Shown piece after piece: positions 1 to 64,000 of a stretch of DNA of 64,000 nt. Positions within the stretch are counted from its first letter, which is position 1, and every line of letters starts with the position of its first letter. Below the pieces are notes generated by a model. It did not search any database and had not been told where the DNA came from. It worked only from the letters and a program-made list of their open reading frames with translations. This DNA comes from Klebsiella phage vB_KpnP_PW7, in sequence record PQ409239.1; one strand, written 5' to 3'. Made by a program: the position numbers and the translations under genes.

Positions 1-357
1 CTGCAAATAGTGAAGCTTACTGCTATTACTACGACTACTTACTTAGCCAAGTACTTGCATCTAAAGGATGGAACCAGTGATAGCATGAGATTATATTACT
101 TATCAGGAGAGGGTAACCTATACGTATCCCAGGGTATTAAGTGGACCTGGCATGTAGGAAACAACCCTAACGTTCCTGTCTATGTTCACCCAGAGTTAGA
201 CTTCTACTGGATAGCGGGAGAGTGCTTACTCAGGAATAAATCAGTCAACCTTATCAAGCTGGAACCAGGAAGCTTAGTCTCAGATGTATCCGGCCCATGT
301 TACTTCTTAGCAGAGCACGGTCATAAAGCAGAGCAATTGTTATATAGAACTAAATAG
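1..357 (+). CDS. hypothetical protein, probably 5'-partial (frame open to window edge)
   Basis: Frame is open upstream of the GTG at position 10; no recognisable motif. Confidence 0.35.
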   Translation: MQIVKLTAITTTTYLAKYLHLKDGTSDSMRLYYLSGEGNLYVSQGIKWTWHVGNNPNVPVYVHPELDFYWIAGECLLRNKSVNLIKLEPGSLVSDVSGPCYFLAEHGHKAEQLLYRTK

Positions 358-390
358 GAGGTCTATATGTATAACCTCCTAAATTTTTTC
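356..390 (+). terminator. rho-independent terminator
   Basis: Stem AGGAGGT/ACCTCCT, 11-nt loop, followed by AAATTTTTTC. Confidence 0.6.
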
Positions 391-584
391 ATTGGGATTA
401 TTATCTTATGTATGTACGAGTTAGGGCCTTATAGATAGTTACTCTGCTAATTTTCTTAACCAAAAAGTAGCTCATGTATGTACGGTTGCAGTGTATTGGT
501 GGGGCTACACCCCCTTACACTATGAGTACCCCCCCGGTACTTAGCTCTGCTATGTATGACCCTACCCCACCTTACACTGTACAC

Positions 585-597
585 GTTGCTCCGCAAC
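585..597 (+). promoter_or_regulatory. candidate N4-type vRNAP hairpin promoter (stem GTTGC/GCAAC, loop TCC)
   Basis: 5-bp GC-rich stem with 3-nt loop whose centre is C on the coding strand (G on the template); followed by CTATGG; sits in a repeat-rich intergenic region. Confidence 0.35.
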
Positions 598-640
598 CTA
601 TGGACATGTCGTCCATATCACTCAACCTTGGAGCTATACA

Positions 641-964
641 ATGACTACTACTGCATCTGTACGTATGACTGCTGGAACTTTACTCGGTACAGTAAATGAA
701 GCAGCAACTACTGTAGCTGATACCTTTGGTACTGCTACTAAAGCTGTAGGTATGCTTAACCGTTATGTCACTAAGATGTCTGACAAACAGATTATCCGTG
801 ACAAACTGGAAATGCATGAATTCACAGCGAAGCTGGTAGAAGAAACAGCTATGCAAGAAGCTGTAAGACAGAAAACTATCCTGGAATTCTGCAAAGATGA
901 GCAGAATGGTGAACTCTATGCTTCTGCATATGACCGTTTAACCAAAATCCTGTCTAAAGACTAA
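641..964 (+). CDS. hypothetical early protein
   Basis: 107-aa ORF following an ORF-free region. Confidence 0.5.
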   Translation: MTTTASVRMTAGTLLGTVNEAATTVADTFGTATKAVGMLNRYVTKMSDKQIIRDKLEMHEFTAKLVEETAMQEAVRQKTILEFCKDEQNGELYASAYDRLTKILSKD

Positions 965-971
965 ATCAAAA

Positions 972-1000
972 TTGGCACTCTTCGGGGTGCCAAATTCTTT
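972..1000 (+). terminator. possible weak intrinsic terminator
   Basis: TTGGCAC...GTGCCAA stem then ATTCTTT. Confidence 0.3.
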
Positions 1001-1077
1001 GAATCAGATAGTTCAACTATTTATTCAAAAAGTAGAAACAAAAACCAACTAATCCAACGGATAGTTAAGGAACAAAA

Positions 1078-1254
1078 ATGGCTAAAGCTTCCCTTTATAA
1101 ACTACAAAGGATTAAAGACGGGAAGTGGATAGATATGGGACCAATCCCAGGTATATCCACAAACAAAGACCTTACATATCATGAAGCTATATCATTAGCA
1201 GCAGATTACAAAGGTTTAACTGGTACTAAAAACTACCGTCACGCTAAACAATGA
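1078..1254 (+). CDS. small hypothetical protein (58 aa, below ORF-track cutoff)
   Basis: ATG preceded by AAGGAACAAAA; ends TGA at 1252-1254. Confidence 0.35.
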   Translation: MAKASLYKLQRIKDGKWIDMGPIPGISTNKDLTYHEAISLAADYKGLTGTKNYRHAKQ

Positions 1255-1264
1255 GGAAAACATA

Positions 1265-1393
1265 ATGCCTGACTTCCGTTGCATCAAGCAATACAAACCT
1301 AAGCAGTATAAGAAAGCTAAACCTATCAATGGAGAAACTTCATTGGAACGTTTTGTCAAACTATTCAATAACAAAGGTGACAATAATGCCTAA
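1265..1393 (+). CDS. small hypothetical protein (42 aa), begins MPDFRCIK
   Basis: ATG preceded by GAGGAAAACATA; N-terminus resembles the next ORF (MPKYVCIK). Confidence 0.3.
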   Translation: MPDFRCIKQYKPKQYKKAKPINGETSLERFVKLFNNKGDNNA

Positions 1394-1598
1394 GTATGTG
1401 TGTATCAAATCAAAGACTGAAGCTGTACCGGAAGGAACTGTAATCATAGCAACACCTACTGGAGCTGGCCGTATTGTATTACTACGTGACAGTGATTTAG
1501 TAGTAAGCGAATACAATGACATGCCTTACTTCCAACGTGGTCAGGAACTACCACTTACTGGGAGTTTGTGGCACTGGGAAGAATTAAAAACTGCCTAA
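1386..1598 (+). CDS. small hypothetical protein (70 aa)
   Basis: Internal Met of ORF 1329..1598 with RBS AAGGTGA; overlaps the previous small ORF by ATGCCTAA. Confidence 0.4.
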   Translation: MPKYVCIKSKTEAVPEGTVIIATPTGAGRIVLLRDSDLVVSEYNDMPYFQRGQELPLTGSLWHWEELKTA

Positions 1599-1602
1599 AA
1601 CC

Positions 1603-1619
1603 AAGACGCTCCGCGTCTT
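1603..1619 (+). promoter_or_regulatory. candidate N4-type vRNAP hairpin promoter (stem AAGACGC/GCGTCTT, loop TCC)
   Basis: Perfect 7-bp stem with 3-nt loop, no downstream T-tract; followed by ATGG; same architecture as 7392..7408. Confidence 0.45.
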
Positions 1620-1730
1620 ATGGATGATGTTATGCATCCAATCCTGTATGAAATCTTAACCTTTTGTTTGGGTGTTCTCACCGACAGAGGCACTCAGCAT
1701 AAACTTAATCAATTATCTGGAGAGTACAAA

Positions 1731-2126
1731 ATGGCTATCGAATCCTTTGCAAAAACCTTTGGTAACAAATCTAACGCAGCTGCTGCAACGGCTGAATCTA
1801 AGCCTAAAGCTCAGTATTGGCTGAACATTGGCTATGTTGCTAATGAAGGCACTGAAGATGAGAAATTCATCTCTCTGCCCACGGGTATTCCACTGGATAC
1901 CCAGGAGCATCTGCCGACTAACAGCAGCAATGCTGACTTCCGTGCACTTCGTTGTGCTCAGAACGACCTGCTGGACCAGCTCATGGACTTTGCTAAAGAC
2001 CTGGAACCAGGTGCTGAAGGTATCATTCAGCTGCAAGTTCAACTTCGTCGTGTGAAAGCACCGGAAGCAGATATCCCTGCTGAAGAGAATAAGTATGCAC
2101 GTACTCTGTCTTTCGTAAGCAAGTAA
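1731..2126 (+). CDS. hypothetical early protein
   Basis: Start moved to Met38 of ORF 1620..2126 (RBS GGAGAG), because the upstream ATG overlaps the hairpin at 1603..1619. Confidence 0.45.
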
Positions 2127-2135
2127 ACGTGCATT

Positions 2136-2166
2136 GGGACTCCCTACGGGGAGTCCTTTTATTTTT
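2136..2166 (+). terminator. rho-independent terminator
   Basis: GGGACTCCC tacg GGGAGTCC followed by TTTTATTTTT. Confidence 0.7.
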
Positions 2167-2270
2167 AACCGACGATAAACTAAGTTTAACTTTTAAGTCC
2201 TTTTCGACGAAGAGGGGATAAAAGCTAACCGTAATTTCGAGCAGCTAACTTAGAAGAAGGAGTAAGCAAG

Positions 2271-2573
2271 ATGCGTACATTATGTAACCGTTTTAACCCA
2301 CAGAAGTTAATCGCTATGACCAGCTTGTATGGTAGTGGTATGGGCTTTGCCAAACGCTGGCAGGTATCTGTATCAGATGACCGGGGTCGTTGTTATGACC
2401 ATTACTTTGTAGCTAAGCCTACTCGTAAACAGATTCGTAAACTCCACAAAGTGCGTAAGCACTACCTACCTCGTAAATGCTACGAGTGTGGCAAACGAAT
2501 CAAACTGGGAGATGAGTTTTCCTGGGATGACCTTAACTATGCTCACACTAACTGCATTGGAGCCAAGAAATGA
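2271..2573 (+). CDS. hypothetical protein with C-terminal Cys/His cluster (CYECGK...HTNC)
   Basis: 100-aa ORF; possible zinc-binding motif. Confidence 0.45.
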   Translation: MRTLCNRFNPQKLIAMTSLYGSGMGFAKRWQVSVSDDRGRCYDHYFVAKPTRKQIRKLHKVRKHYLPRKCYECGKRIKLGDEFSWDDLNYAHTNCIGAKK

Positions 2574-2908
2574 ACTATCAACAAATCATCCTTAACTTCC
2601 TTAAAGCATACAAAGCATGGGTAGAGGCAGGTGCACCTAAGCACGAGATATTTCATAAAGAGCACGGCTTGTGTACTAACCTGAACAACTATGCTCGTAG
2701 CATCTATGCAGATGACGAAGACACTGTATGGTACATCTCAGATGAGCTAGTAACTATGTTCAGAATGGATGGGTTAAGTGCTTTGATTCCATTTAACCAC
2801 CCTGAAAAGGGACAGCCTATTTACTCCAATGAAGTACATCATGAAAACCCATGGCGTATGCAGTGGGTTGCTAAAACTATCAGCAAACTAGAAGGAGAGA
2901 CAAAATGA
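2570..2908 (+). CDS. hypothetical protein, tandem paralog A
   Basis: 112 aa; shares LKAYKxWVEAG.PKH, HGLC.NL and EVHHEN.WR..WV with the next ORF. Confidence 0.55.
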   Translation: MNYQQIILNFLKAYKAWVEAGAPKHEIFHKEHGLCTNLNNYARSIYADDEDTVWYISDELVTMFRMDGLSALIPFNHPEKGQPIYSNEVHHENPWRMQWVAKTISKLEGETK

Positions 2909-3243
2909 GCAACATGTACATTATCCTATTGTTCCTGAAAGCCTATAAAGAATGGGTAGAAGCTGGTGTACCTAAGCATGCATACTTTGACCCTACTCAT
3001 GGGCTGTGTAGTAACCTGGACCGCTTTGTCTTAAATACCTACCATGTAGGTGGCAACCGTTTAATATCGATAGGGGACAGTTTATGCTATCTATTTAAAG
3101 AAGATGGCTTAAGTGACATATTACCATTTAATAAAACGTCACTTGGTCAGCCTCGCTACATTCATGAGGTTCACCACGAGAACCTATGGCGTATTAAGTG
3201 GGTAAATGACACCATTACCAAACTTGAAGGAAAATTCAAATGA
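2905..3243 (+). CDS. hypothetical protein, tandem paralog B
   Basis: 112 aa; paralog of 2570..2908; 4-nt ATGA overlaps. Confidence 0.55.
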   Translation: MSNMYIILLFLKAYKEWVEAGVPKHAYFDPTHGLCSNLDRFVLNTYHVGGNRLISIGDSLCYLFKEDGLSDILPFNKTSLGQPRYIHEVHHENLWRIKWVNDTITKLEGKFK

Positions 3244-3431
3244 ATCCTAATGCTGTTCCACTAGGAACCAAGGTAGTACTTGTAGTATTGGTTGTAGCAG
3301 CAATCATTGGTGTATTTGCTGTTACTGGTCCCATTGGTGGACTACTATTCTTTGCTTTCCTGACCTACTCAGTATTAAACAAAGCACCACGTAAGGATGT
3401 TAACTCACGTGGTGACCAGGGAGACTTCTAA
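3240..3431 (+). CDS. small membrane protein (2 TM)
   Basis: 63 aa, hydrophobic VVLVVLVVAAIIGVFAV...LLFFAFLTYSVL. Confidence 0.45.
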   Translation: MNPNAVPLGTKVVLVVLVVAAIIGVFAVTGPIGGLLFFAFLTYSVLNKAPRKDVNSRGDQGDF

Positions 3432-3641
3432 TGGGACCATTGGAATCACAGATGTATATCTGGGCAATTATATGGCTAGTAATAGCATTACTGGTAGCAC
3501 TAGCCTTCTACATTACAGAGGATTAACTAGTGACATACAGTCTTAGATGGTGGCTTATATCCTACTGGCAATCAATGCAGATATATAGCACAGGTCTTAA
3601 CTTCGAACAGAAGTACCGATTCATACAGTATGTAGTCAAAG

Positions 3642-3848
3642 TTGGAGCTAACAATGCGTAAATCATTAATCATGGGAACCAAAGAAGATGTGCTCACGTC
3701 TACTAGACTCCGTAACAAAAATGAACAGAGTAACCGCTATACTAAACAAGCTAATACTATGGCAGTGCACAATACTGGTAATACTGTGTCACCTGTTGGT
3801 ATTAGTAAGCGAACTATTGTGACCTTCAATCACCCGTGCATTAGCTAA
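3642..3848 (+). CDS. hypothetical small protein
   Basis: ORF followed by a terminator. Confidence 0.3.
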   Translation: MELTMRKSLIMGTKEDVLTSTRLRNKNEQSNRYTKQANTMAVHNTGNTVSPVGISKRTIVTFNHPCIS

Positions 3849-3853
3849 TATAA

Positions 3854-3885
3854 GAGAGTCCTTCGGGACTCTTTTTATTTTGTTT
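3854..3885 (+). terminator. rho-independent terminator
   Basis: GAGTCC ttcg GGACTC followed by TTTTTATTTTGTTTTT. Confidence 0.7.
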
Positions 3886-3923
3886 TTCAGATAGAGATAT
3901 TCAGGAGATAGTTATAGATAACC

Positions 3924-4232
3924 ATGAACGAGTTAATTCAAATTGAACCAACAAGGTCTGCTATATCTGACCGTAATGTACGCATTCACTATCCTATGCC
4001 TTTGCATAATCCCTTTAAATCAAACGAGCGAGTTACAGTAGCTGAATCACTATTAGCTTATGAAGCTTGGCTACGTAACCGCCTGATTTCAGGGGATAAA
4101 CTGATAGTTGCTGAAATGACTCGTATTATCGAGTTATTACAGGATGGCACAAGTAAACCAGTAGGCTTAATCGGATATGCTGGTGAAATAGACGTAATCC
4201 GTAAAATTATCAGTGAGGTGCTTAATCAATGA
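3924..4232 (+). CDS. hypothetical protein
   Basis: 102-aa ORF translationally coupled to the next gene. Confidence 0.45.
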   Translation: MNELIQIEPTRSAISDRNVRIHYPMPLHNPFKSNERVTVAESLLAYEAWLRNRLISGDKLIVAEMTRIIELLQDGTSKPVGLIGYAGEIDVIRKIISEVLNQ

Positions 4233-4585
4233 AACTAATCGTAGCTGGTGGAAGAGATTTTGCTAATACTGGGTTAATGATTGAAGCCTTAACTAAATTA
4301 GTTGAGGAAAACAAAATAGATTCAAATCCGGAATTAGTATGTGGTATGGCTCGTGGTGCTGATATGCTTGCATATAGCCTATGGGCTAACCACAATATGA
4401 AAATCTATACATTCCCGGCAGATTGGAAAACTCATACAAGAAGTGCTGGTTATATTCGCAATGCAGAAATGGGTAATTTTGCAGATGTGCTTGTTGCCTT
4501 CTGGGATGGTAAGTCCAGAGGAACCAAGCACATGATTGAATATATGCAAAAGCTTGGAAAACCTACTCACGTAATAGGATACTAA
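4229..4585 (+). CDS. SLOG-family (DUF2493/YspA-like) Rossmann-fold protein
   Basis: Motifs VAGGRDF and GMARGADMLA, typical of SLOG/DprA-like nucleotide-binding domains. Confidence 0.45.
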   Translation: MKLIVAGGRDFANTGLMIEALTKLVEENKIDSNPELVCGMARGADMLAYSLWANHNMKIYTFPADWKTHTRSAGYIRNAEMGNFADVLVAFWDGKSRGTKHMIEYMQKLGKPTHVIGY

Positions 4586-4586
4586 T

Positions 4587-4811
4587 ATGTCAGCCGAAAT
4601 CGTAGATAAACGAAATATGGAGTTGGTACCTGCTTCTGTATTAAAGCAAGGTGACCACATAATTGACCAGTTTAAAAATGTACTGGTTGTTACCAACAAC
4701 AGTAAAAACTATATGAACTGTACTTCTATTTCTACAGGAGAACCATTTACATTTTCTTCTGACAAATTAGTACAACAAGTTCATTTAGTAGTCTCGGTGC
4801 ACTTAATATGA
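4587..4811 (+). CDS. hypothetical protein
   Basis: 74-aa ORF in an operon-like array. Confidence 0.35.
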   Translation: MSAEIVDKRNMELVPASVLKQGDHIIDQFKNVLVVTNNSKNYMNCTSISTGEPFTFSSDKLVQQVHLVVSVHLI

Positions 4812-5086
4812 AGATAATTACCTTCCCTACTCATAGAGTTATTTTCTATATGGAACAAGAAATTGAAGTTCCATTGTGGGCAAGGTATGTAGCTGCATAT
4901 CCAGGTAATTATGGCAAGTTAGTATCTTTAATAGGATTTGCCAATAAGCCTCGTGTAACTAAGAATGGAGTATGGCTCATACCTAAAGTATTCAAAGACC
5001 GTCAACAAGAGGAAATAGGCGTTATCAGACACTCTGATATTAACAAAACCAACTTTCATAAAACGCTACAAGGCCCATTCAAATGA
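4808..5086 (+). CDS. hypothetical protein
   Basis: 92 aa; ATGA overlap with the preceding gene. Confidence 0.4.
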   Translation: MKIITFPTHRVIFYMEQEIEVPLWARYVAAYPGNYGKLVSLIGFANKPRVTKNGVWLIPKVFKDRQQEEIGVIRHSDINKTNFHKTLQGPFK

Positions 5087-5403
5087 AACAAATAGCTATT
5101 ATCCATGACGTAGGGTATGCAGATATTGACAAAATGATGAAGTCCATAGATTACGTAAGTAATTACAGTAAAACATTTGATGGAGACTTCTTACTGCATA
5201 TTCACAAAGACTCAGCATTACTGCCTATTATTGAAGGCTCAGGACTTCCATATAAAGCAGTGGATGAGTTCATTGAAGAACCAGATGTGATGATTGCATT
5301 CTCTACCTGGGATGAGGGTACATTCGCTAAGTCTTCATTAATGAAACAATGGATGGCACGTAAGCCCGTATATGCATTTCAATTAGCTAAGGAGGCTCCA
5401 TGA
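5083..5403 (+). CDS. hypothetical protein
   Basis: 106 aa; coupled overlaps on both sides. Confidence 0.4.
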   Translation: MKQIAIIHDVGYADIDKMMKSIDYVSNYSKTFDGDFLLHIHKDSALLPIIEGSGLPYKAVDEFIEEPDVMIAFSTWDEGTFAKSSLMKQWMARKPVYAFQLAKEAP

Positions 5404-5801
5404 AAGTAATTAAATTGGGTGATAACACTAATGCTTTACTTGGCGTAGCAACCTGCCCAATAGTAATTATTAATAAACACCATGGCAAACAAGGTGAATA
5501 TATTGGGCGAGGTTCCCCATTAGGTAATCCTTACTCACATATGGAGGGTACCAAAGCCCAATTTAAAACAAAAACCAGAGAGCAAGCAATCGAACTCTAC
5601 AGAGTATGGCTCAATGAGCAAATAGCTAACAACAATCCTGCTGTATTAGCTGAACTCAATCGCCTTGGTAATAAAGCCATTGACGACAAAGGGCTGACCT
5701 TACAGTGCTTCTGTTACCCGAAACCGTGCCATGGTGAGGTGATTAAAGAGAAGCTTGTACAGGCTATGTACACTTACTTTGAGGAGCATCCAAATGGCTA
5801 A
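5400..5801 (+). CDS. DUF4326-family protein
   Basis: Motif YIGRGSPLGNPY close to the N-terminus as in DUF4326; 133 aa. Confidence 0.45.
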   Translation: MKVIKLGDNTNALLGVATCPIVIINKHHGKQGEYIGRGSPLGNPYSHMEGTKAQFKTKTREQAIELYRVWLNEQIANNNPAVLAELNRLGNKAIDDKGLTLQCFCYPKPCHGEVIKEKLVQAMYTYFEEHPNG

Positions 5802-6138
5802 TAAAGCTATTAAGCATCCCCAACTGTGGGTTATACGGCATATGCCGTCAGGTAAATGCATACCTGAACCCAGCTCTGTAGGGGAATCCCGTTATACCTG
5901 GGTAGAACCAAGTGATACAGGCATACCTCGACTGTTCCGTAGTGAGGACTCAGCCAAACGAGCATTAACTCAATGGCTTAGAGGCAGACACCATCTGGAA
6001 ACTGATATAGAGGATGCTTGCGAATGGGGCAAATCCTACGAAGTAGTGGTTGGTACCTACGCAGAGCCTGTATCTACCCGCGAAAGGGCAGAAATGGAAG
6101 TAGTACCCGTATCCTTACATACAAGCAATGAGGAGTAA
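5794..6138 (+). CDS. hypothetical protein
   Basis: Start at the ATG overlapping the upstream stop (ATGGCTAATAA), RBS GAGGAG. Confidence 0.4.
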   Translation: MANKAIKHPQLWVIRHMPSGKCIPEPSSVGESRYTWVEPSDTGIPRLFRSEDSAKRALTQWLRGRHHLETDIEDACEWGKSYEVVVGTYAEPVSTRERAEMEVVPVSLHTSNEE

Positions 6139-6346
6139 TAGTATGTTAGCTAAAGCAGGTACACGTAAAGACTATGTTCGTAAAGAACTTAAGTTCCAGC
6201 ACGAAGGTAAGGAGTACGTAGTAGTAATCCAATGTACCAATAGGAAGCTGAAAGAGGCTGAAAATAACGCAACTTTTAGTTGTGGTGCAAAATTAAATTC
6301 ATGCGAACTGTTCGATATGACAACTTATAGGAAATCCAATAAATGA
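6128..6346 (+). CDS. hypothetical protein
   Basis: 72-aa ORF. Confidence 0.35.
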   Translation: MRSNSMLAKAGTRKDYVRKELKFQHEGKEYVVVIQCTNRKLKEAENNATFSCGAKLNSCELFDMTTYRKSNK

Positions 6347-6540
6347 GTAACAAAGTATGTACCTGTGGTAAAGGCTATGTATCCCGCTGGGATAACCAAT
6401 GTGGTAAATGCCGTACTAATCGTCAGAACAAACAGCACTCTTACATTCTGAGTCATGACTACCTTTGGGTAGGCGTTGATATGAATGATGAGCAAGCTGT
6501 ATTGGCTCACTATAAAGAACTCAGAAGGACTCTCAAATGA
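6343..6540 (+). CDS. small Cys-rich (zinc-ribbon-like) protein
   Basis: CTCGK...CGKC motif. Confidence 0.4.
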   Translation: MSNKVCTCGKGYVSRWDNQCGKCRTNRQNKQHSYILSHDYLWVGVDMNDEQAVLAHYKELRRTLK

Positions 6541-6917
6541 AAGAGGTATTTGTATTCGGTAGTAACCTCGCTGGTATCCATGGTGCTGGTGCTGCTAAGA
6601 CTGCATATAAGAAGCATGGCGCTCGCTGGGGTATGGGCGTTGGTCACTATGGTTGCAGCTATGCTATCCCAACCAAAGACCAGCACATCAAGACCATGGC
6701 CTTAGAGGACATCAGAACCTTCGTAGAAGGCTTTATCATCTATGCAGCCTCACACCCAGAATGGGACTTTAAAGTCACCAGAGTGGGTTGTGGCCTAGCA
6801 GGATTGGATGATGCTGTTATGGCATCTATGTTCAAACATGCAACTGGTAACTGTTCATTCGACCTGGCATGGCAAAGCTATCTGGGTGATGAACATACCT
6901 ACTGGGGAACTTTCTAA
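6537..6917 (+). CDS. hypothetical protein with Gly-rich motif FGSNLAGIHGAGAAK (Rossmann/macro-like?)
   Basis: 126 aa; motif resembles nucleotide/ADP-ribose binding loops but family not assigned. Confidence 0.4.
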   Translation: MKEVFVFGSNLAGIHGAGAAKTAYKKHGARWGMGVGHYGCSYAIPTKDQHIKTMALEDIRTFVEGFIIYAASHPEWDFKVTRVGCGLAGLDDAVMASMFKHATGNCSFDLAWQSYLGDEHTYWGTF

Positions 6918-7117
6918 TGACCAAACAAGAAAGGAATTTAAACGCTGCCTGGGGTGTTTATATTCATGGGCGTCTTCAGTTAATTGAAGAGGCTATTCGT
7001 GCAGGCAAACCAGATGCTGAAATAGTAGATGTACTCTTTGGCGAGAGCAGCATCAATGTAGCCAAACAAACCATTTCAGCAGCAAGAGCATATATTGCGA
7101 GGGAAAACGATGAGTAG
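6917..7117 (+). CDS. hypothetical protein
   Basis: 66-aa ORF. Confidence 0.35.
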   Translation: MTKQERNLNAAWGVYIHGRLQLIEEAIRAGKPDAEIVDVLFGESSINVAKQTISAARAYIARENDE

Positions 7118-7388
7118 CTATGAAGAATTATATGGTGCTCACGTAGTTTACAAGAGCAAGGTATTTGCTGAACTTTATTCAACACTTCAGAGCATGATTA
7201 AAGCTCGAACCAAAGCAGGTTACGTTAACGGTATTACCCACATAGTAGTGCCTGAACAATTTGCTAATGTGCTTTGGATAAGGGATACACCTTGCATCAA
7301 AGTAAAAGTATGGCCCTCTAAGGGACGTTATGTAAACACACAGTATATCCCTGGCAGACTGTATATCAGTTTTGAAACTAAGCGTTAA
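7110..7388 (+). CDS. hypothetical protein
   Basis: Start at second Met (RBS GAGGGAAAA). Confidence 0.4.
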   Translation: MSSYEELYGAHVVYKSKVFAELYSTLQSMIKARTKAGYVNGITHIVVPEQFANVLWIRDTPCIKVKVWPSKGRYVNTQYIPGRLYISFETKR

Positions 7389-7391
7389 GTA

Positions 7392-7408
7392 AAGCAGCTC
7401 CGCTGCTT
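7392..7408 (+). promoter_or_regulatory. candidate N4-type vRNAP hairpin promoter (stem AAGCAGC/GCTGCTT, loop TCC)
   Basis: 7-bp stem, 3-nt TCC loop, no T-tract, followed by GTGG; lies 30 nt upstream of the RNAP1 gene. Confidence 0.45.
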
Positions 7409-7438
7409 GTGGTAATTAAACTAATTGAGGAATAAGCG

Positions 7439-8254
7439 ATGACTACCAAGTTAGAACATCAGATGCAACTCGAACTGTTATTCAGCAAGAACCAACTCAT
7501 GCCTCGTATGAGGAAAGAGTTCGAAGAATCAGAAGATATCGACTTTGTCGGTTTCTTCAAAAGCATTGATATCGACCCTAAGTTTGGTATCGATGCAATG
7601 GTACAAATGGCTCTGCACAAACGAGCCGACCTACCTACCTTAGTAGGAAGCCTGTGGCATCACTATGACAATGCACAGGATGTAGCAGACGCCTTATTTA
7701 AAATGGCGTCAGAAGACTGCTTTGACTATGACCCTAAGATTGACAAGTTCATTGTCCGTTACGGGATTAGTCAGGATGTACAGCTGGAACTGGAAGCATT
7801 CCAGTATCCACTACCAATGGTAGTTCAGCCTAAAGCTGTTACCTGCAACCGAGATACCGGTTACTTAGTAAGTAAGGGCAGCATTATCCTGAAAAAGAAC
7901 CATACGGAAGATGATGTGTGCTTAGACCACATCAACCGTATGAACTCTATAAAGCTATCCATCAACTGGGACGTAGCCAAGATGGTTAAGAATAGCTGGA
8001 GAAACCTGGATAAATGCAAAGAAGGTGAAACTCGTGAAGAGTATCAGAAACGAGTAAAAGCCTTTGAGAAGTATGACCGAACAGCTCATGAAGTAATGCA
8101 GCTGTTGACCCAAGAAGGAAATGAATTCCATCTGACGCACAAGTATGACAAACGTGGTCGTACTTACTCACAGGGCTATCATATCAACTATCAGGGTACT
8201 AGCTGGAACAAAGCAGTACTCGAATTTGCAGATAAGGAATATGTAAATGAATAG
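7439..8254 (+). CDS. phage RNA polymerase II small subunit (N4 gp15-like RNAP1)
   Basis: 271 aa, immediately upstream of the RNAP2 gene carrying T7-like palm motifs; size and position match N4 gp15. Confidence 0.6.
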   Translation: MTTKLEHQMQLELLFSKNQLMPRMRKEFEESEDIDFVGFFKSIDIDPKFGIDAMVQMALHKRADLPTLVGSLWHHYDNAQDVADALFKMASEDCFDYDPKIDKFIVRYGISQDVQLELEAFQYPLPMVVQPKAVTCNRDTGYLVSKGSIILKKNHTEDDVCLDHINRMNSIKLSINWDVAKMVKNSWRNLDKCKEGETREEYQKRVKAFEKYDRTAHEVMQLLTQEGNEFHLTHKYDKRGRTYSQGYHINYQGTSWNKAVLEFADKEYVNE

Positions 8255-8543
8255 CAAACAGAAAATGTTCTACCCACTGGTAGCAAAAGAAGGTGGCATG
8301 GGCCTGCTCACTGTAGGCGAGGACGGTACCTTACTCTACTCAGCAATTGATACTAAAACGGGTAATCCCGTAACTGTGGTGCTGTACTTCAACGAACAGA
8401 CCAGCAGTACTCTGCTTAATACCATTGAGGAACTGGCTACTATCCAGAAGAAGTATGCAGAATCTCGTGTAGACAATGAACCAGCTGAAGAATCATTCCA
8501 TGCGATGCTGGAAGCATTAAAACCATCCGGTAAACCTAACTAA
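8247..8543 (+). CDS. hypothetical protein between RNAP subunit genes
   Basis: 98-aa ORF. Confidence 0.4.
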   Translation: MNSKQKMFYPLVAKEGGMGLLTVGEDGTLLYSAIDTKTGNPVTVVLYFNEQTSSTLLNTIEELATIQKKYAESRVDNEPAEESFHAMLEALKPSGKPN

Positions 8544-8589
8544 TTAATCCATTATGCAGGGCATAAGCCCAAGAAGCAGGAGAAACAAA

Positions 8590-9804
8590 ATGCAAACTTT
8601 TACTGGCCGTGAATACCTGAAAATTGATATTGCTAACAACTATGGCCTGGACAAGAAAGACTGGGATGAGCGTATTGCATGGTTCGACCGCAACGAGCAC
8701 AACTTAGGTGCTCTGGTTAAAGAAGCAGATGAACCAGCACTGTTCTATGCAGGTGTTAACGCATGGAAGGCTGTACAAGCTGGTGAGCCTATTGGCTATC
8801 CTATTGCACTGGATGCTACGTCATCTGGCTTACAGATTCTGGCATGTCTGACTGGTGACCGTCAGGCTGCTGAACTGTGCAACGTAGTGAATTACTACGA
8901 AGACGGTAAGCCTAAACGTCGTGACGGCTATACAGTCATCTATAAGGCTATGCTGGAAGTACTGGGTGAGTCCGGGCGTATTAAGCGTGACGACTGTAAG
9001 CAGGCAATCATGACTGCTCTGTATGGCTCAGAAGCAATGCCTAAACAGGTATTCGGTGAGGGTATCTTGCTCAAAGTGTTCGAGAACATTATGAGTGAGA
9101 AGGCACCAGCAGTATGGGAACTCAACAAGTTCTGGCTGCAATGTGGCAACCCTGAAGCTACTGAATACCACTGGGTATTGCCAGACGGCTTCAACGTACA
9201 TATCAAAGTAATGGTACCAGAAGTACAGACAGTACATTTCCTGAATAAGCCTTACGACGTTGTTCGTATGGTTCAGGGAGTGGAAGAGAAGACACGTATG
9301 TTGTCTGCTAACACCACTCACAGTCTGGATGGCATGGTAGTACGTGAACTGATTCGTCGTTGTAACTATGACCCAGAGCTGGTGAAGTATGTTAAGCAGC
9401 TGTGCTACGGTGTAAACGTAGACCAGGTAACTATAGAGGGCAATGCCGAGATGGTAGAGCAACTGTGGACTTACTATAAGGACACTGGCTACCTCTCTGC
9501 ACGTATCTTTGACTACCTGGATGCAGGCACAATTCACTTAGTAGACCGTACAGCCATTATAGAACTGATTGAGTCACTGCCAGCTAAACCGTTTAAGGTT
9601 CTGTCTGTGCATGATTGCTTCCGTTGCCTGCCTCAGTATGGCAATGACCTGCGTCGTCAGTACAACATTCAATTAGCTACTATTGCTAAGTCCGACCTGC
9701 TGTCATTCATCATGTCTCAAGTACTGGGTGAAAAGGTTACCATTGGTAAGCTGGACCCAGACCTGTGGAAAGACATTGGAGAAACAGAATATGCACTCTC
9801 ATAA
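8590..9804 (+). CDS. phage RNA polymerase II large subunit (N4 gp16-like RNAP2, T7-like single-subunit RNAP catalytic part)
   Basis: DATSSGLQILACLTGD matches T7 RNAP motif A (DGSCSGIQHFSAM); LSVHDCFRC matches motif C (HDSFGT); start at Met13 with RBS AGGAGAAACAAA. Confidence 0.8.
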   Translation: MQTFTGREYLKIDIANNYGLDKKDWDERIAWFDRNEHNLGALVKEADEPALFYAGVNAWKAVQAGEPIGYPIALDATSSGLQILACLTGDRQAAELCNVVNYYEDGKPKRRDGYTVIYKAMLEVLGESGRIKRDDCKQAIMTALYGSEAMPKQVFGEGILLKVFENIMSEKAPAVWELNKFWLQCGNPEATEYHWVLPDGFNVHIKVMVPEVQTVHFLNKPYDVVRMVQGVEEKTRMLSANTTHSLDGMVVRELIRRCNYDPELVKYVKQLCYGVNVDQVTIEGNAEMVEQLWTYYKDTGYLSARIFDYLDAGTIHLVDRTAIIELIESLPAKPFKVLSVHDCFRCLPQYGNDLRRQYNIQLATIAKSDLLSFIMSQVLGEKVTIGKLDPDLWKDIGETEYALS

Positions 9805-9951
9805 CTTACCAATCCCAAAACTATACGCATACATCAGAGGACAGTATCGATTTAAAGCTCCTGGTGTATGCACTAGACTATGGACAGATGAAAATTGGAT
9901 TGCCTTTATTGATTCATACAAAGGTTGGACTGTAAAAGTATGTTAAAACTT

Positions 9952-9987
9952 AGCCACTCCTTCGGGAGTGGCTTATTTTTTTGTTTG
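9952..9987 (+). terminator. rho-independent terminator
   Basis: AGCCACTCC ttcg GGAGTGGCT followed by TATTTTTTTGTTT. Confidence 0.75.
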
Positions 9988-10029
9988 AATTCATAATAGC
10001 TAGGCAATATTGCCTAAGAGGATAGATAC

Positions 10030-10545
10030 ATGCCAACTTTATACGCTAGTTTAAAACAAGAAACCGGTGAAGTAGATGTTAAGTTTACCAATGCAGTAGG
10101 CGAGGGATTCGTTGCAATTGGTTCATTTGTTCACCCAGATGCAACCTACCCAGATAGCTACGTTATTTATCACGGAGTACGTGACCTGCTTTATAAACGC
10201 AAAGCCTCTGACCCAAGTCAGGTAGGATTCTGGCCGGATAACATCACGGATATGCAGAGCATTACCATTAAAGCAGAGGAACCAGTAGCGGTTACAGGTG
10301 TAACTCTTAATAAGAGCACCAGCACCGGCCAAGTTGGTGGAAACGAAACGTTGGTTGTTACTGTAGCACCAACCGACGCTACTGATAAATCAGTAGTATG
10401 GAGCACCTCAGATGCTACTAAAGCCACGGTAGACCAAACCGGTAAAGTAGTACTGACCGGGGTAGGTACTGTAACCATCACTGCAACCACTAAAGATGGT
10501 GGCTACACAGCCAGCTGTGAGTACACAGTGACTGAAGCTGCATAA
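10030..10545 (+). CDS. Ig-like (Big_2-type) domain protein
   Basis: C-terminal VTGVTLNKST...VVWSTSD..TVDQTGKVVLTGVGTVTITATTKDGGYTASCEYTV resembles bacterial Ig-like group 2 domains. Confidence 0.5.
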   Translation: MPTLYASLKQETGEVDVKFTNAVGEGFVAIGSFVHPDATYPDSYVIYHGVRDLLYKRKASDPSQVGFWPDNITDMQSITIKAEEPVAVTGVTLNKSTSTGQVGGNETLVVTVAPTDATDKSVVWSTSDATKATVDQTGKVVLTGVGTVTITATTKDGGYTASCEYTVTEAA

Positions 10546-10603
10546 GCTAGTTTTATAGTTTTCTTGGGGTTATTAACCTCGCCATAAACAATCCTTATCT
10601 TTT

Positions 10604-10632
10604 GCCCACCCTTGCGGTGGGCATTTTTTTGG
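10604..10632 (+). terminator. rho-independent terminator
   Basis: GCCCACC cttgc GGTGGGC followed by ATTTTTTTGG. Confidence 0.75.
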
Positions 10633-10683
10633 CTATTATGTAATTCTTTATATGACCATCCACCCTTAACTAAGTAGGTATAT

Positions 10684-10953
10684 ATGCGTAAGATTGCTTT
10701 AATCGGATGTGGTGCAGTAATTGGCCTGTTGGCTCTGACTGCCCACTATGTAGTGGAACGTCTGTTCGGTTTCAACCTGCCGGACTTCACGGTATACATC
10801 GCTGCTGCGATTGCAGCCCCTGTATTCGGGGTAGTGCAATTTGACCATAAGGCGTTTAGCCGAGCCTTCGCTGAAAAATCTAAGCTGGTCATCGACCGCC
10901 TAGGTTTTCGAACGTGTGGGGTCGGTTGTCTAAGCCGACCAGAATACATGTAA
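10684..10953 (+). CDS. membrane protein (2 TM)
   Basis: Hydrophobic segments IALIGCGAVIGLLALTA and VYIAAAIAAPVFGVV. Confidence 0.45.
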   Translation: MRKIALIGCGAVIGLLALTAHYVVERLFGFNLPDFTVYIAAAIAAPVFGVVQFDHKAFSRAFAEKSKLVIDRLGFRTCGVGCLSRPEYM

Positions 10954-10976
10954 ACAAACACTACATTCGCAAGTAA

Positions 10977-11012
10977 AAAACCCCGCCATTGTGCGGGGTT
11001 TTTGTTTTTTTG
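10977..11012 (+). terminator. rho-independent terminator
   Basis: AAAACCCCGC cattgt GCGGGGTTTT followed by TGTTTTTTTGG. Confidence 0.75.
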
Positions 11013-11238
11013 GTTTTCATACTTTGGAGCAAAAACGTTGAAACTTACTAATTCTCAATCTGTTTTTCTTAAAATGGTTAAGTCTGGTACTGCACCACGT
11101 GCACTGTCCAACAAAACAGCCCGTGCTCTTAACAAGATGGGTTTGATTAAACCCAACGCTATGTACGGCTGGATTCTTACCACTGCTGGCTTACAAGCCC
11201 TCGGAGAGTTAAGCAATGCAGGAGAAAAACAGGCGTAA
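11002..11238 (+). CDS. hypothetical protein (start uncertain; internal Met at 11065 possible)
   Basis: ORF begins inside the preceding terminator, so a downstream start is likely. Confidence 0.3.
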   Translation: MFFWFSYFGAKTLKLTNSQSVFLKMVKSGTAPRALSNKTARALNKMGLIKPNAMYGWILTTAGLQALGELSNAGEKQA

Positions 11239-11566
11239 GACCCTGATAGATAGAATCCAGTCAAGAGTTAAGCTGCAAGACTTAGGGCATACCATCAATG
11301 GTCAACCCAGCCTGTGCCATATCTGGACTGGTTCTCATTCTGGAAATGGTAGAGGTGGGCAATATGGTCGTATTTCCGTAAATGGAATTACTTCTGCTAC
11401 CCACATCGTAGTGTTTACCCACTATCACGGTTATATACCGTGCAGGATGCAGGTAGACCACCTGTGTAATAACCGACTGTGCTGTAACCCTGAACATCTG
11501 GAATTGGTAACTCACCAGGAGAACCAGAAGAGAAGGGCTGCACGTAAGAAAGGAACCAAGAAATGA
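11216..11566 (+). CDS. HNH homing endonuclease
   Basis: CHIW.G......YGRI..NG....HI..........MQVDHLCNNRLCCNPEHLELVTHQEN matches the HNH_3 (AP2-type) motif. Confidence 0.7.
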   Translation: MQEKNRRKTLIDRIQSRVKLQDLGHTINGQPSLCHIWTGSHSGNGRGGQYGRISVNGITSATHIVVFTHYHGYIPCRMQVDHLCNNRLCCNPEHLELVTHQENQKRRAARKKGTKK

Positions 11567-11802
11567 TAACTCCTGACCAGAGTGCTATGGTTATGGACGA
11601 CTTAGACGTACAGTATTTTATTCATGGTTATCACGACAATGTTCAAATTAACTGCCAAACTTTGGCAGAAAAAACCAATGCACTAATAAGGTGTGATAGG
11701 AAACTGCAACAATTTGAGCAACATAATTGGAATATGTCGTCTACTCACAGAAGAGATAGCATACACCTAAAACTACTCAAATTGTGGGGAACCAGAAAAT
11801 GA
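11563..11802 (+). CDS. hypothetical protein
   Basis: 79-aa ORF coupled to the HNH stop. Confidence 0.35.
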   Translation: MITPDQSAMVMDDLDVQYFIHGYHDNVQINCQTLAEKTNALIRCDRKLQQFEQHNWNMSSTHRRDSIHLKLLKLWGTRK

Positions 11803-11990
11803 AAGAAGATTGCTTTTTTGCATTCGTGGCTGGTGGTGTCATTGGTGTGATAGTCATGGGTTTACTCATGTCCCATGTTGGACCTAACTCCAAAGCCAAA
11901 GTTGATGCTCGTAAAGCTGAATGTGAGCTTAATATTCCACGTAACCAAAACTGCGTAATGCAGTTTGTACCAGAAAAGGTAAAACAATGA
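11799..11990 (+). CDS. small membrane protein (1 TM)
   Basis: ATG start (MKEDCFFAFVAGGVIGVIVMGLLM), RBS GGGGAA; upstream GTG start rejected. Confidence 0.4.
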   Translation: MKEDCFFAFVAGGVIGVIVMGLLMSHVGPNSKAKVDARKAECELNIPRNQNCVMQFVPEKVKQ

Positions 11991-12172
11991 AATTATTTTT
12001 AGCACTCTTTTCAATGCTCGTCATTTCACTCGCCGGTTTGTCTTGGGTTTTCAGTGAACCTCAAAACATCATGCAGCAAATCTATTTTGCTGTTAAGTGC
12101 TCAACTACCATGATTTGGATGTATACCATCCATTCCATCTGGATTCGTTATACGAATAGTAAAGGCAAATAA
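11987..12172 (+). CDS. small membrane protein
   Basis: MKLFLALFSMLVISLAGLSWVF, 61 aa. Confidence 0.4.
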   Translation: MKLFLALFSMLVISLAGLSWVFSEPQNIMQQIYFAVKCSTTMIWMYTIHSIWIRYTNSKGK

Positions 12173-12532
12173 ATGAAAAAGTTAGCTATTGCATCAGCAA
12201 TCTTGCTTGGTTCATTGGTTGGTTTTGTAGAAGCTAAACCTATGATTTGCACCATGAACACCGAAGGGCTCAAGAACAATTATGTCGATGAGCCGGTAAC
12301 CATTATTGACAATGGTAGTAACTGGGAAGCTTACTTCTCAGATGGTGAACACATGGTGACTACACCCAAGCCAATGCTACCTGGTAAGAAAGATACCACT
12401 AACCTGTATTCCCGCACTGAGTCTGAATTATTCAGCAAAGGCCGGGGTAAATTCAAAGGTTATTACGGTATTCGTTTCTTTGGGGACGATAAAAAAGTAG
12501 TAACTATCAAGTGCCCAACTGAAGTTATCTAA
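12173..12532 (+). CDS. secreted/periplasmic small protein (signal peptide)
   Basis: MKKLAIASAILLGSLVGFVEA-KP: positively charged N-terminus, hydrophobic core, AxA-like cleavage site. Confidence 0.5.
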   Translation: MKKLAIASAILLGSLVGFVEAKPMICTMNTEGLKNNYVDEPVTIIDNGSNWEAYFSDGEHMVTTPKPMLPGKKDTTNLYSRTESELFSKGRGKFKGYYGIRFFGDDKKVVTIKCPTEVI

Positions 12533-12557
12533 ACAAACAGAAACAGGAGAAGCAATT

Positions 12558-12911
12558 ATGAGTCACGCAGATAAACGTACTCCAGTAACAGATGCCCTGG
12601 AAACCCTCGGTATGATTCACTTCAAGCCAGAAAAGCGTGATGCTATTCATCTGGCAGTAGAACCAGTGGTGGCCGCTTCTGATTTATTCATTGGTGAGCG
12701 TATTGGTATCGTCAACGGTAAGGCTTATCGTACAGGCACCAAAATGTACACCAACGGTGTGGAATCCTATGTACCGTATCACGGCATCGTTGACCCGTTT
12801 CTGTCACGTGGCCCGAAGGTAGGTGATTCCTTCTGGTTCGTCATGGCTCCTCGTATGGTTCAGTCCCTGCGTCATGTGTGGGAACACCCAGACTTCCCGG
12901 CAGGTGAATAA
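12558..12911 (+). CDS. hypothetical protein
   Basis: 117-aa ORF with RBS GGAGAAG. Confidence 0.45.
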   Translation: MSHADKRTPVTDALETLGMIHFKPEKRDAIHLAVEPVVAASDLFIGERIGIVNGKAYRTGTKMYTNGVESYVPYHGIVDPFLSRGPKVGDSFWFVMAPRMVQSLRHVWEHPDFPAGE

Positions 12912-13258
12912 TGGAGCGTTACTCACCAGATAGCACCCATGATGCATTAGTCATTATGGGTAACCCAAGAGCACTCGCTTATCAGTGGATTGTTGAATAC
13001 GCCAAGTATATCTCCCCGGAAAAGCGAACTGATGATGACGATGATGGCGGTTATTACGACACCTCTCCTGTAAGTGCAGAGGAACTCATCGAAGCTGCTC
13101 TTAGCCACCAAGATGGTGGTTGGGGCGACTATATCTGTCGTGGTGGAGAATATGAAGGCTTTCAGCTTGACTCCACTTTCTGGGATAAGTTCGCCATTGT
13201 CATGGGTATTGAACGTGAATCTGTAGAAGAACGCAGTTTCTTCACCTGTTCCTGTTAA
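12911..13258 (+). CDS. hypothetical protein (acidic stretch DDDDDGGYYD)
   Basis: 115-aa ORF. Confidence 0.4.
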   Translation: MERYSPDSTHDALVIMGNPRALAYQWIVEYAKYISPEKRTDDDDDGGYYDTSPVSAEELIEAALSHQDGGWGDYICRGGEYEGFQLDSTFWDKFAIVMGIERESVEERSFFTCSC

Positions 13259-13268
13259 GGGGTTTTAG

Positions 13269-14321
13269 ATGTCTATTGAATCATTAGCCCGTTCTACACC
13301 TCGACAAACACGTCGTATTGTGGAACGTTGCATCCGTTCTGAAGTTGTCCCATATATCACCAGCTCGCCTGGTATGGGTAAATCCTCTATCGTTAAGCAG
13401 ATTGCTGAGGACTATGGCCTTATCCTTATTGACCACCGTCTATCCACATCTGCACCGGAAGACTTATCTGGCCTTCCTCGTTTCCGTGAAGACGGACGAG
13501 CAGAGTTTGCCCCGTTTGCGGACCTGTTCCCGTTAGAAGGGGACAAAATACCAGAAGGCTACAACGGCTGGTTGCTGCTGCTGGACGAGTTCCCTTCAGC
13601 AAGTAAGTCAGTACAGGCTGCTGCCTATAAACTGATTCTGGACCGTATGACTGGTCAGAAAAAGCTGCATCCTAACGTAGCTATCGTGTGTGCGGGTAAC
13701 TTACAGTCTGACCGTGCCATCGTTAACCCAATCGGTACAGCTCTGCAATCTCGTATGGTTCATATCGAGATGATGGTTGACTTCGATGAGTGGTTGGAAG
13801 ACGTAGCAATCCCTGAGAAATGGGATGACCGTCTGATTGCTTACTTGTCAGCAAATCGCAGCCATTTGATGGACTTTGACCCGAACCACGAAAACAAAAC
13901 GTTCTGCTGTCCTCGTACTTGGGGCTTCGTTAACTCTCTGCTGAAGACCGGTTATAAAGGCCCAATCCCGGCAGAGGACACGCCAATGTATGGTGGAGCT
14001 ATTACTACGGGTGTAGCGACGTCATTCGTTCAGTTCACTGCTGTCTATAAAGAGATGGTATCTCTTAAAGATATTCTCCATGACCCAATGGAAGCAAAGC
14101 TGCCTACTAAGCCAGACCTTTGCTGGGCTACCATTACCAGTCTGTGTACTCAGATTGATAAAGGTAACTACGTAGAAATCTTTAAGTATATCAGCCGCTT
14201 TAAAGAGGTTACTTTCAAGATTCTCTTCTACCGTACTGTTATCAAGACGCTGCCTGAGATTGATGATACTCAGGAGTATCGTGATGCAGCCATTCAGTTG
14301 GGCAAATACATTCATAGCTAA
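13269..14321 (+). CDS. AAA+ ATPase (MoxR-like; N4 gp24-like)
   Basis: Walker A SSPGMGKSS; Walker B LLLLDEF; paired with a downstream vWA-type gene. Confidence 0.65.
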   Translation: MSIESLARSTPRQTRRIVERCIRSEVVPYITSSPGMGKSSIVKQIAEDYGLILIDHRLSTSAPEDLSGLPRFREDGRAEFAPFADLFPLEGDKIPEGYNGWLLLLDEFPSASKSVQAAAYKLILDRMTGQKKLHPNVAIVCAGNLQSDRAIVNPIGTALQSRMVHIEMMVDFDEWLEDVAIPEKWDDRLIAYLSANRSHLMDFDPNHENKTFCCPRTWGFVNSLLKTGYKGPIPAEDTPMYGGAITTGVATSFVQFTAVYKEMVSLKDILHDPMEAKLPTKPDLCWATITSLCTQIDKGNYVEIFKYISRFKEVTFKILFYRTVIKTLPEIDDTQEYRDAAIQLGKYIHS

Positions 14322-14331
14322 GAGGTGACCC

Positions 14332-15483
14332 ATGTCGCAAGACCTTCAAAGGGAGTACGACAAAACTCAGGTTAACGCCTTCATTGGTAGTACTGCTGCT
14401 TTCTTTGGGGCTATCCTCTGCACTTTGAAAATGCGTTGGGATAGCAATATCCCAACTGCTGCTACTGATGGAGAAACCTTATTCTGGAATCCGGATTGGT
14501 TCCTTCAACTGCCGGTTAACACCAGAAAAACTGTGCTTATGCATGAACTATGGCACGTAGCATTGCTTCACGGGCCTCGTCTGGGTAGTCGTGACCCTGA
14601 AGTATGGAACCAGGCATGTGATATCTACATCAATAACATGCTTTCTGGGCCAGAATATAAACGAGATAAATACTCGTTTGACGGTACCAAACCCTGGATT
14701 GACCCGGACTATGATGGGTGGGTTGAAGAAGATATTTACGACGACCTGGTTAAGAACCCACAAAAGCAACCTAAAGGTAGCGGTGGTGGTGCATTTGGTC
14801 CGGGTGATTGTGGAGACATGCTCAAGCCCGCTTCGGCTGCTGTCAACGCAAATGTCGTCAACAACGTAGTTCGTGCAATGCACCAACAGAAGTTGTCAGG
14901 TGGAGCTGAACCAGGAAAAATGCCTGGTCGTACTGAAGAGGTAATTACCCAGTTCCTCAAACCAGTGGTTAAGTGGGAAGCTTTATTAGAACGCTTCTTC
15001 ACTGAATTACTGGATGAGGATTATACCTGGGCAAGACCTAACAGACGTTACCAGGATATCTACCTCCCATCTCGTTTTACTGATGATGGGCGTTTAGAGC
15101 ATCTGGCTTATTTCCAGGATGTATCCGGTTCAATTCAAACCAAGGATTCTTTGCGTTTTAACTCAGAACTTGCGTATGTATGGCGTAAGTATGCCCCAGA
15201 GAAAATGTCAATTATCCAGTTTGATACCGTCATTCAACAGACTGACGAGCTTAGAGAAGGTGATACATTCACTGAAATTAAGATTGTTGGTCGGGGTGGT
15301 ACTGACCTAAGAGAAGTACGCGAGTGGATTATTAAGCATAAACCCACGGCTGCTATTATCTTCTCTGACCTGGAAGTAGCACCTATGGAAGAGCTACCAT
15401 TCGATATTCCCATTATTTGGGTATGTATCCGTAATCCGAGGGCTACTGTCCCGTTTGGTAAGCTGATTCATATCAACAACTGA
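14332..15483 (+). CDS. vWA/DUF2201-type protein with HExxH metallopeptidase-like motif (N4 gp25-like)
   Basis: LMHELWHVALLHG motif; conserved partner of MoxR-like ATPases; 383 aa. Confidence 0.55.
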   Translation: MSQDLQREYDKTQVNAFIGSTAAFFGAILCTLKMRWDSNIPTAATDGETLFWNPDWFLQLPVNTRKTVLMHELWHVALLHGPRLGSRDPEVWNQACDIYINNMLSGPEYKRDKYSFDGTKPWIDPDYDGWVEEDIYDDLVKNPQKQPKGSGGGAFGPGDCGDMLKPASAAVNANVVNNVVRAMHQQKLSGGAEPGKMPGRTEEVITQFLKPVVKWEALLERFFTELLDEDYTWARPNRRYQDIYLPSRFTDDGRLEHLAYFQDVSGSIQTKDSLRFNSELAYVWRKYAPEKMSIIQFDTVIQQTDELREGDTFTEIKIVGRGGTDLREVREWIIKHKPTAAIIFSDLEVAPMEELPFDIPIIWVCIRNPRATVPFGKLIHINN

Positions 15484-15490
15484 GGAATTT

Positions 15491-16018
15491 ATGGTACGTA
15501 ATTCTGGTAAACTGCTGTTTACTGAGATTGGCAAACCAATCGCAGATATGCACGCAGGTAAAAATGTGAACCCTGGTTCTGATACAACCTTTGGTTTAGG
15601 CGAAGCTGGCTATGACATCCGTATTAAACAGGATGTGACCTTCTATCGCTTATTCGGGTTGATACCAATGGTAAAAATCGTTGATGGGTCTTATGTAAGG
15701 CACCATTTTGGAAAGTTTGCCTTGGCTTCAGCAATAGAAAGGTTTGACATGTCTGATGACCTGGTTGGAATTGTCCATGACAAATCCACCTGGGCAAGAC
15801 GTGCATTATCAGTGTTCAATACTGTGATAGAACCCGGATGGCAAGGGTATCTTACCCTTGAACTGGTCTACCACGGACGTAAGAAGTTACATATCCCGGC
15901 TGGTTCTGGTATTGCTCAGGTAATCTTTCATGAAACAGCTATGAGAGCTACCTATCGTGGGCGTTATCAGAACCAAGCCAATCAACCAGTAGCTGCTAAG
16001 TCAGCAAATAAGGAATAA
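15491..16018 (+). CDS. dcd: dCTP deaminase (dUTPase fold)
   Basis: GWQGYLTLELVYHGRKKLHIPAGSGIAQVIFHE resembles the Dcd active-site region (IDPGWSG..VLE..N.G). Confidence 0.6.
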   Translation: MVRNSGKLLFTEIGKPIADMHAGKNVNPGSDTTFGLGEAGYDIRIKQDVTFYRLFGLIPMVKIVDGSYVRHHFGKFALASAIERFDMSDDLVGIVHDKSTWARRALSVFNTVIEPGWQGYLTLELVYHGRKKLHIPAGSGIAQVIFHETAMRATYRGRYQNQANQPVAAKSANKE

Positions 16019-16020
16019 CC

Positions 16021-16236
16021 ATGTCTGTATTTCAAGTAACCCGTCTGGATAACAATGTTCGACTGACCATCAATGCTGCTAATGTTGCATCTGTGGCAGA
16101 AGTAGATGATGGCAATCGTGCCCAGATTACTTTCATCAGTAACGAACACTTTACCACTGAAGAAAGCTATCGTTCTGTACGTGGCTATCTGAAGAAAGCA
16201 CTGGCTCAGGCATCGTCTACTGACGATAAAGAGTAA
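16021..16236 (+). CDS. hypothetical protein
   Basis: 71-aa ORF. Confidence 0.4.
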   Translation: MSVFQVTRLDNNVRLTINAANVASVAEVDDGNRAQITFISNEHFTTEESYRSVRGYLKKALAQASSTDDKE

Positions 16237-16310
16237 GTCCCTTATGCAGTCTACGCAACGTTGTAGGCTGCATTATGGAGGTTACTCCAACATTGCTTAG
16301 TCTCTTATCC

Positions 16311-16340
16311 AAGCCCACTTAACCGTGGGCTTTTTTATTT
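16311..16340 (+). terminator. rho-independent terminator (preceded by a 10-bp-stem hairpin at 16247..16275)
   Basis: AAGCCCAC ttaacc GTGGGCTT followed by TTTTATTTGG. Confidence 0.7.
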
Positions 16341-16351
16341 GGAGTAACTGT

Positions 16352-16660
16352 ATGACTTCACTAAAAGACCTTGCCACTTACGACCTAAACAAGCTGGAGG
16401 CACTCTGGTCTGCTAGAATGTCTGGCAAAAGTACTTTAGTTGCTATATATGACTCCCTTGCTGAATTGAGGGTGGATTCTCGTTCACCATTAGAAGCTAA
16501 GGTGGATGATATAATCAAAACATACTGGTCTTCAGAAGGGAGTAAAGCATTCCGTGCTACTTTAGCTGCCCAAAAGTTAAATCCTCGTACTAAGGACATA
16601 TTCAGAAGTACAAGTACTCCTCATACGTTTCCTTGGTACCACAGAAAGCGTAAGTACTGA
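16352..16660 (+). CDS. hypothetical protein
   Basis: Start moved to MTSLKDL (RBS GGAGTAA), because the ORF-track start lies inside the terminator. Confidence 0.45.
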   Translation: MTSLKDLATYDLNKLEALWSARMSGKSTLVAIYDSLAELRVDSRSPLEAKVDDIIKTYWSSEGSKAFRATLAAQKLNPRTKDIFRSTSTPHTFPWYHRKRKY

Positions 16661-16740
16661 TGAATAGAATCCCGTTTTTTAAACCCCGTAAGAAAAAGAA
16701 ACAGAACCTGTTTCATAAGCAACAAACAAAGGATACCCCG

Positions 16741-17682
16741 ATGATTACAGCTACTATCCTTGCTGATAGCGTCTCTCCGCAAGGTGTTCGACTAACTACT
16801 ATGGAGTTGGTCTATCCTCGTTTTATTCATAGCGAGTTCATGACGCATCGTGTGTTTAATCGTAATGCTTCCAGTAGTCGTGCTATTCCTACTACCCGAT
16901 TCATTGAACAGGTACGTAGCAACCCAGTACGCCCTATTCACTGGGGCGAGAACCAGAAAGGAATGTCTGCTGAGAAGGAACTGAGTGAAGACGACAAGGT
17001 AGTAGCGGAAGTCATGTGGAACAGTGCTGCTGCTAGTGCTGCATTGTACGCTGATGAGCTACGCCGTATGCGTGTTCATAAGCAGGTAGTCAATCGTATA
17101 CTTGAGCCGTTTATGCACATCAAGGTGGTTGTGACTGCTACTCAGTGGAACAACTTCTTTGGTCTTCGCATTCATCCAGATGCCCAGCCTGAGATTCAGG
17201 AACTGGCTCGTAAGATGAAAGAAGCCTACGACAATTCCACAACTATGGAATTAAAACCAGGAGATTGGCACTTACCTTATGTATCCTCTCATGATACTGC
17301 TGCTGCTTACAATTATTGCAAATATCAACGAGTTACTCGTGATGAACCAAGTGCTGAAGAAGTTATTGGGTTACTGATTAAAATCAGTGCTGCTCGTTGT
17401 GCCCGTGCTTCTTACAATAACTTTGAAGGCAAGCCTTCAAGTATTGAAGAAGACCTGGGACTGTACGCCAAGTTGGTAGAAGACCAACCTATACATGCAA
17501 GCCCTACTGAGCACCAGGCTACCCCAATGAATAGAACTCATCCAAATGAGAACAGACCGTTGGAACCATGGACTTGGGAACAAGGTATCACCCATATGAC
17601 GAAGGAACGTAAATTGTACTCTGGTCCACTGCAAGGTTGGATTCAGTATCGTAAGCTGATTCCTGGCGAATGCATTAACTGA
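16741..17682 (+). CDS. putative flavin-dependent thymidylate synthase (ThyX-like)
   Basis: SEFMTHRVFNRNASSSRA resembles the ThyX RHRxxxxxxxSxR signature (T replaces the first R); start at Met28 with RBS AAGGA. Confidence 0.4.
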   Translation: MITATILADSVSPQGVRLTTMELVYPRFIHSEFMTHRVFNRNASSSRAIPTTRFIEQVRSNPVRPIHWGENQKGMSAEKELSEDDKVVAEVMWNSAAASAALYADELRRMRVHKQVVNRILEPFMHIKVVVTATQWNNFFGLRIHPDAQPEIQELARKMKEAYDNSTTMELKPGDWHLPYVSSHDTAAAYNYCKYQRVTRDEPSAEEVIGLLIKISAARCARASYNNFEGKPSSIEEDLGLYAKLVEDQPIHASPTEHQATPMNRTHPNENRPLEPWTWEQGITHMTKERKLYSGPLQGWIQYRKLIPGECIN

Positions 17683-17729
17683 ACCATTTCTTTGTTTGGT
17701 TGGGCATAGACTCAATATACTCCGCTATT

Positions 17730-17755
17730 GACCCACTTAGGTGGGTCTTTTTTTG
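17730..17755 (+). terminator. rho-independent terminator
   Basis: GACCCAC ttag GTGGGTC followed by TTTTTTTGA. Confidence 0.75.
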
Positions 17756-17782
17756 ATTTCATTCTTTTGTTCGGGAGGACAA

Positions 17783-18019
17783 ATGTCATACAAACCTAAG
17801 AAGTACCGTATCAAAGACCAACCTGTCATTGGTTCTGCTGCCGGGCAAGAGCAACAGAAAGGGGATATCGTCTATGAATTCATTGGTTACGATTACGGTC
17901 TTTCTCGTGATGACTCTATTGCTACTGGCGCTATACACACCTCCGTAACCATAGAAGCTGATGGTAGTGGTCCGTTCTTCACAGTACCGGTTCATAATCT
18001 GGAGGAAATCCATGATTAA
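17783..18019 (+). CDS. hypothetical protein
   Basis: Start MSYKPKK with RBS GGGAGGA. Confidence 0.4.
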   Translation: MSYKPKKYRIKDQPVIGSAAGQEQQKGDIVYEFIGYDYGLSRDDSIATGAIHTSVTIEADGSGPFFTVPVHNLEEIHD

Positions 18020-18329
18020 CCCAAACGTAGTACACGCTAAGACAGGCGAGTTAGTACCACTATCAGAGGTAAGCTCTGTAGAAGATATAGCCGCCTGTCC
18101 AGCTAACATTGCTTCACTGTGTATGAGCATTGTTGAACACAATCGTCTGTGGACGGAACCAACTGAGGCTATGACTCAAGCAGGTTTGGCAGAAGTGCAA
18201 CGAATGCTAGATGAATGGGCAGAAAATGGCCTTCTCTACGGTGGTGACGCCGAAGAAATTACTGATGACATGGCATCCGATATGGCTGTATTCGTAGTTC
18301 AAGCAATGGCAGGTAAATTAAATGGTTAA
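18012..18329 (+). CDS. hypothetical protein
   Basis: Start MINPNVV with RBS GGAGGAAA; ATGATTAA overlap. Confidence 0.4.
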   Translation: MINPNVVHAKTGELVPLSEVSSVEDIAACPANIASLCMSIVEHNRLWTEPTEAMTQAGLAEVQRMLDEWAENGLLYGGDAEEITDDMASDMAVFVVQAMAGKLNG

Positions 18330-18525
18330 AGGTCAACTATATCGCCATAAAAAGAAAGGCTTTTACATACTGCTTAAGCATAAAGCCTGGTTTCTTGGGG
18401 AAGTCCTTTGGATAGTTAAAACGAACTCCCCTAAATTAAAAGCAAGTGCAAGTGATGGCCAAATCTCAAGCCTTTCTATTAAACGGTCTTATGAGCTAAT
18501 AGCCAACAATTACCAACCCAAATAA
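18322..18525 (+). CDS. hypothetical protein
   Basis: 67-aa ORF. Confidence 0.3.
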   Translation: MVKGQLYRHKKKGFYILLKHKAWFLGEVLWIVKTNSPKLKASASDGQISSLSIKRSYELIANNYQPK

Positions 18526-18543
18526 CATTTACTGGAGAGTAAA

Positions 18544-21063
18544 ATGCAAGTAGCTGATATTACAGAACTGGCCTCATCTGCAACGTTAGGTGCAGGCAAA
18601 GCACAACGTATGAGCATGGCAGAAGACCCAGCTCTGTATCTCACAATGATTATTAGCCTTTACCCCAACGTAAAGCTGGCATTCATTCGTGAGACCATCT
18701 GCAACCAATGGGATGCTCATATTGCTTCAGGGCGTACCGACACGCCTATCAAGATTACTATCGACCGTGACTTGATGCTGACCTTCCGTGACTTCGGTTA
18801 CGGTATTCCAATTGAGAAGATGGATAGCACCTACAACACGTTGGGTGGTTCCACTAAGCGCCATAGCACAGCAGAGACTGGTGGTTTTGGCTTAGGCTGT
18901 AAATCCCCTATTGCTTACGCTGAGTCGTTCAAAGTAGTAACCATGCATAACGGAACCAAGGGAATCTATAACATGGTTCGTTCGTCTGTAGAGACGGATG
19001 GGTTCCCTGGACTGGTTCCTATTATGCAGCTTCCTACAGAAGAATCTGGTCTGGAAGTTAGCATTCAATTGCGTAAAGAAGATGTAGCAGAGATTGTTGG
19101 CTACATTCGTTCCGTAGTTTATAACGGTAGTATGAAGTGCCGTTTCATCTGTGATGCACCGGAACAGGAGTACGACGGTGTTTTACCAAGACTAGATATG
19201 TCATTTGAACCAGGTTCATATAACGTAGATAGTCAAAGCTGGTATCAGCGTCACATGGGCAACCATGCTGTTTATATCCGTTACGGTAACGTTGTATACC
19301 CTGCACTGGAAACTCCTGCTACAGAGCGTGCCATTGGGCTTATTAACAACTTCCTGAGCATCATTGGTCATCCTCGTATCCTGGTTCAAGCAAAGCCGTC
19401 CAGCCTTGCTGTAGCACCTAGTCGTGAAACCCTGTCATCTCAGCAAATGACAGAAAATGGTATCACTGACTTGGTAGTAGGTTTGGTGGATAAGCTGGAA
19501 GCTGATATCAAAGCACGTATTCCTGATGCTATTCAGCAAATTATTGATGGAATTAAGAATGATAGTCAGGATAACTTCGTAATTAGTGAATATAAGGATT
19601 ATATTTCTGACTACGTATCCGACAAAATGGTCAGAGGTTACATGAACTCCTCCCTTTGGGAAAAGCAGCGTAATCACTGGATTCCTCAATTCCAGAACAT
19701 GGAATTAGACCGCCATAGTGATATGGATGTTTTTAGTGGTAATCCCAAGTTACGGGCTAAATTCCGTAAAGTACTTAAGTTGTGTAAGTACAGTGGTACA
19801 GGAAGAAAGCTATTGCATAAATTCTGCTATGACTATGGCATTAAGCCATTGCTCAAAGAATTAGCTAAGCTGGGTCACCATAAAAATGTACGTATACTGA
19901 TGCCAACTGGTGGTGGTTATTATACGTATAAGGAATCTTTCAATAGGGTCTGTTTTTCTCATGGTATAGATGTAATGTACCTAATGAAAAACAAAAAGGC
20001 TTTCATTAGTACTCGTGCTAACGATGTAGGATACAGCATTAGCCACTATCCTCCTTTTGCTAAAATATTCAGCTATACCGGGGATAACCCAAGTACTGCT
20101 ATCTGTATTGCTGTTAAGGTGGGAACCAAGAAAGGTGAAGCTGAATCTGTAGCAGAGCAGTTTATTAAAGCTGGTTGGGATACAGTTAACCTTGCTGAGA
20201 AGTTTGACTGGGACCCTGTTGTTAAAAGTAATCGTATGCTTGCTGAACACAAGCGTAGAGTTAAAGCTAAACAAGCTGCTTTGACTCCAGAGCAGGCTAA
20301 GAAGAAGGATTCTCACCGTCCTAATCGTCTAATCTGCATTCGTGCAATTAAAGATGGTAAGTATATCAGTGGCGGTAATGCTCACCCTCATTATGGTGAA
20401 CGTCACGTGGACGTAGCAAAACCTGACTATTACTGCATGGCTGACCATGTTAGCAACTGGAAAAAGTTAGTATCTGGTATTACTCCTTACCACTTAATCC
20501 CGGAAGAGATTAAGGATGTTACCATCGTTTGTCGCAACAAAATTGAGATGAACAAAGCCATCAAATTAGGTGCTGTTCACATCGATGAGTGGACCAAAGC
20601 TAAATTCCTGGAAATAATTAATTCTAAGGACTTTATTAAGTACGCCACTAAAGAACGACGGATGATAATCCCGGCCTTAAATATCAGCTCTTCCGATATT
20701 AAGCTTATGCGTTTGTTGGGTATTAAGGTACCTGGGTATGACAAGTTAAAATTTAATCGTGAATACGAGCAGGTTTTGCATGTCATAGACGAGGGTTACT
20801 TAAACCCTACCCTTCGTCAGTGGGTTAATGATAGCGTCATCACGGAAGAGGAAAAGGATGCATTATACAACATGGCTAGAGGCACATCATTCGTTAACCG
20901 TAAGGTTTTCCGTACCTACTTTAAATGTACTAATGACCACTTGTTAGGTGTTGGTTATGTTAATGCCAGTGATTTAATTAGTGACATCAAAAAGCACCCT
21001 GAGCTTATCCAAGCTATCCGTACCATCATTAAACTGACCATCAAACAGAGACTGAACTCATGA
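18544..21063 (+). CDS. rIIA: rIIA-like protein (GHKL ATPase-type N-terminus)
   Basis: 839 aa; N-terminal FRDFGYGIP (DxGxG Bergerat motif) and GGFGLGCKS G2-box; N4-like phages encode an rIIA/rIIB pair at this position. Confidence 0.5.
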   Translation: MQVADITELASSATLGAGKAQRMSMAEDPALYLTMIISLYPNVKLAFIRETICNQWDAHIASGRTDTPIKITIDRDLMLTFRDFGYGIPIEKMDSTYNTLGGSTKRHSTAETGGFGLGCKSPIAYAESFKVVTMHNGTKGIYNMVRSSVETDGFPGLVPIMQLPTEESGLEVSIQLRKEDVAEIVGYIRSVVYNGSMKCRFICDAPEQEYDGVLPRLDMSFEPGSYNVDSQSWYQRHMGNHAVYIRYGNVVYPALETPATERAIGLINNFLSIIGHPRILVQAKPSSLAVAPSRETLSSQQMTENGITDLVVGLVDKLEADIKARIPDAIQQIIDGIKNDSQDNFVISEYKDYISDYVSDKMVRGYMNSSLWEKQRNHWIPQFQNMELDRHSDMDVFSGNPKLRAKFRKVLKLCKYSGTGRKLLHKFCYDYGIKPLLKELAKLGHHKNVRILMPTGGGYYTYKESFNRVCFSHGIDVMYLMKNKKAFISTRANDVGYSISHYPPFAKIFSYTGDNPSTAICIAVKVGTKKGEAESVAEQFIKAGWDTVNLAEKFDWDPVVKSNRMLAEHKRRVKAKQAALTPEQAKKKDSHRPNRLICIRAIKDGKYISGGNAHPHYGERHVDVAKPDYYCMADHVSNWKKLVSGITPYHLIPEEIKDVTIVCRNKIEMNKAIKLGAVHIDEWTKAKFLEIINSKDFIKYATKERRMIIPALNISSSDIKLMRLLGIKVPGYDKLKFNREYEQVLHVIDEGYLNPTLRQWVNDSVITEEEKDALYNMARGTSFVNRKVFRTYFKCTNDHLLGVGYVNASDLISDIKKHPELIQAIRTIIKLTIKQRLNS

Positions 21064-23096
21064 ACTCAAATATCGTAGTAATCGTGGCTCTATCCGTAGA
21101 CAGCGAGCGACTCACCCTCTGGAAGACGGATGGCACTACCATCCACATTCCACAAGGTGATACTCGCGTAGCAGCTGTTGTTGCTGAGGCTAAGGCTAAA
21201 GGATTAGCCCCAGGTAAGCCAGTTAGCGTAGATATCACTATGCACAATGCATCTAAGAAGGAATACGCAGATGCAGAACAAGGAACCAATGGACTGGTTC
21301 GCTTCTTCCGCGTAGCTAAGAAGAAACTCTCTGAGTTCTTTGCTGACGACACGGAAGAAAAGCCTGCTGCCCCAGTGGAAACTATTTTCCTGGGTAGCAC
21401 TGCCACTATTGGTGCTAAGGCAATGGACACCTTCCTTGCTGTACGTAACGCTACTCCTGCTGCCGAATCGGTAGAAGAGGTAGAGCACGTAAAAGGTGGC
21501 AGTAAAGCCTTGTGGATTACTGCCCACAACCCAGGAAATCGTGTAGGTGCCATTAAAGCCCTGCGTGAATTCGCAGGCATTGGTCTGAAAGAAGCTTCTG
21601 ATAAGCTGAATGAGCCTTTGCCTATTCGCGTATCTATTCATCTGTCTGAAGACCAGGCTGTTCACTATGCAGGGTTGTTGGCTAAAGAGGGGGTAGTTAC
21701 TACCATCCTCAACGTTGGTGATAACCCACCAGCATTACCAGTAGCAGAATCCAATGCGTCTAAACTGGATGCAGCAGAAGAGAAGCTCATGAAGCTTGGT
21801 GGTATCTCAACTAATGAGAACAAGTTTCACGAGCCACTGGCTGAAGACGAAACCATTGTTGCTGTTGTCAACAACACAGTGGTACCTGGTGTTGAAGGTA
21901 TTCAGCGTCAGATTCGTCAGTCTGCAAAACTCAAAGACTTCCGTGGCTTCACCAAGTTCTTAGAGCGACTGGCTCCTGTTATTAAGAACCGCCGTCACTC
22001 AGTAGAAGACCTGATGCAGTTTATGGAGACGGGTAACCTGCCTATTGCAGATGATGGTTCTATCGTCATCTTCAAACGCCTTAACCTAAAAGGTAGCCCT
22101 AAGCATGTCAAAGCCGAACGTGTCTATGTTGACGTACACTCCGGTAACATTGAACAGGCTGTTGGCTCTAAGGTGCAGGTACGTGAAGACCTGGTAGACC
22201 AAAACCGTCGCCAAGACTGTTCACACGGTCTGCATGTGGCTACTCAGCAGTACATTACTAGCTTCAGTGGTAATGTGACCATCATTGGTAAAGTTGCACC
22301 AGAAGACGTTTTTGCTGTACCTGAATACAGTAAAACTAAAATGCGTGTAGCTGCTTACCATATTGTAGAAGAGCTGCCACCAGTTATCCGTGACCACGTA
22401 AATTGCGGTCGTCCTATTGATACCATCCCAGGTGGTGCAGAAATCCTTAACCGGGTTCTGTCCGGTAAACACCCGCAACCGAACCTGTTAGTTCATGTTG
22501 CAGGTCACCGTGGTACTAATCTTACTTACACAGTGCTTAACGCTACTCTGGCCGAACCAGAAGTAGAAGTGGGTACTTACGTAGAGAAGCCTACCATCGA
22601 CCTGGAAGAATCACTGGAAGTGACCCCAAACACGGCACCGGTAGTGAAAGCTACTGATGTTAAACCCATCGAGAAGAAGAAATCCAATATGGAACTTGCT
22701 GACGAACTCTGGAATAAATTCCAGAATGCTGAAACCGCTACGGTAGCAGCAGAAGTAGCTGGCGAACTGATTGCCCTTAAAGGCAAGATGAAGAAACCTT
22801 GGTCTGCACTGGGTCTCTCTTCTGACATGGTTCAACAGTTGGCTGATGCTCGCACCAAAATGCCAGTAGAACGTAAACCGGAACCAGTGAAGAAAGCGGT
22901 AGTTTCTGCACCGGCTAAGGGAAGCAAACATGCAGATACCATTCGTGGTTATCTGAATGATGCTGGCATGAGTGACTACTCTAAGGCACATGCTATCCAT
23001 GACCTGAAACGTGCAGCTAAGAAGTCTTATGCAGCACTTGGTTTGACAGAAGATGAAGTAAAAGCTATTGACAAGCTGAAGCATCATCTGAAGTAA
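21060..23096 (+). CDS. rIIB-like / hypothetical large protein
   Basis: 678 aa, translationally coupled to the rIIA-like gene; assignment by position only. Confidence 0.35.
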   Translation: MNSNIVVIVALSVDSERLTLWKTDGTTIHIPQGDTRVAAVVAEAKAKGLAPGKPVSVDITMHNASKKEYADAEQGTNGLVRFFRVAKKKLSEFFADDTEEKPAAPVETIFLGSTATIGAKAMDTFLAVRNATPAAESVEEVEHVKGGSKALWITAHNPGNRVGAIKALREFAGIGLKEASDKLNEPLPIRVSIHLSEDQAVHYAGLLAKEGVVTTILNVGDNPPALPVAESNASKLDAAEEKLMKLGGISTNENKFHEPLAEDETIVAVVNNTVVPGVEGIQRQIRQSAKLKDFRGFTKFLERLAPVIKNRRHSVEDLMQFMETGNLPIADDGSIVIFKRLNLKGSPKHVKAERVYVDVHSGNIEQAVGSKVQVREDLVDQNRRQDCSHGLHVATQQYITSFSGNVTIIGKVAPEDVFAVPEYSKTKMRVAAYHIVEELPPVIRDHVNCGRPIDTIPGGAEILNRVLSGKHPQPNLLVHVAGHRGTNLTYTVLNATLAEPEVEVGTYVEKPTIDLEESLEVTPNTAPVVKATDVKPIEKKKSNMELADELWNKFQNAETATVAAEVAGELIALKGKMKKPWSALGLSSDMVQQLADARTKMPVERKPEPVKKAVVSAPAKGSKHADTIRGYLNDAGMSDYSKAHAIHDLKRAAKKSYAALGLTEDEVKAIDKLKHHLK

Positions 23097-23106
23097 CCTG
23101 TTCAAG

Positions 23107-23140
23107 TAGCCTCAGTTGAAATATACTGAGGCTATCTTTG
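23107..23140 (+). terminator. hairpin, possible terminator
   Basis: TAGCCTCAG (10-nt loop) CTGAGGCTA then TCTTTG. Confidence 0.45.
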
Positions 23141-23155
23141 AAGAGGAAATATACT

Positions 23156-23551
23156 ATGTCTACTGTATACCGTGCTAACCGCAAAGCCCATGACGATGAT
23201 ATTATCCGAATGAACTCCATCGGATTATCACTCGCTACTATTGCCAAAACTCTTGGCGTACACCCAACCACTGTAACTTTACGATTACGCTCTCTGAACA
23301 TTGAACCTGCTGACACTCGTCGCACATTCATGGAGAACGTACTTGCACCAATGCCTACTCATGTAGCGGATTGGTTGGCAGACCAGTTAGGCCCCAAATA
23401 CGAGATTCGTCAATATGTGCGAGACTTGTTAATGGAGGCTTACCAGAATCGTCATAATCTTAAAGGTACAGCTCATGAGCGATTCCTCAAACGATACGCT
23501 GGTACAGACTCAGAATTGGTTTCTGAAGGCAGTGCCGAGTCCAACTCATAA
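23156..23551 (+). CDS. HTH DNA-binding protein
   Basis: LSLATIAKTLGVHPTTVTLRLRSL helix-turn-helix; start ATG at 23156 with RBS GAGGAAA. Confidence 0.45.
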   Translation: MSTVYRANRKAHDDDIIRMNSIGLSLATIAKTLGVHPTTVTLRLRSLNIEPADTRRTFMENVLAPMPTHVADWLADQLGPKYEIRQYVRDLLMEAYQNRHNLKGTAHERFLKRYAGTDSELVSEGSAESNS

Positions 23552-23936
23552 AAATGTTACAACCCAGATTGGTTGTCACTTGGAAGAAGTGGCAGAAATG
23601 CTGACAGTCTTGAAGAGTGACAACCCATTCCAGTCTATGGTCATTGCAGATGCCATTGCATCATTAGTTTTACTATCAGACCGTCTTAAATCCTACGGAG
23701 AAGATACCTACGTAAGGGAAGAAGACCGTGCAGAACTGCTTGATGCACTCTGTGACCAGATTGTAACAGCTACTGGCATCGGTACTTTCCTTGGTATGAA
23801 CGTACCTGGGGCATTATCCGAAGTAAACCGTTCTAATTACTCAAAGTTCGTGGATGGCAAGCCCGTCTTCAATGAGAACCAGAAAGTGATGAAAGGTCCA
23901 GATTATACTCCCCCAGCCTTAACCCCATTCATTTAA
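23475..23936 (+). CDS. putative MazG-like nucleotide pyrophosphohydrolase (start uncertain)
   Basis: HLEEVAEML (ExxE-type) and downstream DALCD acidic motifs; overlaps the previous gene by 77 nt, so the true start may differ. Confidence 0.35.
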   Translation: MSDSSNDTLVQTQNWFLKAVPSPTHKNVTTQIGCHLEEVAEMLTVLKSDNPFQSMVIADAIASLVLLSDRLKSYGEDTYVREEDRAELLDALCDQIVTATGIGTFLGMNVPGALSEVNRSNYSKFVDGKPVFNENQKVMKGPDYTPPALTPFI

Positions 23937-23972
23937 CACTGCCCAAAAGGGTAGTCACATGTAGGAACTTAG

Positions 23973-25280
23973 ATGAGTAACTCTACAAAACTGCCCTTAA
24001 ACGCTGGGCAGACTGAAGCTGCTGAAGGCTTTTTTGAATTCTTGTTTGATAAGCACGAGAAGGAACTCAATATCAGTGGTGCAGGCGGCGTAGGTAAGAC
24101 ATTTACCATGGCTCACATGATTGATGAAATCATGCCTCGTTACCACAAGACCTGTCAGACTCTGGGCATTAAGTCAGAGTATGACGAAGTAGTAATGACA
24201 GCTACCACTAACAAGGCTGCTGAGGTACTGGCTCAGGCTACTGGACGACCTGCCAGTACATATCATGCTTTCCAGGGGCTAACTGTTAAGAACAACTTCT
24301 CTACCGGGGAAGCTGACTTAATCCCAGCTCGCAACTACTCAATCAAGCACAATAAGGTCATCTTTATTGATGAGGCATCGATGATTGACCGTAAGCTGCG
24401 TAAGTTCATTCTGGAAGGTACACACAACAGTAAGATTGTTTACGTTGGTGACCATGCTCAGTTACTGCCGGTAAAAGAAGTAAGTTCCCCTGTTTATGAC
24501 AGTGGAATTAAAACCTTTTACTTAACCGAGCAAATGCGTACCACTATCCCAGAGCTTCAGGCATTGCATAAACAACTGCGTGACACTGTGGAAGGTAAGA
24601 CTGGTTTCCTGCCCATTAAGTGTGTGCCAGGTGTTATTGACTGGGTAGACTCAGACGACATGCAACTGTTGCTGGAACAGCACTTCACTAACAAAACCAA
24701 TAGTCGTATTGTGGCTTACACCAACGGTCAGGTAGTTAACTACAATACCTACGTTCGTGACCTGAATGGTTTAGCTGGTGAGTTTGTTGTTGGTGAGGAA
24801 CTGGTGAGTAACTCAGCAGTTACTATCGGTAAATCCGACCGTTTGTCTATTGAGCAAGAAGTACGGATTACTGACCGGGAACCAAGGACTCGCATGGTTC
24901 GTATCACTGATGATATCGAGCTTGAAGTACGAGATTGTACGTTAGACACCGGTTACGGTGGCTACATTGAAGAAGTACCAATCCCTGTTGATTATGAGTA
25001 CTTCAACAACCTGGTTAAGTTCTTTGGTAAACAAAAACGATGGGACATTTACTTTAAATTAAAGGAAACGTACCCAGAGTTACGTGCAACACATGCATGT
25101 ACTGTACATAAATCCCAAGGTTCCACTTACGACACCGTGTTTATTGATGCAGGTGATTTATCTACTTGCCGTCAGCCGGATGTAGTAGCTCGTCTGCTTT
25201 ACGTAGCTGTATCACGTGCTCGTAAGCGTGTTGTATTTTACGGCGACCTTGCTAAAAAGTATGGTGGCTTAATTAAGTAG
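23973..25280 (+). CDS. SF1 DNA helicase (Dda/RecD-like)
   Basis: Walker A GAGGVGKT; IFIDEASMI (motif II); C-terminal TVHKSQGSTYDTVFI and YVAVSRAR motifs. Confidence 0.75.
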   Translation: MSNSTKLPLNAGQTEAAEGFFEFLFDKHEKELNISGAGGVGKTFTMAHMIDEIMPRYHKTCQTLGIKSEYDEVVMTATTNKAAEVLAQATGRPASTYHAFQGLTVKNNFSTGEADLIPARNYSIKHNKVIFIDEASMIDRKLRKFILEGTHNSKIVYVGDHAQLLPVKEVSSPVYDSGIKTFYLTEQMRTTIPELQALHKQLRDTVEGKTGFLPIKCVPGVIDWVDSDDMQLLLEQHFTNKTNSRIVAYTNGQVVNYNTYVRDLNGLAGEFVVGEELVSNSAVTIGKSDRLSIEQEVRITDREPRTRMVRITDDIELEVRDCTLDTGYGGYIEEVPIPVDYEYFNNLVKFFGKQKRWDIYFKLKETYPELRATHACTVHKSQGSTYDTVFIDAGDLSTCRQPDVVARLLYVAVSRARKRVVFYGDLAKKYGGLIK

Positions 25281-25288
25281 GTGGCCCA

Positions 25289-25819
25289 ATGGCTCAGATA
25301 TCAGAAAAGAACATTCACGAAAATACCAATAGTAGTGCAATCGTTAAACACCTATTCCTGGCTGAATTGAAAAGGCTGGATGATACCCTTGCTGAATTAG
25401 TACGGGAAAATGAAAACCTTCAAGGCGTGTTTGATACCGTAGGTTTTCAGTATCAAGGTGAGTTTTACAAAGTTAGTAATGCTAGTCGAATTCCACCATA
25501 TGGAGAAAGATTGTCATTGCATGACTCACTGATAGAACGTATGCAACGTTATCTGGACAGGTCTGGTCGGTTGCTATGGGAATGCACCCAGGTAAACCAG
25601 ATGGTATTCAGGCTGGTTCAGGGGTGCACAACCAGACAGGATATTCGTGATGCTTTACCAGAGTGCCTTGTAGCACAAGACAAGGATATGGGACTTCAGA
25701 CATTTGAGCGTACAAGGCCAGCTGCTTACACACTTGATAATGATAAGCGAGCTATGAAGCAGTATGAGAAGATTTTACCAATCATCGAATACTACTCAGG
25801 AACTCATTTATTGTTCTAG
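25289..25819 (+). CDS. hypothetical protein
   Basis: 176-aa ORF. Confidence 0.45.
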   Translation: MAQISEKNIHENTNSSAIVKHLFLAELKRLDDTLAELVRENENLQGVFDTVGFQYQGEFYKVSNASRIPPYGERLSLHDSLIERMQRYLDRSGRLLWECTQVNQMVFRLVQGCTTRQDIRDALPECLVAQDKDMGLQTFERTRPAAYTLDNDKRAMKQYEKILPIIEYYSGTHLLF

Positions 25820-25821
25820 AG

Positions 25822-28410
25822 GTGTACATGAGACATGTTGTATTTGACCAGTCTGGGGAATATCCAGTAGCTGTACTGGTACCCATGATAAGGGCAGATG
25901 AAATTGTCAAAGAGTACCTTGAACCATGGGAAATTGATAAAGAGTCGGTAATTATTCTCGACTTGCACCAAGCACCAGGTAAAAAGAAAACTCCTGTGAA
26001 GGAGATTAAGCAGTATATCGAAGACGAACTTCTGCCCGTACTGAAGCAATCCAAAACTAATTACGTTATCTGTGGCGACAGTGAGTACTTTAAAGTACTT
26101 ACTAAGTCTGCCAAAGCTGAAGCTTGCTTAGGTTACGTAATGGATTGTCAGTATGACCCCGATATTAAAGTTGTTTACGTGCCTAACTACAGGCAGGTAT
26201 TTTATGACCCGCCTAAGATTAAGGCCAAGATTGCTCAGGGCATTTCTGCATTAGTGGACTATGTAACTGACAACTACGTGGAACCAGGTACAACCATCAT
26301 TGAGTATGCTGATTATCCTAAAACTCCTGAAGCTATTCAGGCGTGGTTGGACACACTGCTGGAACAACAAATACCATTGGCAATAGACATCGAAGCCTTT
26401 GACCTGAAGCACTATAACGCAGGCATTGGTACCATAACGATGTGCTGGAGTAAGACCCAGGGGATTGCATTCCCTGTGGACTACAAGCCCATTGAGGGGG
26501 CTACAGAGGCCCCATTCGGTGAGTATGTTCCTAACTTACTTGTACGTACTATGCTTCGTGAGTTCTTCCAGAAGTATCTGGCGAGAACCATGTACCACAA
26601 CATCTCATATGACGTTTACGTCATGATTTATGTGTTGTACATGACTGACTTGCTTGATACGGATGGTTTGCTTAATGGTATTGATATATTGCTGCGTAAT
26701 TGGGATGACACCAAGTTAATTACCTACCTAGCTACTAATAGCTGTGCAGGTAATAAGCTGGGCTTGAAGGAGCAAGCACAGGAATATGCAGGTAACTACG
26801 CCCAGGACGATATCAAGGATATTCGCAGAATTCCTTTAGATACTTTGCTTGAGTATAACCTTGTGGATGGCCTGTCCACTTGGTACACCTATGAAAAGCA
26901 CTGGGATAATATGGTTGCTGACCAGCAATTGGATATTTACAACAATATCTTTAAGCCTGCTACGGTAGACATTATCCAGATGCAACTTACCGGTATGCCC
27001 ATGAATATGGAAACGGTAAAAAAAGTTGCAAAGGAAATGGAGGATGACCGTAGTGCAGCGTTGAAAACCATCAAAAACAGCCCAATCACCAAACAGTTTG
27101 ACTTGCTGGAAGGACAGGCTTGGGTACTGGAAAAGAATGCTACTCTGAAGAAGAAGCGAGTAACACTTGCTGATTATAAAGACACATTCAATCCAAACTC
27201 AGGGCCACAACTGCAACGACTGCTGTTTGATATGCTGGGCTTGCCTGTAATTGGTTTAACCAAGAACAAGCAACCGGAGACTGGTGGCGATACACTCAAG
27301 GACTTAAAGAACCATACAACCGATAAGGAAGTGCTAGCTTTCCTGGATGCTCTTATAGACTACAAGTTAGTGGATAAGATAATCACAGGCTTTATGCCAG
27401 CATTCCTTAATGCAAGGCAGGGGCCAGATGGTTGGCATTACCTGTTCGGAAACCTTAACTTAGGTGGTACCGTATCAGGCAGACTATCTGCATCAGACCC
27501 TAACCTGCAAACTATTCCATCTGGTTCTAAGTATGCTAAGAAGATTAAATCATGCTTCGAGGCACCACCAGGATGGATATTTTGTGGATTAGACTTTGCA
27601 TCCCTGGAAGACCGCATCTCTGCATTAACGACTAAAGACCCAGAGAAGCTGAAGGTGTATACCGATGGCTACGACGGTCATAGTCTCCGTGCTTTTGCTT
27701 ACTTTGGTGAGCAGATGCCGGATATTGTTAATACAGTAGAGTCCATTAACTCCATCCAAACTAAGTACAAAGCACTACGTGGTGAGTCCAAAGCACCTAC
27801 GTTCTTGCTCACCTACGGTGGTACTTATATGGGGCTAATGAAGAACTGTGGTTTCCCTGAAGCTAAGGCCAAGCTAACCGAGAAACGTTATCACGACCTG
27901 TACACAGTTAGTGACAATTGGGTTCAGGCAAAACTTGACCAGGCTGCTAAGGATGGTTATGTTACTGCCGCATTCGGGTTGAGAGTGCGTACCCCTTTAC
28001 TGTACCAAGTACTACGTGGAACCAGTAAGACCCCTTATGAGGCAGAAGCCGAAGGCAGAACAGCAGGTAACGCATTAGGTCAGAGTTGGTGTTTGCTAAA
28101 CAACCGAGCAGGCTCTGAGTTTATGAACAAGGTTCGTAAAAGTGAGTATCGCCTAGATATTCGCCCTAGCATCCACATCCACGATGCTCAATACTTCATG
28201 ATACGTGACAATATGGACACGGTTATGTATGTCAACGAGCACCTGGTTAAAGCTGTTCAGTGGCAGGACCATCCTGATATTGCTCACCCAGACGTTCATT
28301 TGGGTGGGGAACTATCCTTGTTTTATCCAACATGGGCTAACGAGATTGAAATTCCAAACTATGCTACGCCCGAACAAATCAACGATTTAATTCAAAAGGC
28401 ATTTTCATGA
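25822..28410 (+). CDS. family A DNA polymerase with 3'-5' exonuclease domain
   Basis: Exo I LAIDIEAFDL; motif A LDFASLEDRI; motif B KALRGESKAPTFLLTYGG; motif C IHIHDAQYF. Confidence 0.8.
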   Translation: MYMRHVVFDQSGEYPVAVLVPMIRADEIVKEYLEPWEIDKESVIILDLHQAPGKKKTPVKEIKQYIEDELLPVLKQSKTNYVICGDSEYFKVLTKSAKAEACLGYVMDCQYDPDIKVVYVPNYRQVFYDPPKIKAKIAQGISALVDYVTDNYVEPGTTIIEYADYPKTPEAIQAWLDTLLEQQIPLAIDIEAFDLKHYNAGIGTITMCWSKTQGIAFPVDYKPIEGATEAPFGEYVPNLLVRTMLREFFQKYLARTMYHNISYDVYVMIYVLYMTDLLDTDGLLNGIDILLRNWDDTKLITYLATNSCAGNKLGLKEQAQEYAGNYAQDDIKDIRRIPLDTLLEYNLVDGLSTWYTYEKHWDNMVADQQLDIYNNIFKPATVDIIQMQLTGMPMNMETVKKVAKEMEDDRSAALKTIKNSPITKQFDLLEGQAWVLEKNATLKKKRVTLADYKDTFNPNSGPQLQRLLFDMLGLPVIGLTKNKQPETGGDTLKDLKNHTTDKEVLAFLDALIDYKLVDKIITGFMPAFLNARQGPDGWHYLFGNLNLGGTVSGRLSASDPNLQTIPSGSKYAKKIKSCFEAPPGWIFCGLDFASLEDRISALTTKDPEKLKVYTDGYDGHSLRAFAYFGEQMPDIVNTVESINSIQTKYKALRGESKAPTFLLTYGGTYMGLMKNCGFPEAKAKLTEKRYHDLYTVSDNWVQAKLDQAAKDGYVTAAFGLRVRTPLLYQVLRGTSKTPYEAEAEGRTAGNALGQSWCLLNNRAGSEFMNKVRKSEYRLDIRPSIHIHDAQYFMIRDNMDTVMYVNEHLVKAVQWQDHPDIAHPDVHLGGELSLFYPTWANEIEIPNYATPEQINDLIQKAFS

Positions 28411-28706
28411 CTGAACAAAAAGCTATGTACCACTGGTTAGTATCAGCTCAGGTAGTCTTTCAGAACAAAGACGCTTCAGATGGTGGTGTTGTACCCATCA
28501 ACGCAGTACTGCTGACTGAGAAGCCGGTTGTAAATGCCCAAGCACTTGCACAAGCCCAACGTACAGTGACGGCTAACATGCAGGAACGTTTCCAAGACCC
28601 AGATATGGGTATTGTAGATATCGTGTTCCTCGCTTTTAACAACCTGGGATTGATGACTCGTGAAGAGTTCAACCCGGACAACGCAGTAAAGCCTGCTAAC
28701 GGATAA
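28407..28706 (+). CDS. hypothetical protein
   Basis: 99-aa ORF coupled to the DNA polymerase stop. Confidence 0.4.
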   Translation: MTEQKAMYHWLVSAQVVFQNKDASDGGVVPINAVLLTEKPVVNAQALAQAQRTVTANMQERFQDPDMGIVDIVFLAFNNLGLMTREEFNPDNAVKPANG

Positions 28707-28709
28707 CTT

Positions 28710-29138
28710 ATGAACCAGGAATTAACTGGAGGTAAGGTTAATTACTACCTGGTTCAAGTGGAAGCTCCTCAACGTGAGGAGCAACCTCCTTACCAGGCAG
28801 AGTGTGAGGATATCATCCAAGCACTAGGTATGACCTTCGATGAAGGCTGTCTGTTCAAAGCCCTATGGCGTAATGCCAATGCTCGTAAGAACAATGGTAA
28901 ACCGGGTCAATCTGCTAAGTACGATGCAGAAAAGATGGTGCATTACGCTGGGCGTATTCTTAAACAAGAATCCCAGCAAAGCAAAGCTGTTTCTGCTAAG
29001 CGTAGCAACCAGCTTGTACCAAACAACACATTAATAGCTGCCGTCTATAAAGACGGGAGAGTGGTTACCAACTACTTTGGTTACATCGATTGGGATAAGG
29101 TAGTTAAGTGGGAGGTGGTAAGTGAAGATAACCAATAA
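28710..29138 (+). CDS. hypothetical protein
   Basis: 142-aa ORF. Confidence 0.4.
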   Translation: MNQELTGGKVNYYLVQVEAPQREEQPPYQAECEDIIQALGMTFDEGCLFKALWRNANARKNNGKPGQSAKYDAEKMVHYAGRILKQESQQSKAVSAKRSNQLVPNNTLIAAVYKDGRVVTNYFGYIDWDKVVKWEVVSEDNQ

Positions 29139-30093
29139 CCACAACGTATCCCTGCCATTGGCAGTATGGCTTATGCATGACGAGTATGACTACGTTAATG
29201 AGAAAAAGTACATCTCAGCGACTACTCTGCTTAAACCGCTTAAGCATATTGTAATGGCTCACCGTGTGGATAAATCCAAGCTTTCTATGGATATCATGGA
29301 CCTGGTATCTACCTCCATGGGTAGTGGTTTGCATGGTTCCATTGAAAAAGCCTGGTATGAGGGCCACCAGCAAGCACTGACGAAGCTGGGTTATCCCAAG
29401 AAGGTTGTCGAATCTGTAGTCATCAACCCAACCGAAGAAGACTTTGCTAAGAACCCGGATATTATCCCCGTTTACATTGAGCAACGTGCTACCAAGAAGA
29501 TTGGTGGTTGGACTATTGGTGGTAAATTCGACATTGTCACTGAAGGCTTACTACAGGATGTTAAGTCCACTTCGACTTACACCTGGACTAATGGTGGACG
29601 TGATGATGAACACAAGATGCAGGGTAGTATCTATCGTTGGTTGCATGATACCAAGATTACAGAAGATATTATTCGCATTAATTACATCTTCACAGACTGG
29701 CAAAAGGCACTAGCTAAGCCAGAGTCAAACTACCCTCAGCATCGTGTGATGCACAAAGACATCCCACTGCTTTCTTACAAAGCAACGGAAGAGTGGATTA
29801 AGCGTAAGCTTGAGCTAATCGACCGTTACTGGGATGCACCGGAATCTGAGATTCCTGAGTGTACGGACGAAGAGTTGTGGAAGACTGACCCTGTTTATAA
29901 GTACTTCTCCGATGTAGAGAAGGCTAAGGAACCAGGGGCAAGAAGTACCAAGAATTTTACTGACCTGATTGATGCCAGGACATTCATGGCAAGCAAGGGT
30001 AAGGGGACAATTATTGTTGTTCCTGGGGAAGTTAAACGCTGCAACTACTGCCCAGTAGCTACAATTTGCAAACAAAGAGAGAGATACATCTAA
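29122..30093 (+). CDS. PD-(D/E)XK nuclease with C-terminal Cys cluster (Cas4/RecB-like exonuclease)
   Basis: GGKFDIVTEGLLQDVKS (D...E.K) and C-terminal CNYCPVATIC. Confidence 0.5.
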   Translation: MKITNNHNVSLPLAVWLMHDEYDYVNEKKYISATTLLKPLKHIVMAHRVDKSKLSMDIMDLVSTSMGSGLHGSIEKAWYEGHQQALTKLGYPKKVVESVVINPTEEDFAKNPDIIPVYIEQRATKKIGGWTIGGKFDIVTEGLLQDVKSTSTYTWTNGGRDDEHKMQGSIYRWLHDTKITEDIIRINYIFTDWQKALAKPESNYPQHRVMHKDIPLLSYKATEEWIKRKLELIDRYWDAPESEIPECTDEELWKTDPVYKYFSDVEKAKEPGARSTKNFTDLIDARTFMASKGKGTIIVVPGEVKRCNYCPVATICKQRERYI

Positions 30094-32240
30094 TGATTGA
30101 CCTTACTGGAGTCACTCATCATCCGGCTCTTGAAGAAATCGTAGACGTCCTGTGTAACAAGACACAGAACAATGACCGTGGTTTCTTCAGGGTGGAAGTG
30201 GCTTACTTTTTAGCAAAAATGGCATCCTGTATGGGTGCAACTATCGTCACTAAAGACCGTGGTGATATTCCCGTTAATATCTACGCTATGGCTCTGGCAA
30301 CTTCTGGCTTCGGTAAGGGTCATTCTGTAAATATCATCGAAGACGGTTTCATGATGGGCTTCAAGAAGCGTTTCATGGAAGACACTATGCCCACTATCGC
30401 AGAGAAGAACCTCTGGAAGATTGCCAATGAGCGAGCAGCTCGTAATGGTACCGACCAGCAGGAAGAATTCGAAAAGGTAGAGGCAGAGTATCGCAGAGCA
30501 GGTGCTTATCCGTATACGTTTGACTCTGGTACACCACCAGCTGTTAAACAGTTACGGCACAAGCTGCTGATGGCTAACTGTGGCTCAATCAACCTTCAGA
30601 TTGATGAAATTGGCTCTAACTTACTTGCAAACCTGGACGTATTAACCCTGTTCCTTGAGTTGTATGACCAAGGCAAGGTTAAACCTAAGCTGACCAAGAA
30701 CACGGCTGAAAGCGTCCGTGGTGAAGACCTGGAAGGTAAGACACCTACTAACATGCTTTTGTTTGGTACCCCAAGCAAACTGTTGGACGGTGGACAGATT
30801 GAAGACATGTACTATGCAATGCTCGACACTGGCTATGCTCGTCGTTGCTTGTTTGCATTTGGGCATATCGACAAGAAAGCATTTAACATGCTTACGCCAG
30901 AAGAAATCTATATCAACCTCACAAAAGCTAACAATAACCAGTTAGTGAACCAATGGGCTAATCACTTTACGTCCTTGGCAGACCCTACCCATTTCGGGTG
31001 GAAGATGGCTGTCGAAGATGATGTGGGTATTGAACTCATTCGTTATAAGAGTGAGTGTGATAAAGCAGCAGATGCTATGGCTGACCACGAAGAAATTCGT
31101 AAAGCCGAGATGATGCACCGTTACTTTAAAGCTCTCAAGCTGGCTGGTGCATACGCATTTGTTGACCAAAGCCTCATCGTTGAAATGGAACACCTGAAGC
31201 AAGCAATTCTGCTTGTAGAAGAATCAGGTAAAGCTTTCCAAAGCATCCTCAACCGTGAAAAGGCTTATGTAAAACTGGCTAAGTACATTGCTTCAGTTGG
31301 TTCAGAAGTAACTCACGCAGACTTACTCGAAGCCTTGCCTTTCTACCCTAAAGGCAATGCAGCTCGTAACGAGATGGTCACTTTGGCAACAGCCTGGGGC
31401 TATAAGCAGCACATCATTATCAAGAAGACCTATAACGAAGGTATTGAGTTCTATCGTGGGGAAACCCTAAAAGAGACTGATATCAACGAAATGGTTATCT
31501 CCTATAGTGATAACTGGGCTTATAACTACTCTGGTGAAAGGGTACCTTTTGACCAGCTTCACGTATTGACCCAGCACGAAGATATGCACTGGTGTAACCA
31601 CCATTTCCGTAAGGAGCATCGTGCAGAAGAGAACGTTATTGCTGGCTTCAACATGATTGTTATTGACGTGGACGGTACGATTAGTCGTGATATCTGTCAT
31701 GAACTCATGAAAGACTATCGCTTTATGACGTATACCACTAAACGTCACACGGAAGAAGCGAACCGCTTCCGTCTCATACTTCCTATGAACTATTACCTGG
31801 AGTTAGACGGGGAAGAGTACAAGGAATTTATGAATAACGTTATGGCCTGGTTACCGTTTGAAACGGATGAATCAGCCAACCAGCGTGCTAAAAAGTGGAT
31901 GTCTTGCTCTACTGGTACTTACCACTACAACCTCGAAGCCCCACTTCTGGATGTACGTGACTTCATTCCTCGAACCAGTAAGAACGAAGCTTTCCACAAT
32001 CACATGCAGCAGGTGCAAAGCCTGGATAATCTCGAAAGATGGTTTGCTGGACGTATTGCAAATGGTAACCGTAACAACCACATGATTAAGTATGCCCTGG
32101 CTCTCGTAGACAGTGGCAAAGACTTCAATGAGGTTAGTACGTTAGTACATGCATTCAACAAGAAGCTGAGTAATCCACTCGATGCTGATGAGTTGAATAG
32201 CACTGTGTTGGTCACAGCAGCAAAACGTTATAGCTCCTAA
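30093..32240 (+). CDS. DNA primase (N4 gp43-like; possible primase-polymerase-type hhhDhD motif)
   Basis: 715 aa at the N4 primase position; NMIVIDVDG motif; start ATG overlaps the upstream stop (TAATG). Confidence 0.45.
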   Translation: MIDLTGVTHHPALEEIVDVLCNKTQNNDRGFFRVEVAYFLAKMASCMGATIVTKDRGDIPVNIYAMALATSGFGKGHSVNIIEDGFMMGFKKRFMEDTMPTIAEKNLWKIANERAARNGTDQQEEFEKVEAEYRRAGAYPYTFDSGTPPAVKQLRHKLLMANCGSINLQIDEIGSNLLANLDVLTLFLELYDQGKVKPKLTKNTAESVRGEDLEGKTPTNMLLFGTPSKLLDGGQIEDMYYAMLDTGYARRCLFAFGHIDKKAFNMLTPEEIYINLTKANNNQLVNQWANHFTSLADPTHFGWKMAVEDDVGIELIRYKSECDKAADAMADHEEIRKAEMMHRYFKALKLAGAYAFVDQSLIVEMEHLKQAILLVEESGKAFQSILNREKAYVKLAKYIASVGSEVTHADLLEALPFYPKGNAARNEMVTLATAWGYKQHIIIKKTYNEGIEFYRGETLKETDINEMVISYSDNWAYNYSGERVPFDQLHVLTQHEDMHWCNHHFRKEHRAEENVIAGFNMIVIDVDGTISRDICHELMKDYRFMTYTTKRHTEEANRFRLILPMNYYLELDGEEYKEFMNNVMAWLPFETDESANQRAKKWMSCSTGTYHYNLEAPLLDVRDFIPRTSKNEAFHNHMQQVQSLDNLERWFAGRIANGNRNNHMIKYALALVDSGKDFNEVSTLVHAFNKKLSNPLDADELNSTVLVTAAKRYSS

Positions 32241-32297
32241 TCAGTAAAATTGCAGTCCTTTGTTTGGTTTAAGGGACTGCAATCAAATGAGGTAATC

Positions 32298-33056
32298 ATG
32301 TCAGAAGAAATCCTTGCCAATGATATGAACACGCAGCTTGTGTTAATTGTTGGTTATTCAGCAAGTGGCAAATCTGCCAGTCTGCGTAATATCCGTAACC
32401 AGGAACGCTGGTTATATCTGAACACGGAAGCAGGTAAACGCCTACCTTTCCGCAACAAGTTCAATACCTACAACATCGAAGACCCCTACCAGATTTGGGA
32501 AGCATTCGATGTTGCATCTCCGGGTGGTGAAATGGAGAATGACGTCGATGGTATTATCATTGACTCAGCTACTTTCATGATGGATATGCTGGAATCTATG
32601 TATGTCCTCCCTTCTGCTAACACTCAAAAAGCCTGGGGTGACTTTGCTCAGTTCTTTAAAGTCCTGCTACAAAACAAAGTGGTTAAGTTTGGCAAGCCTG
32701 TTCTTATCCTGGCTCACGTTAAAGATGAGCTAGATGAAGCAGCAGGTGTCATTAAAGTAAGCGTGCCTGTTAAAGGTTCGCTGAAGAACAATGGCATTGA
32801 AGCCTATTTCTCTACTGTGGTAGCAGCGAAACGAGTAGAACTCCGTGAGCTGGAGAAAATCAGTAATGGGATGTTAGAGATTACTGATGAAGAACGTGAA
32901 TTAGGCTTTAAGCACGTATTCCAAACTCGTCTTACTAAGAAGACGATTGGTGAACGTTTACGCTCCCCTATGGGTATGTTCAGCAAAGAAGAGACTTACA
33001 TCGATAACGATGCTCAAAAACTGCTGGACCACCTGGCTGAATACTACGCCGAGTAA
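32298..33056 (+). CDS. P-loop ATPase (AAA_24/Sak4-like, possible recombination/replication protein)
   Basis: Walker A GYSASGKSAS; Walker B IIIDSAT; start at Met17 with RBS GAGGTAA. Confidence 0.5.
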   Translation: MSEEILANDMNTQLVLIVGYSASGKSASLRNIRNQERWLYLNTEAGKRLPFRNKFNTYNIEDPYQIWEAFDVASPGGEMENDVDGIIIDSATFMMDMLESMYVLPSANTQKAWGDFAQFFKVLLQNKVVKFGKPVLILAHVKDELDEAAGVIKVSVPVKGSLKNNGIEAYFSTVVAAKRVELRELEKISNGMLEITDEERELGFKHVFQTRLTKKTIGERLRSPMGMFSKEETYIDNDAQKLLDHLAEYYAE

Positions 33057-33098
33057 TTACTTGGTTGTAAAACACTTTTTAGAAATAAGAGAGAAAAC

Positions 33099-33893
33099 AT
33101 GTCTACTTTATTCGGTAAACTGAAAGACAAAGCAAGCAAAGCAGAAGCACCTGTTGACCGTGTTGGTGGTGGCTTTAAAGCCCAAGATACCGACATTTAT
33201 ATCGGTACCCTGAAAGTGGCCTATGCCGGACAATCCGACAAAGGTGCAAGCTTCATTCAGGTAATCATCGAAGACCTGGTTAATGCAACCACGGGTGCTT
33301 CTGCTGGTACCCACCGTGAACAACTGTACATTACCTCTGGTAATGACAAGGGTAACAGCCCAACCTACGAGAAGAACGGTAAAGAGTTCTTCCTGCCTGG
33401 TTATACCGTAGCGAACGATATCTTCGTTATGACTGCGGAAACCGAACTGCCGGATACGGTATTCGAAGAGAAAGTAGTTAATATCTACGACTTCGAACAA
33501 AGCAAAGAGCTGCCTAAATCCGTCATGGTTCCTGTAGACGCTGTAGGCCAGAAAGTGGCTGTAGCTCTGAAGAAGAGCCAGGAATACAAGCGTGTTAAAG
33601 GCAACGACGGTTACTACGATTCTGACGAAATCAAAGAAGTGGTTAACATTGATAAAGTGTTCCACCCGGACCTGAAACTAACCGTTCTGGAAGTTACTGA
33701 AGCACTGGCTGCTGACCGTGACCTGTCTGCTGAAGAGCCTGTATTCTGGAATGCATGGCTGGAAGCGAACCAGGGTAAAGTGGATACCCACAAGCTGAAG
33801 AAATCCGGCAATGCCGGTACTGTCGGTGCACCTCCAGCTGCTGGTAACCCTACTGCCGGGGCTGCTAAGAAATCCCTTTTCGGTAAGAAATAA
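33099..33893 (+). CDS. single-stranded DNA-binding protein (N4 gp45-like SSB, late-transcription activator)
   Basis: 264 aa (N4 SSB is 265 aa), last replication gene before the tRNA/vRNAP region, Gly/Ala/Pro-rich C-terminal tail. Confidence 0.5.
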   Translation: MSTLFGKLKDKASKAEAPVDRVGGGFKAQDTDIYIGTLKVAYAGQSDKGASFIQVIIEDLVNATTGASAGTHREQLYITSGNDKGNSPTYEKNGKEFFLPGYTVANDIFVMTAETELPDTVFEEKVVNIYDFEQSKELPKSVMVPVDAVGQKVAVALKKSQEYKRVKGNDGYYDSDEIKEVVNIDKVFHPDLKLTVLEVTEALAADRDLSAEEPVFWNAWLEANQGKVDTHKLKKSGNAGTVGAPPAAGNPTAGAAKKSLFGKK

Positions 33894-34450
33894 TGAAAAT
33901 ACCCGTGCTAGGTTGTGACCCCAGTTTTCGTAACTGGGGATTAGCACGGGGAATGCTGGACCTAAACACGGGCATCTTTACAGACGTAGAGTTACTACTT
34001 GTAGAAACCAAACCAGATGACACCAAGCAGGTACGCAAGAACAGCAGAGACATTGCTCGTTGCGTAGATATCACCTCTGGTGTTGTCGACTGGTTCAAGT
34101 GGGCAACTGTAGTCTTCGTAGAGGTGCCCGTTGGTTCGCAGAGTGCCAACGGAATGAAATCATACGGTGTATGTGTTGGTATTCTGGGTGCATTCCGTGC
34201 AATGGGTATTCAGCTAATTGAAGTTAATCCCTCCGAAAATAAGCTGGCCCTTACCGGTTGTAAGACAGCAAGTAAAGACTCAATGATTCAAGCAGCCCAA
34301 TCGTTTTATCCGGAAGCTAACTGGCTTCGTGATAGTAAAGGAAAGCTGCTTAATAAGAATGAGCACTTAGCTGATGCAATTGGTTCTATTCATGCAGGTG
34401 TAAATACACCAGCATTCCAGACAATTTTAAAGTTATATGAAAAGGTATAA
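33893..34450 (+). CDS. RuvC-like Holliday-junction resolvase
   Basis: N-terminal VLGCDPSFRNWGLA (RuvC GxDPG motif). Confidence 0.5.
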   Translation: MKIPVLGCDPSFRNWGLARGMLDLNTGIFTDVELLLVETKPDDTKQVRKNSRDIARCVDITSGVVDWFKWATVVFVEVPVGSQSANGMKSYGVCVGILGAFRAMGIQLIEVNPSENKLALTGCKTASKDSMIQAAQSFYPEANWLRDSKGKLLNKNEHLADAIGSIHAGVNTPAFQTILKLYEKV

Positions 34451-34892
34451 ACAAATGCAGATTACACTGAACCAAGATGAAGTAAAACAGTGCGTGCAAG
34501 ATTATGTTGATAACAATATCAGTCTTGCTGGTGACCTGGACATTGTTATCAACGAAGACGGTACTGTTACTGTTGGTATTAACGAGAAGGTGGGTACCGA
34601 CCAGGTAGAAGATACTCCACCCGTGGTAGAGAAAAAAACTCGTAAGCGTCGTGAAGCCAAGCATGTAATGGTAGAGAAAAAGGCAGAAGAGCCTGTTTCT
34701 GAGCCAGAAGCCCAGGGTGAAGATGAAGTTGACCCTAACGACGAAATCCACGAAGAAGCTGTAGCTCAGGCTGAAGAAGCAGCAGCCGAGGTAGCGTCTA
34801 ATGCAGCTGCTGTGGCAGAAGAAGTTCAGGAAAAAGAAGTTGAACGCCCTGCATCTTCGAAGCCGTCTCTGTTCGCAAACCTGAAACGTTAA
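34437..34892 (+). CDS. highly acidic protein with basic KKTRKRREAKH patch
   Basis: 151 aa; C-terminal half is D/E/A-rich and predicted disordered. Confidence 0.4.
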   Translation: MKRYKQMQITLNQDEVKQCVQDYVDNNISLAGDLDIVINEDGTVTVGINEKVGTDQVEDTPPVVEKKTRKRREAKHVMVEKKAEEPVSEPEAQGEDEVDPNDEIHEEAVAQAEEAAAEVASNAAAVAEEVQEKEVERPASSKPSLFANLKR

Positions 34893-35388
34893 TAGCTGGT
34901 AGGTGGCTCAGAAGCTGCTGCTATTTGTGGTAGTGTTCATAGTCATAATGCTATTGCTAATTAGGCTATTGGACGTGTCGGCTCCATACATAGCATTTAT
35001 CATCACTGTAGTTATCCTCTGGAAACTTAGTGATAAATCCGGTGGTGACAAGCCGCCAGACTAATAACAAACTGAACCAGTGCCCTTTACTACTCTCCGA
35101 AGGGCATTGGTTAACTTAGGTCAGACTAATGCAACCTGAAGAAAAGTTTACTGAGTATGTTGATGCTCTTGTAACTGTTGAATTAGCTTTAGCTATGGCA
35201 CGTAAATACAAGGAACCAGTTAATAAGCCTGTTGCTCAGTGTGCTCGTTTAGTAGCAATGCGTTGCAAAGATTTAGCAAATCGTCAGCTCTTTCTTGGGG
35301 TTAGTAAAAGCGAGTGTCCCGGAGTGATGGTTAATATGATGCGAATCACGTTTGACGAAATGATTAGCTCATAGTATAAGTAGCTCAT

Positions 35389-35460
35389 GGTGAGTTAGCT
35401 AATTGGTGAAGCGGCTGACTGTTAATCAGTGACAGAGTGGTTCGAGTCCACTACTCACCG
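35389..35460 (+). tRNA. tRNA-Asn (anticodon GTT), CCA encoded
   Basis: Acceptor GGTGAGT/ACTCACC, anticodon loop CTGTTAA, T-arm AGTGG-TTCGAGT-CCACT, then GCCA. Confidence 0.8.
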
Positions 35461-35467
35461 CCATATA

Positions 35468-35539
35468 GGGCAGTAGGCGATGTAGGGTTATGCGCCACGA
35501 CACAGGTCGTGAACATCGGTTCGAGTCCGATACTGTCCA
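35468..35539 (+). tRNA. tRNA-like element with non-canonical D/anticodon arms (possible pseudo-tRNA)
   Basis: Acceptor GGGCAGT/ACTGTCC (one G-U), T-arm ATCGG-TTCGAGT-CCGAT, CCA encoded; hand-folding finds only a 6-nt loop (CACAGG) between CACGA/TCGTG. Confidence 0.35.
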
Positions 35540-35546
35540 CCACTAT

Positions 35547-35620
35547 CGGAGTTTAGCTCAGTTTGGCAGAGCACCTGGTTTGGGACCAGGGGGTCGTAGG
35601 TTCAAGTCCTACAATTCCGA
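35547..35620 (+). tRNA. tRNA-Pro (anticodon TGG), CCA encoded
   Basis: Acceptor CGGAGTT/AATTCCG, D-arm GCTC-AGTTTGGCA-GAGC, anticodon loop TTTGGGA, T-arm GTAGG-TTCAAGT-CCTAC. Confidence 0.85.
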
Positions 35621-35631
35621 CCAAATTCTAT

Positions 35632-35705
35632 TGGGGTATCGCCAAGTTGGTTAAGGCATCGGACTTTGATTCCGACATTCGCAAGTTCGAATCTTGCTAC
35701 CCCTG
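35632..35705 (+). tRNA. tRNA-Gln (anticodon TTG), CCA encoded
   Basis: UGGGGUA 5' end as in E. coli tRNA-Gln; anticodon stem TCGGA/TCCGA, loop CTTTGAT; T-arm GCAAG-TTCGAAT-CTTGC; position 1-72 is a U-U mismatch. Confidence 0.8.
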
Positions 35706-35721
35706 CCAGTTTTATATAAAT

Positions 35722-35794
35722 TCCCCGTTAGGCTTAGTGGTAAGTGACCCATAGCAGGCATGTTATGATACAGGTTCGACTCCTGTACGGGGAG
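35722..35794 (+). tRNA. tRNA-like element with apparent 8-nt anticodon loop (CAGGCATG); anticodon not assignable
   Basis: Perfect acceptor TCCCCGT/ACGGGGA, T-arm ACAGG-TTCGACT-CCTGT, GCCA 3' end; anticodon stem CATAG/TTATG encloses 8 nt. Confidence 0.4.
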
Positions 35795-35810
35795 CCAACA
35801 TCCTATCAAT

Positions 35811-35877
35811 GAGCACCTTTGATTGAGGTCGGAAGCTGAAATGATGCTTCTGTAAAATGAATCCACAGAGGGTGCTC
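35811..35877 (+). other. long imperfect hairpin (GAGCACC...GGTGCTC) with nested GAAGC...GCTTC stem
   Basis: Inverted repeats seen directly; inside the ORF-free RNA region. Confidence 0.4.
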
Positions 35878-36149
35878 TTTGATAGTTTTCGTGGGCGATT
35901 ATGCGGTTTTTTAGAAACGAACCAATAACATAAATGCAAACGATGATGTTGTTCTGATGGTTGCTTAATTGCATAACCATTAGTCAGGAGTGAGTCGTCC
36001 TGATTATCAAACGACCATGGAGTGTCCCCGTCCGTGTATTAGAAACGGGGAACCAATATTACTGGTTGCACGAGATGGCCTGGCATGTTCAGGTCAGGAC
36101 TAAGTGTGACGCCGCTAGATTGGAGAACTGCTGCGGTAAGCTATAGACT

Positions 36150-36183
36150 CCAACCGGAGGTTCGAATCCTTCACCAGTAACCA
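36150..36183 (+). ncRNA. tRNA-like 3' half (T-arm GGAGG-TTCGAAT-CCTTC, acceptor ACCAGTA, discriminator A, CCA); 5' boundary unresolved
   Basis: Canonical T-loop and encoded CCA; the only matching 5' acceptor (TACTGGT) lies about 120 nt upstream at 36060, so the element is either intron-containing/atypical or a fragment. Confidence 0.3.
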
Positions 36184-36325
36184 TCTAAAAGAGTGCTGAA
36201 TGTCACGTTAGTGAATGGACAAGGTATCCTTGCAGTGCTCTTTTCGATGGTGAGCCATCAAGTCCAGACGATATCTGAGTGACTTTAAAAACAGATGGAG
36301 CCAGGTGGAATCCCTGGCAATCAAT

Positions 36326-36389
36326 TCCGGTGTAGGTACTAGCGTTGTGCACAAACGTGAATGTGTTGGTTCGAGTCCAACTGCCGGAA
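36326..36389 (+). ncRNA. short (64 nt) tRNA-like element, D-arm apparently missing; CCA encoded
   Basis: Acceptor TCCGGTG/TGCCGGA (2 G-U), T-arm GTTGG-TTCGAGT-CCAAC, central hairpin with 7-nt loop GTGCACA. Confidence 0.3.
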
Positions 36390-36622
36390 CCAATTCGAGG
36401 TAGTGCTATGTGGTCTATGCCCTTTAACTAGGCGCATTGTAAATACAACCCATGTAGTACTACCCCGAATTGGAAGAATTATGGTAGCTAGAAACATGAG
36501 TAACCGTTCGAATCCTTGGGATTAGTCGTCGGTGGAAAGTGTATATCGCTGTGGTGAGATTCCACGAGCTACCTGCAATATTATGGCAAGCATGGTTGAG
36601 TAGATGTGGTTCGACTCCACCC

Positions 36623-36697
36623 GGTGAGGTTCACCTTCACTAGCGTGATTGGTTCACGAGAGACTTAGTACCGTAGGTTCAATTCCTACCCTTGCCA
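36623..36697 (+). ncRNA. tRNA-like element (acceptor GGTGAGG/CCTTGCC, T-arm GTAGG-TTCAATT-CCTAC), internal arms non-canonical
   Basis: 75 nt; overlaps a second T-arm-like motif GTGG-TTCGACT-CCAC at 36606..36620. Confidence 0.3.
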
Positions 36698-36920
36698 CCT
36701 TACATTTGGGGTAAACGAGTGGTATCACAATACCATATCGAGCGTAAGTATCCAGGGAAGCTCTGGGACGCCCCCACCTTATTATGAACCAGTAAAGAAA
36801 CAAGTCTGTTATTTCCCATTAACTAATTAATAGTTGAGAGAGAAATCGCCCTGGGGAGGGTTGTCGATAACGCTATATCGTAAGACTTGCTGGTAAGAAT
36901 CCAGCATGGTTCACCTATTT

Positions 36921-36995
36921 GGGGTCGTAGCAAATCGGTTAAGCAACTAGGACAGTAGTGCCTAGTGTGGGTAACACGTAGTCCCACCGACTCCA
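36921..36995 (+). ncRNA. tRNA-like element (acceptor GGGGTCG/CGACTCC, discriminator A, CCA encoded) with enlarged T-loop
   Basis: 5' half GGGGTCGTAGCAAATCGGTTAAGC resembles the tRNA-Gln gene in this cluster; T-stem GTGGG/CCCAC encloses 11 nt. Confidence 0.3.
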
Positions 36996-37285
36996 CCATT
37001 TAACGCAGCAACATAGCCCTGATTGCATAGCACTCTAAAGACAATACTGGTGAGGCAGTCCAGTAGCTGCTATCCTACTACCATACCCCCGACAAGGTGT
37101 ATGTATGGAGAAGGGAACTCCTTAAATCCCAGCCTGAGCAAGTAGTTAAACGAGCTATCAACTCAATACTGAGCCAGCTAGTTAGGTATTAAACGGGTTT
37201 ATGCTCCCGCATCGCAACCAAAACTAGCCTCTGAAAGGCAAGGGTTTAATGAAAGCAAGCCTCCCAGCTATGGGTAAATAGCACT

Positions 37286-37348
37286 AAGCCCCCTTTAGGA
37301 ACGGATGGAGCCAATACCATCTCAAGCCGACAAGGGGGCTTTTTTATT
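37286..37348 (+). terminator. terminator closing the RNA-gene block (10-bp stem AAGCCCCCTT/AAGGGGGCTT, structured loop, TTTTTTATTT)
   Basis: Strong GC stem followed by a T-tract; overlaps the ORF-track start of the next gene, whose start was therefore moved. Confidence 0.5.
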
Positions 37349-37376
37349 TGAAAGCGATAACCCACAGAGGAATACC

Positions 37377-37799
37377 ATGGACTTAGAACAAGAGATTCAA
37401 AACAAGGGTGCTAACGTAGCTCCCCGAATTACTCCTTCCCATATTGAAGACTGTATTGCCAGTGTTCATTTCTTCACAGCAGCAGATGGTGCGACAGCTG
37501 TTATGGGTGACAGCGATACCATTAGCAATGACAGCCTACAGTCACTTAAGCTGCTGACTATCTGCGTGATGGTTCTGAAAAACGGCTTTACTGTTGTTGG
37601 TAAGTCTGCCTGTGCATCCCCAGAGAACTACAATGCTGACATCGGTAAAGACGTTGCCTGGCGTGATGCCAAAGAACAGATTTGGCCACTTGAGGGCTAT
37701 CTGCTGAAGCAGAATCTGTACGAGCAGAAGCAGAGCCAGGATATGCTGAAAGGCTTCCTGGAAGATGACAACTGTGATGGTGGGGGTTGTAAGATATGA
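37377..37799 (+). CDS. hypothetical protein
   Basis: Start at MDLEQE downstream of the terminator. Confidence 0.45.
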   Translation: MDLEQEIQNKGANVAPRITPSHIEDCIASVHFFTAADGATAVMGDSDTISNDSLQSLKLLTICVMVLKNGFTVVGKSACASPENYNADIGKDVAWRDAKEQIWPLEGYLLKQNLYEQKQSQDMLKGFLEDDNCDGGGCKI

Positions 37800-37953
37800 T
37801 GCAAACCACCTATTCCAGCAGGGATGGGTGGGAGTCTTTCATATCCTACAGAAATGTTGCTTGTTACAGGATGTGGGGACACGTTAAGCCCACCAAAAAA
37901 CAAATACGTAAGTTCATGAAAAAACTACGCGTAAAGATTCAAAGGAATCAGTA

Positions 37954-38448
37954 ATGGACACTAAGATTAACTTCCGTAACTACATTGGTACCAAAAGCTT
38001 ATTAGCTTTCCCAATGACCAAAGGTGATTACTGTAAGCTTCGTAACTGGGACTTACCGTCTAACGAGGAACCAGAAGAGGAAGGATACTTGGTTGAATAC
38101 CCCGACTCACTGTCCAATCATCCGGACTTCCGTGGCTACATCTCATGGTCACCAAAAGCTGTTTTTGAAGCAGCATATAATAGCTACACAGAGGGTTGTA
38201 CCTTTGGTCAAGCTATCGAGTTGCTTAAAGCAGGTCACCGAATGGCCCGTAAGGGTTGGAATGGAATTGGTATGTACATCACCTATGTACCTGCTGAAGA
38301 ATGGGCGAGTAGTGCATTAGAACGTCCATGGTCACATGACCTTAAGCCAATCCCATGGATTGGGATGAAGACAGTAGGTGATACCTTTGTACCGTGGTTA
38401 GCCTCTCAGTCTGATATTCTGGCAGAAGACTGGGTATTAGCAGAATAG
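37954..38448 (+). CDS. DUF2829-domain protein (Tad2-like, candidate anti-Thoeris sponge) with about 70-aa N-terminal extension
   Basis: FGQAIELLKAGHRMARKGWNG.GMYI and C-terminal VPWLASQSDILAEDWVL match the DUF2829 hallmarks as recalled (...LK.GKKV.RKGWNG... / ...PWlaSQtDlLAEDWei). Confidence 0.55.
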   Translation: MDTKINFRNYIGTKSLLAFPMTKGDYCKLRNWDLPSNEEPEEEGYLVEYPDSLSNHPDFRGYISWSPKAVFEAAYNSYTEGCTFGQAIELLKAGHRMARKGWNGIGMYITYVPAEEWASSALERPWSHDLKPIPWIGMKTVGDTFVPWLASQSDILAEDWVLAE

Positions 38449-38456
38449 GAACCATT

Positions 38457-38660
38457 ATGAACAAAGAGTTATTTCCACACCAGCAACGCATTATAGAGGA
38501 ACTTGAAGAATTGAAGACTAAGATTGAAAAACTTACAGTCTTCATGACTACTCCCTTATATGCTGGACTTTCTGCAAGTGACCGTAACCTACTTAATATT
38601 CAACTGAGTGCAATGAAGACTTACGGTTACGTTCTTGAACTTCGCATTGAGAAGTTTTAG
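38457..38660 (+). CDS. hypothetical small protein (coiled-coil)
   Basis: 67-aa ORF. Confidence 0.35.
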   Translation: MNKELFPHQQRIIEELEELKTKIEKLTVFMTTPLYAGLSASDRNLLNIQLSAMKTYGYVLELRIEKF

Positions 38661-38670
38661 GGAGCCAGTG

Positions 38671-38919
38671 ATGGAAATCAATCCAGTTATTGGTTTTGCT
38701 AGTGTAAAGGTAGTGACCAAAGGGGGTAAGTTTATCAGTAAACCTACCTACCTGCATCGTTTACCTGTAGGAGAAAGTGAAGACTCAATTGATATCAATA
38801 AGATTGAAAATGAGTTGTTAACTGGGCTGCGTAAAGTAGTAGAGCAGCATCCACCCACAGAGTACGAAAGTAACTTTGGCTACTACCTAGAATACACCAA
38901 GGCAAGTTATCCCAAATGA
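38671..38919 (+). CDS. hypothetical small protein
   Basis: Start MEINPVIG with RBS AGGGAG. Confidence 0.35.
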   Translation: MEINPVIGFASVKVVTKGGKFISKPTYLHRLPVGESEDSIDINKIENELLTGLRKVVEQHPPTEYESNFGYYLEYTKASYPK

Positions 38920-38926
38920 GTAGCTT

Positions 38927-39160
38927 ATGGGAGAATTCTTTAAGAAAGGCTCTATTGTACCGAAGAGACTAGGCTTAGCAGATATACCGAAAAAAGTTAG
39001 ACATCAATTAATATTTAATTGTAACTGTATAGTAGTAGGCAAGGTAATAATGCCACTTAAACGAGATGAACCTGTCTTTTTCTTAAAAGCTGGGGGAGTC
39101 AAAAAACTCAGTTACATCAAGTTTAAAAACATCAGTATATCAACAATACTTTGTGTATAA
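38927..39160 (+). CDS. hypothetical small protein
   Basis: 77 aa, last forward-strand ORF. Confidence 0.3.
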   Translation: MGEFFKKGSIVPKRLGLADIPKKVRHQLIFNCNCIVVGKVIMPLKRDEPVFFLKAGGVKKLSYIKFKNISISTILCV

Positions 39161-39161
39161 G

Positions 39162-39192
39162 AAAAGCCCCTCTATTGAGGGGCTTATTTTTT
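39162..39192. terminator. bidirectional rho-independent terminator at the convergent strand switch
   Basis: AAGCCCCTC tatt GAGGGGCTT flanked by AAAA on the left and TTTTTT on the right; separates the forward-strand genes from the reverse-strand vRNAP stop. Confidence 0.75.
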
Positions 39193-42100
39193 AATTTACC
39201 AGGTTATGCCATGGGTTAAGGCTAGGTGCTCGTAAGCCCTGACCAAACCCGAAGGAATAATCCAGTCTGCCATCTGCCATCAGGCTAAACATGTTGTCCT
39301 GAATAGGCAGACCTACATTACCAAACATGGTAGGAGCAGGAACCACGGTAGCAATCAGCGAGTGCACTGGGTTGTTACGAATCATGGATACTGCAACCTT
39401 AGCTGAACGAATCTTAAAGTTGTAGAACCACATAAGACCCATGCTTTCCATATAACCACGGAAACGACCAGGTAGACGGTCATAGTTAACAAACTCTTCC
39501 GTAACACGACCAAGTGCTTCTGCTTTGCCCATCTTCTTACGCTTAGTCAGGTCATCATAGATGATTGCTTTAGCGATAAAGTCAGAGTACTCAACAGTTT
39601 TCTGAATACCTTGGAACAGTGCAGTATCCTTGGTAATGAGTGCGTAACGACCAGCAGTACGTAAACCTTTAGGCAGCTTGTTAGCCAGCTGGTCAATGTA
39701 CTGGTGCAGCTTACCTTCGGTAATGAGAATCTCATCACGACCGATACCAGAGTCAGCGATAGAAGAGAACTCACCACGTTCAATCAGAGGCCAAATCGAC
39801 ATACGCTTGTGGCTGTCAGTAATAGACTGAATCTCAGCTTCAAGCTTACGTGACTGGTTCGGATTGGTAGAGGCACGTAATTCCGCTTCTGCTTCAATCT
39901 GACGAATACGGCTTTTAAGATACTGGTTAATCTCACTGGTTTTACGAGGAAGGTTAACAGCAATATCCTTAACCGGTACACCACGACCAATCATCTGATA
40001 GATGTTAGCCAGGAAGTTAACAGCAGGAACCACCATAGACTTAACAACAATCAGAGTCTTGGCATCCTTAACAGCACTCTGAATAGTATTCTCAGCATTC
40101 ATCATGTAACGGTAAGCTTTGTTACCGAATGCACCAATGAACATCTTCTTAACGGTGTCCAGAGTTTCATCATTCCAACGACTATTACCAGTCCATGCAT
40201 CACCTACAGAAGCAGAGCGATAACCGAATGCATCATTTAGCATGTCACGGCGTACCCACAACTGATTCTCACCAAAGAGACTTTCAGCCTTTTTACGAGT
40301 CTCAAGGTTCATCAGCTTAACAGCATCAGACAATACAGCATCGTTAGTCTGGCCAAATACATTGACGTACTGAGACTGGTTAGAAGAAGACTCTTTCAGG
40401 TCAGCTTCATACATGTCATGCAGACGTTCAATGAGTGCATCGTTGTAAGCCTGTGCTTTAGCCTCTTCTACCTGACGACCACGCCATACGCCAACCATCT
40501 TAGCGAAGTGGTTATCCTGGTTCAGATGCTTAAGCATATCCGGGTTAACAGAACGCTCATACGCTACCACCATGCCCTTATCATCGTAGATTGGTAACAG
40601 AGGCTCATCACCACGCTCACCACGTGCCATAGCCTTCTGGATGCGTTTTACAGTGTGCATATCTGTAATACGCCCAGCTACCATAGTGTTCATGGTGAAG
40701 CCAGTTCCTACGTCTACTCCATTAGCAGTGTCACGAACGTTTTGCAGGATACCCTGACTAAACGGAGCACGTGCAGCCACAGGACTGAAGTAGTAACCAC
40801 GGCTGGCTTTATTAGTGTCAGCTGAGGAACCAGTGTAAGTACCTACACGAACGTAGGAACGCTCATTGAGTAACCCAAAGTCACCATCTTCAGCTACGAT
40901 GAGGTTAACGCCCTGTTGCTGCATAGTAGGGATGTAACCTTTGTAGCTGTTCAGTTTGGTACGTGGGTCACTGTTAGCCTTACGTACTTCTTCCACACGC
41001 TGGCCTACCATGTAAGACAGAGAGAAATCCATACCTTCAACTTCGCTTTGAGCCAGGGAAGAGAGAATATCCCGGTCAGCCTTGTTCATGGTTTCCAGTG
41101 CATAGAGAGTAATCAGCTTATCCAGTGCAGCTACATCTACAGTTGATTTAGCAGCAGTACGTTCACCGAGCAAACGACTAATAGCGTATGCGTTACGGAG
41201 TAAGTTATTACCTACCACACCGGTAATCATGTACTTAGCTAACTGCTTAGACTTACGTTCAATGAGTCCCCAGTTACGACCAGCTTGGGCAGACAAGCTT
41301 GCTTCCAGCTTATTGATTTCTGCATCAACAAGTTTGCTGTCAGACAGCAGGTCACGGATATCACCCATGCTCATGGTTTCACGCAAAACAGCAAGGTCAG
41401 TTTTACCCAAACCAGTGTGCATTGCTCCCCACTCTTCTTTGCTGAGTTCACGGGTAAACTTCTCAGCAATAATAGTTGGAAGGTTTTCACGGAACTGCTG
41501 ACGGTCTTGTTGAATCTGAGAACGAACAGCTTTAATCATGTCGTAGACATTAGCGTTAGTCTTAGTACGACCAACAATATCGTTAACCAGGTCATGGAAA
41601 GGTTTCCATACTTTACCCTGGTTCATAGCAGCCATCACACCCTGTGCAACCTTCTCCCCGTTCTTCTCTGTGGCAACAGCAGCAACAAGCTGTGCAGCAT
41701 GTGCAGTAGCTTTGACCAGTGGATTACTGGTATTAGCTGCCACATCACGAGCACGGTCCAGAGTAGCATCAGCCAGACGCTCTACCCCATCAATCACATA
41801 CTGATTAGCACGGTCAATCATACTGCCAGTAGGGTTAGCTACTGAGTCATAGAACGACTCACGGTTAAGAGAAGCTTCCGTTATACGGTTAGTCAGTGCA
41901 TCAATGCTTTCTTGTACATTCTGAGACTTATTATCACCAGCCAGACGAGTATTAAGGGATTCCATTGCCTGAGTACCAGCATTGGTCAGGATATTGTCCA
42001 GAGTGTTATTCAGTTTAAGGTCAGCTTTAGGTACAGGCATCTTTTCCAATACAGCACGGAATTCATCGTTAACCATAGCCAGCCCCATGAACACAGGCAG

Positions 42101-45100
42101 CAGAGTAGAACGACCTTGTTTATCAGTACCAGCAATATTGGTACCAAGTACAGTGTTGAACTTCTCCTGTGCATAGTAACGGTCAGCCGGGTCAGTGCTA
42201 TCTGGATTACTCATAAAGTCTTCCACCTTCAGGTTTTTAGACACATGAGCAAACAGCTCCTGAGCACGTGACATAGCTAATGAGTCAATCTGTGCTTCAG
42301 TAGCCATAGCAGCTACAACCATCTGGAACACTGACTGTTCTTGCATGGTCATAGGGAAACCATGAGCCTGTACAGAACGAGTCATACTGGTAGCCAGCAT
42401 CAGTGCATCTTGCACCTTACCTTTACGCTCAATCTGGTCAACTGGGCTAACACGCAAGTAGTTAGTAACCAGGTTATCAAACGTTTTGTTCAGCTCAGTA
42501 AGACGGTCATTGTTACCGTAGGTAGTGTTATGGAACAGGGTACCATCGGTAGCAGTAGCCTGAGTTGTAGGCTGACTACGCATAAGTACAGCACTGTTAA
42601 ACAGCAGATTGCTAAACATGTCATCTGCTACTTTCGGTGCAACCTTACGCCCCCAAATCAGTTTCTTAATTGCTGCATAAACGTCTTTAGCAATTCGAAC
42701 CACGGAAAGGGTTGTCTTCTGTTTCATAGTCAGAGCACGGTTAGTCAAACCCCATGCCATGAACTCGTTAACAGCAGCAGCCTTAGCTAAACCTGGTTCT
42801 ACAAAACCGTTATTAAGATGTCCGTCAATGGTATACAAGGCATCTTCATAGGCATCACGCATTGCTGGATTTTCCCGTGACATATCCAGATTACGGAATT
42901 GCTCCATAAGTTGCTCAATGTTTTCCACAGCATCTTTAACAGTTGGGTCAGAATTCTCGTTGCTATAATGAGCAAGCACTTTTTCAAACGTAGCAGCGTG
43001 AACCAACTCATGAACAAGAGTTTCCATTGATGGACTAACCAGATAAATAGTCTGGTCATCAAAGTTAGTCCAACCATGGATATCACCTTCTTGAGCAGCT
43101 TCCATTTCCTGAGAAGACAATTCAGTCAGGTTCTTCTCTTTGGCGTATGCAGACAACTGAGCAGGTGTACCGTAGATAACCTTATAGTCTTTAGCTGATA
43201 GAGACTTTTGAATCTCGTTAAGGACAGCAGACTGTTCAGCAGTCATCTTCATAGCTTTAGCCAAATTGCTAATAGCTGTGTTAGATAGAATACGTACACC
43301 AGTCTTATGAGCACGGCCTACAGTATCAAAGCCTACCTCTGGTTTAGCCTTAACAGGTTTGGTAGCAGATTTGCGAGACTGAAGCTCTTCGTCAAACAGA
43401 CGGTTGAGTTCAGCTACTTGCTCATCAACAGTCATGTTACTCAGGTCAATCTTCCCTTGGTTCACATAAGGAGCACCAACAGCAGCCATCTGGTCAACAG
43501 TGGTCTGTACCTTATCCATTATCTTGTGGCGAATATCTACACCCAGGGCAATATTACGAAGGTTACGTTCGATTTGTGCACTAGCAGCCTGAATATCATC
43601 AATGGTTGCTTTTTCACGTTCTGTGAATTCCAGAGCAGACGCTTTAATTGCATCAATTGCTTCTGGAGACAGCTCGTTAAAGTCAACGTTCTTCATGAAC
43701 TTAGCGAAAGAGTCATAAACGTTTTTAATTGGGTTGCCTTGCCAAGAGGTGTATACAGCCTCGTTAGCTTTACGGGAAGCATCCTCAATATCGTTCAGAC
43801 CAATGTTCATACCATCAAAGATTTTCAGAGTGTTCTTTGGTGCACCCTTCATAGTAGACAGGGTCTGCATCATCATCCCATCACCAGTACCAATGGTCAT
43901 GAATGGGATACCAGCAACGCCAGCCTGAGAAGGTGCGTAGATGCTCATAGGAACACGCATACGGTCATCGAGATTAGTAGCCAAAACTTGGTTAGCCACT
44001 TCACTGTTTTCTGAACCAGCAATATAGAAAGTCTGGGAACCAGTCTCAATCATTGGGGCCAGATTGTTCAGTGATGCCTGAATGTCGTTAAGTTCTTTCT
44101 GAGTAAGGAAATCACCCTTCTTCCATGTTGGGTCTTTTTCTTTTTCCAGAAGCTTTGCTTGAACACGCTGTTTGAACAGGTCTTCCAGTACCACAGACTG
44201 AATCTGAGTAGCCTTCTGAAGTTGTTCAGTAGAGAACATCAGACCTTGCCCAACAGTCTGGCTAATACCTTCTCTCATTGGTTCAACGAAGAAGTGCAGC
44301 ATGTTTTCCTGCAAGGCTTTAAGTTGCTCACCCTGTACAGTGAATTTTTGTGGGTTCAGTTTACCCTTCATGCCTGGACCTGCTTCTTCAATCTGAAGAA
44401 CGTTCTTACGCTTAACAGGGATAGCAGAAGTAAGTGCATCCATATCAGCAAGAAAACGCTTAAGCATTTGTTCAGCATGCTCTTCAGAAGCAGCCTGTTT
44501 ACCGAACATTGCCATAGCAGCAGATACATTAGGATTGTTGGCACGTGCCTGGAGAACGTCAGACATACGCTCATAGATAGCATCAGTAATTGCACTAACC
44601 ATCTTCCCTGCAATACCACGAGCACCGGAACCATAGATGGTAATGGTCAGTGGATTCTTAGCAATACCACGCTTAAGCTCAAGGGTACCGTCCTCACGCA
44701 AAGTAAGGTCAGGCAGGAACAAATCCATCAGTGAAGTCAGATGATTCATCTGAGTACTGATAGAAGGGTTACTAGCATAGCTATTACGCAGAGCAGTAAG
44801 AGATGCTTTCAGTGCATTAGTAGAGGCTTCATAAAGGTCTACGCTGTCATCAATAGAACGATGTTCGTTCATTGTCTTACCAGCTTTACCGAAGAATAAA
44901 CCACCCTTAGCAACGTTAGTCAGCCACTCTTTAGAAAACTTACCACCAGTCATCAATACCATTGCGTTGATAGGGCCGTTAGTAACACCGTCAGCTTCTA
45001 CATACAGTGGAGTATTGAATGCTGATTTATCCTCTGCATTCAAATAACGGGCATATTCCATCAGAGCCATGAGGGCTACGAAAGACTTATCACCACCCAG

Positions 45101-48100
45101 TGCAGTATTCAGGATTTCAACGGAGTTATCTGGTAAGGAACCAGTCTTGTTGAAATCAACCATCATATCTACAGCAGGTTTCAGTTTAACCTCCAGAGCA
45201 GCAGTCAGCTTCTGTGCCATGGCATCCCGACTCATGTTATGAACCTTAATACCAAGTGCCTGAGCCAGCCCTAACTGGAATGCTGAGAAGTCAGCAGAGT
45301 TCTGAGAAGACAAGTCCAGAGTAGCTTTAGTAGGCAGAATAGCCTCACGAACCAGTTTGGCTGATTGTGGGTTGTACTTACCTAACATCTGCATACGCCC
45401 AACACGGGTCATGTTGTAACCGTAGTGGATTGGAACCTCTGAGATATTCTCAGACTGAGCACGTACCTGGTTAATAACGTTAAACAGATGGTCATAAGAT
45501 GCAGCTACGGAAAGGTTTTTACCTTCCATAGAACGAGCAGTGTTTACGTTAAGCAGTTCAGGATTAACGGTACCAGCACCTAACAGAGCAAGGATGTTGT
45601 CACGTCCCATGGCTTCATAGAAGTTAACCATTGGCTCATGTACAAAGAACTCAGTCTCTTGTTCTGCTTTAAGGGCTTTACGCTGTTCGGGAGTATTCTG
45701 CACAGCTGGGTTACGTAACTGATTACGAGGCACAGCAGGTATATCATCACCAAAGTAAATCTTCTCTTCTGGTTCTACCAATACAGCTTCTTCAATAGCA
45801 GTAGGGAACTTATTGATTGGGTCGGCTTCATCCAGTTTAGAGATAGAGTACAGACCAACAGTCTTATTGTTGTCCGGGTCAAACTCATTCATGTTGATGA
45901 TGGTTTCTGTAACGTCACCAGACTCAACAAAAGCAGCCAGCATTTCAGCAGCCATAGCAGCAGGAATACCTTTAGTGTAACCCAGTGGTGCATTAGGGTT
46001 ACGCTCTAATCCCCAGTAAGACTCAATCTTTTGAGCCAAGGAGTTAGTAGCTTCAACCAGAGTCATACCATTTTCAAAGGTTTCAACGAGGCCATCCGGT
46101 AACAGGGATTGGTCCATACCGGTAATAGCAGCTACGTCTTTAGCATCTTTGATGGCAGAGTTCTGTACAGCAGTGAGTCGCCATTGCAGACCAGCAAGTA
46201 CAGCAGTCTGTAGCAGTTCCTCATTGTATTTGAAGGTATCACCATCTTGCTCAACGATGTTAAGCAGCTTACCACCTACCCAACGGTTAGCTTCTGTACC
46301 CTCAGCAAAACGCTTACCAACGTTCTTGTTAGAGAGGAATTTCTCCATACGATTACGCAGTAAATCAGCAATACCCTCACCATGTTTCATCAGGTCACTG
46401 TAGCGTTTAGCCACATCACTGGTGAATGCTGGGTTAGCTTCGTCCTGATTTACGTATACTTCGTAACGAGCACGAGAAGACAGTGCCTTAGTCAGGTCAC
46501 TCAGTGGGGACTCAGAGCCTACGGTACGAGACTTAGGTTCTGCTGGTACGTTGAAAGACTTAACAAAGTAGTTGGTAACCTTCTCTGAGGAATACAGATT
46601 AGGGTACACAGCAGCAGTACCTTCTTTATTTTCAGTAGGTTGAGTGGTGGTATCCTCATTAGCGAGGGTAGCATCAGATTCAGCAGGTTCTACCTTTTCA
46701 GGTGTAGTCTTAGTTACTTTCTCTTCTTGTACGCTAACCTCTTTAACAGGAGTAGTATTTTCTACCACTGGTTCTGTTACAGTAGGTTTGGCCTCCTGAG
46801 TTTGTGCAGGAGATTCTTTAACCTGATTCACCGGTTGGGCAGTCTGTTGAGATGAGGCAGCGTCACGATTGCTTTGACGGAAAGCCTTAACCACCTGAGC
46901 AGCTGTATCGTTCAGACGTGAATCCAAAGAGGTAACTTCGATATGAGGAACTTTCAGCTCCGGGTAAGCCGAGGCGAGAGCATTGGCAATATCGCCTACG
47001 GTTTTAGCTTCAAGCCCTACCTGTTGGGCAAACTTAACAGACTTGGTATCGTAGGGATTGACACCAAGACCGGTACGACTACGAACCCATTCACGGGAGG
47101 GCGTGAGAGCCTGATAATGGACAGACTTATTCTTATCCGCATTCCCAGAAACAAGATGCTCGTTCAACGCTCCAACCTTATTGCTCATGTGCTGGGCGAA
47201 TTGCATAAAGTCGTTGAGGTAAGCGGCGGCGAGGTCGAGGTTACCAGAGTTATACGCAGACCGAATACGCTGAGCATGCTGCAACGCAGAGTACTGACCT
47301 TCCTCCGTTCTACTCTCATCGGTTTTAATCTGCTTACCCACAATGTCTTGAGGGCGAAGACCTAAGCGTTCAGCTTCGGTATCGAACTCACGAGCACCTT
47401 TCAAGAGGGCAGCAGCAGTAGTTAATGCAGCCCTCTGACGGTTATTCAGCTGAATACGACCTTCACTAGCATGTTTAAGAACCATGTCCACTGATTCAGG
47501 GGAAAGTTTTTCAGGAGCAACCTGTGCAGCCATTGCTACGTTATTAACTTCCTGCTGAGTAGGATTCTCACCAACTTCCAGTTTGCCTTGTTCTGCTGCC
47601 TCAGTAACCATACGGTTAATAGCACGGAAAGCACGAGCAACCTTTGGAGTATTCTGAATGTTGGCGATAAGGCCAGAGTACTGGTCAAGTACAGCATTAG
47701 CTGGTGAGTCGCTAGGCAGGTTATTCAGAGCAGCCGGGTCACGGTTTACAAACTCTTCAAAGCCCATTACCCCATCATACAGATAAGAGGCAGCAGTCAT
47801 CAGTGCCTGTGGGTCAGTCTCTTCTGTAGAGTTAACCAGGTCTGCTAATTTCTGAATAGCTTCTACACGGTTAGTGGAACCAGTGACAGCAGCTTTAACT
47901 GCATCTGGTGCATCAGCATATTCAGCTTCATCAAAACGAGTAGCATTAACCAGGTCAGAAGCATAACGGTAAGCAGCTTCTTTCTGTTCCGGGGTAGCAT
48001 CAGTTTCGTTAACAGCAGTGTACAGTGTCTCTTCTGCATTAGCAGCCTGTGCTGTGGCTTCCTGTGCAGCAGCCTGAACGGTTTCGTCAGCTACAGGGGA

Positions 48101-49606
48101 TGCTTGTTCGTTCTGTTGCATTACTCGCTCACCACGGGCTACCAGAGCGTCACGCAGTGGTTTAGTAGCAGCAGACCCAACATTACCTACAGCACGCAAA
48201 CCAGCCATAGTAGTACGAATGGCAGGAGACAGAGCAGCACCCACAGCCTTACCAGCAGCACCAGGAGCTTGTACAACCCCAGCAGCACCAAAGCCATAGA
48301 GAGCACCCAAGCCAAGCTGTTCACCAACACCTTTAGCCAGGTCTTGGTTTTTATCGATGTTCTGCTTTTGTGCAATGTTTTGAGACAGTTGACCAGTGGC
48401 ACCTTGAATACCCTCTTCAATAGTCTCACGACCCATGTTGCTAACTGCTGAACCAAGGGAACCTACACGCATTGGAGCCGTCTCAAAACGAGATACCAAT
48501 GGGCCAGTAGCAGCAGCAATAGGGAATTGAATAGCAGCAGCATCAATACCAGTTTCAGATGCAGTCTGACGACGTGCTTCATCAGGAGACATACCATCAG
48601 CAATGTGCTGTTGGTATACAGGAGATTTAACTAGCAGTTCCTGGTGAGGCATCTTAAGGATGTCACTGGCAGTCTGTTGGTAGACACCACCAGCTTCCAT
48701 TGCACCAATACCTAGCATGCCAGGTGCAACACGACCCGCTTTATCCAGAGCAGCAACACCAATACGAGCCAGTGAGTTAGTACCACTAGCAGCATCGATT
48801 GCAGCAGCTACACGAGCACCCTGTACAGCACGAGTACCAGTAACTACTTTACCAAGGGCATTGATACCTTTAATGATTGGGCCAGCAGCAAACAGGGAAC
48901 CTACACCTTCAGCCAGACCATCAGTTAAAGCAGTACCGTCTTGCATGACGTTACCAACAGAATCCAGTGCATCACGCCCAACAAGAGACAGTGCAGCAAT
49001 GGTAGGGTTAGTACCATCTTTAATATCTTGTTTGTACTGGTTCTCGTTTTCCAGTGCAGTAATCTGACCCTGAGAAGCAACGACCTTACGGCGAGCATTC
49101 AAAGCATCACTCTGTGTAGAGTGTACCCAATCACCCAGGTTACCTAGTTGCTCGGATGCCCAAGCACCAGCATTATCGTTGACCAAGCCTGCCCCAAGAG
49201 CAGCAATACCCCCAAGGGTATTACCAAGACCAAGAGCAACACCAGAAGCAGTGTCAATGGCTCCACGCCCCGGAGTACGTTCAATAGTCTTATCACGGTA
49301 TACCTGGTCAGCAGCATTAGCCCTCTGATTAATAAGTTGAGTACCTTGTTCGATACCATACTTATTAATGAGTTCTAATGGGGAAAGGTTAGTAAAGTCG
49401 GATGCAATAGAACCTTGCTCAAAGGCACCAGTTCCTAGATTTCCAACGCGTCCAGCCTGAAGCTGGTAGGCGTTATCTTGAGAGATAGGAGTAGGGATGA
49501 TACCTTGCTCTGCCTTCTTCTGGTCGGTTGCAGTAGAGACGCTAACTTGCTTGGCATTGGTTACGCTGTCTGCAAACCCAGCCAGTCTGTCAAATGTTGA
49601 CATGGT
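39191..49606 (-). CDS. virion-encapsidated giant RNA polymerase (N4 gp50-like vRNAP)
   Basis: Single ORF of about 3470 aa (a 3.5-kaa protein is diagnostic of N4-like phages), last gene of the late strand; start moved to MSTFDRL with RBS AGGAAA. Confidence 0.8.
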   Translation of the reverse strand, partial: TMSTFDRLAGFADSVTNAKQVSVSTATDQKKAEQGIIPTPISQDNAYQLQAGRVGNLGTGAFEQGSIASDFTNLSPLELINKYGIEQGTQLINQRANAADQVYRDKTIERTPGRGAIDTASGVALGLGNTLGGIAALGAGLVNDNAGAWASEQLGNLGDWVHSTQSDALNARRKVVASQGQITALENENQYKQDIKDGTNPTIAALSLVGRDALDSVGNVMQDGTALTDGLAEGVGSLFAAGPIIKGINALGKVVTGTRAVQGARVAAAIDAASGTNSLARIGVAALDKAGRVAPGMLGIGAMEAGGVYQQTASDILKMPHQELLVKSPVYQQHIADGMSPDEARRQTASETGIDAAAIQFPIAAATGPLVSRFETAPMRVGSLGSAVSNMGRETIEEGIQGATGQLSQNIAQKQNIDKNQDLAKGVGEQLGLGALYGFGAAGVVQAPGAAGKAVGAALSPAIRTTMAGLRAVGNVGSAATKPLRDALVARGERVMQQNEQASPVADETVQAAAQEATAQAANAEETLYTAVNETDATPEQKEAAYRYASDLVNATRFDEAEYADAPDAVKAAVTGSTNRVEAIQKLADLVNSTEETDPQALMTAASYLYDGVMGFEEFVNRDPAALNNLPSDSPANAVLDQYSGLIANIQNTPKVARAFRAINRMVTEAAEQGKLEVGENPTQQEVNNVAMAAQVAPEKLSPESVDMVLKHASEGRIQLNNRQRAALTTAAALLKGAREFDTEAERLGLRPQDIVGKQIKTDESRTEEGQYSALQHAQRIRSAYNSGNLDLAAAYLNDFMQFAQHMSNKVGALNEHLVSGNADKNKSVHYQALTPSREWVRSRTGLGVNPYDTKSVKFAQQVGLEAKTVGDIANALASAYPELKVPHIEVTSLDSRLNDTAAQVVKAFRQSNRDAASSQQTAQPVNQVKESPAQTQEAKPTVTEPVVENTTPVKEVSVQEEKVTKTTPEKVEPAESDATLANEDTTTQPTENKEGTAAVYPNLYSSEKVTNYFVKSFNVPAEPKSRTVGSESPLSDLTKALSSRARYEVYVNQDEANPAFTSDVAKRYSDLMKHGEGIADLLRNRMEKFLSNKNVGKRFAEGTEANRWVGGKLLNIVEQDGDTFKYNEELLQTAVLAGLQWRLTAVQNSAIKDAKDVAAITGMDQSLLPDGLVETFENGMTLVEATNSLAQKIESYWGLERNPNAPLGYTKGIPAAMAAEMLAAFVESGDVTETIINMNEFDPDNNKTVGLYSISKLDEADPINKFPTAIEEAVLVEPEEKIYFGDDIPAVPRNQLRNPAVQNTPEQRKALKAEQETEFFVHEPMVNFYEAMGRDNILALLGAGTVNPELLNVNTARSMEGKNLSVAASYDHLFNVINQVRAQSENISEVPIHYGYNMTRVGRMQMLGKYNPQSAKLVREAILPTKATLDLSSQNSADFSAFQLGLAQALGIKVHNMSRDAMAQKLTAALEVKLKPAVDMMVDFNKTGSLPDNSVEILNTALGGDKSFVALMALMEYARYLNAEDKSAFNTPLYVEADGVTNGPINAMVLMTGGKFSKEWLTNVAKGGLFFGKAGKTMNEHRSIDDSVDLYEASTNALKASLTALRNSYASNPSISTQMNHLTSLMDLFLPDLTLREDGTLELKRGIAKNPLTITIYGSGARGIAGKMVSAITDAIYERMSDVLQARANNPNVSAAMAMFGKQAASEEHAEQMLKRFLADMDALTSAIPVKRKNVLQIEEAGPGMKGKLNPQKFTVQGEQLKALQENMLHFFVEPMREGISQTVGQGLMFSTEQLQKATQIQSVVLEDLFKQRVQAKLLEKEKDPTWKKGDFLTQKELNDIQASLNNLAPMIETGSQTFYIAGSENSEVANQVLATNLDDRMRVPMSIYAPSQAGVAGIPFMTIGTGDGMMMQTLSTMKGAPKNTLKIFDGMNIGLNDIEDASRKANEAVYTSWQGNPIKNVYDSFAKFMKNVDFNELSPEAIDAIKASALEFTEREKATIDDIQAASAQIERNLRNIALGVDIRHKIMDKVQTTVDQMAAVGAPYVNQGKIDLSNMTVDEQVAELNRLFDEELQSRKSATKPVKAKPEVGFDTVGRAHKTGVRILSNTAISNLAKAMKMTAEQSAVLNEIQKSLSAKDYKVIYGTPAQLSAYAKEKNLTELSSQEMEAAQEGDIHGWTNFDDQTIYLVSPSMETLVHELVHAATFEKVLAHYSNENSDPTVKDAVENIEQLMEQFRNLDMSRENPAMRDAYEDALYTIDGHLNNGFVEPGLAKAAAVNEFMAWGLTNRALTMKQKTTLSVVRIAKDVYAAIKKLIWGRKVAPKVADDMFSNLLFNSAVLMRSQPTTQATATDGTLFHNTTYGNNDRLTELNKTFDNLVTNYLRVSPVDQIERKGKVQDALMLATSMTRSVQAHGFPMTMQEQSVFQMVVAAMATEAQIDSLAMSRAQELFAHVSKNLKVEDFMSNPDSTDPADRYYAQEKFNTVLGTNIAGTDKQGRSTLLPVFMGLAMVNDEFRAVLEKMPVPKADLKLNNTLDNILTNAGTQAMESLNTRLAGDNKSQNVQESIDALTNRITEASLNRESFYDSVANPTGSMIDRANQYVIDGVERLADATLDRARDVAANTSNPLVKATAHAAQLVAAVATEKNGEKVAQGVMAAMNQGKVWKPFHDLVNDIVGRTKTNANVYDMIKAVRSQIQQDRQQFRENLPTIIAEKFTRELSKEEWGAMHTGLGKTDLAVLRETMSMGDIRDLLSDSKLVDAEINKLEASLSAQAGRNWGLIERKSKQLAKYMITGVVGNNLLRNAYAISRLLGERTAAKSTVDVAALDKLITLYALETMNKADRDILSSLAQSEVEGMDFSLSYMVGQRVEEVRKANSDPRTKLNSYKGYIPTMQQQGVNLIVAEDGDFGLLNERSYVRVGTYTGSSADTNKASRGYYFSPVAARAPFSQGILQNVRDTANGVDVGTGFTMNTMVAGRITDMHTVKRIQKAMARGERGDEPLLPIYDDKGMVVAYERSVNPDMLKHLNQDNHFAKMVGVWRGRQVEEAKAQAYNDALIERLHDMYEADLKESSSNQSQYVNVFGQTNDAVLSDAVKLMNLETRKKAESLFGENQLWVRRDMLNDAFGYRSASVGDAWTGNSRWNDETLDTVKKMFIGAFGNKAYRYMMNAENTIQSAVKDAKTLIVVKSMVVPAVNFLANIYQMIGRGVPVKDIAVNLPRKTSEINQYLKSRIRQIEAEAELRASTNPNQSRKLEAEIQSITDSHKRMSIWPLIERGEFSSIADSGIGRDEILITEGKLHQYIDQLANKLPKGLRTAGRYALITKDTALFQGIQKTVEYSDFIAKAIIYDDLTKRKKMGKAEALGRVTEEFVNYDRLPGRFRGYMESMGLMWFYNFKIRSAKVAVSMIRNNPVHSLIATVVPAPTMFGNVGLPIQDNMFSLMADGRLDYSFGFGQGLRAPSLNPWHNLVN

Positions 49607-49663
49607 AGGTTTCCTATTCAAACTTATATCTATTAGAGAACACACTATATACAAAGTGTGAGC

Positions 49664-49688
49664 GAGAAAAAAGCCCCGAAGGGCTTTA
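49664..49688 (-). terminator. rho-independent terminator immediately upstream of the vRNAP gene
   Basis: On the reverse strand: AAAGCCCC ttcg GGGGCTTT followed by TTTCTC. Confidence 0.55.
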
Positions 49689-49704
49689 GTTAGTATGAGG
49701 GAAT

Positions 49705-51654
49705 TTAGCGAGTTTGCATATAGCCAGGAATCTGGTTGGCCTGTCGCAAATAGCGTTCTGCCCTTGCATCATTCTCCCGTTTTACAGCCCGGTCAGTAGT
49801 AGCCTGAGACTGGAAGGTACGAGGAGCCAGGTTCTGTGGGTCAGCAGTTACTTGTTGCTGTGCTGCCTGAAGCATCATCTGTGCACGTTCTACAGCAGCT
49901 TGGCGAGAAGGTAACAGAGCAGTCAGTGCAGTTTGACCAGTACTGATTTTGTTCTGTGTATTCTGCAATTGAGCCAATGCAGCATCGTAAGCTTGCTGTG
50001 CAGCTTGTACGTTCTGTGCAGCCTGAGCTGTAGACAGGTTACGTACAGATTGCTCCAGAGGTTCCCCACGTTGCAGTGCACCAACCATTTGGTCTACAGC
50101 ATCGTCATTAAGACGGGTACCGTTACCAGCTTCATTGGAGATGAACGGGTTAAGTCCTTGCAGCCCACGCCAAATCATGTTTTCAGGTACGTTAGTCTGT
50201 GCACGTTGCATGACGGTTGCAGCCATAGCAGGTGACACACCAGCACGTTGAGCAATTTCATTAACACGAGCCAGTACCCAGTTACGGTCAGCACCCTTGA
50301 AATCATTCTCTAGCAGACGGTTAACAACTTCACCAGGGGTAGCAGTATCACCCAGAGTACGGAGGTAATCTGGTACGTTACCCACTGCATTGTTTTCCAT
50401 CAAACGAGTACCAATCATACCAGTAGCCAGATTACTTACTGCCTGATTGCCTTGTACAGCTTGCTGTACTGCAAGAGGGTTTGACCCTACTTCAGCTTGT
50501 GCAATAAGACCCTTCATCTCATTCCAAGTTCTGTTCTTATAAGCACCTACGGTAGAGTCTGGTAATGCAGCCCAAGTATCTTTAAGGTTGCCGTTTTTGC
50601 GTGCATTAAAAATAGCTTCCCCAATCTTGTCCTGGTTCTCAGGAGAAAGTGGCATGTTACGCCAGTTTTCACCTAATACTTTAGGAGCAAAATCTTCAAG
50701 GGTAGCCTTGTTAATCTGATAAGCACCAACAGGGGAAGCACCCTGGGAGCTAATCATATTAGCCTGGTGGTTGGTTACTTCACCAATACTCATCTGAGTG
50801 ATTGGCTTGCTGGTTCCCTGGAATTGGTAGGTCACGTCAAACGGACTACCACTACGAGTGCCAGCAGTGCCTGGAGCAGAAGTAACGTTGTTACCATAAG
50901 TGCCTGGGTATTGCTGGGCCAGTAACCCCTGGAGTCGAGCTTGAGCCGTTGGCGAAAGACCTCTGCTATATGCTTCTGCAAGGATACGAGCATCGTTAGG
51001 GTTCTCCGCACCTCGTACAATTTGGGACAGTGCACCAATAGCAGCTTGGCTATCTGCATCGTCACGCATGTTAGTACCAAGGTTGAACAGGTCACGACGC
51101 TGACCAATGGCATTGCTACCTTGGTTCTGAAGTCGGCCCATAATCTCTTGAACCTGGTCAGCAGGCAGAGCATCTAATGCACCACCATATTGCTGTTGTG
51201 CTCGTGCAATAGTATTGGGGTCACCACTTTGGTAAGCCAGAGCCAGTTGACGTAAAGCAGGAGAGGCTGCATCACCACGGGCATCCAAGTCTTGCATACG
51301 ACCGGTACGATAAGTGTTGTAATCCAAAGCTTGTTGCTGAGTAGCTTGGTTCAACAGATTACCTGTACGGTTATCAAGATTTTCCAAAGTACGGTTAGAA
51401 ATCAAAGAGGGGTCTACCCCCTGAAACAGAGCACCACTTGCCAGAGCATTACGGTACTCAGTAGGGTCTTGATATTGCAGAGCATTCTGCATTACTTGGT
51501 TACCCACCTCTTGTCTTGCAGCAGTCTGAAAATTACCCAGTGCATCGCTAAGACCAGCAGTAGCATTACCAAGCAGACCACTGAATGAACGAATGCTATC
51601 ACCAACTCCAGAGAAGTTAGGTGCATCAACATTTCGCCAAGTAATCTGAGCCAT
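49705..51654 (-). CDS. virion/ejection protein (N4 gp51-like); possible lytic-transglycosylase-like motif
   Basis: 649 aa, Q/A/N-rich; segment GEVTNHQANMISSQGASPVGAYQI loosely resembles the SLT ES...GA.GLMQ motif. Confidence 0.4.
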   Translation of the reverse strand: MAQITWRNVDAPNFSGVGDSIRSFSGLLGNATAGLSDALGNFQTAARQEVGNQVMQNALQYQDPTEYRNALASGALFQGVDPSLISNRTLENLDNRTGNLLNQATQQQALDYNTYRTGRMQDLDARGDAASPALRQLALAYQSGDPNTIARAQQQYGGALDALPADQVQEIMGRLQNQGSNAIGQRRDLFNLGTNMRDDADSQAAIGALSQIVRGAENPNDARILAEAYSRGLSPTAQARLQGLLAQQYPGTYGNNVTSAPGTAGTRSGSPFDVTYQFQGTSKPITQMSIGEVTNHQANMISSQGASPVGAYQINKATLEDFAPKVLGENWRNMPLSPENQDKIGEAIFNARKNGNLKDTWAALPDSTVGAYKNRTWNEMKGLIAQAEVGSNPLAVQQAVQGNQAVSNLATGMIGTRLMENNAVGNVPDYLRTLGDTATPGEVVNRLLENDFKGADRNWVLARVNEIAQRAGVSPAMAATVMQRAQTNVPENMIWRGLQGLNPFISNEAGNGTRLNDDAVDQMVGALQRGEPLEQSVRNLSTAQAAQNVQAAQQAYDAALAQLQNTQNKISTGQTALTALLPSRQAAVERAQMMLQAAQQQVTADPQNLAPRTFQSQATTDRAVKRENDARAERYLRQANQIPGYMQTR

Positions 51655-51663
51655 AATTACCCC

Positions 51664-52104
51664 TTAACGAGTAAGCTTGTTACGTTCGATATAAGCATCT
51701 GCTGAGGCAGAATCACGGTTCTCTGCTACAGCACGGCTACGAGCACGGTCTTCTAACGCAGTGTTATAAGACTTAATCTGGTTGTTCAGGTTGGTATTCG
51801 CAATGCCTTTAGCAAAGTTAAACTGGTCCTTAGCGAGTTTATTGGATTGGAATGCACCATAAAGATTACCCAATGAACCAAGGGCACCAAGCCCCAATTG
51901 AAAGGTTGGGATATTCATACCCAGTTGGTCAGACAGCCCAGTAAGGGGAGTGCTGTTAGAGCCTCCTAGAGAACCAGCCAAGGACGTATCAGGTTGGTAG
52001 GTCATAGCAGGGGTATTAAAACCCATGTTACTATTACCATTATTAGCCCACTGGAAGGCACCAACTGAAGGTTGCGAGTTACCAGTTAAGAAGCTTAAAT
52101 CCAT
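51664..52104 (-). CDS. virion protein (N4 gp52-like)
   Basis: 146 aa, Gly/Ser/Asn-rich, at the syntenic position. Confidence 0.4.
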   Translation of the reverse strand: MDLSFLTGNSQPSVGAFQWANNGNSNMGFNTPAMTYQPDTSLAGSLGGSNSTPLTGLSDQLGMNIPTFQLGLGALGSLGNLYGAFQSNKLAKDQFNFAKGIANTNLNNQIKSYNTALEDRARSRAVAENRDSASADAYIERNKLTR

Positions 52105-52115
52105 CAGGACTTACC

Positions 52116-54776
52116 TCACGTTAAATCAATATTAGTGGTTATATCAGCAAAGTTTGTAATCATGTCCATGGACATACTTGCGATATCTGAACCAGTCATG
52201 AGAGTACGGTTAGTGAAGCAATCAAGTGACTCAATCCCAATAAAGGATAGTGGGTCGATTATGCCTGAACCGTCAGTACCAAACATTTCCTGGTACTTAC
52301 TCTGAATAGCTTTAGAGTCAGTATTGTACTGCTGTAACACTTCCTCCGTCTTACGAATAGTATCAGCAGTACTTGCATTAATATACTGACTAATGCCGTT
52401 GCCTACCGATGAGGTGAGCATAGTTAAGTTTTGAGCACTAGCCATGTTAGCAATCATGGTGGACATAGAGGTACCCGTAGAAAGTGCAGTACCCACGTTC
52501 ATTGCTATAAAGGAGGCAATAGCAGTAACGATAAGACCAAGTTTATCACCAAACAATGCAGTAGAAACTTTACCAATAATGGACATAACAACCATAGCAG
52601 CTACTGCATTAGCAATAGCTCCTACGATAATGGCAGCAATACCAGCAAAACCTAATGCAGCACCAACCGAACCGTATGCACCAAGGATACCTGCACCAGC
52701 AGCTGCACCAGTACCCATAGATACAACTGATATAACAATAGCTACAACAATGACTGCTATCTTAAATGCCCCAGATTGATACCACTTCTGCTTAACCTTT
52801 TTATAGCTATTGAGGACTAAGTAAGTACAAGCAGTAGATAGCTGAGTACTGCGAACCAGTGACATGGAACGGTAAATGTTGGTATGCAGTGGAATAAGGA
52901 ATCCTGACTCATCTGCATCATCTAAGGCTTCCTTAGCAGTAGAGTCAACACTCTTATCCTTATAGACCATGTTACGGTGCCGTAAACCGTACACGGTTAA
53001 TTTTTTATACGTACCGTTGCCAGTTTGCCAGAGCATCTCAAATGCAGGCATAGTCTTGGAACTGGTGTACTCAACAAGGTCACCCTGAGTATTAGTACGA
53101 TATGACTTACGAGTTAGGGTAATAGTCTCCCCCATCTGAGTTTTAAGTTCACCTTTCTTAGCACCTTCCCATGCAACACCAGTATGACTAGTCTCAAAAA
53201 TGTAGTTCCACTCTACGGTCATATCAAACTTGTAACCCTTGGTACTACGTACTCTGTATTCTCTTTTTGGGATAACAGGATACTCAGGAGGGTTTGGTGG
53301 AGTACTGACAACTACAGAACCACTGGTGTTATCTGCCCACCATTGGGAATATTCCTCTGCATCCATATTAGCCAACTCATACGCCTGTATGATGGATTCC
53401 ATAGTTGGGTAGTTTGGGTCAGTAGGAAAAGCTTCAGCAGCCATCTCAAAGAAACGGAATATGTACTCTTTAGCTGTATCTTCCGGGGTATTGAGTGCAC
53501 AGCCAAAAGCACCATAGATGTATTGAATGTCATCAATGTCATCGTTGTCTTTAAGTGTATCCAATACTTTATTAAGTTTGCCCCCAGTAGCCTTACGCAA
53601 AGCAGTCTTACAAAATGGATACATTTCCTCATCTTGGTCTACCCAAGTCTTATCCGCCCTCATTGGAATAAAGGGGTAAAACCTGCTGTCATCAGAGTAA
53701 GTATTAAACAACGAATCCAGTTCAGCATTACCATCCCCCTCTTTATAGATAAAGAGGTGTGGTTCGCCAGCAGCATCAGTAATGGTTTTGGTCGATACAG
53801 TCTGGGATGTATACTCAATATCTATGTACTCACTGGTAGTAGTCGTAACTCGTGTTTCAATAACACCCCCACCAAGGTCAATCTCCTCAGTGACTGTATT
53901 AGTACTGGTTTTCTTGGTTCCCAGCTTAGTATGGGTCATAACACGGTTATCTATGATTACCTGAGCAGTAGTAAGAGACAGGTTAAAACCTCTCTTATAC
54001 ACCTTAATGTAATCATTCCAGGTTTCAGTATCTATATCAGTTGTAGAGGTTTCCTCATCTGGTCTTCCATCAGAAAAACTTGAGTGAACCACTACAGTAG
54101 TGTTAAGGGTTTCACTTCTTGGAGTAAAGTCCTCAGACACGGTGGACCAGAATAAAGTAGACGGTAATTCACTTTCATTACTGAAAGTAAGCAAAGGACC
54201 AACTACAGGTGGGTCTTCTTTAGGGTCAGAATAATACGTGTAATCTACGTAGAGATAACGGGAACCCTGTTCAAAATTGACAGGAGTAAACTGAATAGTA
54301 GAACCACCTTCCTGGGATTCCATAGTGATAACGCCAGTCTCGTCATCAATATCAATCTCAAACTGTTCATCGATACGAGATGGTGCGTTTTCATAGATGT
54401 ACTGGTCACACCATTCCTGGAAGTCACCAAAGCCAATGTCAGCACTTTGTACGTAAAGTACCTTACCATCCTTGGTAGGTAGACTACGTTTAACCAGTTC
54501 CGGGTCAATTTTAGTAAGGGTGTTCAACGTAGGACTGGTAAGCCCAATATGTTCATCAAAGTGGTTCTTACTCCAACTTGAGAACAGACGCATACGAATG
54601 CCTGGGCCACTAATGTAGCTATTACTGATGACATCACCCATAGAGAAGTTACTGGCATTGAGTATTCCACCAATGACAGTAGTCTTCATATAGTTAGGAC
54701 GATTGTTGATATCCCCTGCCAGATTATAAACAGAGGATGCTACATAGATTTTAGTCTTTCCGCTGAACAGTCCCAT
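52116..54776 (-). CDS. large virion/ejection protein with C-terminal Gly/Ala-rich multi-TM region (N4 gp53-like)
   Basis: 886 aa; residues about 640-760 form long hydrophobic G/A/I/V stretches. Confidence 0.45.
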   Translation of the reverse strand: MGLFSGKTKIYVASSVYNLAGDINNRPNYMKTTVIGGILNASNFSMGDVISNSYISGPGIRMRLFSSWSKNHFDEHIGLTSPTLNTLTKIDPELVKRSLPTKDGKVLYVQSADIGFGDFQEWCDQYIYENAPSRIDEQFEIDIDDETGVITMESQEGGSTIQFTPVNFEQGSRYLYVDYTYYSDPKEDPPVVGPLLTFSNESELPSTLFWSTVSEDFTPRSETLNTTVVVHSSFSDGRPDEETSTTDIDTETWNDYIKVYKRGFNLSLTTAQVIIDNRVMTHTKLGTKKTSTNTVTEEIDLGGGVIETRVTTTTSEYIDIEYTSQTVSTKTITDAAGEPHLFIYKEGDGNAELDSLFNTYSDDSRFYPFIPMRADKTWVDQDEEMYPFCKTALRKATGGKLNKVLDTLKDNDDIDDIQYIYGAFGCALNTPEDTAKEYIFRFFEMAAEAFPTDPNYPTMESIIQAYELANMDAEEYSQWWADNTSGSVVVSTPPNPPEYPVIPKREYRVRSTKGYKFDMTVEWNYIFETSHTGVAWEGAKKGELKTQMGETITLTRKSYRTNTQGDLVEYTSSKTMPAFEMLWQTGNGTYKKLTVYGLRHRNMVYKDKSVDSTAKEALDDADESGFLIPLHTNIYRSMSLVRSTQLSTACTYLVLNSYKKVKQKWYQSGAFKIAVIVVAIVISVVSMGTGAAAGAGILGAYGSVGAALGFAGIAAIIVGAIANAVAAMVVMSIIGKVSTALFGDKLGLIVTAIASFIAMNVGTALSTGTSMSTMIANMASAQNLTMLTSSVGNGISQYINASTADTIRKTEEVLQQYNTDSKAIQSKYQEMFGTDGSGIIDPLSFIGIESLDCFTNRTLMTGSDIASMSMDMITNFADITTNIDLT

Positions 54777-54779
54777 ACA

Positions 54780-55610
54780 TTATCCCAAGTTGTTGTTCGA
54801 TTTCAGGGTCATAAGAATTGGGTTGATTTGGTCATTGGTGAAACCATCCGGTGGAACCAGACCTTCATCAATAGTCTTCTGAGTAATCCACGCATCAGTA
54901 AACAACTTAGCTGCTTTAACCTCAGAGTCACGCTTATAGCTAGTAATCTGTTGGTCATACAGGTCTTTTTGCTTACCAATGCTACCCTTAATTGGCAGGG
55001 CATCAGAACGAGTATCCTGAGTCTGAGCACGCTGTACTTCATACTGCTCTTGTAACAAGCGTTCCTGAGCAGGAAGGATATTGTCCAGGTTAAAAAGTGC
55101 AGTGCAGTAGTTCTGACTTTCCGTAGAAAGCTTCAGCTTAGTTAAAGCATACTCAGACTTAGTAGTCAGTGCCTGTACTTTAGCAAGTACAAACTGAGCT
55201 TTAGCCGTTGCCAAACCAACACGTGCAGTAACTGCTTGAATCTGTGCCAGTGCTGCCTGGAAGTAAGCAGAGTCACGACCTAACAGGAATTGAACAGCAT
55301 TACCCATACATGCTTCTAAAGTAGCAATGTAGGCTTTAGTGTACTCACCACCGGTAATTCGGTTCTCTTTAAACTCAGCCTTAAGATGCTTACTGGCTGA
55401 TTCCATCAGTGCATCGAATACACCAGAGCCACCTACTTCACGAGTAGTAAGGGATTCGTTGGTGATACGGGGTACTTCTGCAAAGATTGGAGAATCATCG
55501 CCACCTGGGATATCCCAGTTAGTCATATCAACTTCTGGTAGGGTAAAGTCCTCACCAGCAGTAAGTGCTAACAGCAATCGGTTAGCTTCTGTTTCTGCCC
55601 CACAAGACAT
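54780..55610 (-). CDS. virion protein (N4 gp54-like)
   Basis: Start MSCGAE with RBS AAGAGGAAAAG; 276 aa. Confidence 0.4.
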
Positions 55611-55686
55611 AATCTTTTCCTCTTGGTTCAAATGAAAACGGCCCACGGTATATTACCAATGGGCCGTGTTAGCATCAGCTTATACT

Positions 55687-56325
55687 TTAATCGTCGTTTA
55701 AGCTACCAGCTGCAAGCTGGGCTTGACCCAGTTGCTTCAACTCTTCTGGGGTCAGAGGAGGCAGAATTTCAATTGCGAATTCACGAACCCATTGTTGCTC
55801 TACACGTTCTTTGCCATTACGCCCTTTCTTAACGCTAACGTGCAGGAACTTACGACTCTTAAGCAGTTTGTAGAGGCAGTAAGGGATGTGGTAACCATTA
55901 TCGGTTGCTTCCCCATACGGGACGAACTTACGAACAGTACCCATATAGTCGTTAGCAACGGTAAGAATTTCACCCGGAAGGTCTTTCTTTTTCGGGTCCA
56001 GGTTTTGAATACGTACACGAACCAGTCGAGTATTCTCAAGACGGATACGTTGAGCCATGCTCAGTTTATCTTCTTGTACGGTAGTAGTAGCCAGTGGATT
56101 TACTTCAGGTTGTTCTTGTTCAGTGATGCCTTCCTGTGCATCTGCCACCTTTTTACGCAGTGCTTCCAATCCGATGTTATTAGAGAATTTGATACCCATC
56201 ATGGTTGCACGTTGCTTAAGAATGGTCATCTCATCAACTTGTAACTCATCAACGGAATCGTTGCCCTGAACGTTGTCAGTGGTCGGCTTGTCGTTAATGC
56301 TCATGTCATGTTTCCTTTGGTTCAA
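55687..56325 (-). CDS. hypothetical structural protein
   Basis: 212 aa, downstream of the major capsid gene. Confidence 0.4.
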   Translation of the reverse strand: MNQRKHDMSINDKPTTDNVQGNDSVDELQVDEMTILKQRATMMGIKFSNNIGLEALRKKVADAQEGITEQEQPEVNPLATTTVQEDKLSMAQRIRLENTRLVRVRIQNLDPKKKDLPGEILTVANDYMGTVRKFVPYGEATDNGYHIPYCLYKLLKSRKFLHVSVKKGRNGKERVEQQWVREFAIEILPPLTPEELKQLGQAQLAAGSLNDD

Positions 56326-56350
56326 TTAAAGGGGGGAGTTACCTCCCCCG
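56321..56350 (-). terminator. terminator after the major capsid gene (possibly bidirectional)
   Basis: GGGGGGAG ttac CTCCCCC with T-rich flanks on both strands. Confidence 0.55.
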
Positions 56351-56357
56351 TATTTTA

Positions 56358-57563
56358 TTACAGTGGTGCAACAGTCTTAATCAGAGCCAGACGCTCTGGA
56401 CGTTTAACCAGGATACCATAGTACCACTTAATGCTGGAGAAGCCAGTTTCACCGTAAGGGTCGTTACGGTCAGCAGTTTCTTTACCAGGCATTTTGGTCA
56501 TGACAGTGAACTTAACAGACTTACCATCAGTCTGGAAACCGATAGAGGTAAACGAATCGTCACCAACTACCAGCATCGGGAACACGTCGTAGTGTTCTGT
56601 ACCGTTCACAGTGGAGGTACGGTAGCCTGGGTTAGCAGAAGTAGCTTCTGCACCAGCACCTGCCCAATGCAGCATCTCAGGAACCTGGATGATACGGAAC
56701 TTATCAATAGAACCGATTTCACCGTTCATCAGGGTACCAGCATCACCGTAGTGCTGAACTTCGATGAAAGCTTTGTTACCAAACAGGTCTTTCATTGCTT
56801 TCAGTTCTGGTACCAGTTCAGAGCCTACGTACATTACACGGGTAGAACCGATGACACGGGTGTCAATCATACGGGAACCAGTGATGATAGTAGTTTGAGT
56901 CGGTGTACGGTTATCAGTCAGGATTTGGTCCAGACGCATCAGGTTCTTGTAGGAAACTACAGAAGGAGTCGTACCTTCACCAGTGACTTCGTCATCAGAG
57001 GTTGCTGCACCCGCATACAGAATAGTACCGGCAGCAGCCAGCAGGTCTTTTTGCAGTACTGCTTCAGTCAGCTGAACAGCACCGTTCATCAGTTCACGAG
57101 ACAGGTGTTCTTTCAGGCCATCGTCAGAATCAAAGTCCAGGGATTCCTGGGTGAATTCGTAGAAGAAACCAAACTTGTGAATGGAACCTTCACGAGACAG
57201 ACGGGTAAAGCCAACACGGTTCACACGACCACCGTTCTCAGTCAGCAGAGGCAGACGGGTGTTAATGTTACCGATGTCCTTGCTAGAACCATACAGGTTA
57301 CCGTTTACAATGGTAGCACCGTTGGCGTCAATACCCTGGTCGTTGATGTTCTTGTCATCCAGCAGAGGAACGTATTCGTAGACTTTAATAGTCTTACCAT
57401 AGTTCTTCGGCATGTTAGTGACAGATGCCAGAGGCATGAAATACTGGTCTTTGCGAGATTGGATAATAGCCTTCTTCAACCAGAAGAAGGTATTCATCTG
57501 GTCAGAGTTAGCACCATCAATACTAGACTTTTGACCGTCAATAGGAGCGTTATAGTTAAGCAT
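56358..57563 (-). CDS. major capsid protein (N4 gp56-like)
   Basis: 401 aa, the same length as N4 gp56; strong RBS; followed by a terminator; at the syntenic position. Confidence 0.65.
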
Positions 57564-57575
57564 GTACTTTACCTT

Positions 57576-58805
57576 TTAAAGTCTACCGGGTACTGGTAGT
57601 TTAGCGAAATCTTCATCACTCATAGCGAGTGGGTTAATAAACTGTTCTACTTTACGTGGTGCAGCTCGACTAGGAGATGCAGCACTTGCTTGCTCTGTGT
57701 TAGTAATAACCGGTTTAGGTTGTACTACACGAGTAACTACAGGAGCTTTAGCAGCTGGAGTAGTTACAGTAGGTTCTGCCTTTGGCTGCACCAAGTCAGC
57801 AAATCCACCAGCAGCAGCCAGTTGATTACCAACCTGATTATACGCAGCCAAGAACGGAGTACCAGCCGGAATCTGACCTAACATTTGCAGACGACTCATT
57901 TCAGAAACGATACGGTCGTAAATACCATTTTCACGTTGCTGTTGAATTGTCTGTAGTAAGCCACGATTCTCAAACAGTGCTTCTTTACTCTGTGCATCCC
58001 ATGTCTGAGCGATTACACCTAAAGTAGCTTGTCCTTCTGGGGTAGACTTTAAATCGTCCAGTTCGGTTGCAAATGCTGCTTCAGCGTCAGTTACACGGTG
58101 ATTGCCTGCTTGGTAATTAACTTCCTCTTCTGGGTTAATATCGAGAGGGTCAATACCAGCTTCTTTAATCAACTTCTTAATAGCGTCAGGGTTCTTTTTC
58201 TCCAGGTCAATCAGGAAAGAAAGTTTACCTTCATCCATTAATCCGTTGTTTTCCAGCATCAGCATTACCTTACGATAAGGCTGCAATTCTTGCATTTTAC
58301 GAGTGTAGTTAGCACCCATCTGCATCAGGCTAATGGCCTCCTCCGGTGAACGGGGAGTAATCATTTTACCGTTAGCTTTAAAGGGGGCCATGATTTGCTC
58401 GTAGCCTGCTTTATAGTTGAAGTCGGCGGGCAGACCATCAGACTTGGGAGTTTCCTCCTGCTTGTCTTTACCTTCAACCTGGCCGGGTTGTTCGGTAGTA
58501 GAGGCATCTTCAGTAATCGGCTTACCGTTACTATCAACTTCTGTATTGTCAACTTTATCATTAACATTATCAGAATTGGAAGAGTTTGCATCTTCTACTT
58601 TTTCAACTTCGGTTTCTACTTCAGGTTCTACTTGCTGTTGCTGTTCAGCTTGAGTGGCAACTACATTGTCATTATTCTGACTATGAGCATTGTCATCTTC
58701 TGGGTTGTTCTGAGTGTCTTCAACAACAGGGGAAGACATATTCAGAATCTCATCATCCGACATTTCGAAAATGTCGGAAGCCTTATTAGTGGCTTCCGTA
58801 GTCAT
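57576..58805 (-). CDS. putative scaffolding/internal protein with acidic disordered N-terminus
   Basis: 409 aa; the first 120 aa are D/E/N/Q-rich and low-complexity; upstream of the capsid gene. Confidence 0.35.
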   Translation of the reverse strand: MTTEATNKASDIFEMSDDEILNMSSPVVEDTQNNPEDDNAHSQNNDNVVATQAEQQQQVEPEVETEVEKVEDANSSNSDNVNDKVDNTEVDSNGKPITEDASTTEQPGQVEGKDKQEETPKSDGLPADFNYKAGYEQIMAPFKANGKMITPRSPEEAISLMQMGANYTRKMQELQPYRKVMLMLENNGLMDEGKLSFLIDLEKKNPDAIKKLIKEAGIDPLDINPEEEVNYQAGNHRVTDAEAAFATELDDLKSTPEGQATLGVIAQTWDAQSKEALFENRGLLQTIQQQRENGIYDRIVSEMSRLQMLGQIPAGTPFLAAYNQVGNQLAAAGGFADLVQPKAEPTVTTPAAKAPVVTRVVQPKPVITNTEQASAASPSRAAPRKVEQFINPLAMSDEDFAKLPVPGRL

Positions 58806-58822
58806 AGGATATCTCCGGGTTA

Positions 58823-59173
58823 TTATTCAGTTTCATCTTCTGGCTGGGCACGAAGTTTTTCGAGTTCATCGTCCACATCCAGAATAGAACGTTCACTGGA
58901 ATCTGCCATACGCAAGGTAATGTCCAGCCAACGTTTAAGGTGACCACCTGCTTGGGCCAATGCTAATGCATCTGCACGTTGTTCTGCTGTCAGCAGTGGG
59001 TCACAGGATTCTTGTACATAGCGTGCTGCTGATTGAATACAGAAATCTTCCAAAATCACTTTACGGAAGAGTGGGTTGCCCATGAGTTTACGCACGTCTT
59101 CTGCATAGGCAACTGAGGCTTTCAGCTTGTTACGGTGTAGTTCAAGTTCTTCGATGGTATATTCGGTTGACAT
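58823..59173 (-). CDS. hypothetical head-morphogenesis protein
   Basis: 116-aa ORF between the portal and scaffold genes. Confidence 0.4.
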   Translation of the reverse strand: MSTEYTIEELELHRNKLKASVAYAEDVRKLMGNPLFRKVILEDFCIQSAARYVQESCDPLLTAEQRADALALAQAGGHLKRWLDITLRMADSSERSILDVDDELEKLRAQPEDETE

Positions 59174-59186
59174 GGTCTGCCTCTTA

Positions 59187-61472
59187 TTAAATGTTCATAC
59201 CAGGACTAAGAGCTGGGTCTTGTGCTGGGTCAAAATATTTGGAACCAATTGAGAGAGCTGGGTCGTTTTGTGCTGCCATCTCTCTATCAGGTATAGATTG
59301 AATACCCGAATTATCTCCGTTGGTCAATGCATTATACCCAATTGCAGCAGATATGTTAGGGGAAGAATCACCTTCTTTCTGCGGTTGGGTAAGTGCCTTA
59401 GTAACTTGCAGGTTCTGATTACCCTGAGACTGAGCTTTCTGCTTATCCATCTCACGAGCATGTTTAGTACCAGATTCCTGTTCCAGGTAATCCAGATTAG
59501 TAAGGTCTTTTTTAGCAGTCTCTGCTTCAGCTTTAGCTTTGTTAAGTTCAATTTGAGACTTAATTTCTTCGTTCTCAAGTTGTGCTTTCTCAACAGCAAG
59601 GCGTTTAAGTTCTTCTTCCATCGGGTCTGGTTGTGGCTGATAAGTACGTAATTCATGTGCCAAGTCTGGCATACGTTTAAGGTCTGCAATCTTAGCGAGC
59701 AAACGTAACTTAACATCCATTGGTACGGAGTCACCCAATGTTTGAACCATAAAACCTAAATCCTGGGACTTCTGGTTATCAATCTCAGCAGTATTAATAT
59801 CAACTTCTAAGTCGAAGTTACCTGCTAAGTCTTCACGATTTACTTCAATAAATTCTTCGTTAGTGATTCGTACTACTTCTTTCTCTGACAGGAATACAGC
59901 ATTCATTGCACAAATCTTTGTACCAATATCAGCCATACCTTTTGCCAGACGACGAAGAATAGCCATCTCACGTTTAGATGCAGCATCCAGTACACCGCGA
60001 ATACCAGCAGCAACATCACCGTAAGCTTCACCTGTTACACCACCAGCAAATGCTTTAACACCCGTTAGTGCCTCTGCTTCCTGGTTCTGCATTTGGGACA
60101 TTACAATAGCTGACTGAGGTAACTCAGGGAACTTATGCTCAATAATCGACTGAGCTGGATTTCCTTGTAATGAGTTATACTCATAGTCCTGACCGTCTTC
60201 AAAACGTCTACGGTTAAGAGCATCGAGCATTCCTTTAGGGTACGCACGTTGACCATTGGCACTACGACCAAGTAAGTCAATCATACCACGCATAGTAGCA
60301 CCCAGAATCTTTTGGTTTTCGCCAAGCAACTCTGCATCAGCTTCACCAAACAGGTCTCGTTTACGAGGCATGTAAGGGGTAACCACAATAGGTAACTTAC
60401 CATCAGGATACGGGTTCTTCTCTAAACGAATAAGGGTGGAACCAATCCAGGTAGCTACAATTGGTTGTAACTCGCCTTTACCATCTGTATCCCAGAATCC
60501 CCAGTACTCGTAAGCAACCACACGTTTACGCATAGCATCACGGAACTGAAAATCCCCAGGAGTATTGGATGCATGGTCTGGGTCAGTAATAGGAGAGTTG
60601 GACTCCCAGTCAATCTTATCCAGATTGTGGTAACGACCAGGTACTTTAAGTAGGTCAGCCTTACAGGTTTCAAACGATATGACACAGTAGAGTGCCTTAT
60701 CTAAATCACCGTTGCAGGATGGGTCAACTACTACGTTGTTAGGGTCGAGAAATTCTACAGTAGGTCTGTTGACGATTGCCTTTTCAATCTCTACTTCCGT
60801 GGAACCAGACTGAATAGCATAAGTAGCTTCTCCGGTTTCCTCAAAGTAGTTAACTGCCTCTTTAATGTCATCCGGTACGTTCTCCTCATACTGACGAGGA
60901 TTAGCAGTCTTCAATTCAAGGGCTTGTTGTAAAGCCTGAATCTGCTCTTCCGTTTCAATTGGGTAAAGTTGGAATACTGGGGCTTCCTCTTTAACCTTAA
61001 TAATTCGACGGTCCCAGCCAACACGAGCAATACTAGTGCCATCATCCACAGTAGAGTGAATGAAATCATCAATGAGCTTCACACGGTTAAGTTGTGTACG
61101 GAACTGGTAGTTCAGTACTAACTCATTCTGACGAGCTGCATCAGCATCTTCCCAGGTAGCTGGTTTTACCGTGAACAATTTAGGCGAAGAAAGAAATGGT
61201 TCAGACAGAGGGGCATAACGCCACTCTGCCTGACGGCGAACCAGTTTAGGTTGGACCTGAGAACGACCCTTAATCTTAGGGGGCTTGTGCTTTCCCGTTG
61301 TTTTACGTAAGTCATTCCAGTCATTGATTTCATTCATCAATGCATCATGGGCTGGTTTACCTGCCTCAAGGTCAGCCTTTAAGGATTGTATACTGGGTTC
61401 CTTTGCCCAGTCTGTAAGCTTACTAGACTCGCTTGGGTCTGGCATTGGCTTCATAGAATCAACGGTTTCCAT
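59187..61472 (-). CDS. portal protein (N4 gp59-like)
   Basis: 761 aa (N4 portal is about 764 aa), at the syntenic position upstream of the scaffold and capsid genes. Confidence 0.6.
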
Positions 61473-61480
61473 AATAAGTC

Positions 61481-61981
61481 CTATTCTAATAGTTTACGGT
61501 CTGCTCGAATCTGATTAGACAATTCAATTATTTGTCCGTCACGGAGTCTAACAGTTGCCCGGAGTTCTTCAACCAACTGTCTGCCTTGTTCAAGACTGTT
61601 GTCGAGTCTGGCTGCATGGCTTGCAAGACTTCTGCACTCAGTGGCTCCACCTTCGGCTTGACGTTGATATACTTTGGCTCTTTGTTCAGATTGCTGCAAC
61701 CTAGCAGAGTACTGACTAGTGATAGAGTCAAGAGAAGCTTGGTAATTCTCGTTAGCAGTTTTGAGCCTTGCTTGCAATAGCTCGACTTCGTACTTGTGCT
61801 GTCTGCTAAGTGCATCATTCTCACCTTTAGCTTTGTTAATAGCCTGCTCGTCTAAACGCTTCTGTGCATCCCACTTAGTTTGCACAGAGTGTTGACCAGC
61901 TTCATATACTCTCCAACAAATAAAGGCTGCTGACGCAGCCAATAAGATGATGGAGCAAACCTTATAGTTTAGCGTCATCAT
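61481..61981 (-). CDS. i-spanin (Rz-like): N-terminal TM plus periplasmic coiled-coil
   Basis: TM segment [20 protein letters not shown] followed by a long helical Q/E/R/L-rich region; adjacent to the endolysin; contains an embedded lipobox ORF. Confidence 0.55.
61528..61824 (-). CDS. candidate o-spanin (Rz1-like lipoprotein) embedded in the +1 frame of the i-spanin gene; start codon uncertain
   Basis: Hydrophobic [13 protein letters not shown] followed by lipobox LLGC-S; fully nested inside the Rz-like gene; the only in-frame ATGs give a 42-aa pre-Cys leader. Confidence 0.4.
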   Translation of the reverse strand: MRMMHLADSTSTKSSYCKQGSKLLTRITKLLLTLSLVSTLLGCSNLNKEPKYINVKPKVEPLSAEVLQAMQPDSTTVLNKADSWLKNSGQLLDSVTDK

Positions 61982-62603
61982 TACACTTCTCCAGAGGGAC
62001 ATTACCAATACGATTAGCAACCCAACCGTATGTAAAGTCTGGCATATTCAATGAGACGTAATGAGTAAGTTGCTTACCATCTAGCATTTTAATCATTACC
62101 TTACACGCTGCCACTTTGCCTCGTTTTTGTTGAAGGGCTTTATAAGCATTTACTGTACCTGCACCGACTTTACCATCAACTTGGATTTTAGGGTAGTCTT
62201 TGCCACCCCTGCTTAAATCATTTAATGATTCCTGCAACCACTTAGATGGGCGTGAGGTACCAGTGTTAACACCAGCATCCACAAGCTTATGAGTAACGGC
62301 TGGGCTAATGGGAGCAAACTCAAGGAAACCAGGTTTAACAATGTAGTCATCTACGTAGATGTCTGCTGCCATATCCTTGGTTAAACCTTTCATTGAACCA
62401 TTCCAGCCATACTCCCTTGCTAGGGTTTCTTTATGGGACATGGCTACGGCTTTGGTGATTCCATGATTAGTCTCACCTCCTGGGTCTTTGGGGTTATTTA
62501 CATAACCACCTTCCATTGTAAACACTACCCCCAGAATGGTAGCAATTACGGCCCCCACTGCACCTCCTTTTGCAGCTACTTTTTTATTCTTTATCTGCAT
62601 CAC
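61962..62603 (-). CDS. SAR-endolysin, GH108 N-acetylmuramidase (N4 gp61-like)
   Basis: N-terminal signal-anchor-release-like segment GGAVGAVIATILGVVFTM immediately followed by the GH108 motif EGGYVNNPKDPGGETNHGIT. Confidence 0.7.
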   Translation of the reverse strand: MMQIKNKKVAAKGGAVGAVIATILGVVFTMEGGYVNNPKDPGGETNHGITKAVAMSHKETLAREYGWNGSMKGLTKDMAADIYVDDYIVKPGFLEFAPISPAVTHKLVDAGVNTGTSRPSKWLQESLNDLSRGGKDYPKIQVDGKVGAGTVNAYKALQQKRGKVAACKVMIKMLDGKQLTHYVSLNMPDFTYGWVANRIGNVPLEKCNDDAKL

Positions 62604-62850
62604 TTGTTTCCTTTGGTTTTAGATGGAACAACCGAGCAACAATGTTAAAGAAGCACACCCACATGATGATTTCACTAGAGTGAGGGATTTCTTTAAGTAT
62701 GTGGGGAGGTATAGCATTTGAGTAGAGTTGGATAAGGTCCAATGCAGAAAAGAAAAACAAAACACCTGCACTTAACTGAATAGAGGCCCACTTCCAGCAC
62801 TTCTTCCAGTTTGGTACCAAACCAACTCGTTTAGTTAACTTGCGAACCAT
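62584..62850 (-). CDS. putative holin (2 TM)
   Basis: Start at MVRKLTK; TM1 WASIQLSAGVLFFFSALDLIQLY; TM2 IIMWVCFFNIVARLF; charged C-terminus; overlaps the endolysin start. Confidence 0.45.
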   Translation of the reverse strand: MVRKLTKRVGLVPNWKKCWKWASIQLSAGVLFFFSALDLIQLYSNAIPPHILKEIPHSSEIIMWVCFFNIVARLFHLKPKETSDADKE

Positions 62851-63167
62851 GCGAAAATCTCCCGTCTGGCTGCTGCTAATATACCAATGATTGCACCTGC
62901 TCCAGCCCATACCCACTTACCAAATATACCGGCACCAACTACTTTGTGCTTGATGGTAATGAATTCTTCGATAGTAGGTTCAGACTTAGCAAGACTATCC
63001 TCAACACTCTTAAGTCGTCCTTCCATCTGTTGAACGGAGTCCCTAAGTCCAGATAGAGTCTGTTCTAGCTTTTCTTTAGAACGCTCCTCCTTTTCTTGGT
63101 TCTTAAATAAAGTTTCCAGTCTTTCCTCCAATCGGGCAAGAAGAACCGAAGTCGATTCATCGCTCAT
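62835..63167 (-). CDS. tail-anchored membrane protein with coiled-coil (holin/antiholin-like or lysis regulator)
   Basis: Start MSDEST with RBS AAGGAC; C-terminal TM VVGAGIFGKWVWAGAGAIIGILAAA. Confidence 0.4.
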   Translation of the reverse strand: MSDESTSVLLARLEERLETLFKNQEKEERSKEKLEQTLSGLRDSVQQMEGRLKSVEDSLAKSEPTIEEFITIKHKVVGAGIFGKWVWAGAGAIIGILAAARREIFAWFAS

Positions 63168-63260
63168 GAGAAAGTCCTTATTGTTTGTAATACCACCCAA
63201 ATGGGACGTATCAGAAGAATCTGACCAACAGATGATACTAAGTTAGGGCGAGGCAATATA

Positions 63261-63292
63261 GAAAAAAATGCCCCTAAAAAGGGGCATTTTTA
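63261..63292 (-). terminator. rho-independent terminator (bidirectional T-tracts)
   Basis: ATGCCCCT aaaaa GGGGCAT with a TTTTTTC-type tract on the reverse strand. Confidence 0.7.
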
Positions 63293-63508
63293 TTAGACTG
63301 AATACATACCTATACCGTTCTCGCACATTATGTAGTAGCCACCAGGCTGAGGGGCGTATTTTTGCACGTACTCTTCTGACACAACAACAGGGTCTGAAAC
63401 TTCCTGACCGCTTTCCAGAGTTAGCGTGCACTGACCATCTGTAACCTCGCCTACATTTGCAATTTTTAACGCAAATACTGGTGTGATTTTTTCAACGTTG
63501 CTTTCCAT
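63293..63508 (-). CDS. hypothetical small late protein
   Basis: 71-aa ORF ending at the terminator. Confidence 0.45.
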   Translation of the reverse strand: MESNVEKITPVFALKIANVGEVTDGQCTLTLESGQEVSDPVVVSEEYVQKYAPQPGGYYIMCENGIGMYSV

Positions 63509-63976
63509 TTAAAGTACCTCTATCTCAACGGAGTAAGGAGTTGTTGTAGTCGCCCCAGCGTTAGCTGGAAGAACGAAGCGAATCTTACGACCAGAATTTA
63601 CAGCATATGAGAGGCTGTTATCATCATTCGCATTTTTTACAGTAAGACCATAGTTCTGTCCGATAAAATCTCTGGCTTGAGTAGGTGCAACTGTTTTAAG
63701 GAATGTTGCAGTTTCTACCGGGCTGATATTAGTAACAGCCAATCCAGCAGTAGTAGCAATATTTGCACTACCAGACATAGGGACAACTATGCACGGTAAG
63801 TTGGTACTACGAACAAACACCTTCCACTCCTGAACGACAGCATCATTAAGGTCATTACCGTTGCGCGATGTCAACTTGACCTTCAATGTCATCCCAGGAA
63901 TTAACCCGTTAAGGGTATAAACCTTGCCGGATTGCCGCTCAGCAACAGTGAATGTACCGTTAAACCGCACCTTCAT
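63509..63976 (-). CDS. hypothetical virion protein (beta-rich, Ig-like?)
   Basis: 155 aa; S/T/V/N-rich beta-strand pattern; late strand. Confidence 0.4.
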   Translation of the reverse strand: MKVRFNGTFTVAERQSGKVYTLNGLIPGMTLKVKLTSRNGNDLNDAVVQEWKVFVRSTNLPCIVVPMSGSANIATTAGLAVTNISPVETATFLKTVAPTQARDFIGQNYGLTVKNANDDNSLSYAVNSGRKIRFVLPANAGATTTTPYSVEIEVL

Positions 63977-64000
63977 ACCTACAGGATTAATGGTTGGTAG

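Follow-up and report, generated by a model that had tools for sequence, protein, structure and literature searches.

In coliphage N4, the early promoters P1, P2 and P3 have been proven biochemically, and structures show that the element recognised is a hairpin in the single-stranded template (PMC4496689). Recognition depends on a GC-rich heptamer centred at -11 and on a stem of 5-7 bp, in which the non-conserved bases are free to vary provided that they remain paired, and a purine is required at the centre of the template-strand loop (PMC4496689). For N4 only, it has been established that extrusion depends on gyrase, that host SSB activates the promoters and that their transcription resists rifampicin (PMC4496689). 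The N4 promoter has also been named as a natural example of the extra-stable d(GCGNAGC) family, in which two G-C pairs are combined with a sheared G:A pair (PMC13037366). In phage KP8 (GenBank MG922974), 'early promoter' features P1-P4 have been assigned by similarity to N4 (Viruses 2019, PMC6950046).

The 64-kb stretch of DNA analysed here (the window) derives from an N4-like Klebsiella phage of Kaypoctavirus and is ~92% identical to phi1_146050 and KP8. The initial annotation had attributed an N4 virion RNA polymerase (vRNAP) early-promoter architecture to three hairpins in this sequence, and the comparison bears this out, as in both position and sequence they are orthologous to N4 P1, P2 and P3. 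Judged from sequence and by analogy with N4, they very probably represent the early promoters of this phage.

Three hairpins, their downstream genes and the virion RNA polymerase

The three elements are intergenic, lie on the + strand within the leftmost 7.4 kb of the window and are designated after their N4 counterparts:

585..602, + strand: candidate early promoter P1, hairpin GTTGC-TCC-GCAAC (585-597), loop centre C591 (-11), predicted start G602
1603..1622, + strand: candidate early promoter P2, hairpin AAGACGC-TCC-GCGTCTT (1603-1619), loop centre C1611, predicted start G1622
7392..7411, + strand: candidate early promoter P3, hairpin AAGCAGC-TCC-GCTGCTT (7392-7408), loop centre C7400, predicted start G7411

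Direct checking and a hairpin scan confirmed the coordinates and sequences first given for these hairpins and for a fourth (see below). The scan gave perfect stems of 5, 7 and 7 bp for P1, P2 and P3, each enclosing a 3-nt loop, and all three stems were recovered by DNA folding, that of P2 with -6.9 kcal/mol (z = -3.65). The coding-strand loop TCC corresponds in every case to GGA on the template strand, 5'-G(-10) R(-11) A(-12)-3', with a purine at its centre, and the template bases are -12A/-11G/-10G/-9C/-8G throughout. GG is found at positions +11/+12 from each loop centre, its first G being the predicted start. Thus anatomised, P1, P2 and P3 carry all of the sequence-level determinants reported for N4 vRNAP recognition (PMC4496689). 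The sequences 3' of the hairpins are CTATGG, ATGG and GTGG, agreeing with the downstream (T)ATGG/GTGG and the lack of a T-tract that had been described for them. Window positions 495-503 align with the left ends of the N4, KP8 and SP5M records; P1 is situated ~95 nt inside this inferred left end of the genome, at most ~6.9 kb separates any of the three elements from that end, and P1 probably sits inside a terminal repeat, judging from KP8.

Genes and terminator-like sites relevant to the three elements are the following:

641..964, + strand: orthologue of N4 gp1 (cofactor of middle transcription), 85% identical, first gene after P1
972..993, + strand: terminator-like GC hairpin with a T-rich tail, after the gp1 orthologue
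1632..2126, + strand: orthologue of N4 gp2 (single-stranded-DNA-binding cofactor of RNAPII), 75% identical
2136..2157, + strand: terminator-like GC hairpin, then TTTTATTTTT, after the gp2 orthologue
3852-3875: terminator-like hairpin with a T-run, from the terminator scan
7439..8254, + strand: RNAPII subunit 1 (RNAP1), orthologue of N4 gp15, 74% identical, first gene after P3
8590..9804, + strand: RNAPII subunit 2 (RNAP2), orthologue of N4 gp16, 74% identical
9952..9973, + strand: terminator-like hairpin with a T-run, downstream of RNAP2
39191..49603, - strand: vRNAP gene; the listed ORF extends to 49654, with an N4-type start (MSTFDRLAG) at residue 18

The forward-strand genes that the hairpins were said to precede are the orthologues of gp1, gp2 and gp15, and the interval between the third hairpin and the ATG of RNAP1 (7439) is 30 nt, as first reported. 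The ATG of the gp2 orthologue (1632) is situated 10 nt past the predicted P2 start and its equivalent is the annotated start in both N4 and KP8; the mechanical ORF start, at 1620, is upstream of the predicted P2 start, and the annotation of this gene gains a start corrected to 1632. RNAP2 is predicted to share the P3 transcription unit with RNAP1, and the terminator-like hairpin at 9952..9973 is likely to mark the end of that unit. The ORFs at 1078-1598 and 2271-7388, each past a terminator-like site and ahead of the following hairpin, lack a hairpin promoter and would therefore need read-through or middle promoters for their expression, a point that counts against the assignment.

The vRNAP of the window is 71% identical to that of N4, rising to 76% in the mini-vRNAP domain. 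It retains the base-contacting residues K114, R119, W129, D901 and R904, together with K849, K850 and the catalytic D559, D951 and Y678; K267, a non-specific contact residue of the beta-intercalating hairpin, is replaced by N, which also counts against the assignment. This enzyme is predicted to read the three hairpins. By analogy with N4 biochemistry, from which extrusion, the SSB requirement and the start sites are transferred to this phage, the left genome end would enter the cell first, with the injected vRNAP, and supercoiling by host gyrase would extrude the inverted repeats as cruciforms. The template (-) arm, 5'-GC-GGA-GC-3', would then fold as a GNA mini-hairpin, unusually stable and containing a sheared G:A pair, while the weaker TCC-loop arm would be melted by host SSB. 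The vRNAP may read -11G, -10G, -9C and -8G of the single-stranded template hairpin and initiate at the G located 11 nt past the loop centre. The resulting transcripts would encode gp1, gp2 and both RNAPII subunits, and so switch on middle transcription.

Covariation in relatives and alternative readings

The hairpins are found in every relative examined, down to ~73% RNAP1 identity, and changes in the stems are compensatory. Their absence or variability in close relatives had been named as a result that would count against the promoter assignment; that outcome was not observed, the outer stem covarying around a fixed core. At least nine different stem sequences occur among the relatives, with the 5' arms AAGAAGC, AAGACGC, AAGATGC, AAGCTGC, AAGCAGC, AGGTGC, GGCTGC, ACATGC and GTTGC observed, and the 3' arm is always complementary. 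This agrees with the rule from N4 that stem bases may vary as long as they pair. On the coding strand, N4 P1 (TTC) is the only exception to the TCC loop among the relatives examined, and the complement GGA never occurs there; GG stands at centre +11/+12 in 30 of 31 distinct promoter sequences of relatives. In a collection scan that prescribed no stem, all of the N4-like contigs (10/10) had stems of 5 bp or more, and the unrelated chance matches (3/3) had stems of only 2-3 bp. Within related loci, 64 of 67 GCTCCGC heptamers fall inside hairpins of at least 5 bp.

It is improbable that the hairpins act instead in the transcript, as terminators or as RNA stability or processing elements closing the upstream genes. 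The upstream ORFs stop at 1598 and 7388, so that P2 and P3 begin only 5 and 4 nt later, and RNA reading through would be able to fold both hairpins. However, an intrinsic terminator combines a GC-rich hairpin with an immediate T-run, and the latter is lacking behind P1, P2 and P3 alike; a terminator scan detected none of the three and found the sites at 972, 2136, 3852 and 9952 instead, those at 972-993, 2136-2157 and 3852-3875 being separate hairpins with T-runs. Nor would a terminator need a near-invariant, strand-asymmetric TCC loop followed by GG at a fixed 11 nt, and in N4 the same elements are proven promoters.

An assignment to middle transcription, with the hairpins serving as promoters for the heterodimeric phage RNAPII rather than for the injected vRNAP, is similarly hard to sustain. 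It draws on phage LUZ7, whose GC-rich middle-promoter hairpins have a loop of 3-4 nt and stand ~15 nt ahead of the start site (PMC9163698). Against this, the elements precede the genes for RNAPII and its cofactors, which must be expressed before RNAPII exists; their N4 orthologues are used by vRNAP, whereas N4 middle promoters are AT-rich; and the vRNAP residues that contact exactly these bases are conserved.

As perfect inverted repeats in intergenic positions upstream of genes, the elements also resemble palindromic operators, read as double strands by a dimeric DNA-binding protein of phage or host. This is very improbable, since outer arms that vary freely as long as they remain complementary, around a fixed and asymmetric central heptamer, are characteristic of a single strand that folds, rather than of an operator read as duplex; the N4 structures likewise show recognition of the single-stranded template hairpin.

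The search of the whole window proposed in the initial annotation returned GCTCCGC-core hairpins at the three noted sites only, all three GCTCCGC occurrences in the 64 kb lying inside perfect stems of at least 5 bp. That the hairpins are functionless chance palindromes is scarcely conceivable and is refuted by the shuffle control and by conservation: the bare heptamer does occur at its chance rate (3 observed, 3.01 expected) and is not enriched by itself, but dinucleotide shuffles contained a mean of 0.0485 GCTCCGC hairpins each and reached three in 0 of 2000, the real ones share strand, intergenic position and register with GG, and they persist across genera with compensatory changes. Recognition by vRNAP as early promoters therefore stands as the preferred reading of P1, P2 and P3.

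The fourth hairpin upstream of RNAP2

A further hairpin, with a purine loop, had been listed beside the three:

8552..8570, + strand: hairpin TTATGC-AGG-GCATAA (8552-8566), overlapping GGGC-ATAA-GCCC (8559-8570), outside the promoter set

It does exist at 8552-8566 ahead of RNAP2, but does not fit the promoter class. On the template strand its loop reads CCT and places a pyrimidine at -11, where N4-type promoters have a purine, flanked by -10G and -12A; on the other strand the loop is AGG rather than GGA, and transcription would be antisense. The hairpin at 8552-8566 is absent from N4, KP8, phi1_146050, BaqKoxi and the SP5M group, and the minimum-energy fold of the stretch is GGGC-ATAA-GCCC (8559-8570) instead. 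In relatives, stems at the latter position differ in sequence and covary (GAGCC-AATA-GGCTC, GGCTCTCCA-TAG-TGGGGAGCC); this stem-loop covaries across Enquatrovirinae, and between it and the RNAP2 ribosome-binding site, close to the latter, lies a conserved AAGANGC box.

In and around Kaypoctavirus, genomes have three or four hairpins each. A speculative and unlikely proposal, in two parts, is that the 8559-8570 stem-loop might be an undescribed RNA-level element setting the expression of RNAP2 relative to RNAP1, and that cassettes of a hairpin promoter and a small ORF might have come and gone in two places, between P1 and gp2 and ahead of RNAP1. If such gain and loss took place, the vRNAP promoter would be a portable 'early moron' module.

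Comparison with described hairpin promoters

The N4 counterparts are GTTGC-TTC-GCAAC for P1 (N4 90-102, the same place as in the window), AAGAAGC-TCC-GCTTCTT for P2 (N4 557-573, upstream of gp2; arm AAGACGC in the window) and AAGCTGC-TCC-GCAGCTT for P3 (N4 4546-4562, upstream of RNAP1; arm AAGCAGC in the window). The two phages share stems of 5, 7 and 7 bp, a 3-nt loop, the GC-TCC-GC core (template GCGGAGC), a G 11 nt from the loop centre, which in the window is the predicted start, and the same contact residues in the polymerase. They differ in one or two compensatory stem base pairs in P2 and P3, in the P1 loop, where TCC replaces the TTC of N4 and gives -11 G instead of A, and in bases -2/-1, which are AT or GT in the window and TT in N4. 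The N4 elements have been proven experimentally, whereas those of the window are known from sequence. With promoter bases and contacting residues both conserved, the N4 early-transcription scheme appears to carry over intact to this Klebsiella phage lineage.

Putative promoters P1 (ACGTTGCTCCGCAACCTATGGA), P2 (AAGACGCTCCGCGTCTTATGGA) and P4 (AAGCAGCTCCGCTGCTTGTGGG) of KP8 match the three elements over hairpin and predicted start site; P3 of the window differs from P4 of KP8 only in the last listed base (GTGGT in the window, GTGGG in KP8). KP8 has an extra hairpin, GGGCTGC-TCC-GCAGCCT, because an additional small ORF separates its P2 from the gp2 orthologue; in the window, unlike KP8, the AAGACGC hairpin is predicted to drive the gp2 orthologue directly. 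Since the matching sequences have been published as KP8 putative promoters, the finding of hairpin promoters is correct but ordinary and already known, and because the mechanism has been worked out in N4 it opens no new question. The annotation gains three predicted early start sites and the delimitation of three early transcription units.

Early promoters of the Pseudomonas phage LUZ7, which are used by the injected vRNAP and were mapped by ONT-cappable-seq, are likewise hairpins; their stems have 4 bp or more, the 3-nt loop is conserved and G is the preferred start (PMC9163698). LUZ7 belongs to a different genus and its core sequence differs; its nine early start sites lie 13-14 nt from the centre of the hairpin, compared with three predicted ones at 11 nt in the window. 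The template core GCGGAGC of all three window elements is a member of the d(GCGNAGC) mini-hairpin DNA family (Hirao), which is defined by its structure and does not constitute a class of promoters; heptamers of this type are not enriched over the whole window (11 against 14.4 expected). The T7-type single-subunit RNA polymerases are homologous in family, specificity loop, intercalating hairpin and upstream recognition element (PMC4496689), although T7 promoters are read as duplex from -17 to +6 and N4-type elements as a folded single strand.

Three TCC-loop hairpins in the early region

Three hairpins with a TCC loop, here named P1, P2 and P3 after the promoters of coliphage N4, were reported in the initial annotation as lacking a T-tract, and direct reading of the sequence bears out both their positions and this absence; they are followed downstream by CTATGG, ATGG and GTGG, respectively.

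Predicted promoter hairpins, their N4 counterparts and the polymerase gene
585-597, + strand, P1 hairpin GTTGC-TCC-GCAAC
1603-1619, + strand, P2 hairpin AAGACGC-TCC-GCGTCTT
7392-7408, + strand, P3 hairpin AAGCAGC-TCC-GCTGCTT
N4 90-102, N4 P1 GTTGC-TTC-GCAAC, before gp1
N4 557-573, N4 P2 AAGAAGC-TCC-GCTTCTT, before gp2
N4 4546-4562, N4 P3 AAGCTGC-TCC-GCAGCTT, before RNAP1
39191-49654, - strand, virion RNA polymerase (vRNAP) gene, a 3487-codon ORF, 71% identical to N4 vRNAP

The genome-wide search for this loop and stem pattern that had been proposed as a check singles out the same sites. A scan of all 64 kb yielded 120 perfect hairpins whose loop is 3 nt and whose stem is 5 bp or longer; of these, only P1, P2 and P3 have a TCC loop closed by G-C pairs. 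In the window the core heptamer GCTCCGC is not enriched (3 observed versus 3.01 expected) and GCGNAGC is not over-represented (11 versus 14.4), and all three GCTCCGC copies are flanked by three to five extra complementary pairs per side. Because the signal resides in this flanking complementarity and the heptamer itself is unenriched, dinucleotide-preserving shuffles were evaluated at the level of the hairpin; GCTCCGC-core hairpins averaged 0.0485 per shuffle, with the observed three reached in 0 of 2000, and a further requirement for GG at 11 nt from the loop centre lowered the mean to 0.004, versus three observed. The three-hairpin observation is real and lies far beyond chance.

When the criteria were relaxed to find additional promoters (a minimum 4-bp stem closed by a GC pair, a pyrimidine loop, either strand), only weak 4-bp candidates emerged. 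TAGC-TCT-GCTA at 542-552 fails the -10G requirement, CAGC-TTC-GCTG at 825-835 (- strand) lies within the gp1 coding sequence and lacks GG at the start position, and those at 10252-10262 (- strand) and 44150-44160 were likewise rejected. The + strand core at 825-835 is GCGAAGC, a mini-hairpin of the N4 P1 type that is antisense in the gp1 gene and kept in all Kaypoctavirus relatives; since GG is missing from the start position, this conservation is probably a coding constraint.

Promoter determinants, polymerase and genome context

The first 9 kb of the window are ∼91-92% identical to N4-like Klebsiella phages of the genus Kaypoctavirus (phi1_146050, K60PH164C1, JZBo1, and KP8) and ∼79% identical, in patches, to N4. 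P1, P2, and P3 lie upstream of the orthologues of N4 gp1 (85% identical), gp2 (75%), and gp15 (74%), respectively, and the gp16 orthologue (74%) follows gp15; the latter two are RNAP1 and RNAP2, the subunits of the phage heterodimer RNAPII. The N4 record contains exactly three hairpins of this kind, and stem lengths of P1, P2, and P3 are 5, 7, and 7 bp in both phages.

In N4 promoters, conservation spans -17 to +1 and includes a GC-rich heptamer centred at -11 with inverted repeats on either side; conserved stem bases are required, and variable ones are free if paired (PMC4496689). Template -10G and -12A form a sheared pair, W129 of vRNAP stacks on -11G, which is also bonded by R119, K114 bonds -10G, D901 and R904 read -9C/-10G and -8G, and an intercalating hairpin melts two basal pairs of the 7-bp stem (PMC4496689). 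In all three predicted promoters of the window the coding strand reads T(-12) C(-11) C(-10) G(-9) C(-8), giving A, G, G, C, and G on the template, and the predicted start, a G, is at a distance of exactly 11 nt from the centre of the loop (G602, G1622, and G7411). The N4 promoter has been cited as a natural example of the extra-stable d(GCGNAGC) mini-hairpin family (PMC13037366), of which the window's template core, GCGGAGC, is also a member. The strand asymmetry of the hairpins would arise because the template arm is stable as a mini-hairpin of this type and the TCC arm could be melted by SSB.

The window vRNAP matches solved N4 structures across its full length. It was aligned to N4 vRNAP using a shift of 997 to convert mini-vRNAP to full-length numbering, validated by the finding that 12 of 12 contact or catalytic positions from the N4 review gave the expected N4 residue. 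Contact residues K114, R119, W129, K849, K850, D901, and R904 and catalytic residues D559, D951, and Y678 are conserved, the only replacement being K267 to N, at the non-base-specific lysine of the intercalating hairpin. Conservation thus extends to both the promoter bases and the residues that read them. Sequence determinants, orthologous downstream genes, and conserved polymerase contacts support the proposed reading of the three hairpins as N4-type vRNAP early promoters, and the strong orthology suggests that their mechanism would be as in N4.

P1 is predicted to drive the gp1 orthologue (641-964), ending at a terminator-like site at 972-993, P2 the gp2 orthologue, ending at 2136-2157, and P3 RNAP1 (7439-8254), a small ORF, and RNAP2 (8590-9804), ending at 9952-9973. 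The ORFs at 1078-1598 and 2271-7388 lack a dedicated hairpin promoter, and their expression would need read-through or middle promoters. In the early region (window 1-12000), sigma-70-like promoter matches are depleted (15 versus a shuffle mean of 28.1, sd 5.5) and terminator-like sites enriched (23 versus 7.9, sd 3.0). The predicted P1 and P2 transcripts open at +1 with stem-loops, GGAC-ATGTC-GTCC (602-614) and GGATG-ATGTTAT-GCATCC (1622-1639), respectively, both of which are kept in N4, SP5M, and all Kaypoctavirus relatives; a 5′ hairpin at +1 is absent from P3 and from the relatives' extra promoters. The AUG of the gp2 orthologue (1632) falls in the loop of the P2 5′ hairpin, only 10 nt from the predicted 5′ end and without a Shine-Dalgarno sequence. 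Several records call this gene (window 1632-2126; KP8 1254-1748) 'RNA polymerase 1 subunit A', although N4 gp2 is not a polymerase subunit but a cofactor that binds single-stranded DNA and recruits RNAPII (PMC4496689).

In the linear N4, KP8, and SP5M records the left terminus aligns at window 495-503, the left copy of the 404-bp KP8 direct terminal repeat corresponds to 495-898, and window 1-494 matches the unique right end of KP8; the window therefore derives from a circularly joined assembly in which 1-494 is right-end DNA. P1 would then lie ∼95 nt from the physical left end. Since the KP8-equivalent repeat covers P1 and the 5′ portion of gp1, P1 is probably present at both genome ends in the virion. 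The ∼90 bp between the inferred left terminus and P1 (495-585) show stronger conservation, from N4 through SP5M, than many coding regions and carry CTACMCCMCCTTACACT twice (505-521 and 562-578) plus a C7 run; they may constitute a terminus, packaging, or injection signal. On the right-end side of the junction, TAKCTYATGTATGTACG is directly repeated at 402-418 and 468-484 (66-bp spacing). Elsewhere, three tRNA genes cluster at 35389-35705 (+ strand), and an Rfam search of the window gave nothing else.

The stem-loop upstream of RNAP2

A fourth hairpin raised by the initial annotation, TTATGC-AGG-GCATAA upstream of RNAP2, is present at 8552-8566 but is not of the N4-type promoter class. Its template loop, CCT, fails the -11 purine, -10G, and -12A; at minimum energy the DNA here folds into an overlapping hairpin, GGGC-ATAA-GCCC (8559-8570); and the fourth hairpin is not conserved, relatives carrying other stems at the overlapping position, namely GAGCC-AATA-GGCTC or AGCC-AATA-GGCT in N4, KP8, and others and GGCTCTCCA-TAG-TGGGGAGCC in the SP5M group. 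A consensus fold of eight sequences in a short alignment selects the 8559-8570 hairpin with compensatory changes in four of four pairs, its stem varying between genera yet remaining complementary. This small stem-loop and the conserved AAGANGC box that follows it (8559-8577) are located 13-31 nt upstream of the RNAP2 ATG, ahead of the ribosome-binding site, and the stem-loop most plausibly acts at the RNA level. The P2 promoter stem likewise has AAGAAGC or AAGACGC as its 5′ arm; the resemblance may be coincidental, or the box may be the remnant of half a promoter.

Conservation in relatives and previously reported early promoters

In seven Kaypoctavirus records and SP5M, the hairpins precede either the gp1, gp2, and RNAP1 orthologues themselves or a small ORF that has been inserted in front. 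For P3, conservation in relatives, suggested earlier as a check, was seen in a protein-anchored search in every IMG/VR relative with at least 73% RNAP1 identity; relatives sharing 62% identity or less showed no GCTCCGC hairpin within 600 nt upstream of RNAP1, so conservation is shown only for Enquatrovirinae-level relatives, the single-protein locus searches (RNAP1, RNAP2) having reached few distant ones. Across the relatives' promoters the GC-TCC-GC core and GG start are constant, and the outer stem occurs in no fewer than nine sequence versions, each of them complementary. Pair-count covariation on pooled promoters was avoided because the set was selected for perfect stems, making it circular, and two controls replaced it. 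A collection scan specifying only core, spacing, and P2 leader, with the stem unspecified, gave 13 matches, 10 in N4-like contigs with 5-7 bp stems and three in unrelated contigs with 2-3 bp, and in the related loci examined, 64 of the 67 copies of the GCTCCGC heptamer form perfect hairpins of at least 5 bp.

Five relatives have four hairpin promoters rather than three (L002, the KP8 locus, 962-1246; L005 2600-2878; L007 2391-2690; L008 1254-1531; L009 893-1168), the extra one always before an inserted small ORF of no known function between P1 and gp2, and promoter and ORF look like a gain-and-loss cassette. KP8 and VLCpiP4a have a further inserted ORF between P3 and RNAP1. In another relative (OY978778.1 61354-72594) the sequence and its deposited annotation are out of register: late structural genes such as portal and tail spike, all flagged as pseudogenes, are placed over the early-gene region.

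Judged from sequence, both the observation and the interpretation offered for the three hairpins appear correct; the promoter feature is already known. The KP8 GenBank record holds four 'early promoter' features, and P1 ACGTTGCTCCGCAACCTATGGA, P2 AAGACGCTCCGCGTCTTATGGA, P3 GGGCTGCTCCGCAGCCTTTGGA, and P4 AAGCAGCTCCGCTGCTTGTGGG were listed for this phage by comparison with N4 (Table 1 in PMC6950046). The window's P1, P2, and P3 match KP8 P1, P2, and P4 across the hairpin and start site, and in LUZ7, of another N4-like genus, early hairpin promoters have been mapped experimentally (PMC9163698).

Follow-up and report, generated by a model that had tools for sequence, protein, structure and literature searches.

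Our analyses have identified, at positions 35885-36055, an unannotated miniature relative of tmRNA that was overlooked in the first-pass annotation and that is the most informative element of a large RNA block (35389-37348) in the 64,000-nucleotide stretch of DNA analysed here (the window). The source of this DNA is a Klebsiella N4-like phage, which is 89% identical to KP8 (Schitoviridae, Kaypoctavirus) across 95% of 35300-37400. We estimate, with a probability of roughly one half, that the block is a co-transcribed, RNase P-punctuated RNA island centred on a re-wired mini-tmRNA. That this element (module A) is a tmRNA descendant which has kept the mRNA-like half and lost the canonical tRNA-like domain we likewise hold at about even odds.

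The block sits at the end of a rightward gene cluster and is a genuine RNA-gene array of ~1.9 kb, without a credible ORF and closed by a terminator (Table 1). It contains three tRNAs that pass the Rfam model (Asn, Pro, and Gln), alongside six or more acceptor/T-arm elements that do not, which upholds the first-pass count of three canonical tRNAs and at least six non-canonical elements. Mechanical ORFs in the block reach 109 aa and none of the six that were tested has a PHROG match; both flanking genes match a PHROG (phrog_6022 and phrog_322). The large ORF-free RNA block of the first-pass annotation is thus real, and consists of structured RNA genes and not of junk. Of the checks that the annotation had suggested, the Rfam scan indicates that the non-canonical units do not fold as ordinary tRNAs under the tRNA model, and comparison with related Schitoviridae indicates that the ORF-free state is conserved in Kaypoctavirus, Gamaleyavirus, and N4 itself. 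A promoter scan of the block found no sigma-70-type promoter-like site on its + strand, and its single terminator lies at its end. Between relatives the modules change order, drop out or appear (A-B-C, A-C-B, or B absent), each of them staying intact.

Table 1. Features of the RNA block, in window coordinates.
Feature	Position	Strand	Evidence
tRNA-Asn (GTT), canonical	35389..35463	+	ARAGORN; Rfam RF00005 58.5 bits
Unit 2, tRNA-like cloverleaf, closed anticodon arm	35468..35542	+	ARAGORN, strict scan, fold
tRNA-Pro (TGG), canonical	35547..35623	+	ARAGORN; Rfam 66.1 bits
tRNA-Gln (TTG), canonical	35632..35708	+	ARAGORN; Rfam 61.5 bits
Unit 5, tRNA-like, T-arm present, degenerate anticodon arm	35722..35797	+	Strict scan
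Long hairpin, covarying base, hypervariable apex	35803..35885	+	Fold, compensatory changes
Module A, tmRNA-like mini RNA, 171 nt	35885..36055	+	Rfam sub-threshold, alignments, covariation
Tag frame GCA AAC GAT GAT GTT GTT CTG ATG GTT GCT TAA = ANDDVVLMVA*	35936..35968	+	Sequence
Helix-5-like hairpin, stop codon in loop	35954..35983	+	Outer pairs covary (AU 16 / GC 12, others)
PK2; stem 1 UCAGGA/UCCUGA, stem 2 GUCG/CGAC	35984..36015	+	Covariation, complementarity
PK3; S1 36016-21 with 36031-36, S2 36025-30 with 36046-51	36016..36055	+	Covariation, slide and shuffle tests
Module B, 124-nt tRNA-like RNA	36060..36183	+	Strict scan; covarying acceptor
Long hairpin AAAAGAGUGCUG...CAGUGCUCUUUU and small hairpin	36187..36260	+	Alifold, sequence
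Module C: conserved 5' domain (36261-36325) and 67-nt D-armless unit (36326-36392)	36261..36392	+	Strict scan, relatives
Long hairpin E	36393..36470	+	Alifold, 8 sequences
tRNA-like unit without encoded CCA or D-arm	36623..36699	+	Rfam tRNA 21.6 bits, fold
tRNA-like unit, 11-nt T-loop, aberrant anticodon arm	36921..36998	+	Strict scan, fold
Module F, conserved non-coding	37005..37140	+	Common to Gamaleyavirus and N4
Terminal hairpin and U-run, intrinsic terminator closing the block	37286..37347	+	Terminator scan, alifold

Module A consists, from 5' to 3', of an invariant GUUUUCGU, a leader hairpin, the tag frame, helix 5, PK2, PK3, and A-CCA. Its two Rfam matches, in which the tag region is aligned, are both sub-threshold (tmRNA, 20 bits, E 1.9e-5; tmRNA_permuted, 28.9 bits); ARAGORN calls a tmRNAp at this site solely at -ps80 and at its default settings finds a tmRNA in 0 of 160 loci. 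The leader aligns with the PK1 and resume region of E. coli tmRNA, and the first 8 nt of the tag frame (GCAAACGA) are identical to the host tmRNA. The resume codon GCA follows a frame-setting AUAAAU leader, the U(-5)A(-4) of which we take to correspond to U85/A86 of E. coli tmRNA. In common with bacterial tmRNA (SsrA; RF00023) and the two-piece/permuted tmRNAs (RF01849-51, RF04321), module A has a start-less frame of the form GCA AAC GA...G[CU]N GCN UAA, and it further shares with these the stop codon in the helix 5 loop, downstream H-type pseudoknots and, in N4-like copies, a 3' CCA. However, it is ~170 nt long as against ~360 nt, lacks the P2 helix that joins the tRNA-like domain to the pseudoknot ring, has only two downstream pseudoknots, and forms its acceptor-like helix by means of a pseudoknot. 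No 5' acceptor strand, T-arm/T-loop or G3.U70 was found in module A (its 3:70 pair is C-G), and because a canonical tRNA-like domain and G3.U70 are lacking, charging by AlaRS is not expected.

The tag frame encodes 10 residues, as compared with the host tag ANDENYALAA; it lacks an in-frame start codon and is preceded, 8 codons upstream, by a UAG in the same frame. Exactly 10 codons followed by UAA or UAG are present in all 154 related copies examined, with the consensus AN[DE][DEN]xx[LM]x[AV]A and a lineage-specific ending ...L[AM][AV]A in place of the bacterial ...YALAA. Entropy at codon positions 1/2/3 is 0.61/0.42/0.94, most of the variation thus falling at third positions; the frame invariably closes with G[CU]N GCN before the stop, and changes between genera are synonymous or conservative (viz. 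GCT GCT to GCA GCC, and D to E). At the level of sequence, this pattern establishes that the tag is under coding-type constraint.

We consider it unlikely that module A goes untranslated and instead works against host trans-translation, as an antisense RNA or a decoy, with an invariant 5' end that would pair with tag codons 3-6 of the host tmRNA and a body that would titrate SmpB, S1 or RNase R. Exactly ten codons, a stop, and third-position variation in 154 copies are unexpected for an untranslated RNA. A DS6A-type RNA consisting of the tRNA-like domain alone has been reported to inhibit tmRNA (PMC4131195), which provides a precedent for interference by phages with this system. Most module A copies lack a tRNA-like domain, and (U)AGUUUUCGU(C) is complementary without mismatch, over 10-11 nt, to nt 96/97-106 of E. 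coli ssrA (GACGAAAACUA). This complement is the longest in 32 of 34 variants, its 20-mer target is exact in >120 gammaproteobacterial species, and a complement of at least 10 nt inside the tag ORF arose in only 7 of 2000 shuffles. However, the match was noticed post hoc, a 10-nt complement anywhere in tmRNA arose in 68 of 2000 shuffles, and in this phage the basal stem of the long hairpin preceding module A takes in the first 3 nt of the 10-mer. Further, a 10-bp duplex is readily unwound by a translating ribosome.

The helices downstream of the tag are conserved as structures. For helix 5 and PK2 stem 1, 73.6% of cells are paired, as compared with 35-46% when slid, and the observed value is reached by 0 of 500 shuffles; PK2 stem 2 is perfectly complementary in 122 of 122 parsed copies, in which it occurs as four different stems. 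For PK3 (6+6 bp) the corresponding values are 95.8% and 28-54%, with six doubly changed pairs and again 0 of 500 shuffles reaching those observed. Stems S1 and S2 of PK3 form a 12-bp stack, followed by the discriminator A36052 and CCA (36053-55). The N-CCA is in register in 14 of 18 N4-type sequences (one more is shifted by 1 nt, and one has ACCU), while the discriminator and the downstream bases vary; 4 nt separate this CCA from the following unit, just as they do at tRNA-Asn and unit 2. This CCA/12-bp design is found in N4-like copies only, P1-like copies ending in ...GGA-G-GCA; in the commonest class (siphoviruses and lambdoid phages) the stems measure just 4-5 + 4 bp and CCA is absent. In predicted structure it resembles the 3' tRNA-like structures of plant RNA viruses (TYMV type), which likewise have a pseudoknot-built acceptor of 12-bp minihelix length and can have a CCA 3' end while the 5' part of the RNA continues upstream; there is, however, no sequence relation and no anticodon-arm mimic in module A, and the host domain and role are different.

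Relatives of module A occur among enterobacterial phages as well as prophages. They are present in 402 phage records from unrelated families (viz. P1-like, lambdoid, FelixO1-like, ViI-like, T1/Jersey-like, and N4-like), in 135 of 5,426 E. coli genomes, and in at least 120 IMG/VR contigs. They adjoin tRNA genes in most loci inspected and are unannotated in every record inspected. N4 itself has no module A, which is therefore dispensable for the N4 group. The tmRNAs known from phages (Bxz1-group mycobacteriophages and Bacillus phage G) are complete and conventional, and mycobacteriophage DS6A has an RNA comprising only the tRNA-like domain; the survey describing these lists none of the enterobacterial phage families that carry module A (Hudson, Lau and Williams, 2014, PMC4131195). 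Module A would likewise be a phage-borne derivative of the ribosome-rescue RNA of the host. That a phage can retain just one half of tmRNA is evident from DS6A, where it is the tRNA-like one, whereas the module A family would retain the opposite, mRNA-like half.

Beyond its three intact tRNAs, the block could be regarded as a functionless graveyard of decaying tRNA genes and recombination scars, with module A as a captured fragment of a bacterial ssrA gene. Module content is indeed very plastic between close relatives; none of the related loci retrieved contains a homologue of 36470-36620, conservation of units 2 and 5 is poor, and ssrA often serves as an integration site of mobile DNA (PMC4131195). 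However, all helices tested have compensatory changes, and the tag frame is intact in 154 of 154 copies with a consensus of its own. Module A also occurs in strictly lytic, non-integrating phages. It has a leader and pseudoknots of its own and does not correspond to one uninterrupted stretch of host ssrA, to which it is locally identical in the resume region only. Covariation largely refutes this reading, which we regard as highly improbable.

A strict minihelix scan (7-bp acceptor, 5-bp T-stem, N-CCA, zero mismatch) returned seven units, viz. tRNA-Asn, unit 2, tRNA-Pro, unit 5, module B, the D-armless unit of module C, and 36921-36998; tRNA-Gln, the eighth, was kept out by a single 1:72 mismatch. 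Rfam tRNA scores of Asn, Pro, and Gln are 58-66 bits, the gathering score being 29, which the 36623-36699 element does not reach. Several of the other units are genuinely non-canonical tRNA-like RNAs, which fail the Rfam tRNA model and have covarying acceptor stems. The first-pass description of the five leading units (72-74 nt, TTCGA T-loops and perfect acceptors throughout) requires amendment in that they are 75-77 nt long, the Pro T-loop is TTCAAGT, and Gln has the mismatch noted above.

Unit 2, seen only in this phage and KP8, has an alanine-type acceptor (GGGCAGU/ACUGUCC-A-CCA, with G3.U70 and A73); it has no Rfam tRNA match at E<=10, and ARAGORN reports it as 'tRNA-???' with a 2-nt anticodon 'ca'. 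The 6-nt anticodon loop earlier proposed for it is possible on a 5-bp stem, a 6-bp stem with a 4-nt loop being the alternative. Unit 5 (UCCCCGU/ACGGGGA-G-CCA), annotated as tRNA-Leu in the KP8 record, has no Rfam match, is detected by ARAGORN only at the relaxed threshold (-ps80), and has a minimum-energy fold that is not a cloverleaf; its supposed 8-nt anticodon loop was not reproduced, which leaves the suggested +1 frameshift-suppressor architecture unsupported. Module C, whose tRNA-like unit (acceptor UCCGGUG/UGCCGGA-A-CCA) had been recognized as a 64-nt D-armless element, is present in 104 phage records including N4, and its 5' domain also occurs in unrelated phages. The 36921-36998 unit, correctly noted earlier for its 11-nt T-loop, has a tmRNA/tRNA-Ala-type acceptor (GGGGUCG/CGACUCC-A-CCA, G3.U70, A73) and is also found in phi1_146050 and K60PH164C1.

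Module B, limited to 42 N4-like records, accounts for the 3' half whose 5' partner had been placed about 120 nt away. Its acceptor (UACUGGU/ACCAGUA-A-CCA) covaries in relatives (UAUCAGU/ACUGAUA, UACCAGU/ACUGGUA), its T-arm is GGAGG-UUCGAAU-CCUUC, and two internal hairpins, one covarying (CCUG/CAGG to CUUG/CAAG) and the other invariant among relatives, replace the D and anticodon arms. ARAGORN with introns calls this module, and it alone, as a tRNA-Pro with a 24-nt intron, and at -ps80 it reports a 'tmRNAp' at 35769-36183; together with the best, though sub-threshold, Rfam score being that for tmRNA_permuted, these calls would suit intron-containing, split or circularly permuted tRNAs, or a two-piece permuted tmRNA, assembled after processing. 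We consider this very improbable, and the earlier suggestion of intron-containing or permuted tRNAs finds no support: the calls appear at relaxed thresholds only, those in relatives rely on a T-arm taken from an adjacent, unrelated tRNA, and the interior of module B is two hairpins, not an anticodon arm and intron. The block has no Rfam match to an intron family, and module A has no significant complementarity to any other module. Directly upstream of GUUUUCGU, copies from siphoviruses and FelixO1-like phages have a sigma-70-type promoter-like site, and hence no acceptor piece precedes the coding piece.

It is also quite unlikely, in our view, that the non-canonical units (2, 5, B, C, 36623-36699, and 36921-36998) are decoys or substitutes directed at host anticodon nucleases or at further defences that target tRNAs, a role which the first-pass annotation had put forward. 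There are known phage tRNAs that withstand cleavage or make good the loss of cleaved host tRNAs, and the units retain acceptor, T-arm, and CCA while their anticodon loops are aberrant or missing. Modules B and C are selected RNAs, since they are conserved across genera with covarying acceptor stems; however, they have no mimic of the anticodon arm, the part which anticodon nucleases recognize. Units 2 and 5, seen in close relatives only, resemble decaying tRNA genes, no link to a defence system was found among the features analysed here, and the constant position of the units between other RNAs suits a processing (punctuation) role equally well.

The T4 tRNA cluster, a polycistronic array like this block but without a tmRNA-like member, includes the tRNA-like stable RNAs C and D (species 1 and 2; ~120-140 nt), which have CCA ends and are freed by tRNA-processing enzymes; modules B and C resemble these, no sequence similarity being claimed. 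GOLLD and ROOL, neither of which has an Rfam match in the block, are likewise long ORF-free structured RNA regions by tRNA genes in phages or prophages, but the block comprises independently shuffling units of ~70-170 nt and not one large RNA.

The long hairpin earlier placed at 35811-35877 is real and extends further, over 35803-35885 (-36 kcal/mol, z = -5.5). Its conserved base (CUAUCAA-GAGCACC / GGUGCUC-UUGAUAG) has compensatory changes in relatives (AA>GG / UU>CC, GAGCACC>GAGUGUA), and the counterpart hairpins of other phages enclose CCA-less tRNA-like units, with T-arm-bearing versions in L069, L102, and L042; its probable role is in processing or punctuation. The repeated TTAGAAACG..AACCAATA motif, also recorded previously, is located at 35911-35927 and 36039-36058. 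This hairpin and motif belong to, or flank, the tmRNA-like RNA. In the hairpin at 36187-36260 the G.U pairs work on the + strand only, and the terminator scan match comprises 37324-37341 and TTTTTTATTT.

Under the preferred reading of a punctuated RNA island, the anatomy suggests that the tRNAs, the non-decoding tRNA-like units, and the leader-trailer hairpins would punctuate the transcript, with RNase P and 3' exonucleases setting free the RNAs that lie between them. We infer that RNase P cleavage at U36060 followed by exonuclease trimming would give module A a tRNA-like CCA end formed through a pseudoknot, the topology of plant-virus tRNA-like structures. The 12-bp coaxial PK3 stack of this phage and of its N4-like relatives has the length of an acceptor/T-arm minihelix. 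Against this reading, RNase P might cut 5' of the acceptor-like PK3 stem and so part the tag from the CCA end, a canonical tRNA-like domain is absent, and the Rfam scores are below the gathering score. Moreover, the CCA/12-bp design is confined to N4-like copies while the tag is conserved everywhere, and the proposed entry route therefore cannot be general. By this route the RNA would be aminoacylated and enter stalled ribosomes, where a phage-specific peptide would be added to nascent chains in place of the host ANDENYALAA degron. If module A were instead directed against host tmRNA, phage proteins made from damaged or cleaved mRNAs would be spared tagging and degradation.

The main result of our analyses is what appears, on sequence comparison, to be an unannotated and widespread family of miniature, head-less relatives of tmRNA (SsrA), represented in the window by a 171 nt element (module A, 35885-36055) within the ORF-free block at 35389-37348. 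A blastn search with positions 35886-36060 as the query matched 402 phage records, including those of Ackermannviridae (Serratia phage 3M, Magnus, MK-13, Det7), Salmonella phages 7-11 and SE131, P1-like phages (P7, Ro157c2YLVW), FelixO1-like phages, Jersey-like and T1/Weber-like siphoviruses, and the lambdoid phage HK633, and almost everywhere the matched sequence carries no annotation. In IMG/VR a degenerate pattern recovered at least 120 contigs, many of which are prophages of sequenced isolates. Among 5,426 complete E. coli genomes, megablast with the HK633 copy as the query placed the element in the prophages of 135, and in the 25 records listed the matched stretch bears no annotated feature. 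At most of the loci inspected the element lies in or beside tRNA genes; in P7 it is found between the Op(ban) operators and tRNA-Asn, and in HK633 between Q/PR' and the holin gene. No earlier description of the element was found in the literature searched, including the paper on Klebsiella phage KP8 and the tmRNA survey, in which phage ssrA is limited to Bxz1-type mycobacteriophages, Bacillus phage G and the head-only DS6A (Hudson, Lau and Williams, 2014; PMC4131195).

The element resembles tmRNA in its short frame, which begins at GCA rather than at a start codon and has a hydrophobic/alanine end, in the stop codon placed within the loop of helix 5, and in the pseudoknots that follow. At a permissive threshold Rfam reports matches over 35881-36173 to tmRNA (RF00023, 20 bits, E 1.9e-5) and tmRNA_permuted (RF04321, 28.9 bits), both anchored on AUAAAUGCAAACGAUGAUGUUGUUCUGAUGGUUGCUUAA and both below the gathering score of 47, as are those of the relatives (11-36 bits). 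The tag frame of the window starts at the alanine codon GCA and encodes ANDDVVLMVA followed by TAA, compared with ANDENYALAA in the host tmRNA; no start codon stands in frame, and UAG interrupts the same frame eight codons further upstream. An alternative AUG-initiated frame (MQTMMLF and stop) was rejected, as neither its length nor its sequence is conserved and it is missing in Serratia phage 3M. In relatives the tag reads ANDDVVLMAA (one version being synonymous, GCT GCT to GCA GCC) or ANEEAYLMVA, in P1 it is ANDDLMMVAA and in HK633-type prophages ANEEMYLAVA, and all 154 copies collected have exactly ten codons and a stop, encoding 21 different peptides of the form AN[DE][DEN]xx[LM]x[AV]A. 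Entropy averages 0.61 at codon position 1, 0.42 at position 2 and 0.94 at position 3 over 50 distinct tag windows. In every one of these the tag closes with G[CU]N GCN, the variation of these two codons lying solely at the third base, and then comes a stop codon, UAA in 48 windows and UAG in the other 2. The U at -5 and the A at -4 from the frame are invariant and match U85 and A86 of E. coli, the bases that set the reading frame of tmRNA. The end of the tag differs between the phage consensus (...L[AM][AV]A) and bacterial tmRNA (...YALAA), so the constraint is a property of the phage lineage rather than a mere inheritance. These patterns point to coding-type selection on the tag.

The fold of the element is supported by covariation. 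It opens with the invariant GUUUUCGU; a leader hairpin comes next, and alignment places the leader on the PK1/resume region of E. coli tmRNA. The upstream equivalent of PK1 is a hairpin with limited covariation. The stop codon lies in the loop of the hairpin equivalent to helix 5 (CUGAUGGUU-GCUUAAUUGCAU-AACCAUUAG), the outer pairs of which covary, and downstream of the tag there are two H-type pseudoknots, PK2 and PK3, each covarying in both stems. In an alignment of 29 diverse copies the 27 pairs are 73.6% paired, as against 35-46% with the partner slid, and 12 of them have changed on both sides; none of 500 shuffles reaches these values, and most of the covariation is carried by helix 5 and PK2 stem 1. 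When read by fixed anchors, PK2 stem 2 is perfectly complementary in 122 of 122 copies although it takes four different forms, viz. CCGA/UCGG (60 copies), GUCG/CGAC (47), CCAG/CUGG (9), and CCAA/UUGG (6). The PK3 sequences of 26 distinct class I copies align without gaps as 6+6 bp, with 95.8% pairing versus 28-54% when slid and six doubly changed pairs, values that again no shuffle reaches (0/500).

What the element lacks is the tRNA-like head. There is no 5' acceptor strand in it that could pair with the 3' end as a 7 bp stem, no T-loop within 35885-36055, and no G3.U70 alanine identity pair, position 3:70 of the acceptor-like stem of PK3 being C-G. ARAGORN found no tmRNA in the window at default settings or in 160 loci, a tRNA-like unit with CCA is absent at many loci between -1000 and +1500 nt, and no significant complementarity of module A to any window module was found. 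For these reasons a conventional tmRNA, whether in one piece or two, is excluded, and the canonical form is likewise rejected on the ARAGORN result and the sub-threshold Rfam matches. A permuted two-piece tmRNA, in which unit 5 (a tRNA-like unit upstream of the element) or a neighboring tRNA would serve as the acceptor, was rejected on three observations: the upstream tRNA-like unit varies between phages and does not covary with PK3, siphovirus and FelixO1-like copies have promoter-like sites immediately next to the element, and the RF04321 alignment takes its T-arm from tRNA-Ile. A promoter-like site, TTGACA-17-TAGATT/TATAGT, lies directly upstream of GUUUUCGU in phages C1, KP591P3, and mistaenkt. 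Partner tRNA-like domains acting in trans were also rejected: module B is absent in several relatives and shuffled in order, and for B, "module X" (described below), unit 2 and the unit at 36921-36998 there are many loci with no tRNA-like unit in the same -1000 to +1500 interval. The last of these has a best complementarity to module A of 9 nt (5 of 300 shuffles), which does not covary. This match joins the tag end and stop (GUUGCUUAA, 35960-35968) to UUAAGCAAC (36939-36947) in this alanine-type unit, and it is probably due to chance since relatives whose tag ends GCUGCUUAA show no covariation. The flanking long hairpins were likewise rejected as acceptor stems with CCA; the apparent UCCA of some prophages belongs to the stem.

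In this window the best-supported answer to how the tag would reach the ribosome is a predicted CCA end built by a pseudoknot. Stem 2 of PK3 closes with its 3' strand CGGGGA (36046-36051); next come A-CCA (36052-36055), AUAU, and U36060, the first base of module B, and positions 36045-36055 read ACGGGGA-A-CCA, a 3'-terminal N-CCA as in tmRNA. A-CCA with its 4 nt spacing is in the register of tRNA-Asn-CCA-UAUA and unit 2-CCA-CUAU. An in-register N-CCA is present in 14 of 18 N4-type sequences (one more is shifted by 1 nt and one reads ACCU), in which the CCA is fixed, the discriminator is A or G, and the downstream bases are variable. The two stems of PK3 stack to 12 bp, the length of an acceptor/T-arm minihelix, and it is by this topology that the tRNA-like structures of plant viruses display a CCA end fit for charging while the rest of the RNA extends upstream. 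PK3 matches the TYMV-type 3' tRNA-like structure in its ~12 bp H-type pseudoknot acceptor arm and N-CCA; this is a resemblance of mechanism that implies no homology, and aminoacylation and recognition by the CCA-adding enzyme, RNase P and elongation factor are putative. Because the N-CCA register is kept, the stack measures 12 bp and the topology is that of the plant-virus structures, we propose that in N4-like phages an RNase P cut at module B and exonuclease trimming would leave a tRNA-mimicking 3' end on the tag-bearing RNA. Alanylation is not expected, as 3:70 is C-G. P1-like copies have ...A-G-GCA in place of N-CCA, and class II copies, the commonest class, have no CCA and PK3 stems of 4-5 + 4 bp (read by eye, in an ambiguous register); hence a route through the CCA end cannot hold for the family as a whole, even with the tag conserved throughout. 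The acceptor of unit 5, UCCCCGU/ACGGGGA (35722-35728/35788-35794), is identical to PK3 stem 2 (36025-36031/36045-36051). As other phages keep the PK3 stem beside a different upstream tRNA-like unit, this identity may be a coincidence or a recombination joint that brought an N-CCA trailer behind PK3.

The 5' end of the element is invariant, and its sequence (U)AGUUUUCGU(C) complements nt 96/97-106 of E. coli ssrA perfectly over 10-11 nt; these nucleotides are tag codons 3-6 (GAC GAA AAC UA), as checked on an annotated gene. This segment provides the longest pairing with tmRNA in 32 of 34 variants, and an exact copy of the host 20-mer occurs in more than 120 gammaproteobacterial species. Of 2000 shuffles, 68 give a match of at least 10 nt and 7 give one that falls within the tag frame. 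The complementarity was spotted post hoc, and its first three bases also belong, in the window, to the upstream hairpin. It is no more than a lead, one that would fit an anti-tmRNA function or docking on the host tmRNA. A global duplex with host tmRNA was set aside as uninformative (RNAduplex -82 kcal/mol versus -84 +/- 6 for shuffles). We assign a probability of roughly 0.3 to the reading that enterobacterial phages of many families carry a hitherto unrecognized, re-wired class of mini-tmRNA that has no canonical tRNA-like domain and whose 10-codon tag is still translated, through its own CCA end or through docking, with replacement of the host degron. By the first route the RNA would use its own pseudoknot-built CCA end, as in this N4-like phage; by the second, the invariant 5' antisense segment would dock on host tmRNA at tag codons 3-6, and ribosomes rescued by the host tRNA-like domain/SmpB would then complete translation on the phage template. 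Either route would swap the degron ANDENYALAA for a phage-chosen tag, which on this reading would be without SspB determinants and altered at the end recognized by ClpX. Alanylation, SmpB and EF-Tu binding, and nascent-chain tagging by the element are putative.

The block that holds the element is a genuine RNA-gene island. Positions 35300-37400 match Klebsiella phage KP8 (Schitoviridae, Enquatrovirinae, Kaypoctavirus) at 89% identity over 95% of the length, and E. coli Gamaleyavirus phages (among them PBM-3, ECBP1, IME11, PhAPEC5/7, Bas96, Mimir124) match parts of this region at 85-90%; in KP8 and all Gamaleyavirus relatives compared, the block is flanked by gp46/gp47-like and gp48/gp49-like genes. 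The first-pass annotation had called it ORF-free, and this description stands: both flanking genes match PHROG, none of the six internal mechanical ORFs tested does so, and a protein-coding explanation was dropped on that account. The block contains one intrinsic terminator and no sigma-70-like promoter on the + strand, and a search of the whole window at the Rfam gathering score, and of 35000-37700 at E<=10, gave no match to GOLLD, ROOL, or any other curated large phage ncRNA. In relatives' records it is unannotated, or holds a few tRNAs and "tRNA-OTHER", or small hypothetical ORFs. It is mislabeled as "RIIA/RIIB lysis inhibitor" pseudogenes in K60PH164C1 (OY978778.1) and filled with strings of 30-70 aa hypothetical proteins in the records of phi1_146050, Bas96, and Mimir124, and the homologs of the downstream genes (37377-37796 and 37954-38448) are named "anti-CRISPR" in some records and "hypothetical" in others. 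The prototype phage N4 (NC_008720, 32113-33631) has, at the corresponding position between gp47 and gp48, a 1.5 kb ORF-free block with no annotated feature in its record; it contains tRNA-Asn, Ser, Thr and Pro, modules C and F, long hairpins, and a terminator, and the tmRNA-like element is absent from it.

Three canonical tRNAs (Asn, Pro, and Gln) and several non-canonical units had been proposed for the block, and both proposals were borne out: Rfam passes only these three tRNAs, and ARAGORN calls the same three and one "tRNA-???" with a two-base anticodon. A strict scan (7 bp acceptor, 5 bp T-stem, 6-12 nt loop, N-CCA, zero mismatch) recovered every unit described earlier beside the real tRNAs. 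The tandem units are real, but they measure 75-77 nt instead of 72-74 nt; the TTCGA T-loop ascribed to all five is not shared by Pro (TTCAAGT), nor the perfect acceptor stem by Gln, which has a 1:72 mismatch. The 8 nt anticodon loop of unit 5 was not reproduced, leaving the suggested +1 frameshift suppressor unsupported. Among the six non-canonical units (2, 5, B, C, 36623-36699, and 36921-36998), five have the acceptor, T-stem and N-CCA, the exception being 36623-36699, which is without CCA; none reaches the RF00005 gathering score, five are unreported even at E<=10, and their anticodon loops are 4 or 6 nt, absent or irregular, rather than 7 nt. Of the earlier suggestions, permuted tRNAs are unsupported, and intron-containing tRNAs find no Rfam intron family, the ARAGORN intron call for module B being in conflict with two hairpins in relatives, one of them covarying. 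Unit 2 folds as a cloverleaf whose anticodon arm is closed and whose acceptor is of the alanine type (G3.U70, A73); it was seen in KP8 and the window alone. Unit 5, with a degenerate anticodon arm, was seen only in about six close Kaypoctavirus relatives, and because of this restriction both units may be decaying tRNA genes. Module B is limited to N4-like phages (42 records), and module C is found in 104 records including N4. The tRNA-shaped elements fit a "tRNA punctuation" in which they would direct RNase P and 3' processing and release the RNAs lying between. They might conceivably act instead as decoys against tRNA-targeting defences, but this reading draws no specific support from the findings here. 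A 150 nt stretch (36470-36620) with two TTCGA-type motifs (36506, 36609) has no homolog in the related loci fetched and appears, by this comparison, to be specific to this phage.

Features of the RNA island (window positions unless a locus of a related phage is named)
Feature	Position	Strand	Basis
Unit 2	35468-35542	+	strict scan
Unit 5	35722-35797	+	strict scan
Tag frame, GCA...TAA	35936-35968	+	
Module B, 124 nt	36060-36183	+	strict scan
D-armless unit, 67 nt	36326-36392	+	strict scan
CCA-less, weaker tRNA-like unit	36623-36699	+	Rfam tRNA 21.6 bits, gathering score 29
Unit with 11 nt T-loop	36921-36998	+	strict scan
Module A	35869-36051		BLAST extent
Module B	36049-36191		BLAST extent
Module C	36261-36395		BLAST extent
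Module F	37005-37140		BLAST extent
Terminator region			further BLAST module
Intrinsic terminator	37324-37347		
Long hairpin	35803-35885		conserved base; -36 kcal/mol, z = -5.5
Long hairpins	36187-36245; 36393-36470		conserved base
Long hairpins, HK633 (L041)	1116-1195; 1365-1470		conserved base
Long hairpins, L069, L102, L042			conserved base

BLAST of the block against 14 related loci resolves it into independent modules. The window, KP8, PhAPEC7, and Mimir124 carry A, B, and C in that order; in PBM-3, Bas96, ECBP1, and KKP 3715 the order is A-C-B, and four Klebsiella phages lack B. Despite this shuffling each module is intact, with compensatory changes. The acceptor of B occurs as UACUGGU/ACCAGUA, UAUCAGU/ACUGAUA, and UACCAGU/ACUGGUA (compensatory double changes), its internal hairpin changes from CCUG/CAGG to CUUG/CAAG, and the acceptor of C from G.U to G-C. 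The long hairpin upstream of module A, noted at first pass and found again here, changes at its base from CUAUCAA/UUGAUAG to CUAUCGG/CCGAUAG and from GAGCACC/GGUGCUC to GAGUGUA/UACACUC, and its apex is hypervariable. Several stems hold G.U pairs that only the + strand can form, and the structures are therefore RNA, not DNA. Long hairpins of this kind are common to unrelated phages, with a conserved base (ACAGGUAAGAGCAU ... GUGCUCUUUCCGGU), a conserved U.U mismatch and hypervariable apices. In L069, L102, L042, and N4 the apices are complete CCA-less tRNA-like units with T-arms GGGUUCGAAUCCC, which the hairpins of the window have lost. As they flank shuffled modules, the long hairpins could be processing sites, recombination joints, or both. 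The 65 nt 5' domain of module C (36261-36325, AGUCCAGACGAUAUCUGAGUGACU...GCCAGGUGGAAUCCCUGGC) has 85-100% identity to N4, unrelated Klebsiella temperate phages, Shigella DS8, and Salmonella 9NA, and is a second unannotated RNA module of wide occurrence. Module F has 71-90% identity in all Enquatrovirinae examined, including N4, with a weak consensus structure. In lambdoid and siphovirus copies the tmRNA-like element is followed downstream by "module X" (HK633 1470-1560; L042 1470-1600), which consists of an acceptor UGUGGUG/CACCACA, an unusual T-arm-like hairpin GCCGG-AGAUCAGCG-CCGGC, and G-CCA; in phage C1 it is degenerate, with no CCA.

tmRNA is regarded as universal in bacteria, with two fixed domains, a tRNA-like head and an mRNA-like body, and to our knowledge only a handful of phage copies are known, all conventional or head-only. 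If our reading is true, a compact, widespread and unannotated family keeps only the tmRNA body, with its tag under coding-type selection, in model and therapy-relevant phages (P1/P7-like, lambdoid E. coli prophages including those of STEC, FelixO1-like, ViI-like, T1/Jersey-like, and N4-like). Hundreds of phage genomes would then bear spurious small ORFs or no annotation over these RNAs, and the ORF-free block of the N4-like phages examined (Kaypoctavirus, Gamaleyavirus, and N4) would have a partial, testable explanation. Manipulation of ribosome rescue, and of what becomes of truncated proteins, would be routine among phages, and there would be either a new means of delivering a template to the stalled ribosome or a new anti-tmRNA mechanism.

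Follow-up and report, generated by a model that had tools for sequence, protein, structure and literature searches.

Tad2 proteins, defined by the DUF2829 domain, are among the closest described relatives of the phage protein considered here. The founding type I Thoeris sponge, SPO1 Tad2 (PDB 8SME/8SMF/8SMG), consists of 89 aa and has no N-terminal domain. HgmTad2 (PDB 8KBI-8KBM), from a human gut metagenome, is a single-domain protein of about 103 aa with a 41-residue insertion that forms a cGG/cGAMP pocket. ModTad2 (PDB 9EIB) is also a single-domain protein and is a His-ADPR sponge that binds cUMP as well. Members of the family bind 3'cADPR, His-ADPR, N7-cADPR, cyclic dinucleotides or cUMP/cCMP (PMC12393519), and because they differ in this way the ligand of a new member cannot be deduced from family membership.

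In N4-like phages the region from the primase gene to the virion RNA polymerase (vRNAP) gene has been described as an anti-signalling hotspot bounded by these two genes, with Tad2 among its inhibitors (bioRxiv 10.64898/2026.06.04.730250). N4 gp48 is a validated Acb4 (PMC12657230), and the Sequestin family includes 3'cADPR sponges (bioRxiv 2025.07.12.664507). Sponge domains have also been found fused to one another, as Acb4-Tad2 in Pasteurella phage Pm86 and as Acb4-Sequestin in Pseudomonas phages YH6 and Ab09. As sponge families, Tad2, Acb4 and Sequestin are established, and it has already been reported that N4-like phages group them between primase and vRNAP.

We analyzed a stretch of 64,000 nucleotides (the window) from Klebsiella phage vB_KpnP_PW7 (sequence record PQ409239.1), in which an open reading frame at 37954-38448 had been singled out as a candidate Thoeris-signal sponge. 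The frame was confirmed on the plus strand, with an ATG start, a TAG stop and a product of 164 aa. We consider it probable that this product is a two-domain anti-immune-signalling protein, the Tad2 half of which would sequester a TIR-made signal, most likely 3'cADPR. The gene and its surroundings are laid out as follows.

30066..32240, plus strand: DNA primase, N4 gp43-like, left boundary of the hotspot (PriCT_1 and DUF3987 matches)
32250-33056: AAA_24 gene, N4 gp44-like
33099-33893: ORF in the position of the N4 SSB gene (gp45), no Pfam match; SSB annotations are adjacent in the matches
33893-34450: RuvC-like gene
37377..37799, plus strand: Acb4-family sponge homolog, first gene of the islet (PF13876, E=6.8e-29)
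37796..37954, plus strand: DUF7279 protein, 52 aa (PF23945, E=1.6e-6)
37954..38448, plus strand: two-domain 164-aa protein, N4 gp49 ortholog (ORF, phrog_872, 61% to N4 gp49, AF2 model)
37966..38187, plus strand: N-terminal domain, aa 5-78, a small beta-rich fold homologous to the RyR Tad N-domain
38194..38445, plus strand: Tad2/DUF2829 domain, aa 81-164, with conserved ADPR-signal pocket residues
38287..38355, plus strand: hypervariable loop, aa 112-134, inserted between core strands of Tad2
38457..38660, plus strand: Sequestin-family homolog, 67 aa (PF21825, E=5.7e-18, 65 bits)
38671..38919, plus strand: 82-aa protein (phrog_29724, E=5.4e-50, the match starting at residue 13 of a longer ORF; GGAG RBS)
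38927..39160, plus strand: 77-aa ORF, coding status doubtful (phrog_29107 matched only weakly, E=2.9e-8, 40 aa)
39164..39185, no strand: bidirectional hairpin terminator, 9-bp stem with 6 GC pairs (terminator scan, both strands)
39191..49654, minus strand: virion RNA polymerase, 3,487 aa, right boundary of the hotspot (ORF; vRNAP in KP8 and N4)

The gene lies, as first placed, between the tRNA block (35389-35708) and the vRNAP gene. Its description as sitting at an early/late boundary was loosely worded, since synteny with N4 suggests that it ends the rightward replication block and converges on the leftward vRNAP operon. The locus has the composition of the published hotspot, with a RuvC-like gene and an ORF in the SSB position inside the primase-vRNAP interval and homologs of signalling inhibitors on both sides of the Tad2 gene. 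The order within the islet is Acb4 homolog, DUF7279 gene, Tad2 gene, Sequestin homolog and 82-aa protein, followed by the terminator that separates it from the converging vRNAP gene. The Acb4 homolog probably starts at the ATG at 37377, which has a GAGG Shine-Dalgarno sequence, and not at 37305. Overlaps (ATGA and TAATG) couple the DUF7279 gene translationally on both sides, and the Sequestin homolog begins with an ATG 8 nt past the Tad2 stop, with AGGA ahead of it. From these overlaps and short spacers with ribosome-binding sites, the islet is read as a tightly packed, co-expressed operon. An ortholog of the 82-aa protein is annotated in phage KP8, while the 77-aa ORF has no annotation there. 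A sigma-70 promoter scan of the islet returned 0 sites, a result without diagnostic value, given that the middle genes of N4-like phages are transcribed by a phage RNA polymerase. The 'rho-independent terminator' annotated inside the gene in KP8 was not reproduced by a scan of the corresponding PW7 region.

An anti-defence islet had been proposed at this position, and the neighbours make that reading stronger than it was put, as they include homologs of two sponges, Acb4 and Sequestin (bioRxiv 2024.12.30.630793, 2025.07.12.664507). The first of these shares 52% identity with N4 gp48 and matches the Acb4 structure in PDB 9e4w at E=6e-4. Like the phages with sponge fusions, PW7 combines sponge modules. 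However, its Acb4, Tad2 and Sequestin domains are adjacent genes of one operon, and the sole fusion is that of Tad2 with the N-terminal domain.

The original prediction held that the gene falls outside the usual N4-like gene set, which is not the case. N4 gp49 (YP_950527, 'DUF2829 domain-containing protein') is 61% identical to the PW7 protein over its full length, and as the last rightward gene before vRNAP (gp50) it is the positional counterpart. Judged by identity and position together, the PW7 gene is orthologous to N4 gp49 and represents it in Kaypoctavirus (Klebsiella N4-like phages). The PW7 protein also matches phrog_872 over its full length (E=2.6e-61). The gene is found at full length in 68 phage records (E<=1e-30), nearly all of them enterobacterial N4-like genomes of 70-76 kb. 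Several orthologs are already named DUF2829 in RefSeq, and one record reads 'Thoeris anti-defense 2-like'. A Tad2 homolog in an N4-like phage is no surprise. N4 gp49 shares with the PW7 protein the two-domain layout, the position directly after the Acb4 gene and membership of the final rightward block before vRNAP. N4 differs in having no DUF7279, Sequestin or 82-aa genes nearby, and in its insertion loop. Conservation beside the SSB, RuvC-like and vRNAP genes throughout N4-like phages would also suit a core phage function without any role in defence, such as an accessory to replication, recombination or a transcription switch, but we regard this as very unlikely. Our search of the literature found no binding or anti-defence test of the PW7 protein, N4 gp49 or any other two-domain Tad2; the 18 tested homologs of PMC12393519 were not compared by sequence.

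Assignment of the C-terminal half to Tad2/DUF2829 is borne out by sequence, fold and pocket residues alike. Both hallmark motifs named at the outset are present, GQAIELLKAGHRMARKGWNGIGMYI at aa 85-109 and VPWLASQSDILAEDWVL at aa 146-162. The Pfam profile PF11195 (Tad2-like) matches aa 83-162 over profile positions 2-72 of 73, scoring 82.9 bits where the curated cutoff is 25 (E=2.3e-23). A phmmer search of the PDB recovered five Tad2 structures, including ModTad2 (5e-17), HgmTad2/AcrIIA7, SptTad2 and SPO1 Tad2 (about 3e-9); the name 'HgmA-type sponges', used earlier for part of this group, should be HgmTad2. In an AF2 monomer model of the whole protein (pLDDT 88.6, pTM 0.75) this half has the N-terminal helix and antiparallel sheet of the family and is superposable on the solved Tad2 structures.

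The DUF2829 domain is common to AcrIIA7, and some automated annotations accordingly imply an anti-CRISPR that binds tracrRNA. Relatives in phi1_146050 and Mimir124 are labelled 'anti-CRISPR protein', phmmer matches pdAcrIIA7 (9kzr) at E=1.7e-14, and pdAcrIIA7 also bears an extra N-terminal domain (PMC13133391). That head, however, is made of two long helices, whereas PW7 has an unrelated, beta-rich domain there. The 9kzr alignment begins at chain residue 46 and covers the core only. The RNA groove of pdAcrIIA7 is positively charged and binds only with the head removed (PMC13133391), while the PW7 protein is acidic overall (pI 4.9; Tad2 half pI 5.2 vs 7.9 for HgmTad2). Neither the two-helix head nor a positive RNA groove was found in PW7, and the genomic context is one of signalling sponges. 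CRISPR-Cas in Klebsiella and E. coli is of type I and is not known to be of type II-A, so the tracrRNA target would be missing, and an AcrIIA7-like role is scarcely credible.

The pocket itself is conserved. The PW7 protein has the WNG motif (W102 N103 G104), the residues M138, T140, T144 and V146, and the W-x-x-S-x-T/S-D motif (W148 L149 S151 S153 D154), and the pocket positions are invariant across 54 homologs. Ten of the 12 gcADPR contacts of HgmTad2 (contact residues from PMC10680739) are identical in PW7 (W21 N22 G23 M76 T82 V84 W87 L88 S90 D93), and the remaining two are conservative changes, A78 to T and T92 to S. Like SPO1 Tad2 in fold and in its short insertion, the PW7 protein also shares its direct contacts W25, N26, W73 and D79 (contact residues from bioRxiv 2023.05.01.538930); T65 is kept as well, with T78 replaced by S and I63 by M. 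The water-coordinating D67 and H71 of SPO1 Tad2 are G142 and V146 in PW7, a point against the reading that we favour. The acidity of the whole protein (pI 4.9) counts against it too. The SPO1-type homolog SBSphiC is just 36% identical to the PW7 protein.

By analogy with these structures the ligand is probably 3'cADPR. A Tad2-family sponge for another signal, namely His-ADPR (type II Thoeris), N7-cADPR (type IV) or several ADPR-derived molecules, in complement to the Sequestin, is rather unlikely. Such a role would fit the wide variation in ligand among Tad2 homologs, some of which block types I, II and IV together (PMC12393519), and the nearest PDB sequence is the His-ADPR binder ModTad2. S153 is also as in ModTad2, where HgmTad2 and SPO1 Tad2 have Thr. 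At the HgmTad2 gcADPR contacts, however, the 10/12 identities of PW7 compare with 6/12 in ModTad2, a discrimination that rests solely on the HgmTad2 comparison and not on the His-ADPR contact residues of ModTad2. ModTad2 has L, D, A and T at HgmTad2 positions M76, T82, V84 and L88, where PW7 has the HgmTad2 residues; M76, T82 and V84 in particular side with HgmTad2. As to complementarity, the tested Sequestins blocked type I Thoeris only (bioRxiv 2025.07.12.664507), but N4 and phi1_146050 have the gene without a Sequestin, so complementarity is unnecessary, and the same hotspot in phage Ab09 offers a documented case of redundancy among anti-Thoeris genes (10.64898/2026.06.04.730250). That ModTad2, the best PDB match, leaves type I Thoeris uninhibited weighs against the favoured reading. 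The neighbouring Sequestin homolog may already handle 3'cADPR, which could favour a complementary ligand for Tad2.

The insertion between the core strands was compared separately with the dual-sponge subtype of HgmTad2 and SptTad2, which has an insertion of 35-41 aa and a cGG/cGAMP pocket. In PW7 the insertion is about 22 aa, short like that of the SPO1 type as against 41 in HgmTad2, and the protein does not belong to that subtype. Mean column entropy in the loop is 2.77 bits, compared with 0.9-1.2 elsewhere, identities within it are mosaic, and residues 121-130 have a pLDDT of 52 (AF2). In the alignment the cGG-pocket residues of HgmTad2 are absent from PW7, with R31 replaced by V112, K46/S47 deleted, F70 replaced by P132 and N85 in a gap. 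Because the loop is short and hypervariable, the second, cyclic-dinucleotide pocket of HgmTad2 and SptTad2 is probably lacking.

The N-terminal extension had been noted as about 70 aa of unknown affinity. It exists, but it is about 78-80 aa long, and RyR Tad, gp68 of Pectobacterium phage CB1, has a homolog of it as its own N-terminal domain (hhalign 96.9%, E=1.4e-10, 35% identity over 65 columns). The domain of roughly 75 aa is a compact b-b-a-b-b-a fold, strongly conserved, and a folded domain rather than a linker; strands in the monomer model span aa 8-11, 15-22, 43-49 and 62-67, with a short one at about aa 76-77. Its motifs are YIGTK, GYLVEY, NHP and GYISWSPK..FE.AY. No family was found for it in Pfam, NCBIfam or PADLOC, and its profile had no match among PDB sequences even at E<=10. 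Foldseek matched it to the RyR protein of Yersinia phage TG1 (E=4e-5, TMq 0.74), and in BFVD it found Tad2-fused and RyR-fused proteins alike. A word-indexed homolog search with the N-domain alone gave 7 hits only, a limit of the method, and an exhaustive profile search was needed, by which 2,925 protein clusters were found to carry the domain.

Among 150 representatives of these, the fusion partner was Tad2 in 46, Sequestin in 44, Acb4 in 14 and an Acb2/Tad1 hairpin in 4. Just 3 had unrelated partners, about 45 had partners lacking a family assignment, and 10 were standalone proteins, such as the 81-aa gp23 of Erwinia phage Fifi051, encoded beside vRNAP. A single protein of phage inbricus combines the N-domain with Acb4 and Sequestin. 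With RyR Tad included, these profile and alignment matches place the N-domain in fusion with five sponge families (Tad2, Sequestin, Acb4, Acb2/Tad1 hairpin, RyR Tad), almost exclusively. RyR Tad resembles the PW7 protein in its N-domain-plus-sponge layout and its N4-like hotspot. It differs in its all-helical, RyR Repeat12-like C-terminal sponge and in a divergent N-domain in which several family-invariant residues are missing.

In RyR Tad the N-domain forms a strand-swapped dimer with a five-stranded sheet (10.64898/2026.06.04.730250), and by this analogy the PW7 N-domain is most likely an accessory module through which sponges dimerise or assemble. It is possible, though we hold it only tentatively, that the N-domain instead counters signalling in its own right, as a new sponge or by binding an immune protein of the host, which would make the protein a dual inhibitor. 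Its partners are nearly all sponges, the kind of fusion signature by which Sequestin was discovered (bioRxiv 2025.07.12.664507), and the standalone copies also fit such a role. So do polar and aromatic residues that are invariant or nearly so across the family (Y26 R30 W32 E38 E48 Y49 N55 Y62 W65). The only tested example, gp68_N, is reported solely against type I Thoeris (10.64898/2026.06.04.730250), and in the hhalign comparison it is without R30, W32, E38, E48, N55 and Y75. An independent N-domain would be compatible with the Tad2 half as a sponge and would parallel the published Acb4-Tad2 and Acb4-Sequestin fusions.

Two described families were considered for the N-domain. Lockin is an elongated beta protein that forms cog-like hexamers and is absent from complete INPHARED phage genomes (bioRxiv 2025.07.12.664507); this identity was rejected, as the N-domain folds compactly within 75 aa and occurs widely in INPHARED genomes, that of N4 among them. 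Identity with Tad3-8 is unlikely, judged by description: the report that names Tad3 among the hotspot genes gives no known function for the fold of the gp68 N-domain.

In the mechanism that we favour, the C-terminal Tad2 domain would form a homotetramer like the solved Tad2 proteins, and the pockets between its protomers would sequester an alarm molecule that is TIR-made and ADP-ribose-derived, most likely the 3'cADPR (1''-3' gcADPR) of type I Thoeris. With the signal soaked up, the ThsA effector would never be activated. The N-domain would pair sponges as a strand-swapped dimer or assembly module, and the gene would be co-expressed with the Acb4 homolog (CBASS cyclic dinucleotides) and the Sequestin homolog (3'cADPR).

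Klebsiella N4-like phages are therapy candidates. The three-sponge operon predicts resistance to Thoeris and CBASS, and possible sensitivity to Panoptes-type sponge detectors; the validated N4 Acb4 triggers detectors of this type, and experiments have made use of one from Klebsiella, KP67. The new element at this locus is the N-domain, and it is the part most worth pursuing. To learn whether it serves in assembly or acts as an effector in its own right would shed light on sponge construction, and its orphan partners could guide the search for new sponge families. If the N-domain were an independent module, it would mark about 2,900 clusters, its orphan partners would include further sponge families, and proteins of the N4 gp49 type would be dual inhibitors.

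The Tad2 gene had been placed exactly by the original prediction, at 37954-38448 on the plus strand, where an ORF of 164 aa runs from an ATG start to a TAG stop, and both of the quoted DUF2829 motifs are found in its product. PF11195 (Tad2-like) matches aa 83-162 with E=2.3e-23, scoring 82.9 bits where the curated cutoff is 25, and phrog_872 covers the entire product (E=2.6e-61). Searches of PDB sequences with phmmer matched ModTad2 (5e-17), 8v3e (another Tad2 entry), pdAcrIIA7, HgmTad2, SptTad2 and SPO1 Tad2 (3e-9). Membership of the Tad2 family is confirmed far beyond chance; the gene is a real family member and a well-supported candidate for a sponge of Thoeris signals. The residual novelty lies in its sponge-associated N-terminal domain and in the ligand of the predicted sponge.

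The window phage is a Klebsiella N4-like phage near KP8 (Schitoviridae, Enquatrovirinae, Kaypoctavirus), with 89-93% DNA identity to the KP8 group in this region. Phage N4 itself carries a full-length homolog of 61% identity (tblastn), annotated gp49 or ‘DUF2829 domain-containing protein’, which lies directly 3' of gp48 and is the final rightward gene ahead of the vRNAP gene, gp50. Full-length copies are present in 68 phage records at E<=1e-30, nearly all of them 70–76 kb enterobacterial N4-like genomes. The Tad2 gene is therefore the ortholog of N4 gp49, and the earlier view that such a gene falls outside the usual N4-like gene set is wrong. A core role in replication or transcription is unlikely, as the same protein is present in unrelated phage types and phage Ab09 deleted for gp57-61, the equivalent hotspot genes, replicates well.

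Several of the 68 records carry the RefSeq label DUF2829 and one ‘Thoeris anti-defense 2-like’. The Tad2 homologs of Klebsiella phage phi1_146050 (a close relative) and Escherichia phage Mimir124 are automatically labelled ‘anti-CRISPR protein’, as is the Acb4 homolog of phi1_146050. On the Tad2 homologs this seems to be an old name carried over from AcrIIA7, and on both families the label now looks misleading. The hosts are not known to carry type II-A systems, which counts against reading the product as an AcrIIA7-style tracrRNA binder. That reading is unlikely also in view of the helical head of pdAcrIIA7, which is unrelated to the N-terminal domain found here, and of RNA binding that depends on a basic groove and occurs only once the head is removed (PMC13133391), whereas the Tad2 gene product is acidic. 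In the KP8 record a ‘rho-independent terminator’ is annotated within the Tad2 coding sequence (3339-3377 of the KP8 locus, approximately window 38292-38330); a terminator scan of the matching window region found nothing there, and the annotation is probably spurious.

The proposal of an anti-defence islet was borne out, the Tad2 gene being flanked by homologs of known sponge families. PF13876 (‘N4 Gp49/Sf6 gene 66’) is Acb4, a sponge for 3'3'-cGAMP (bioRxiv 2024.12.30.630793), and N4 gp48 is the validated Acb4(N4), being both required and sufficient for the triggering of Panoptes (PMC12657230). Sequestin, the PF21825 (‘crAss001_48’) family, comprises sponges for 3'cADPR and was found via fusions to Tad2 and Acb4 (bioRxiv 2025.07.12.664507).

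Operon of sponge homologs in the window phage (window coordinates)
37377-37799, Acb4 homolog: PF13876, E=6.8e-29; matches Acb4 structure 9e4w; 52% identical to N4 gp48; ATG at 37377, 3' of a GAGG Shine-Dalgarno
37796, junction of the Acb4 and DUF7279 genes: ATGA overlap
37954, junction of the DUF7279 and Tad2 genes: TAATG overlap
37954-38448, plus strand, Tad2 gene
Junction of the Tad2 and Sequestin genes: 8-nt spacer with AGGA
38457-38660, Sequestin homolog: 67 aa; PF21825 at 65 bits
Junction of the Sequestin and 82-aa genes: GGAG, then ATG at 38671
39164-39185, operon end: bidirectional terminator opposite the vRNAP stop

Two further genes, DUF7279 (37796-37954, 52 aa) and phrog_29724 (38671-38919, 82 aa), are translationally coupled to or tightly packed with the three sponge homologs. 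Family, PADLOC and NCBIfam searches returned no function for either; judged by position, both are candidate anti-defence genes. Islet content is variable even within the genus: phi1_146050 lacks the Sequestin gene, its Tad2 gene being followed directly by the 82-aa gene (locus 2429-3181), and N4, also without Sequestin, has only gp48 and gp49 in its islet.

An ‘anti-signalling hotspot’ between primase and vRNAP was reported in June 2026 in most N4-related phages, with Tad2, Tad3, Acb4, Sequestin and Bes1/Bes2 as listed inhibitors (bioRxiv 10.64898/2026.06.04.730250). The Tad2 gene lies in that published hotspot, beside homologs of Acb4 and Sequestin, both known sponge families. Upstream of the islet are DNA polymerase A, primase, an AAA_24 protein, an ORF without a Pfam match that occupies the place of N4 SSB (gp45), a RuvC-like gp46 homolog, a gp47-like ORF, DUF7740 and tRNAs. 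The N4 gp46 ortholog (33893-34450), elsewhere annotated as a RuvC-like resolvase, shares 43% identity with the ‘N4 gp46-like protein’ of LIT1 at 41943-42452. Because that position falls within Ab09 region 41,096-42,899, which contains Bes1, a RuvC-like broad evasion-of-signalling gene (bioRxiv 10.64898/2026.06.04.730250), window 33893-34450 probably carries a Bes1 ortholog.

At 35468-35542 ARAGORN calls a tRNA with a two-base, undetermined anticodon, the KP8 equivalent being labelled ‘tRNA-OTHER’; Rfam at gathering threshold reported no tRNA at this site. The approximately 1.6 kb separating the islet from the recognised tRNAs (35710-37300) holds no convincing ORF. ORF translations there show ‘G.EPT’-type motifs of the kind usual in tRNA T-arms, the tRNA/tmRNA-like matches in Rfam are all sub-threshold (35881-36173, 36623-36697), and the KP8 equivalent is annotated with tRNA-Leu and tRNA-OTHER; these elements may be degenerate tRNA genes. 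A hairpin with a T-run at 37324-37341, about 35 nt 5' of the probable Acb4 start at 37377 and inside a longer ORF starting at 37305, may mark where transcription of the tRNAs stops or may act as a regulator in some other way.

HgmTad2 contacts gcADPR through W21, N22, G23, M76, A78, T82, V84, W87, L88, S90, T92 and D93 (PMC10680739). The corresponding W102, N103, G104, M138, T144, V146, W148, L149, S151 and D154 of the Tad2 gene product are identical, and the changes A78 to T140 and T92 to S153 are conservative. The contacts of SPO1 Tad2 (bioRxiv 2023.05.01.538930) were mapped through an alignment after checking the numbering against PDB 8sme: W25, N26, W73 and D79, which touch the ligand directly, are all identical, as is T65; T78 to S and I63 to M are conservative, and the water-coordinating D67 and H71 are replaced by G142 and V146. 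Pocket positions are invariant in 54/54 aligned homologs. Where HgmTad2 differs from ModTad2, a His-ADPR binder (M76/L, T82/D, V84/A), the product sides with HgmTad2 at all three positions. Taken together, the pocket comparison favours 3'cADPR/gcADPR as the predicted ligand. Different Tad2 homologs have been shown to act against differing combinations of Thoeris (types I, II and IV), CBASS and Pycsar (PMC12393519), and the ligand is therefore not fixed by family membership; a sponge for some other ADPR-derived molecule has to be taken seriously as an alternative, albeit a clearly less probable one.

Conservation does not extend to the second pocket, which binds cGG/cGAMP in HgmTad2 and SptTad2. 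The insertion has about 22 residues, compared with 41 in HgmTad2, whose R31 corresponds to V112, whose K46/S47 belong to the segment that is deleted and whose N85 lies opposite a gap. This insertion loop (aa 112-134; window 38287-38355) is where the family is hypervariable, at a column entropy of 2.77 bits against 0.9–1.2 elsewhere. It is also mosaic: N-terminal domains 98% identical accompany loops of 17% identity, and N-terminal domains 66–69% identical accompany loops of 91% identity. Such a pattern indicates recombination inside the Tad2 gene, at the element forming the second ligand pocket in other Tad2s.

The N-terminal domain (N-domain; aa 5-78, window 37966-38187) is conserved as strongly as the Tad2 half, with G12, K14, M21, Y26, R30, W32, P35, E38, G44-Y49, N55, G61, Y62, S64, W65, S66, P67, F71, A74 and Y75 invariant or nearly so. 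It had no match in Pfam, NCBIfam or PADLOC, nor did its profile match PDB sequences. Modelled alone, it is confidently predicted to adopt a b-b-a-b-b-a fold (pLDDT 90.8). Comparison by hhalign with the N-domain of RyR Tad, gp68 of Pectobacterium phage CB1 (bioRxiv 10.64898/2026.06.04.730250), gave a probability of 96.9%, E=1.4e-10 and 35% identity over 65 columns, from which the two domains are judged homologous. Independently of this result, a Foldseek search of BFVD matched the model both to Tad2-fused proteins and to a Yersinia phage TG1 protein with an RyR domain.

In the crystal the gp68 N-domain is a strand-swapped dimer, and gp68 1-86 alone has no anti-type-I-Thoeris activity (bioRxiv 10.64898/2026.06.04.730250). 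Because the pockets of every sponge family sit at protomer interfaces, the N-domain is most likely a dimerising accessory module, to which this sole experiment also points. Three observations give an independent function a lower but real probability: standalone ORFs exist; many of the invariant residues are polar or aromatic; and gp68_N is divergent (without R30, W32, E38, E48, N55 and Y75), the preprint reporting it against type I Thoeris only. Against the N-domain being itself a sponge, it is acidic (pI 4.7), unlike the pockets of known sponges, which carry positive charge.

An exhaustive profile search over 1.84 billion cluster representatives found the N-domain in 2,925 proteins at E<=1e-3 (1,385 at E<=1e-10). 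Among the best 150 of the 2,925, Pfam partners were Tad2 (46), Sequestin (44), Acb4 (14), the Acb2/Tad1 hairpin (4) and unrelated domains (WDGH, AP2, HNH; 3). A local census of domain architectures in these 150 proteins placed the N-domain mostly N-terminally, with 10/150 standalone and some multi-sponge chains such as Acb4-Ndom-Sequestin. The combinations differ among other N4-like lineages: Erwinia phage Fifi051 has a standalone 81-aa N-domain ORF adjoining vRNAP, Pseudomonas phage inbricus a single Ndom-Acb4-Sequestin protein, and a Rhizobium phage an Acb4-Ndom protein. No statement of a systematic association between the N-domain and sponges was found in the searchable literature. From the partner counts and the homology to RyR Tad, the sponge families accompanied by the N-domain number at least five. 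In about 45 of the 150 proteins there are tails, C- or N-terminal and 45–215 aa long, without Pfam or local-HMM assignment, mostly singletons; some are divergent or truncated Tad2, and one six-member cluster has Acb2-like sequence, agreeing with the PF24729 matches by number alone. Sequestin came to light through its fusions, and by the same reasoning the tails of these N-domain proteins are leads to further sponge families.
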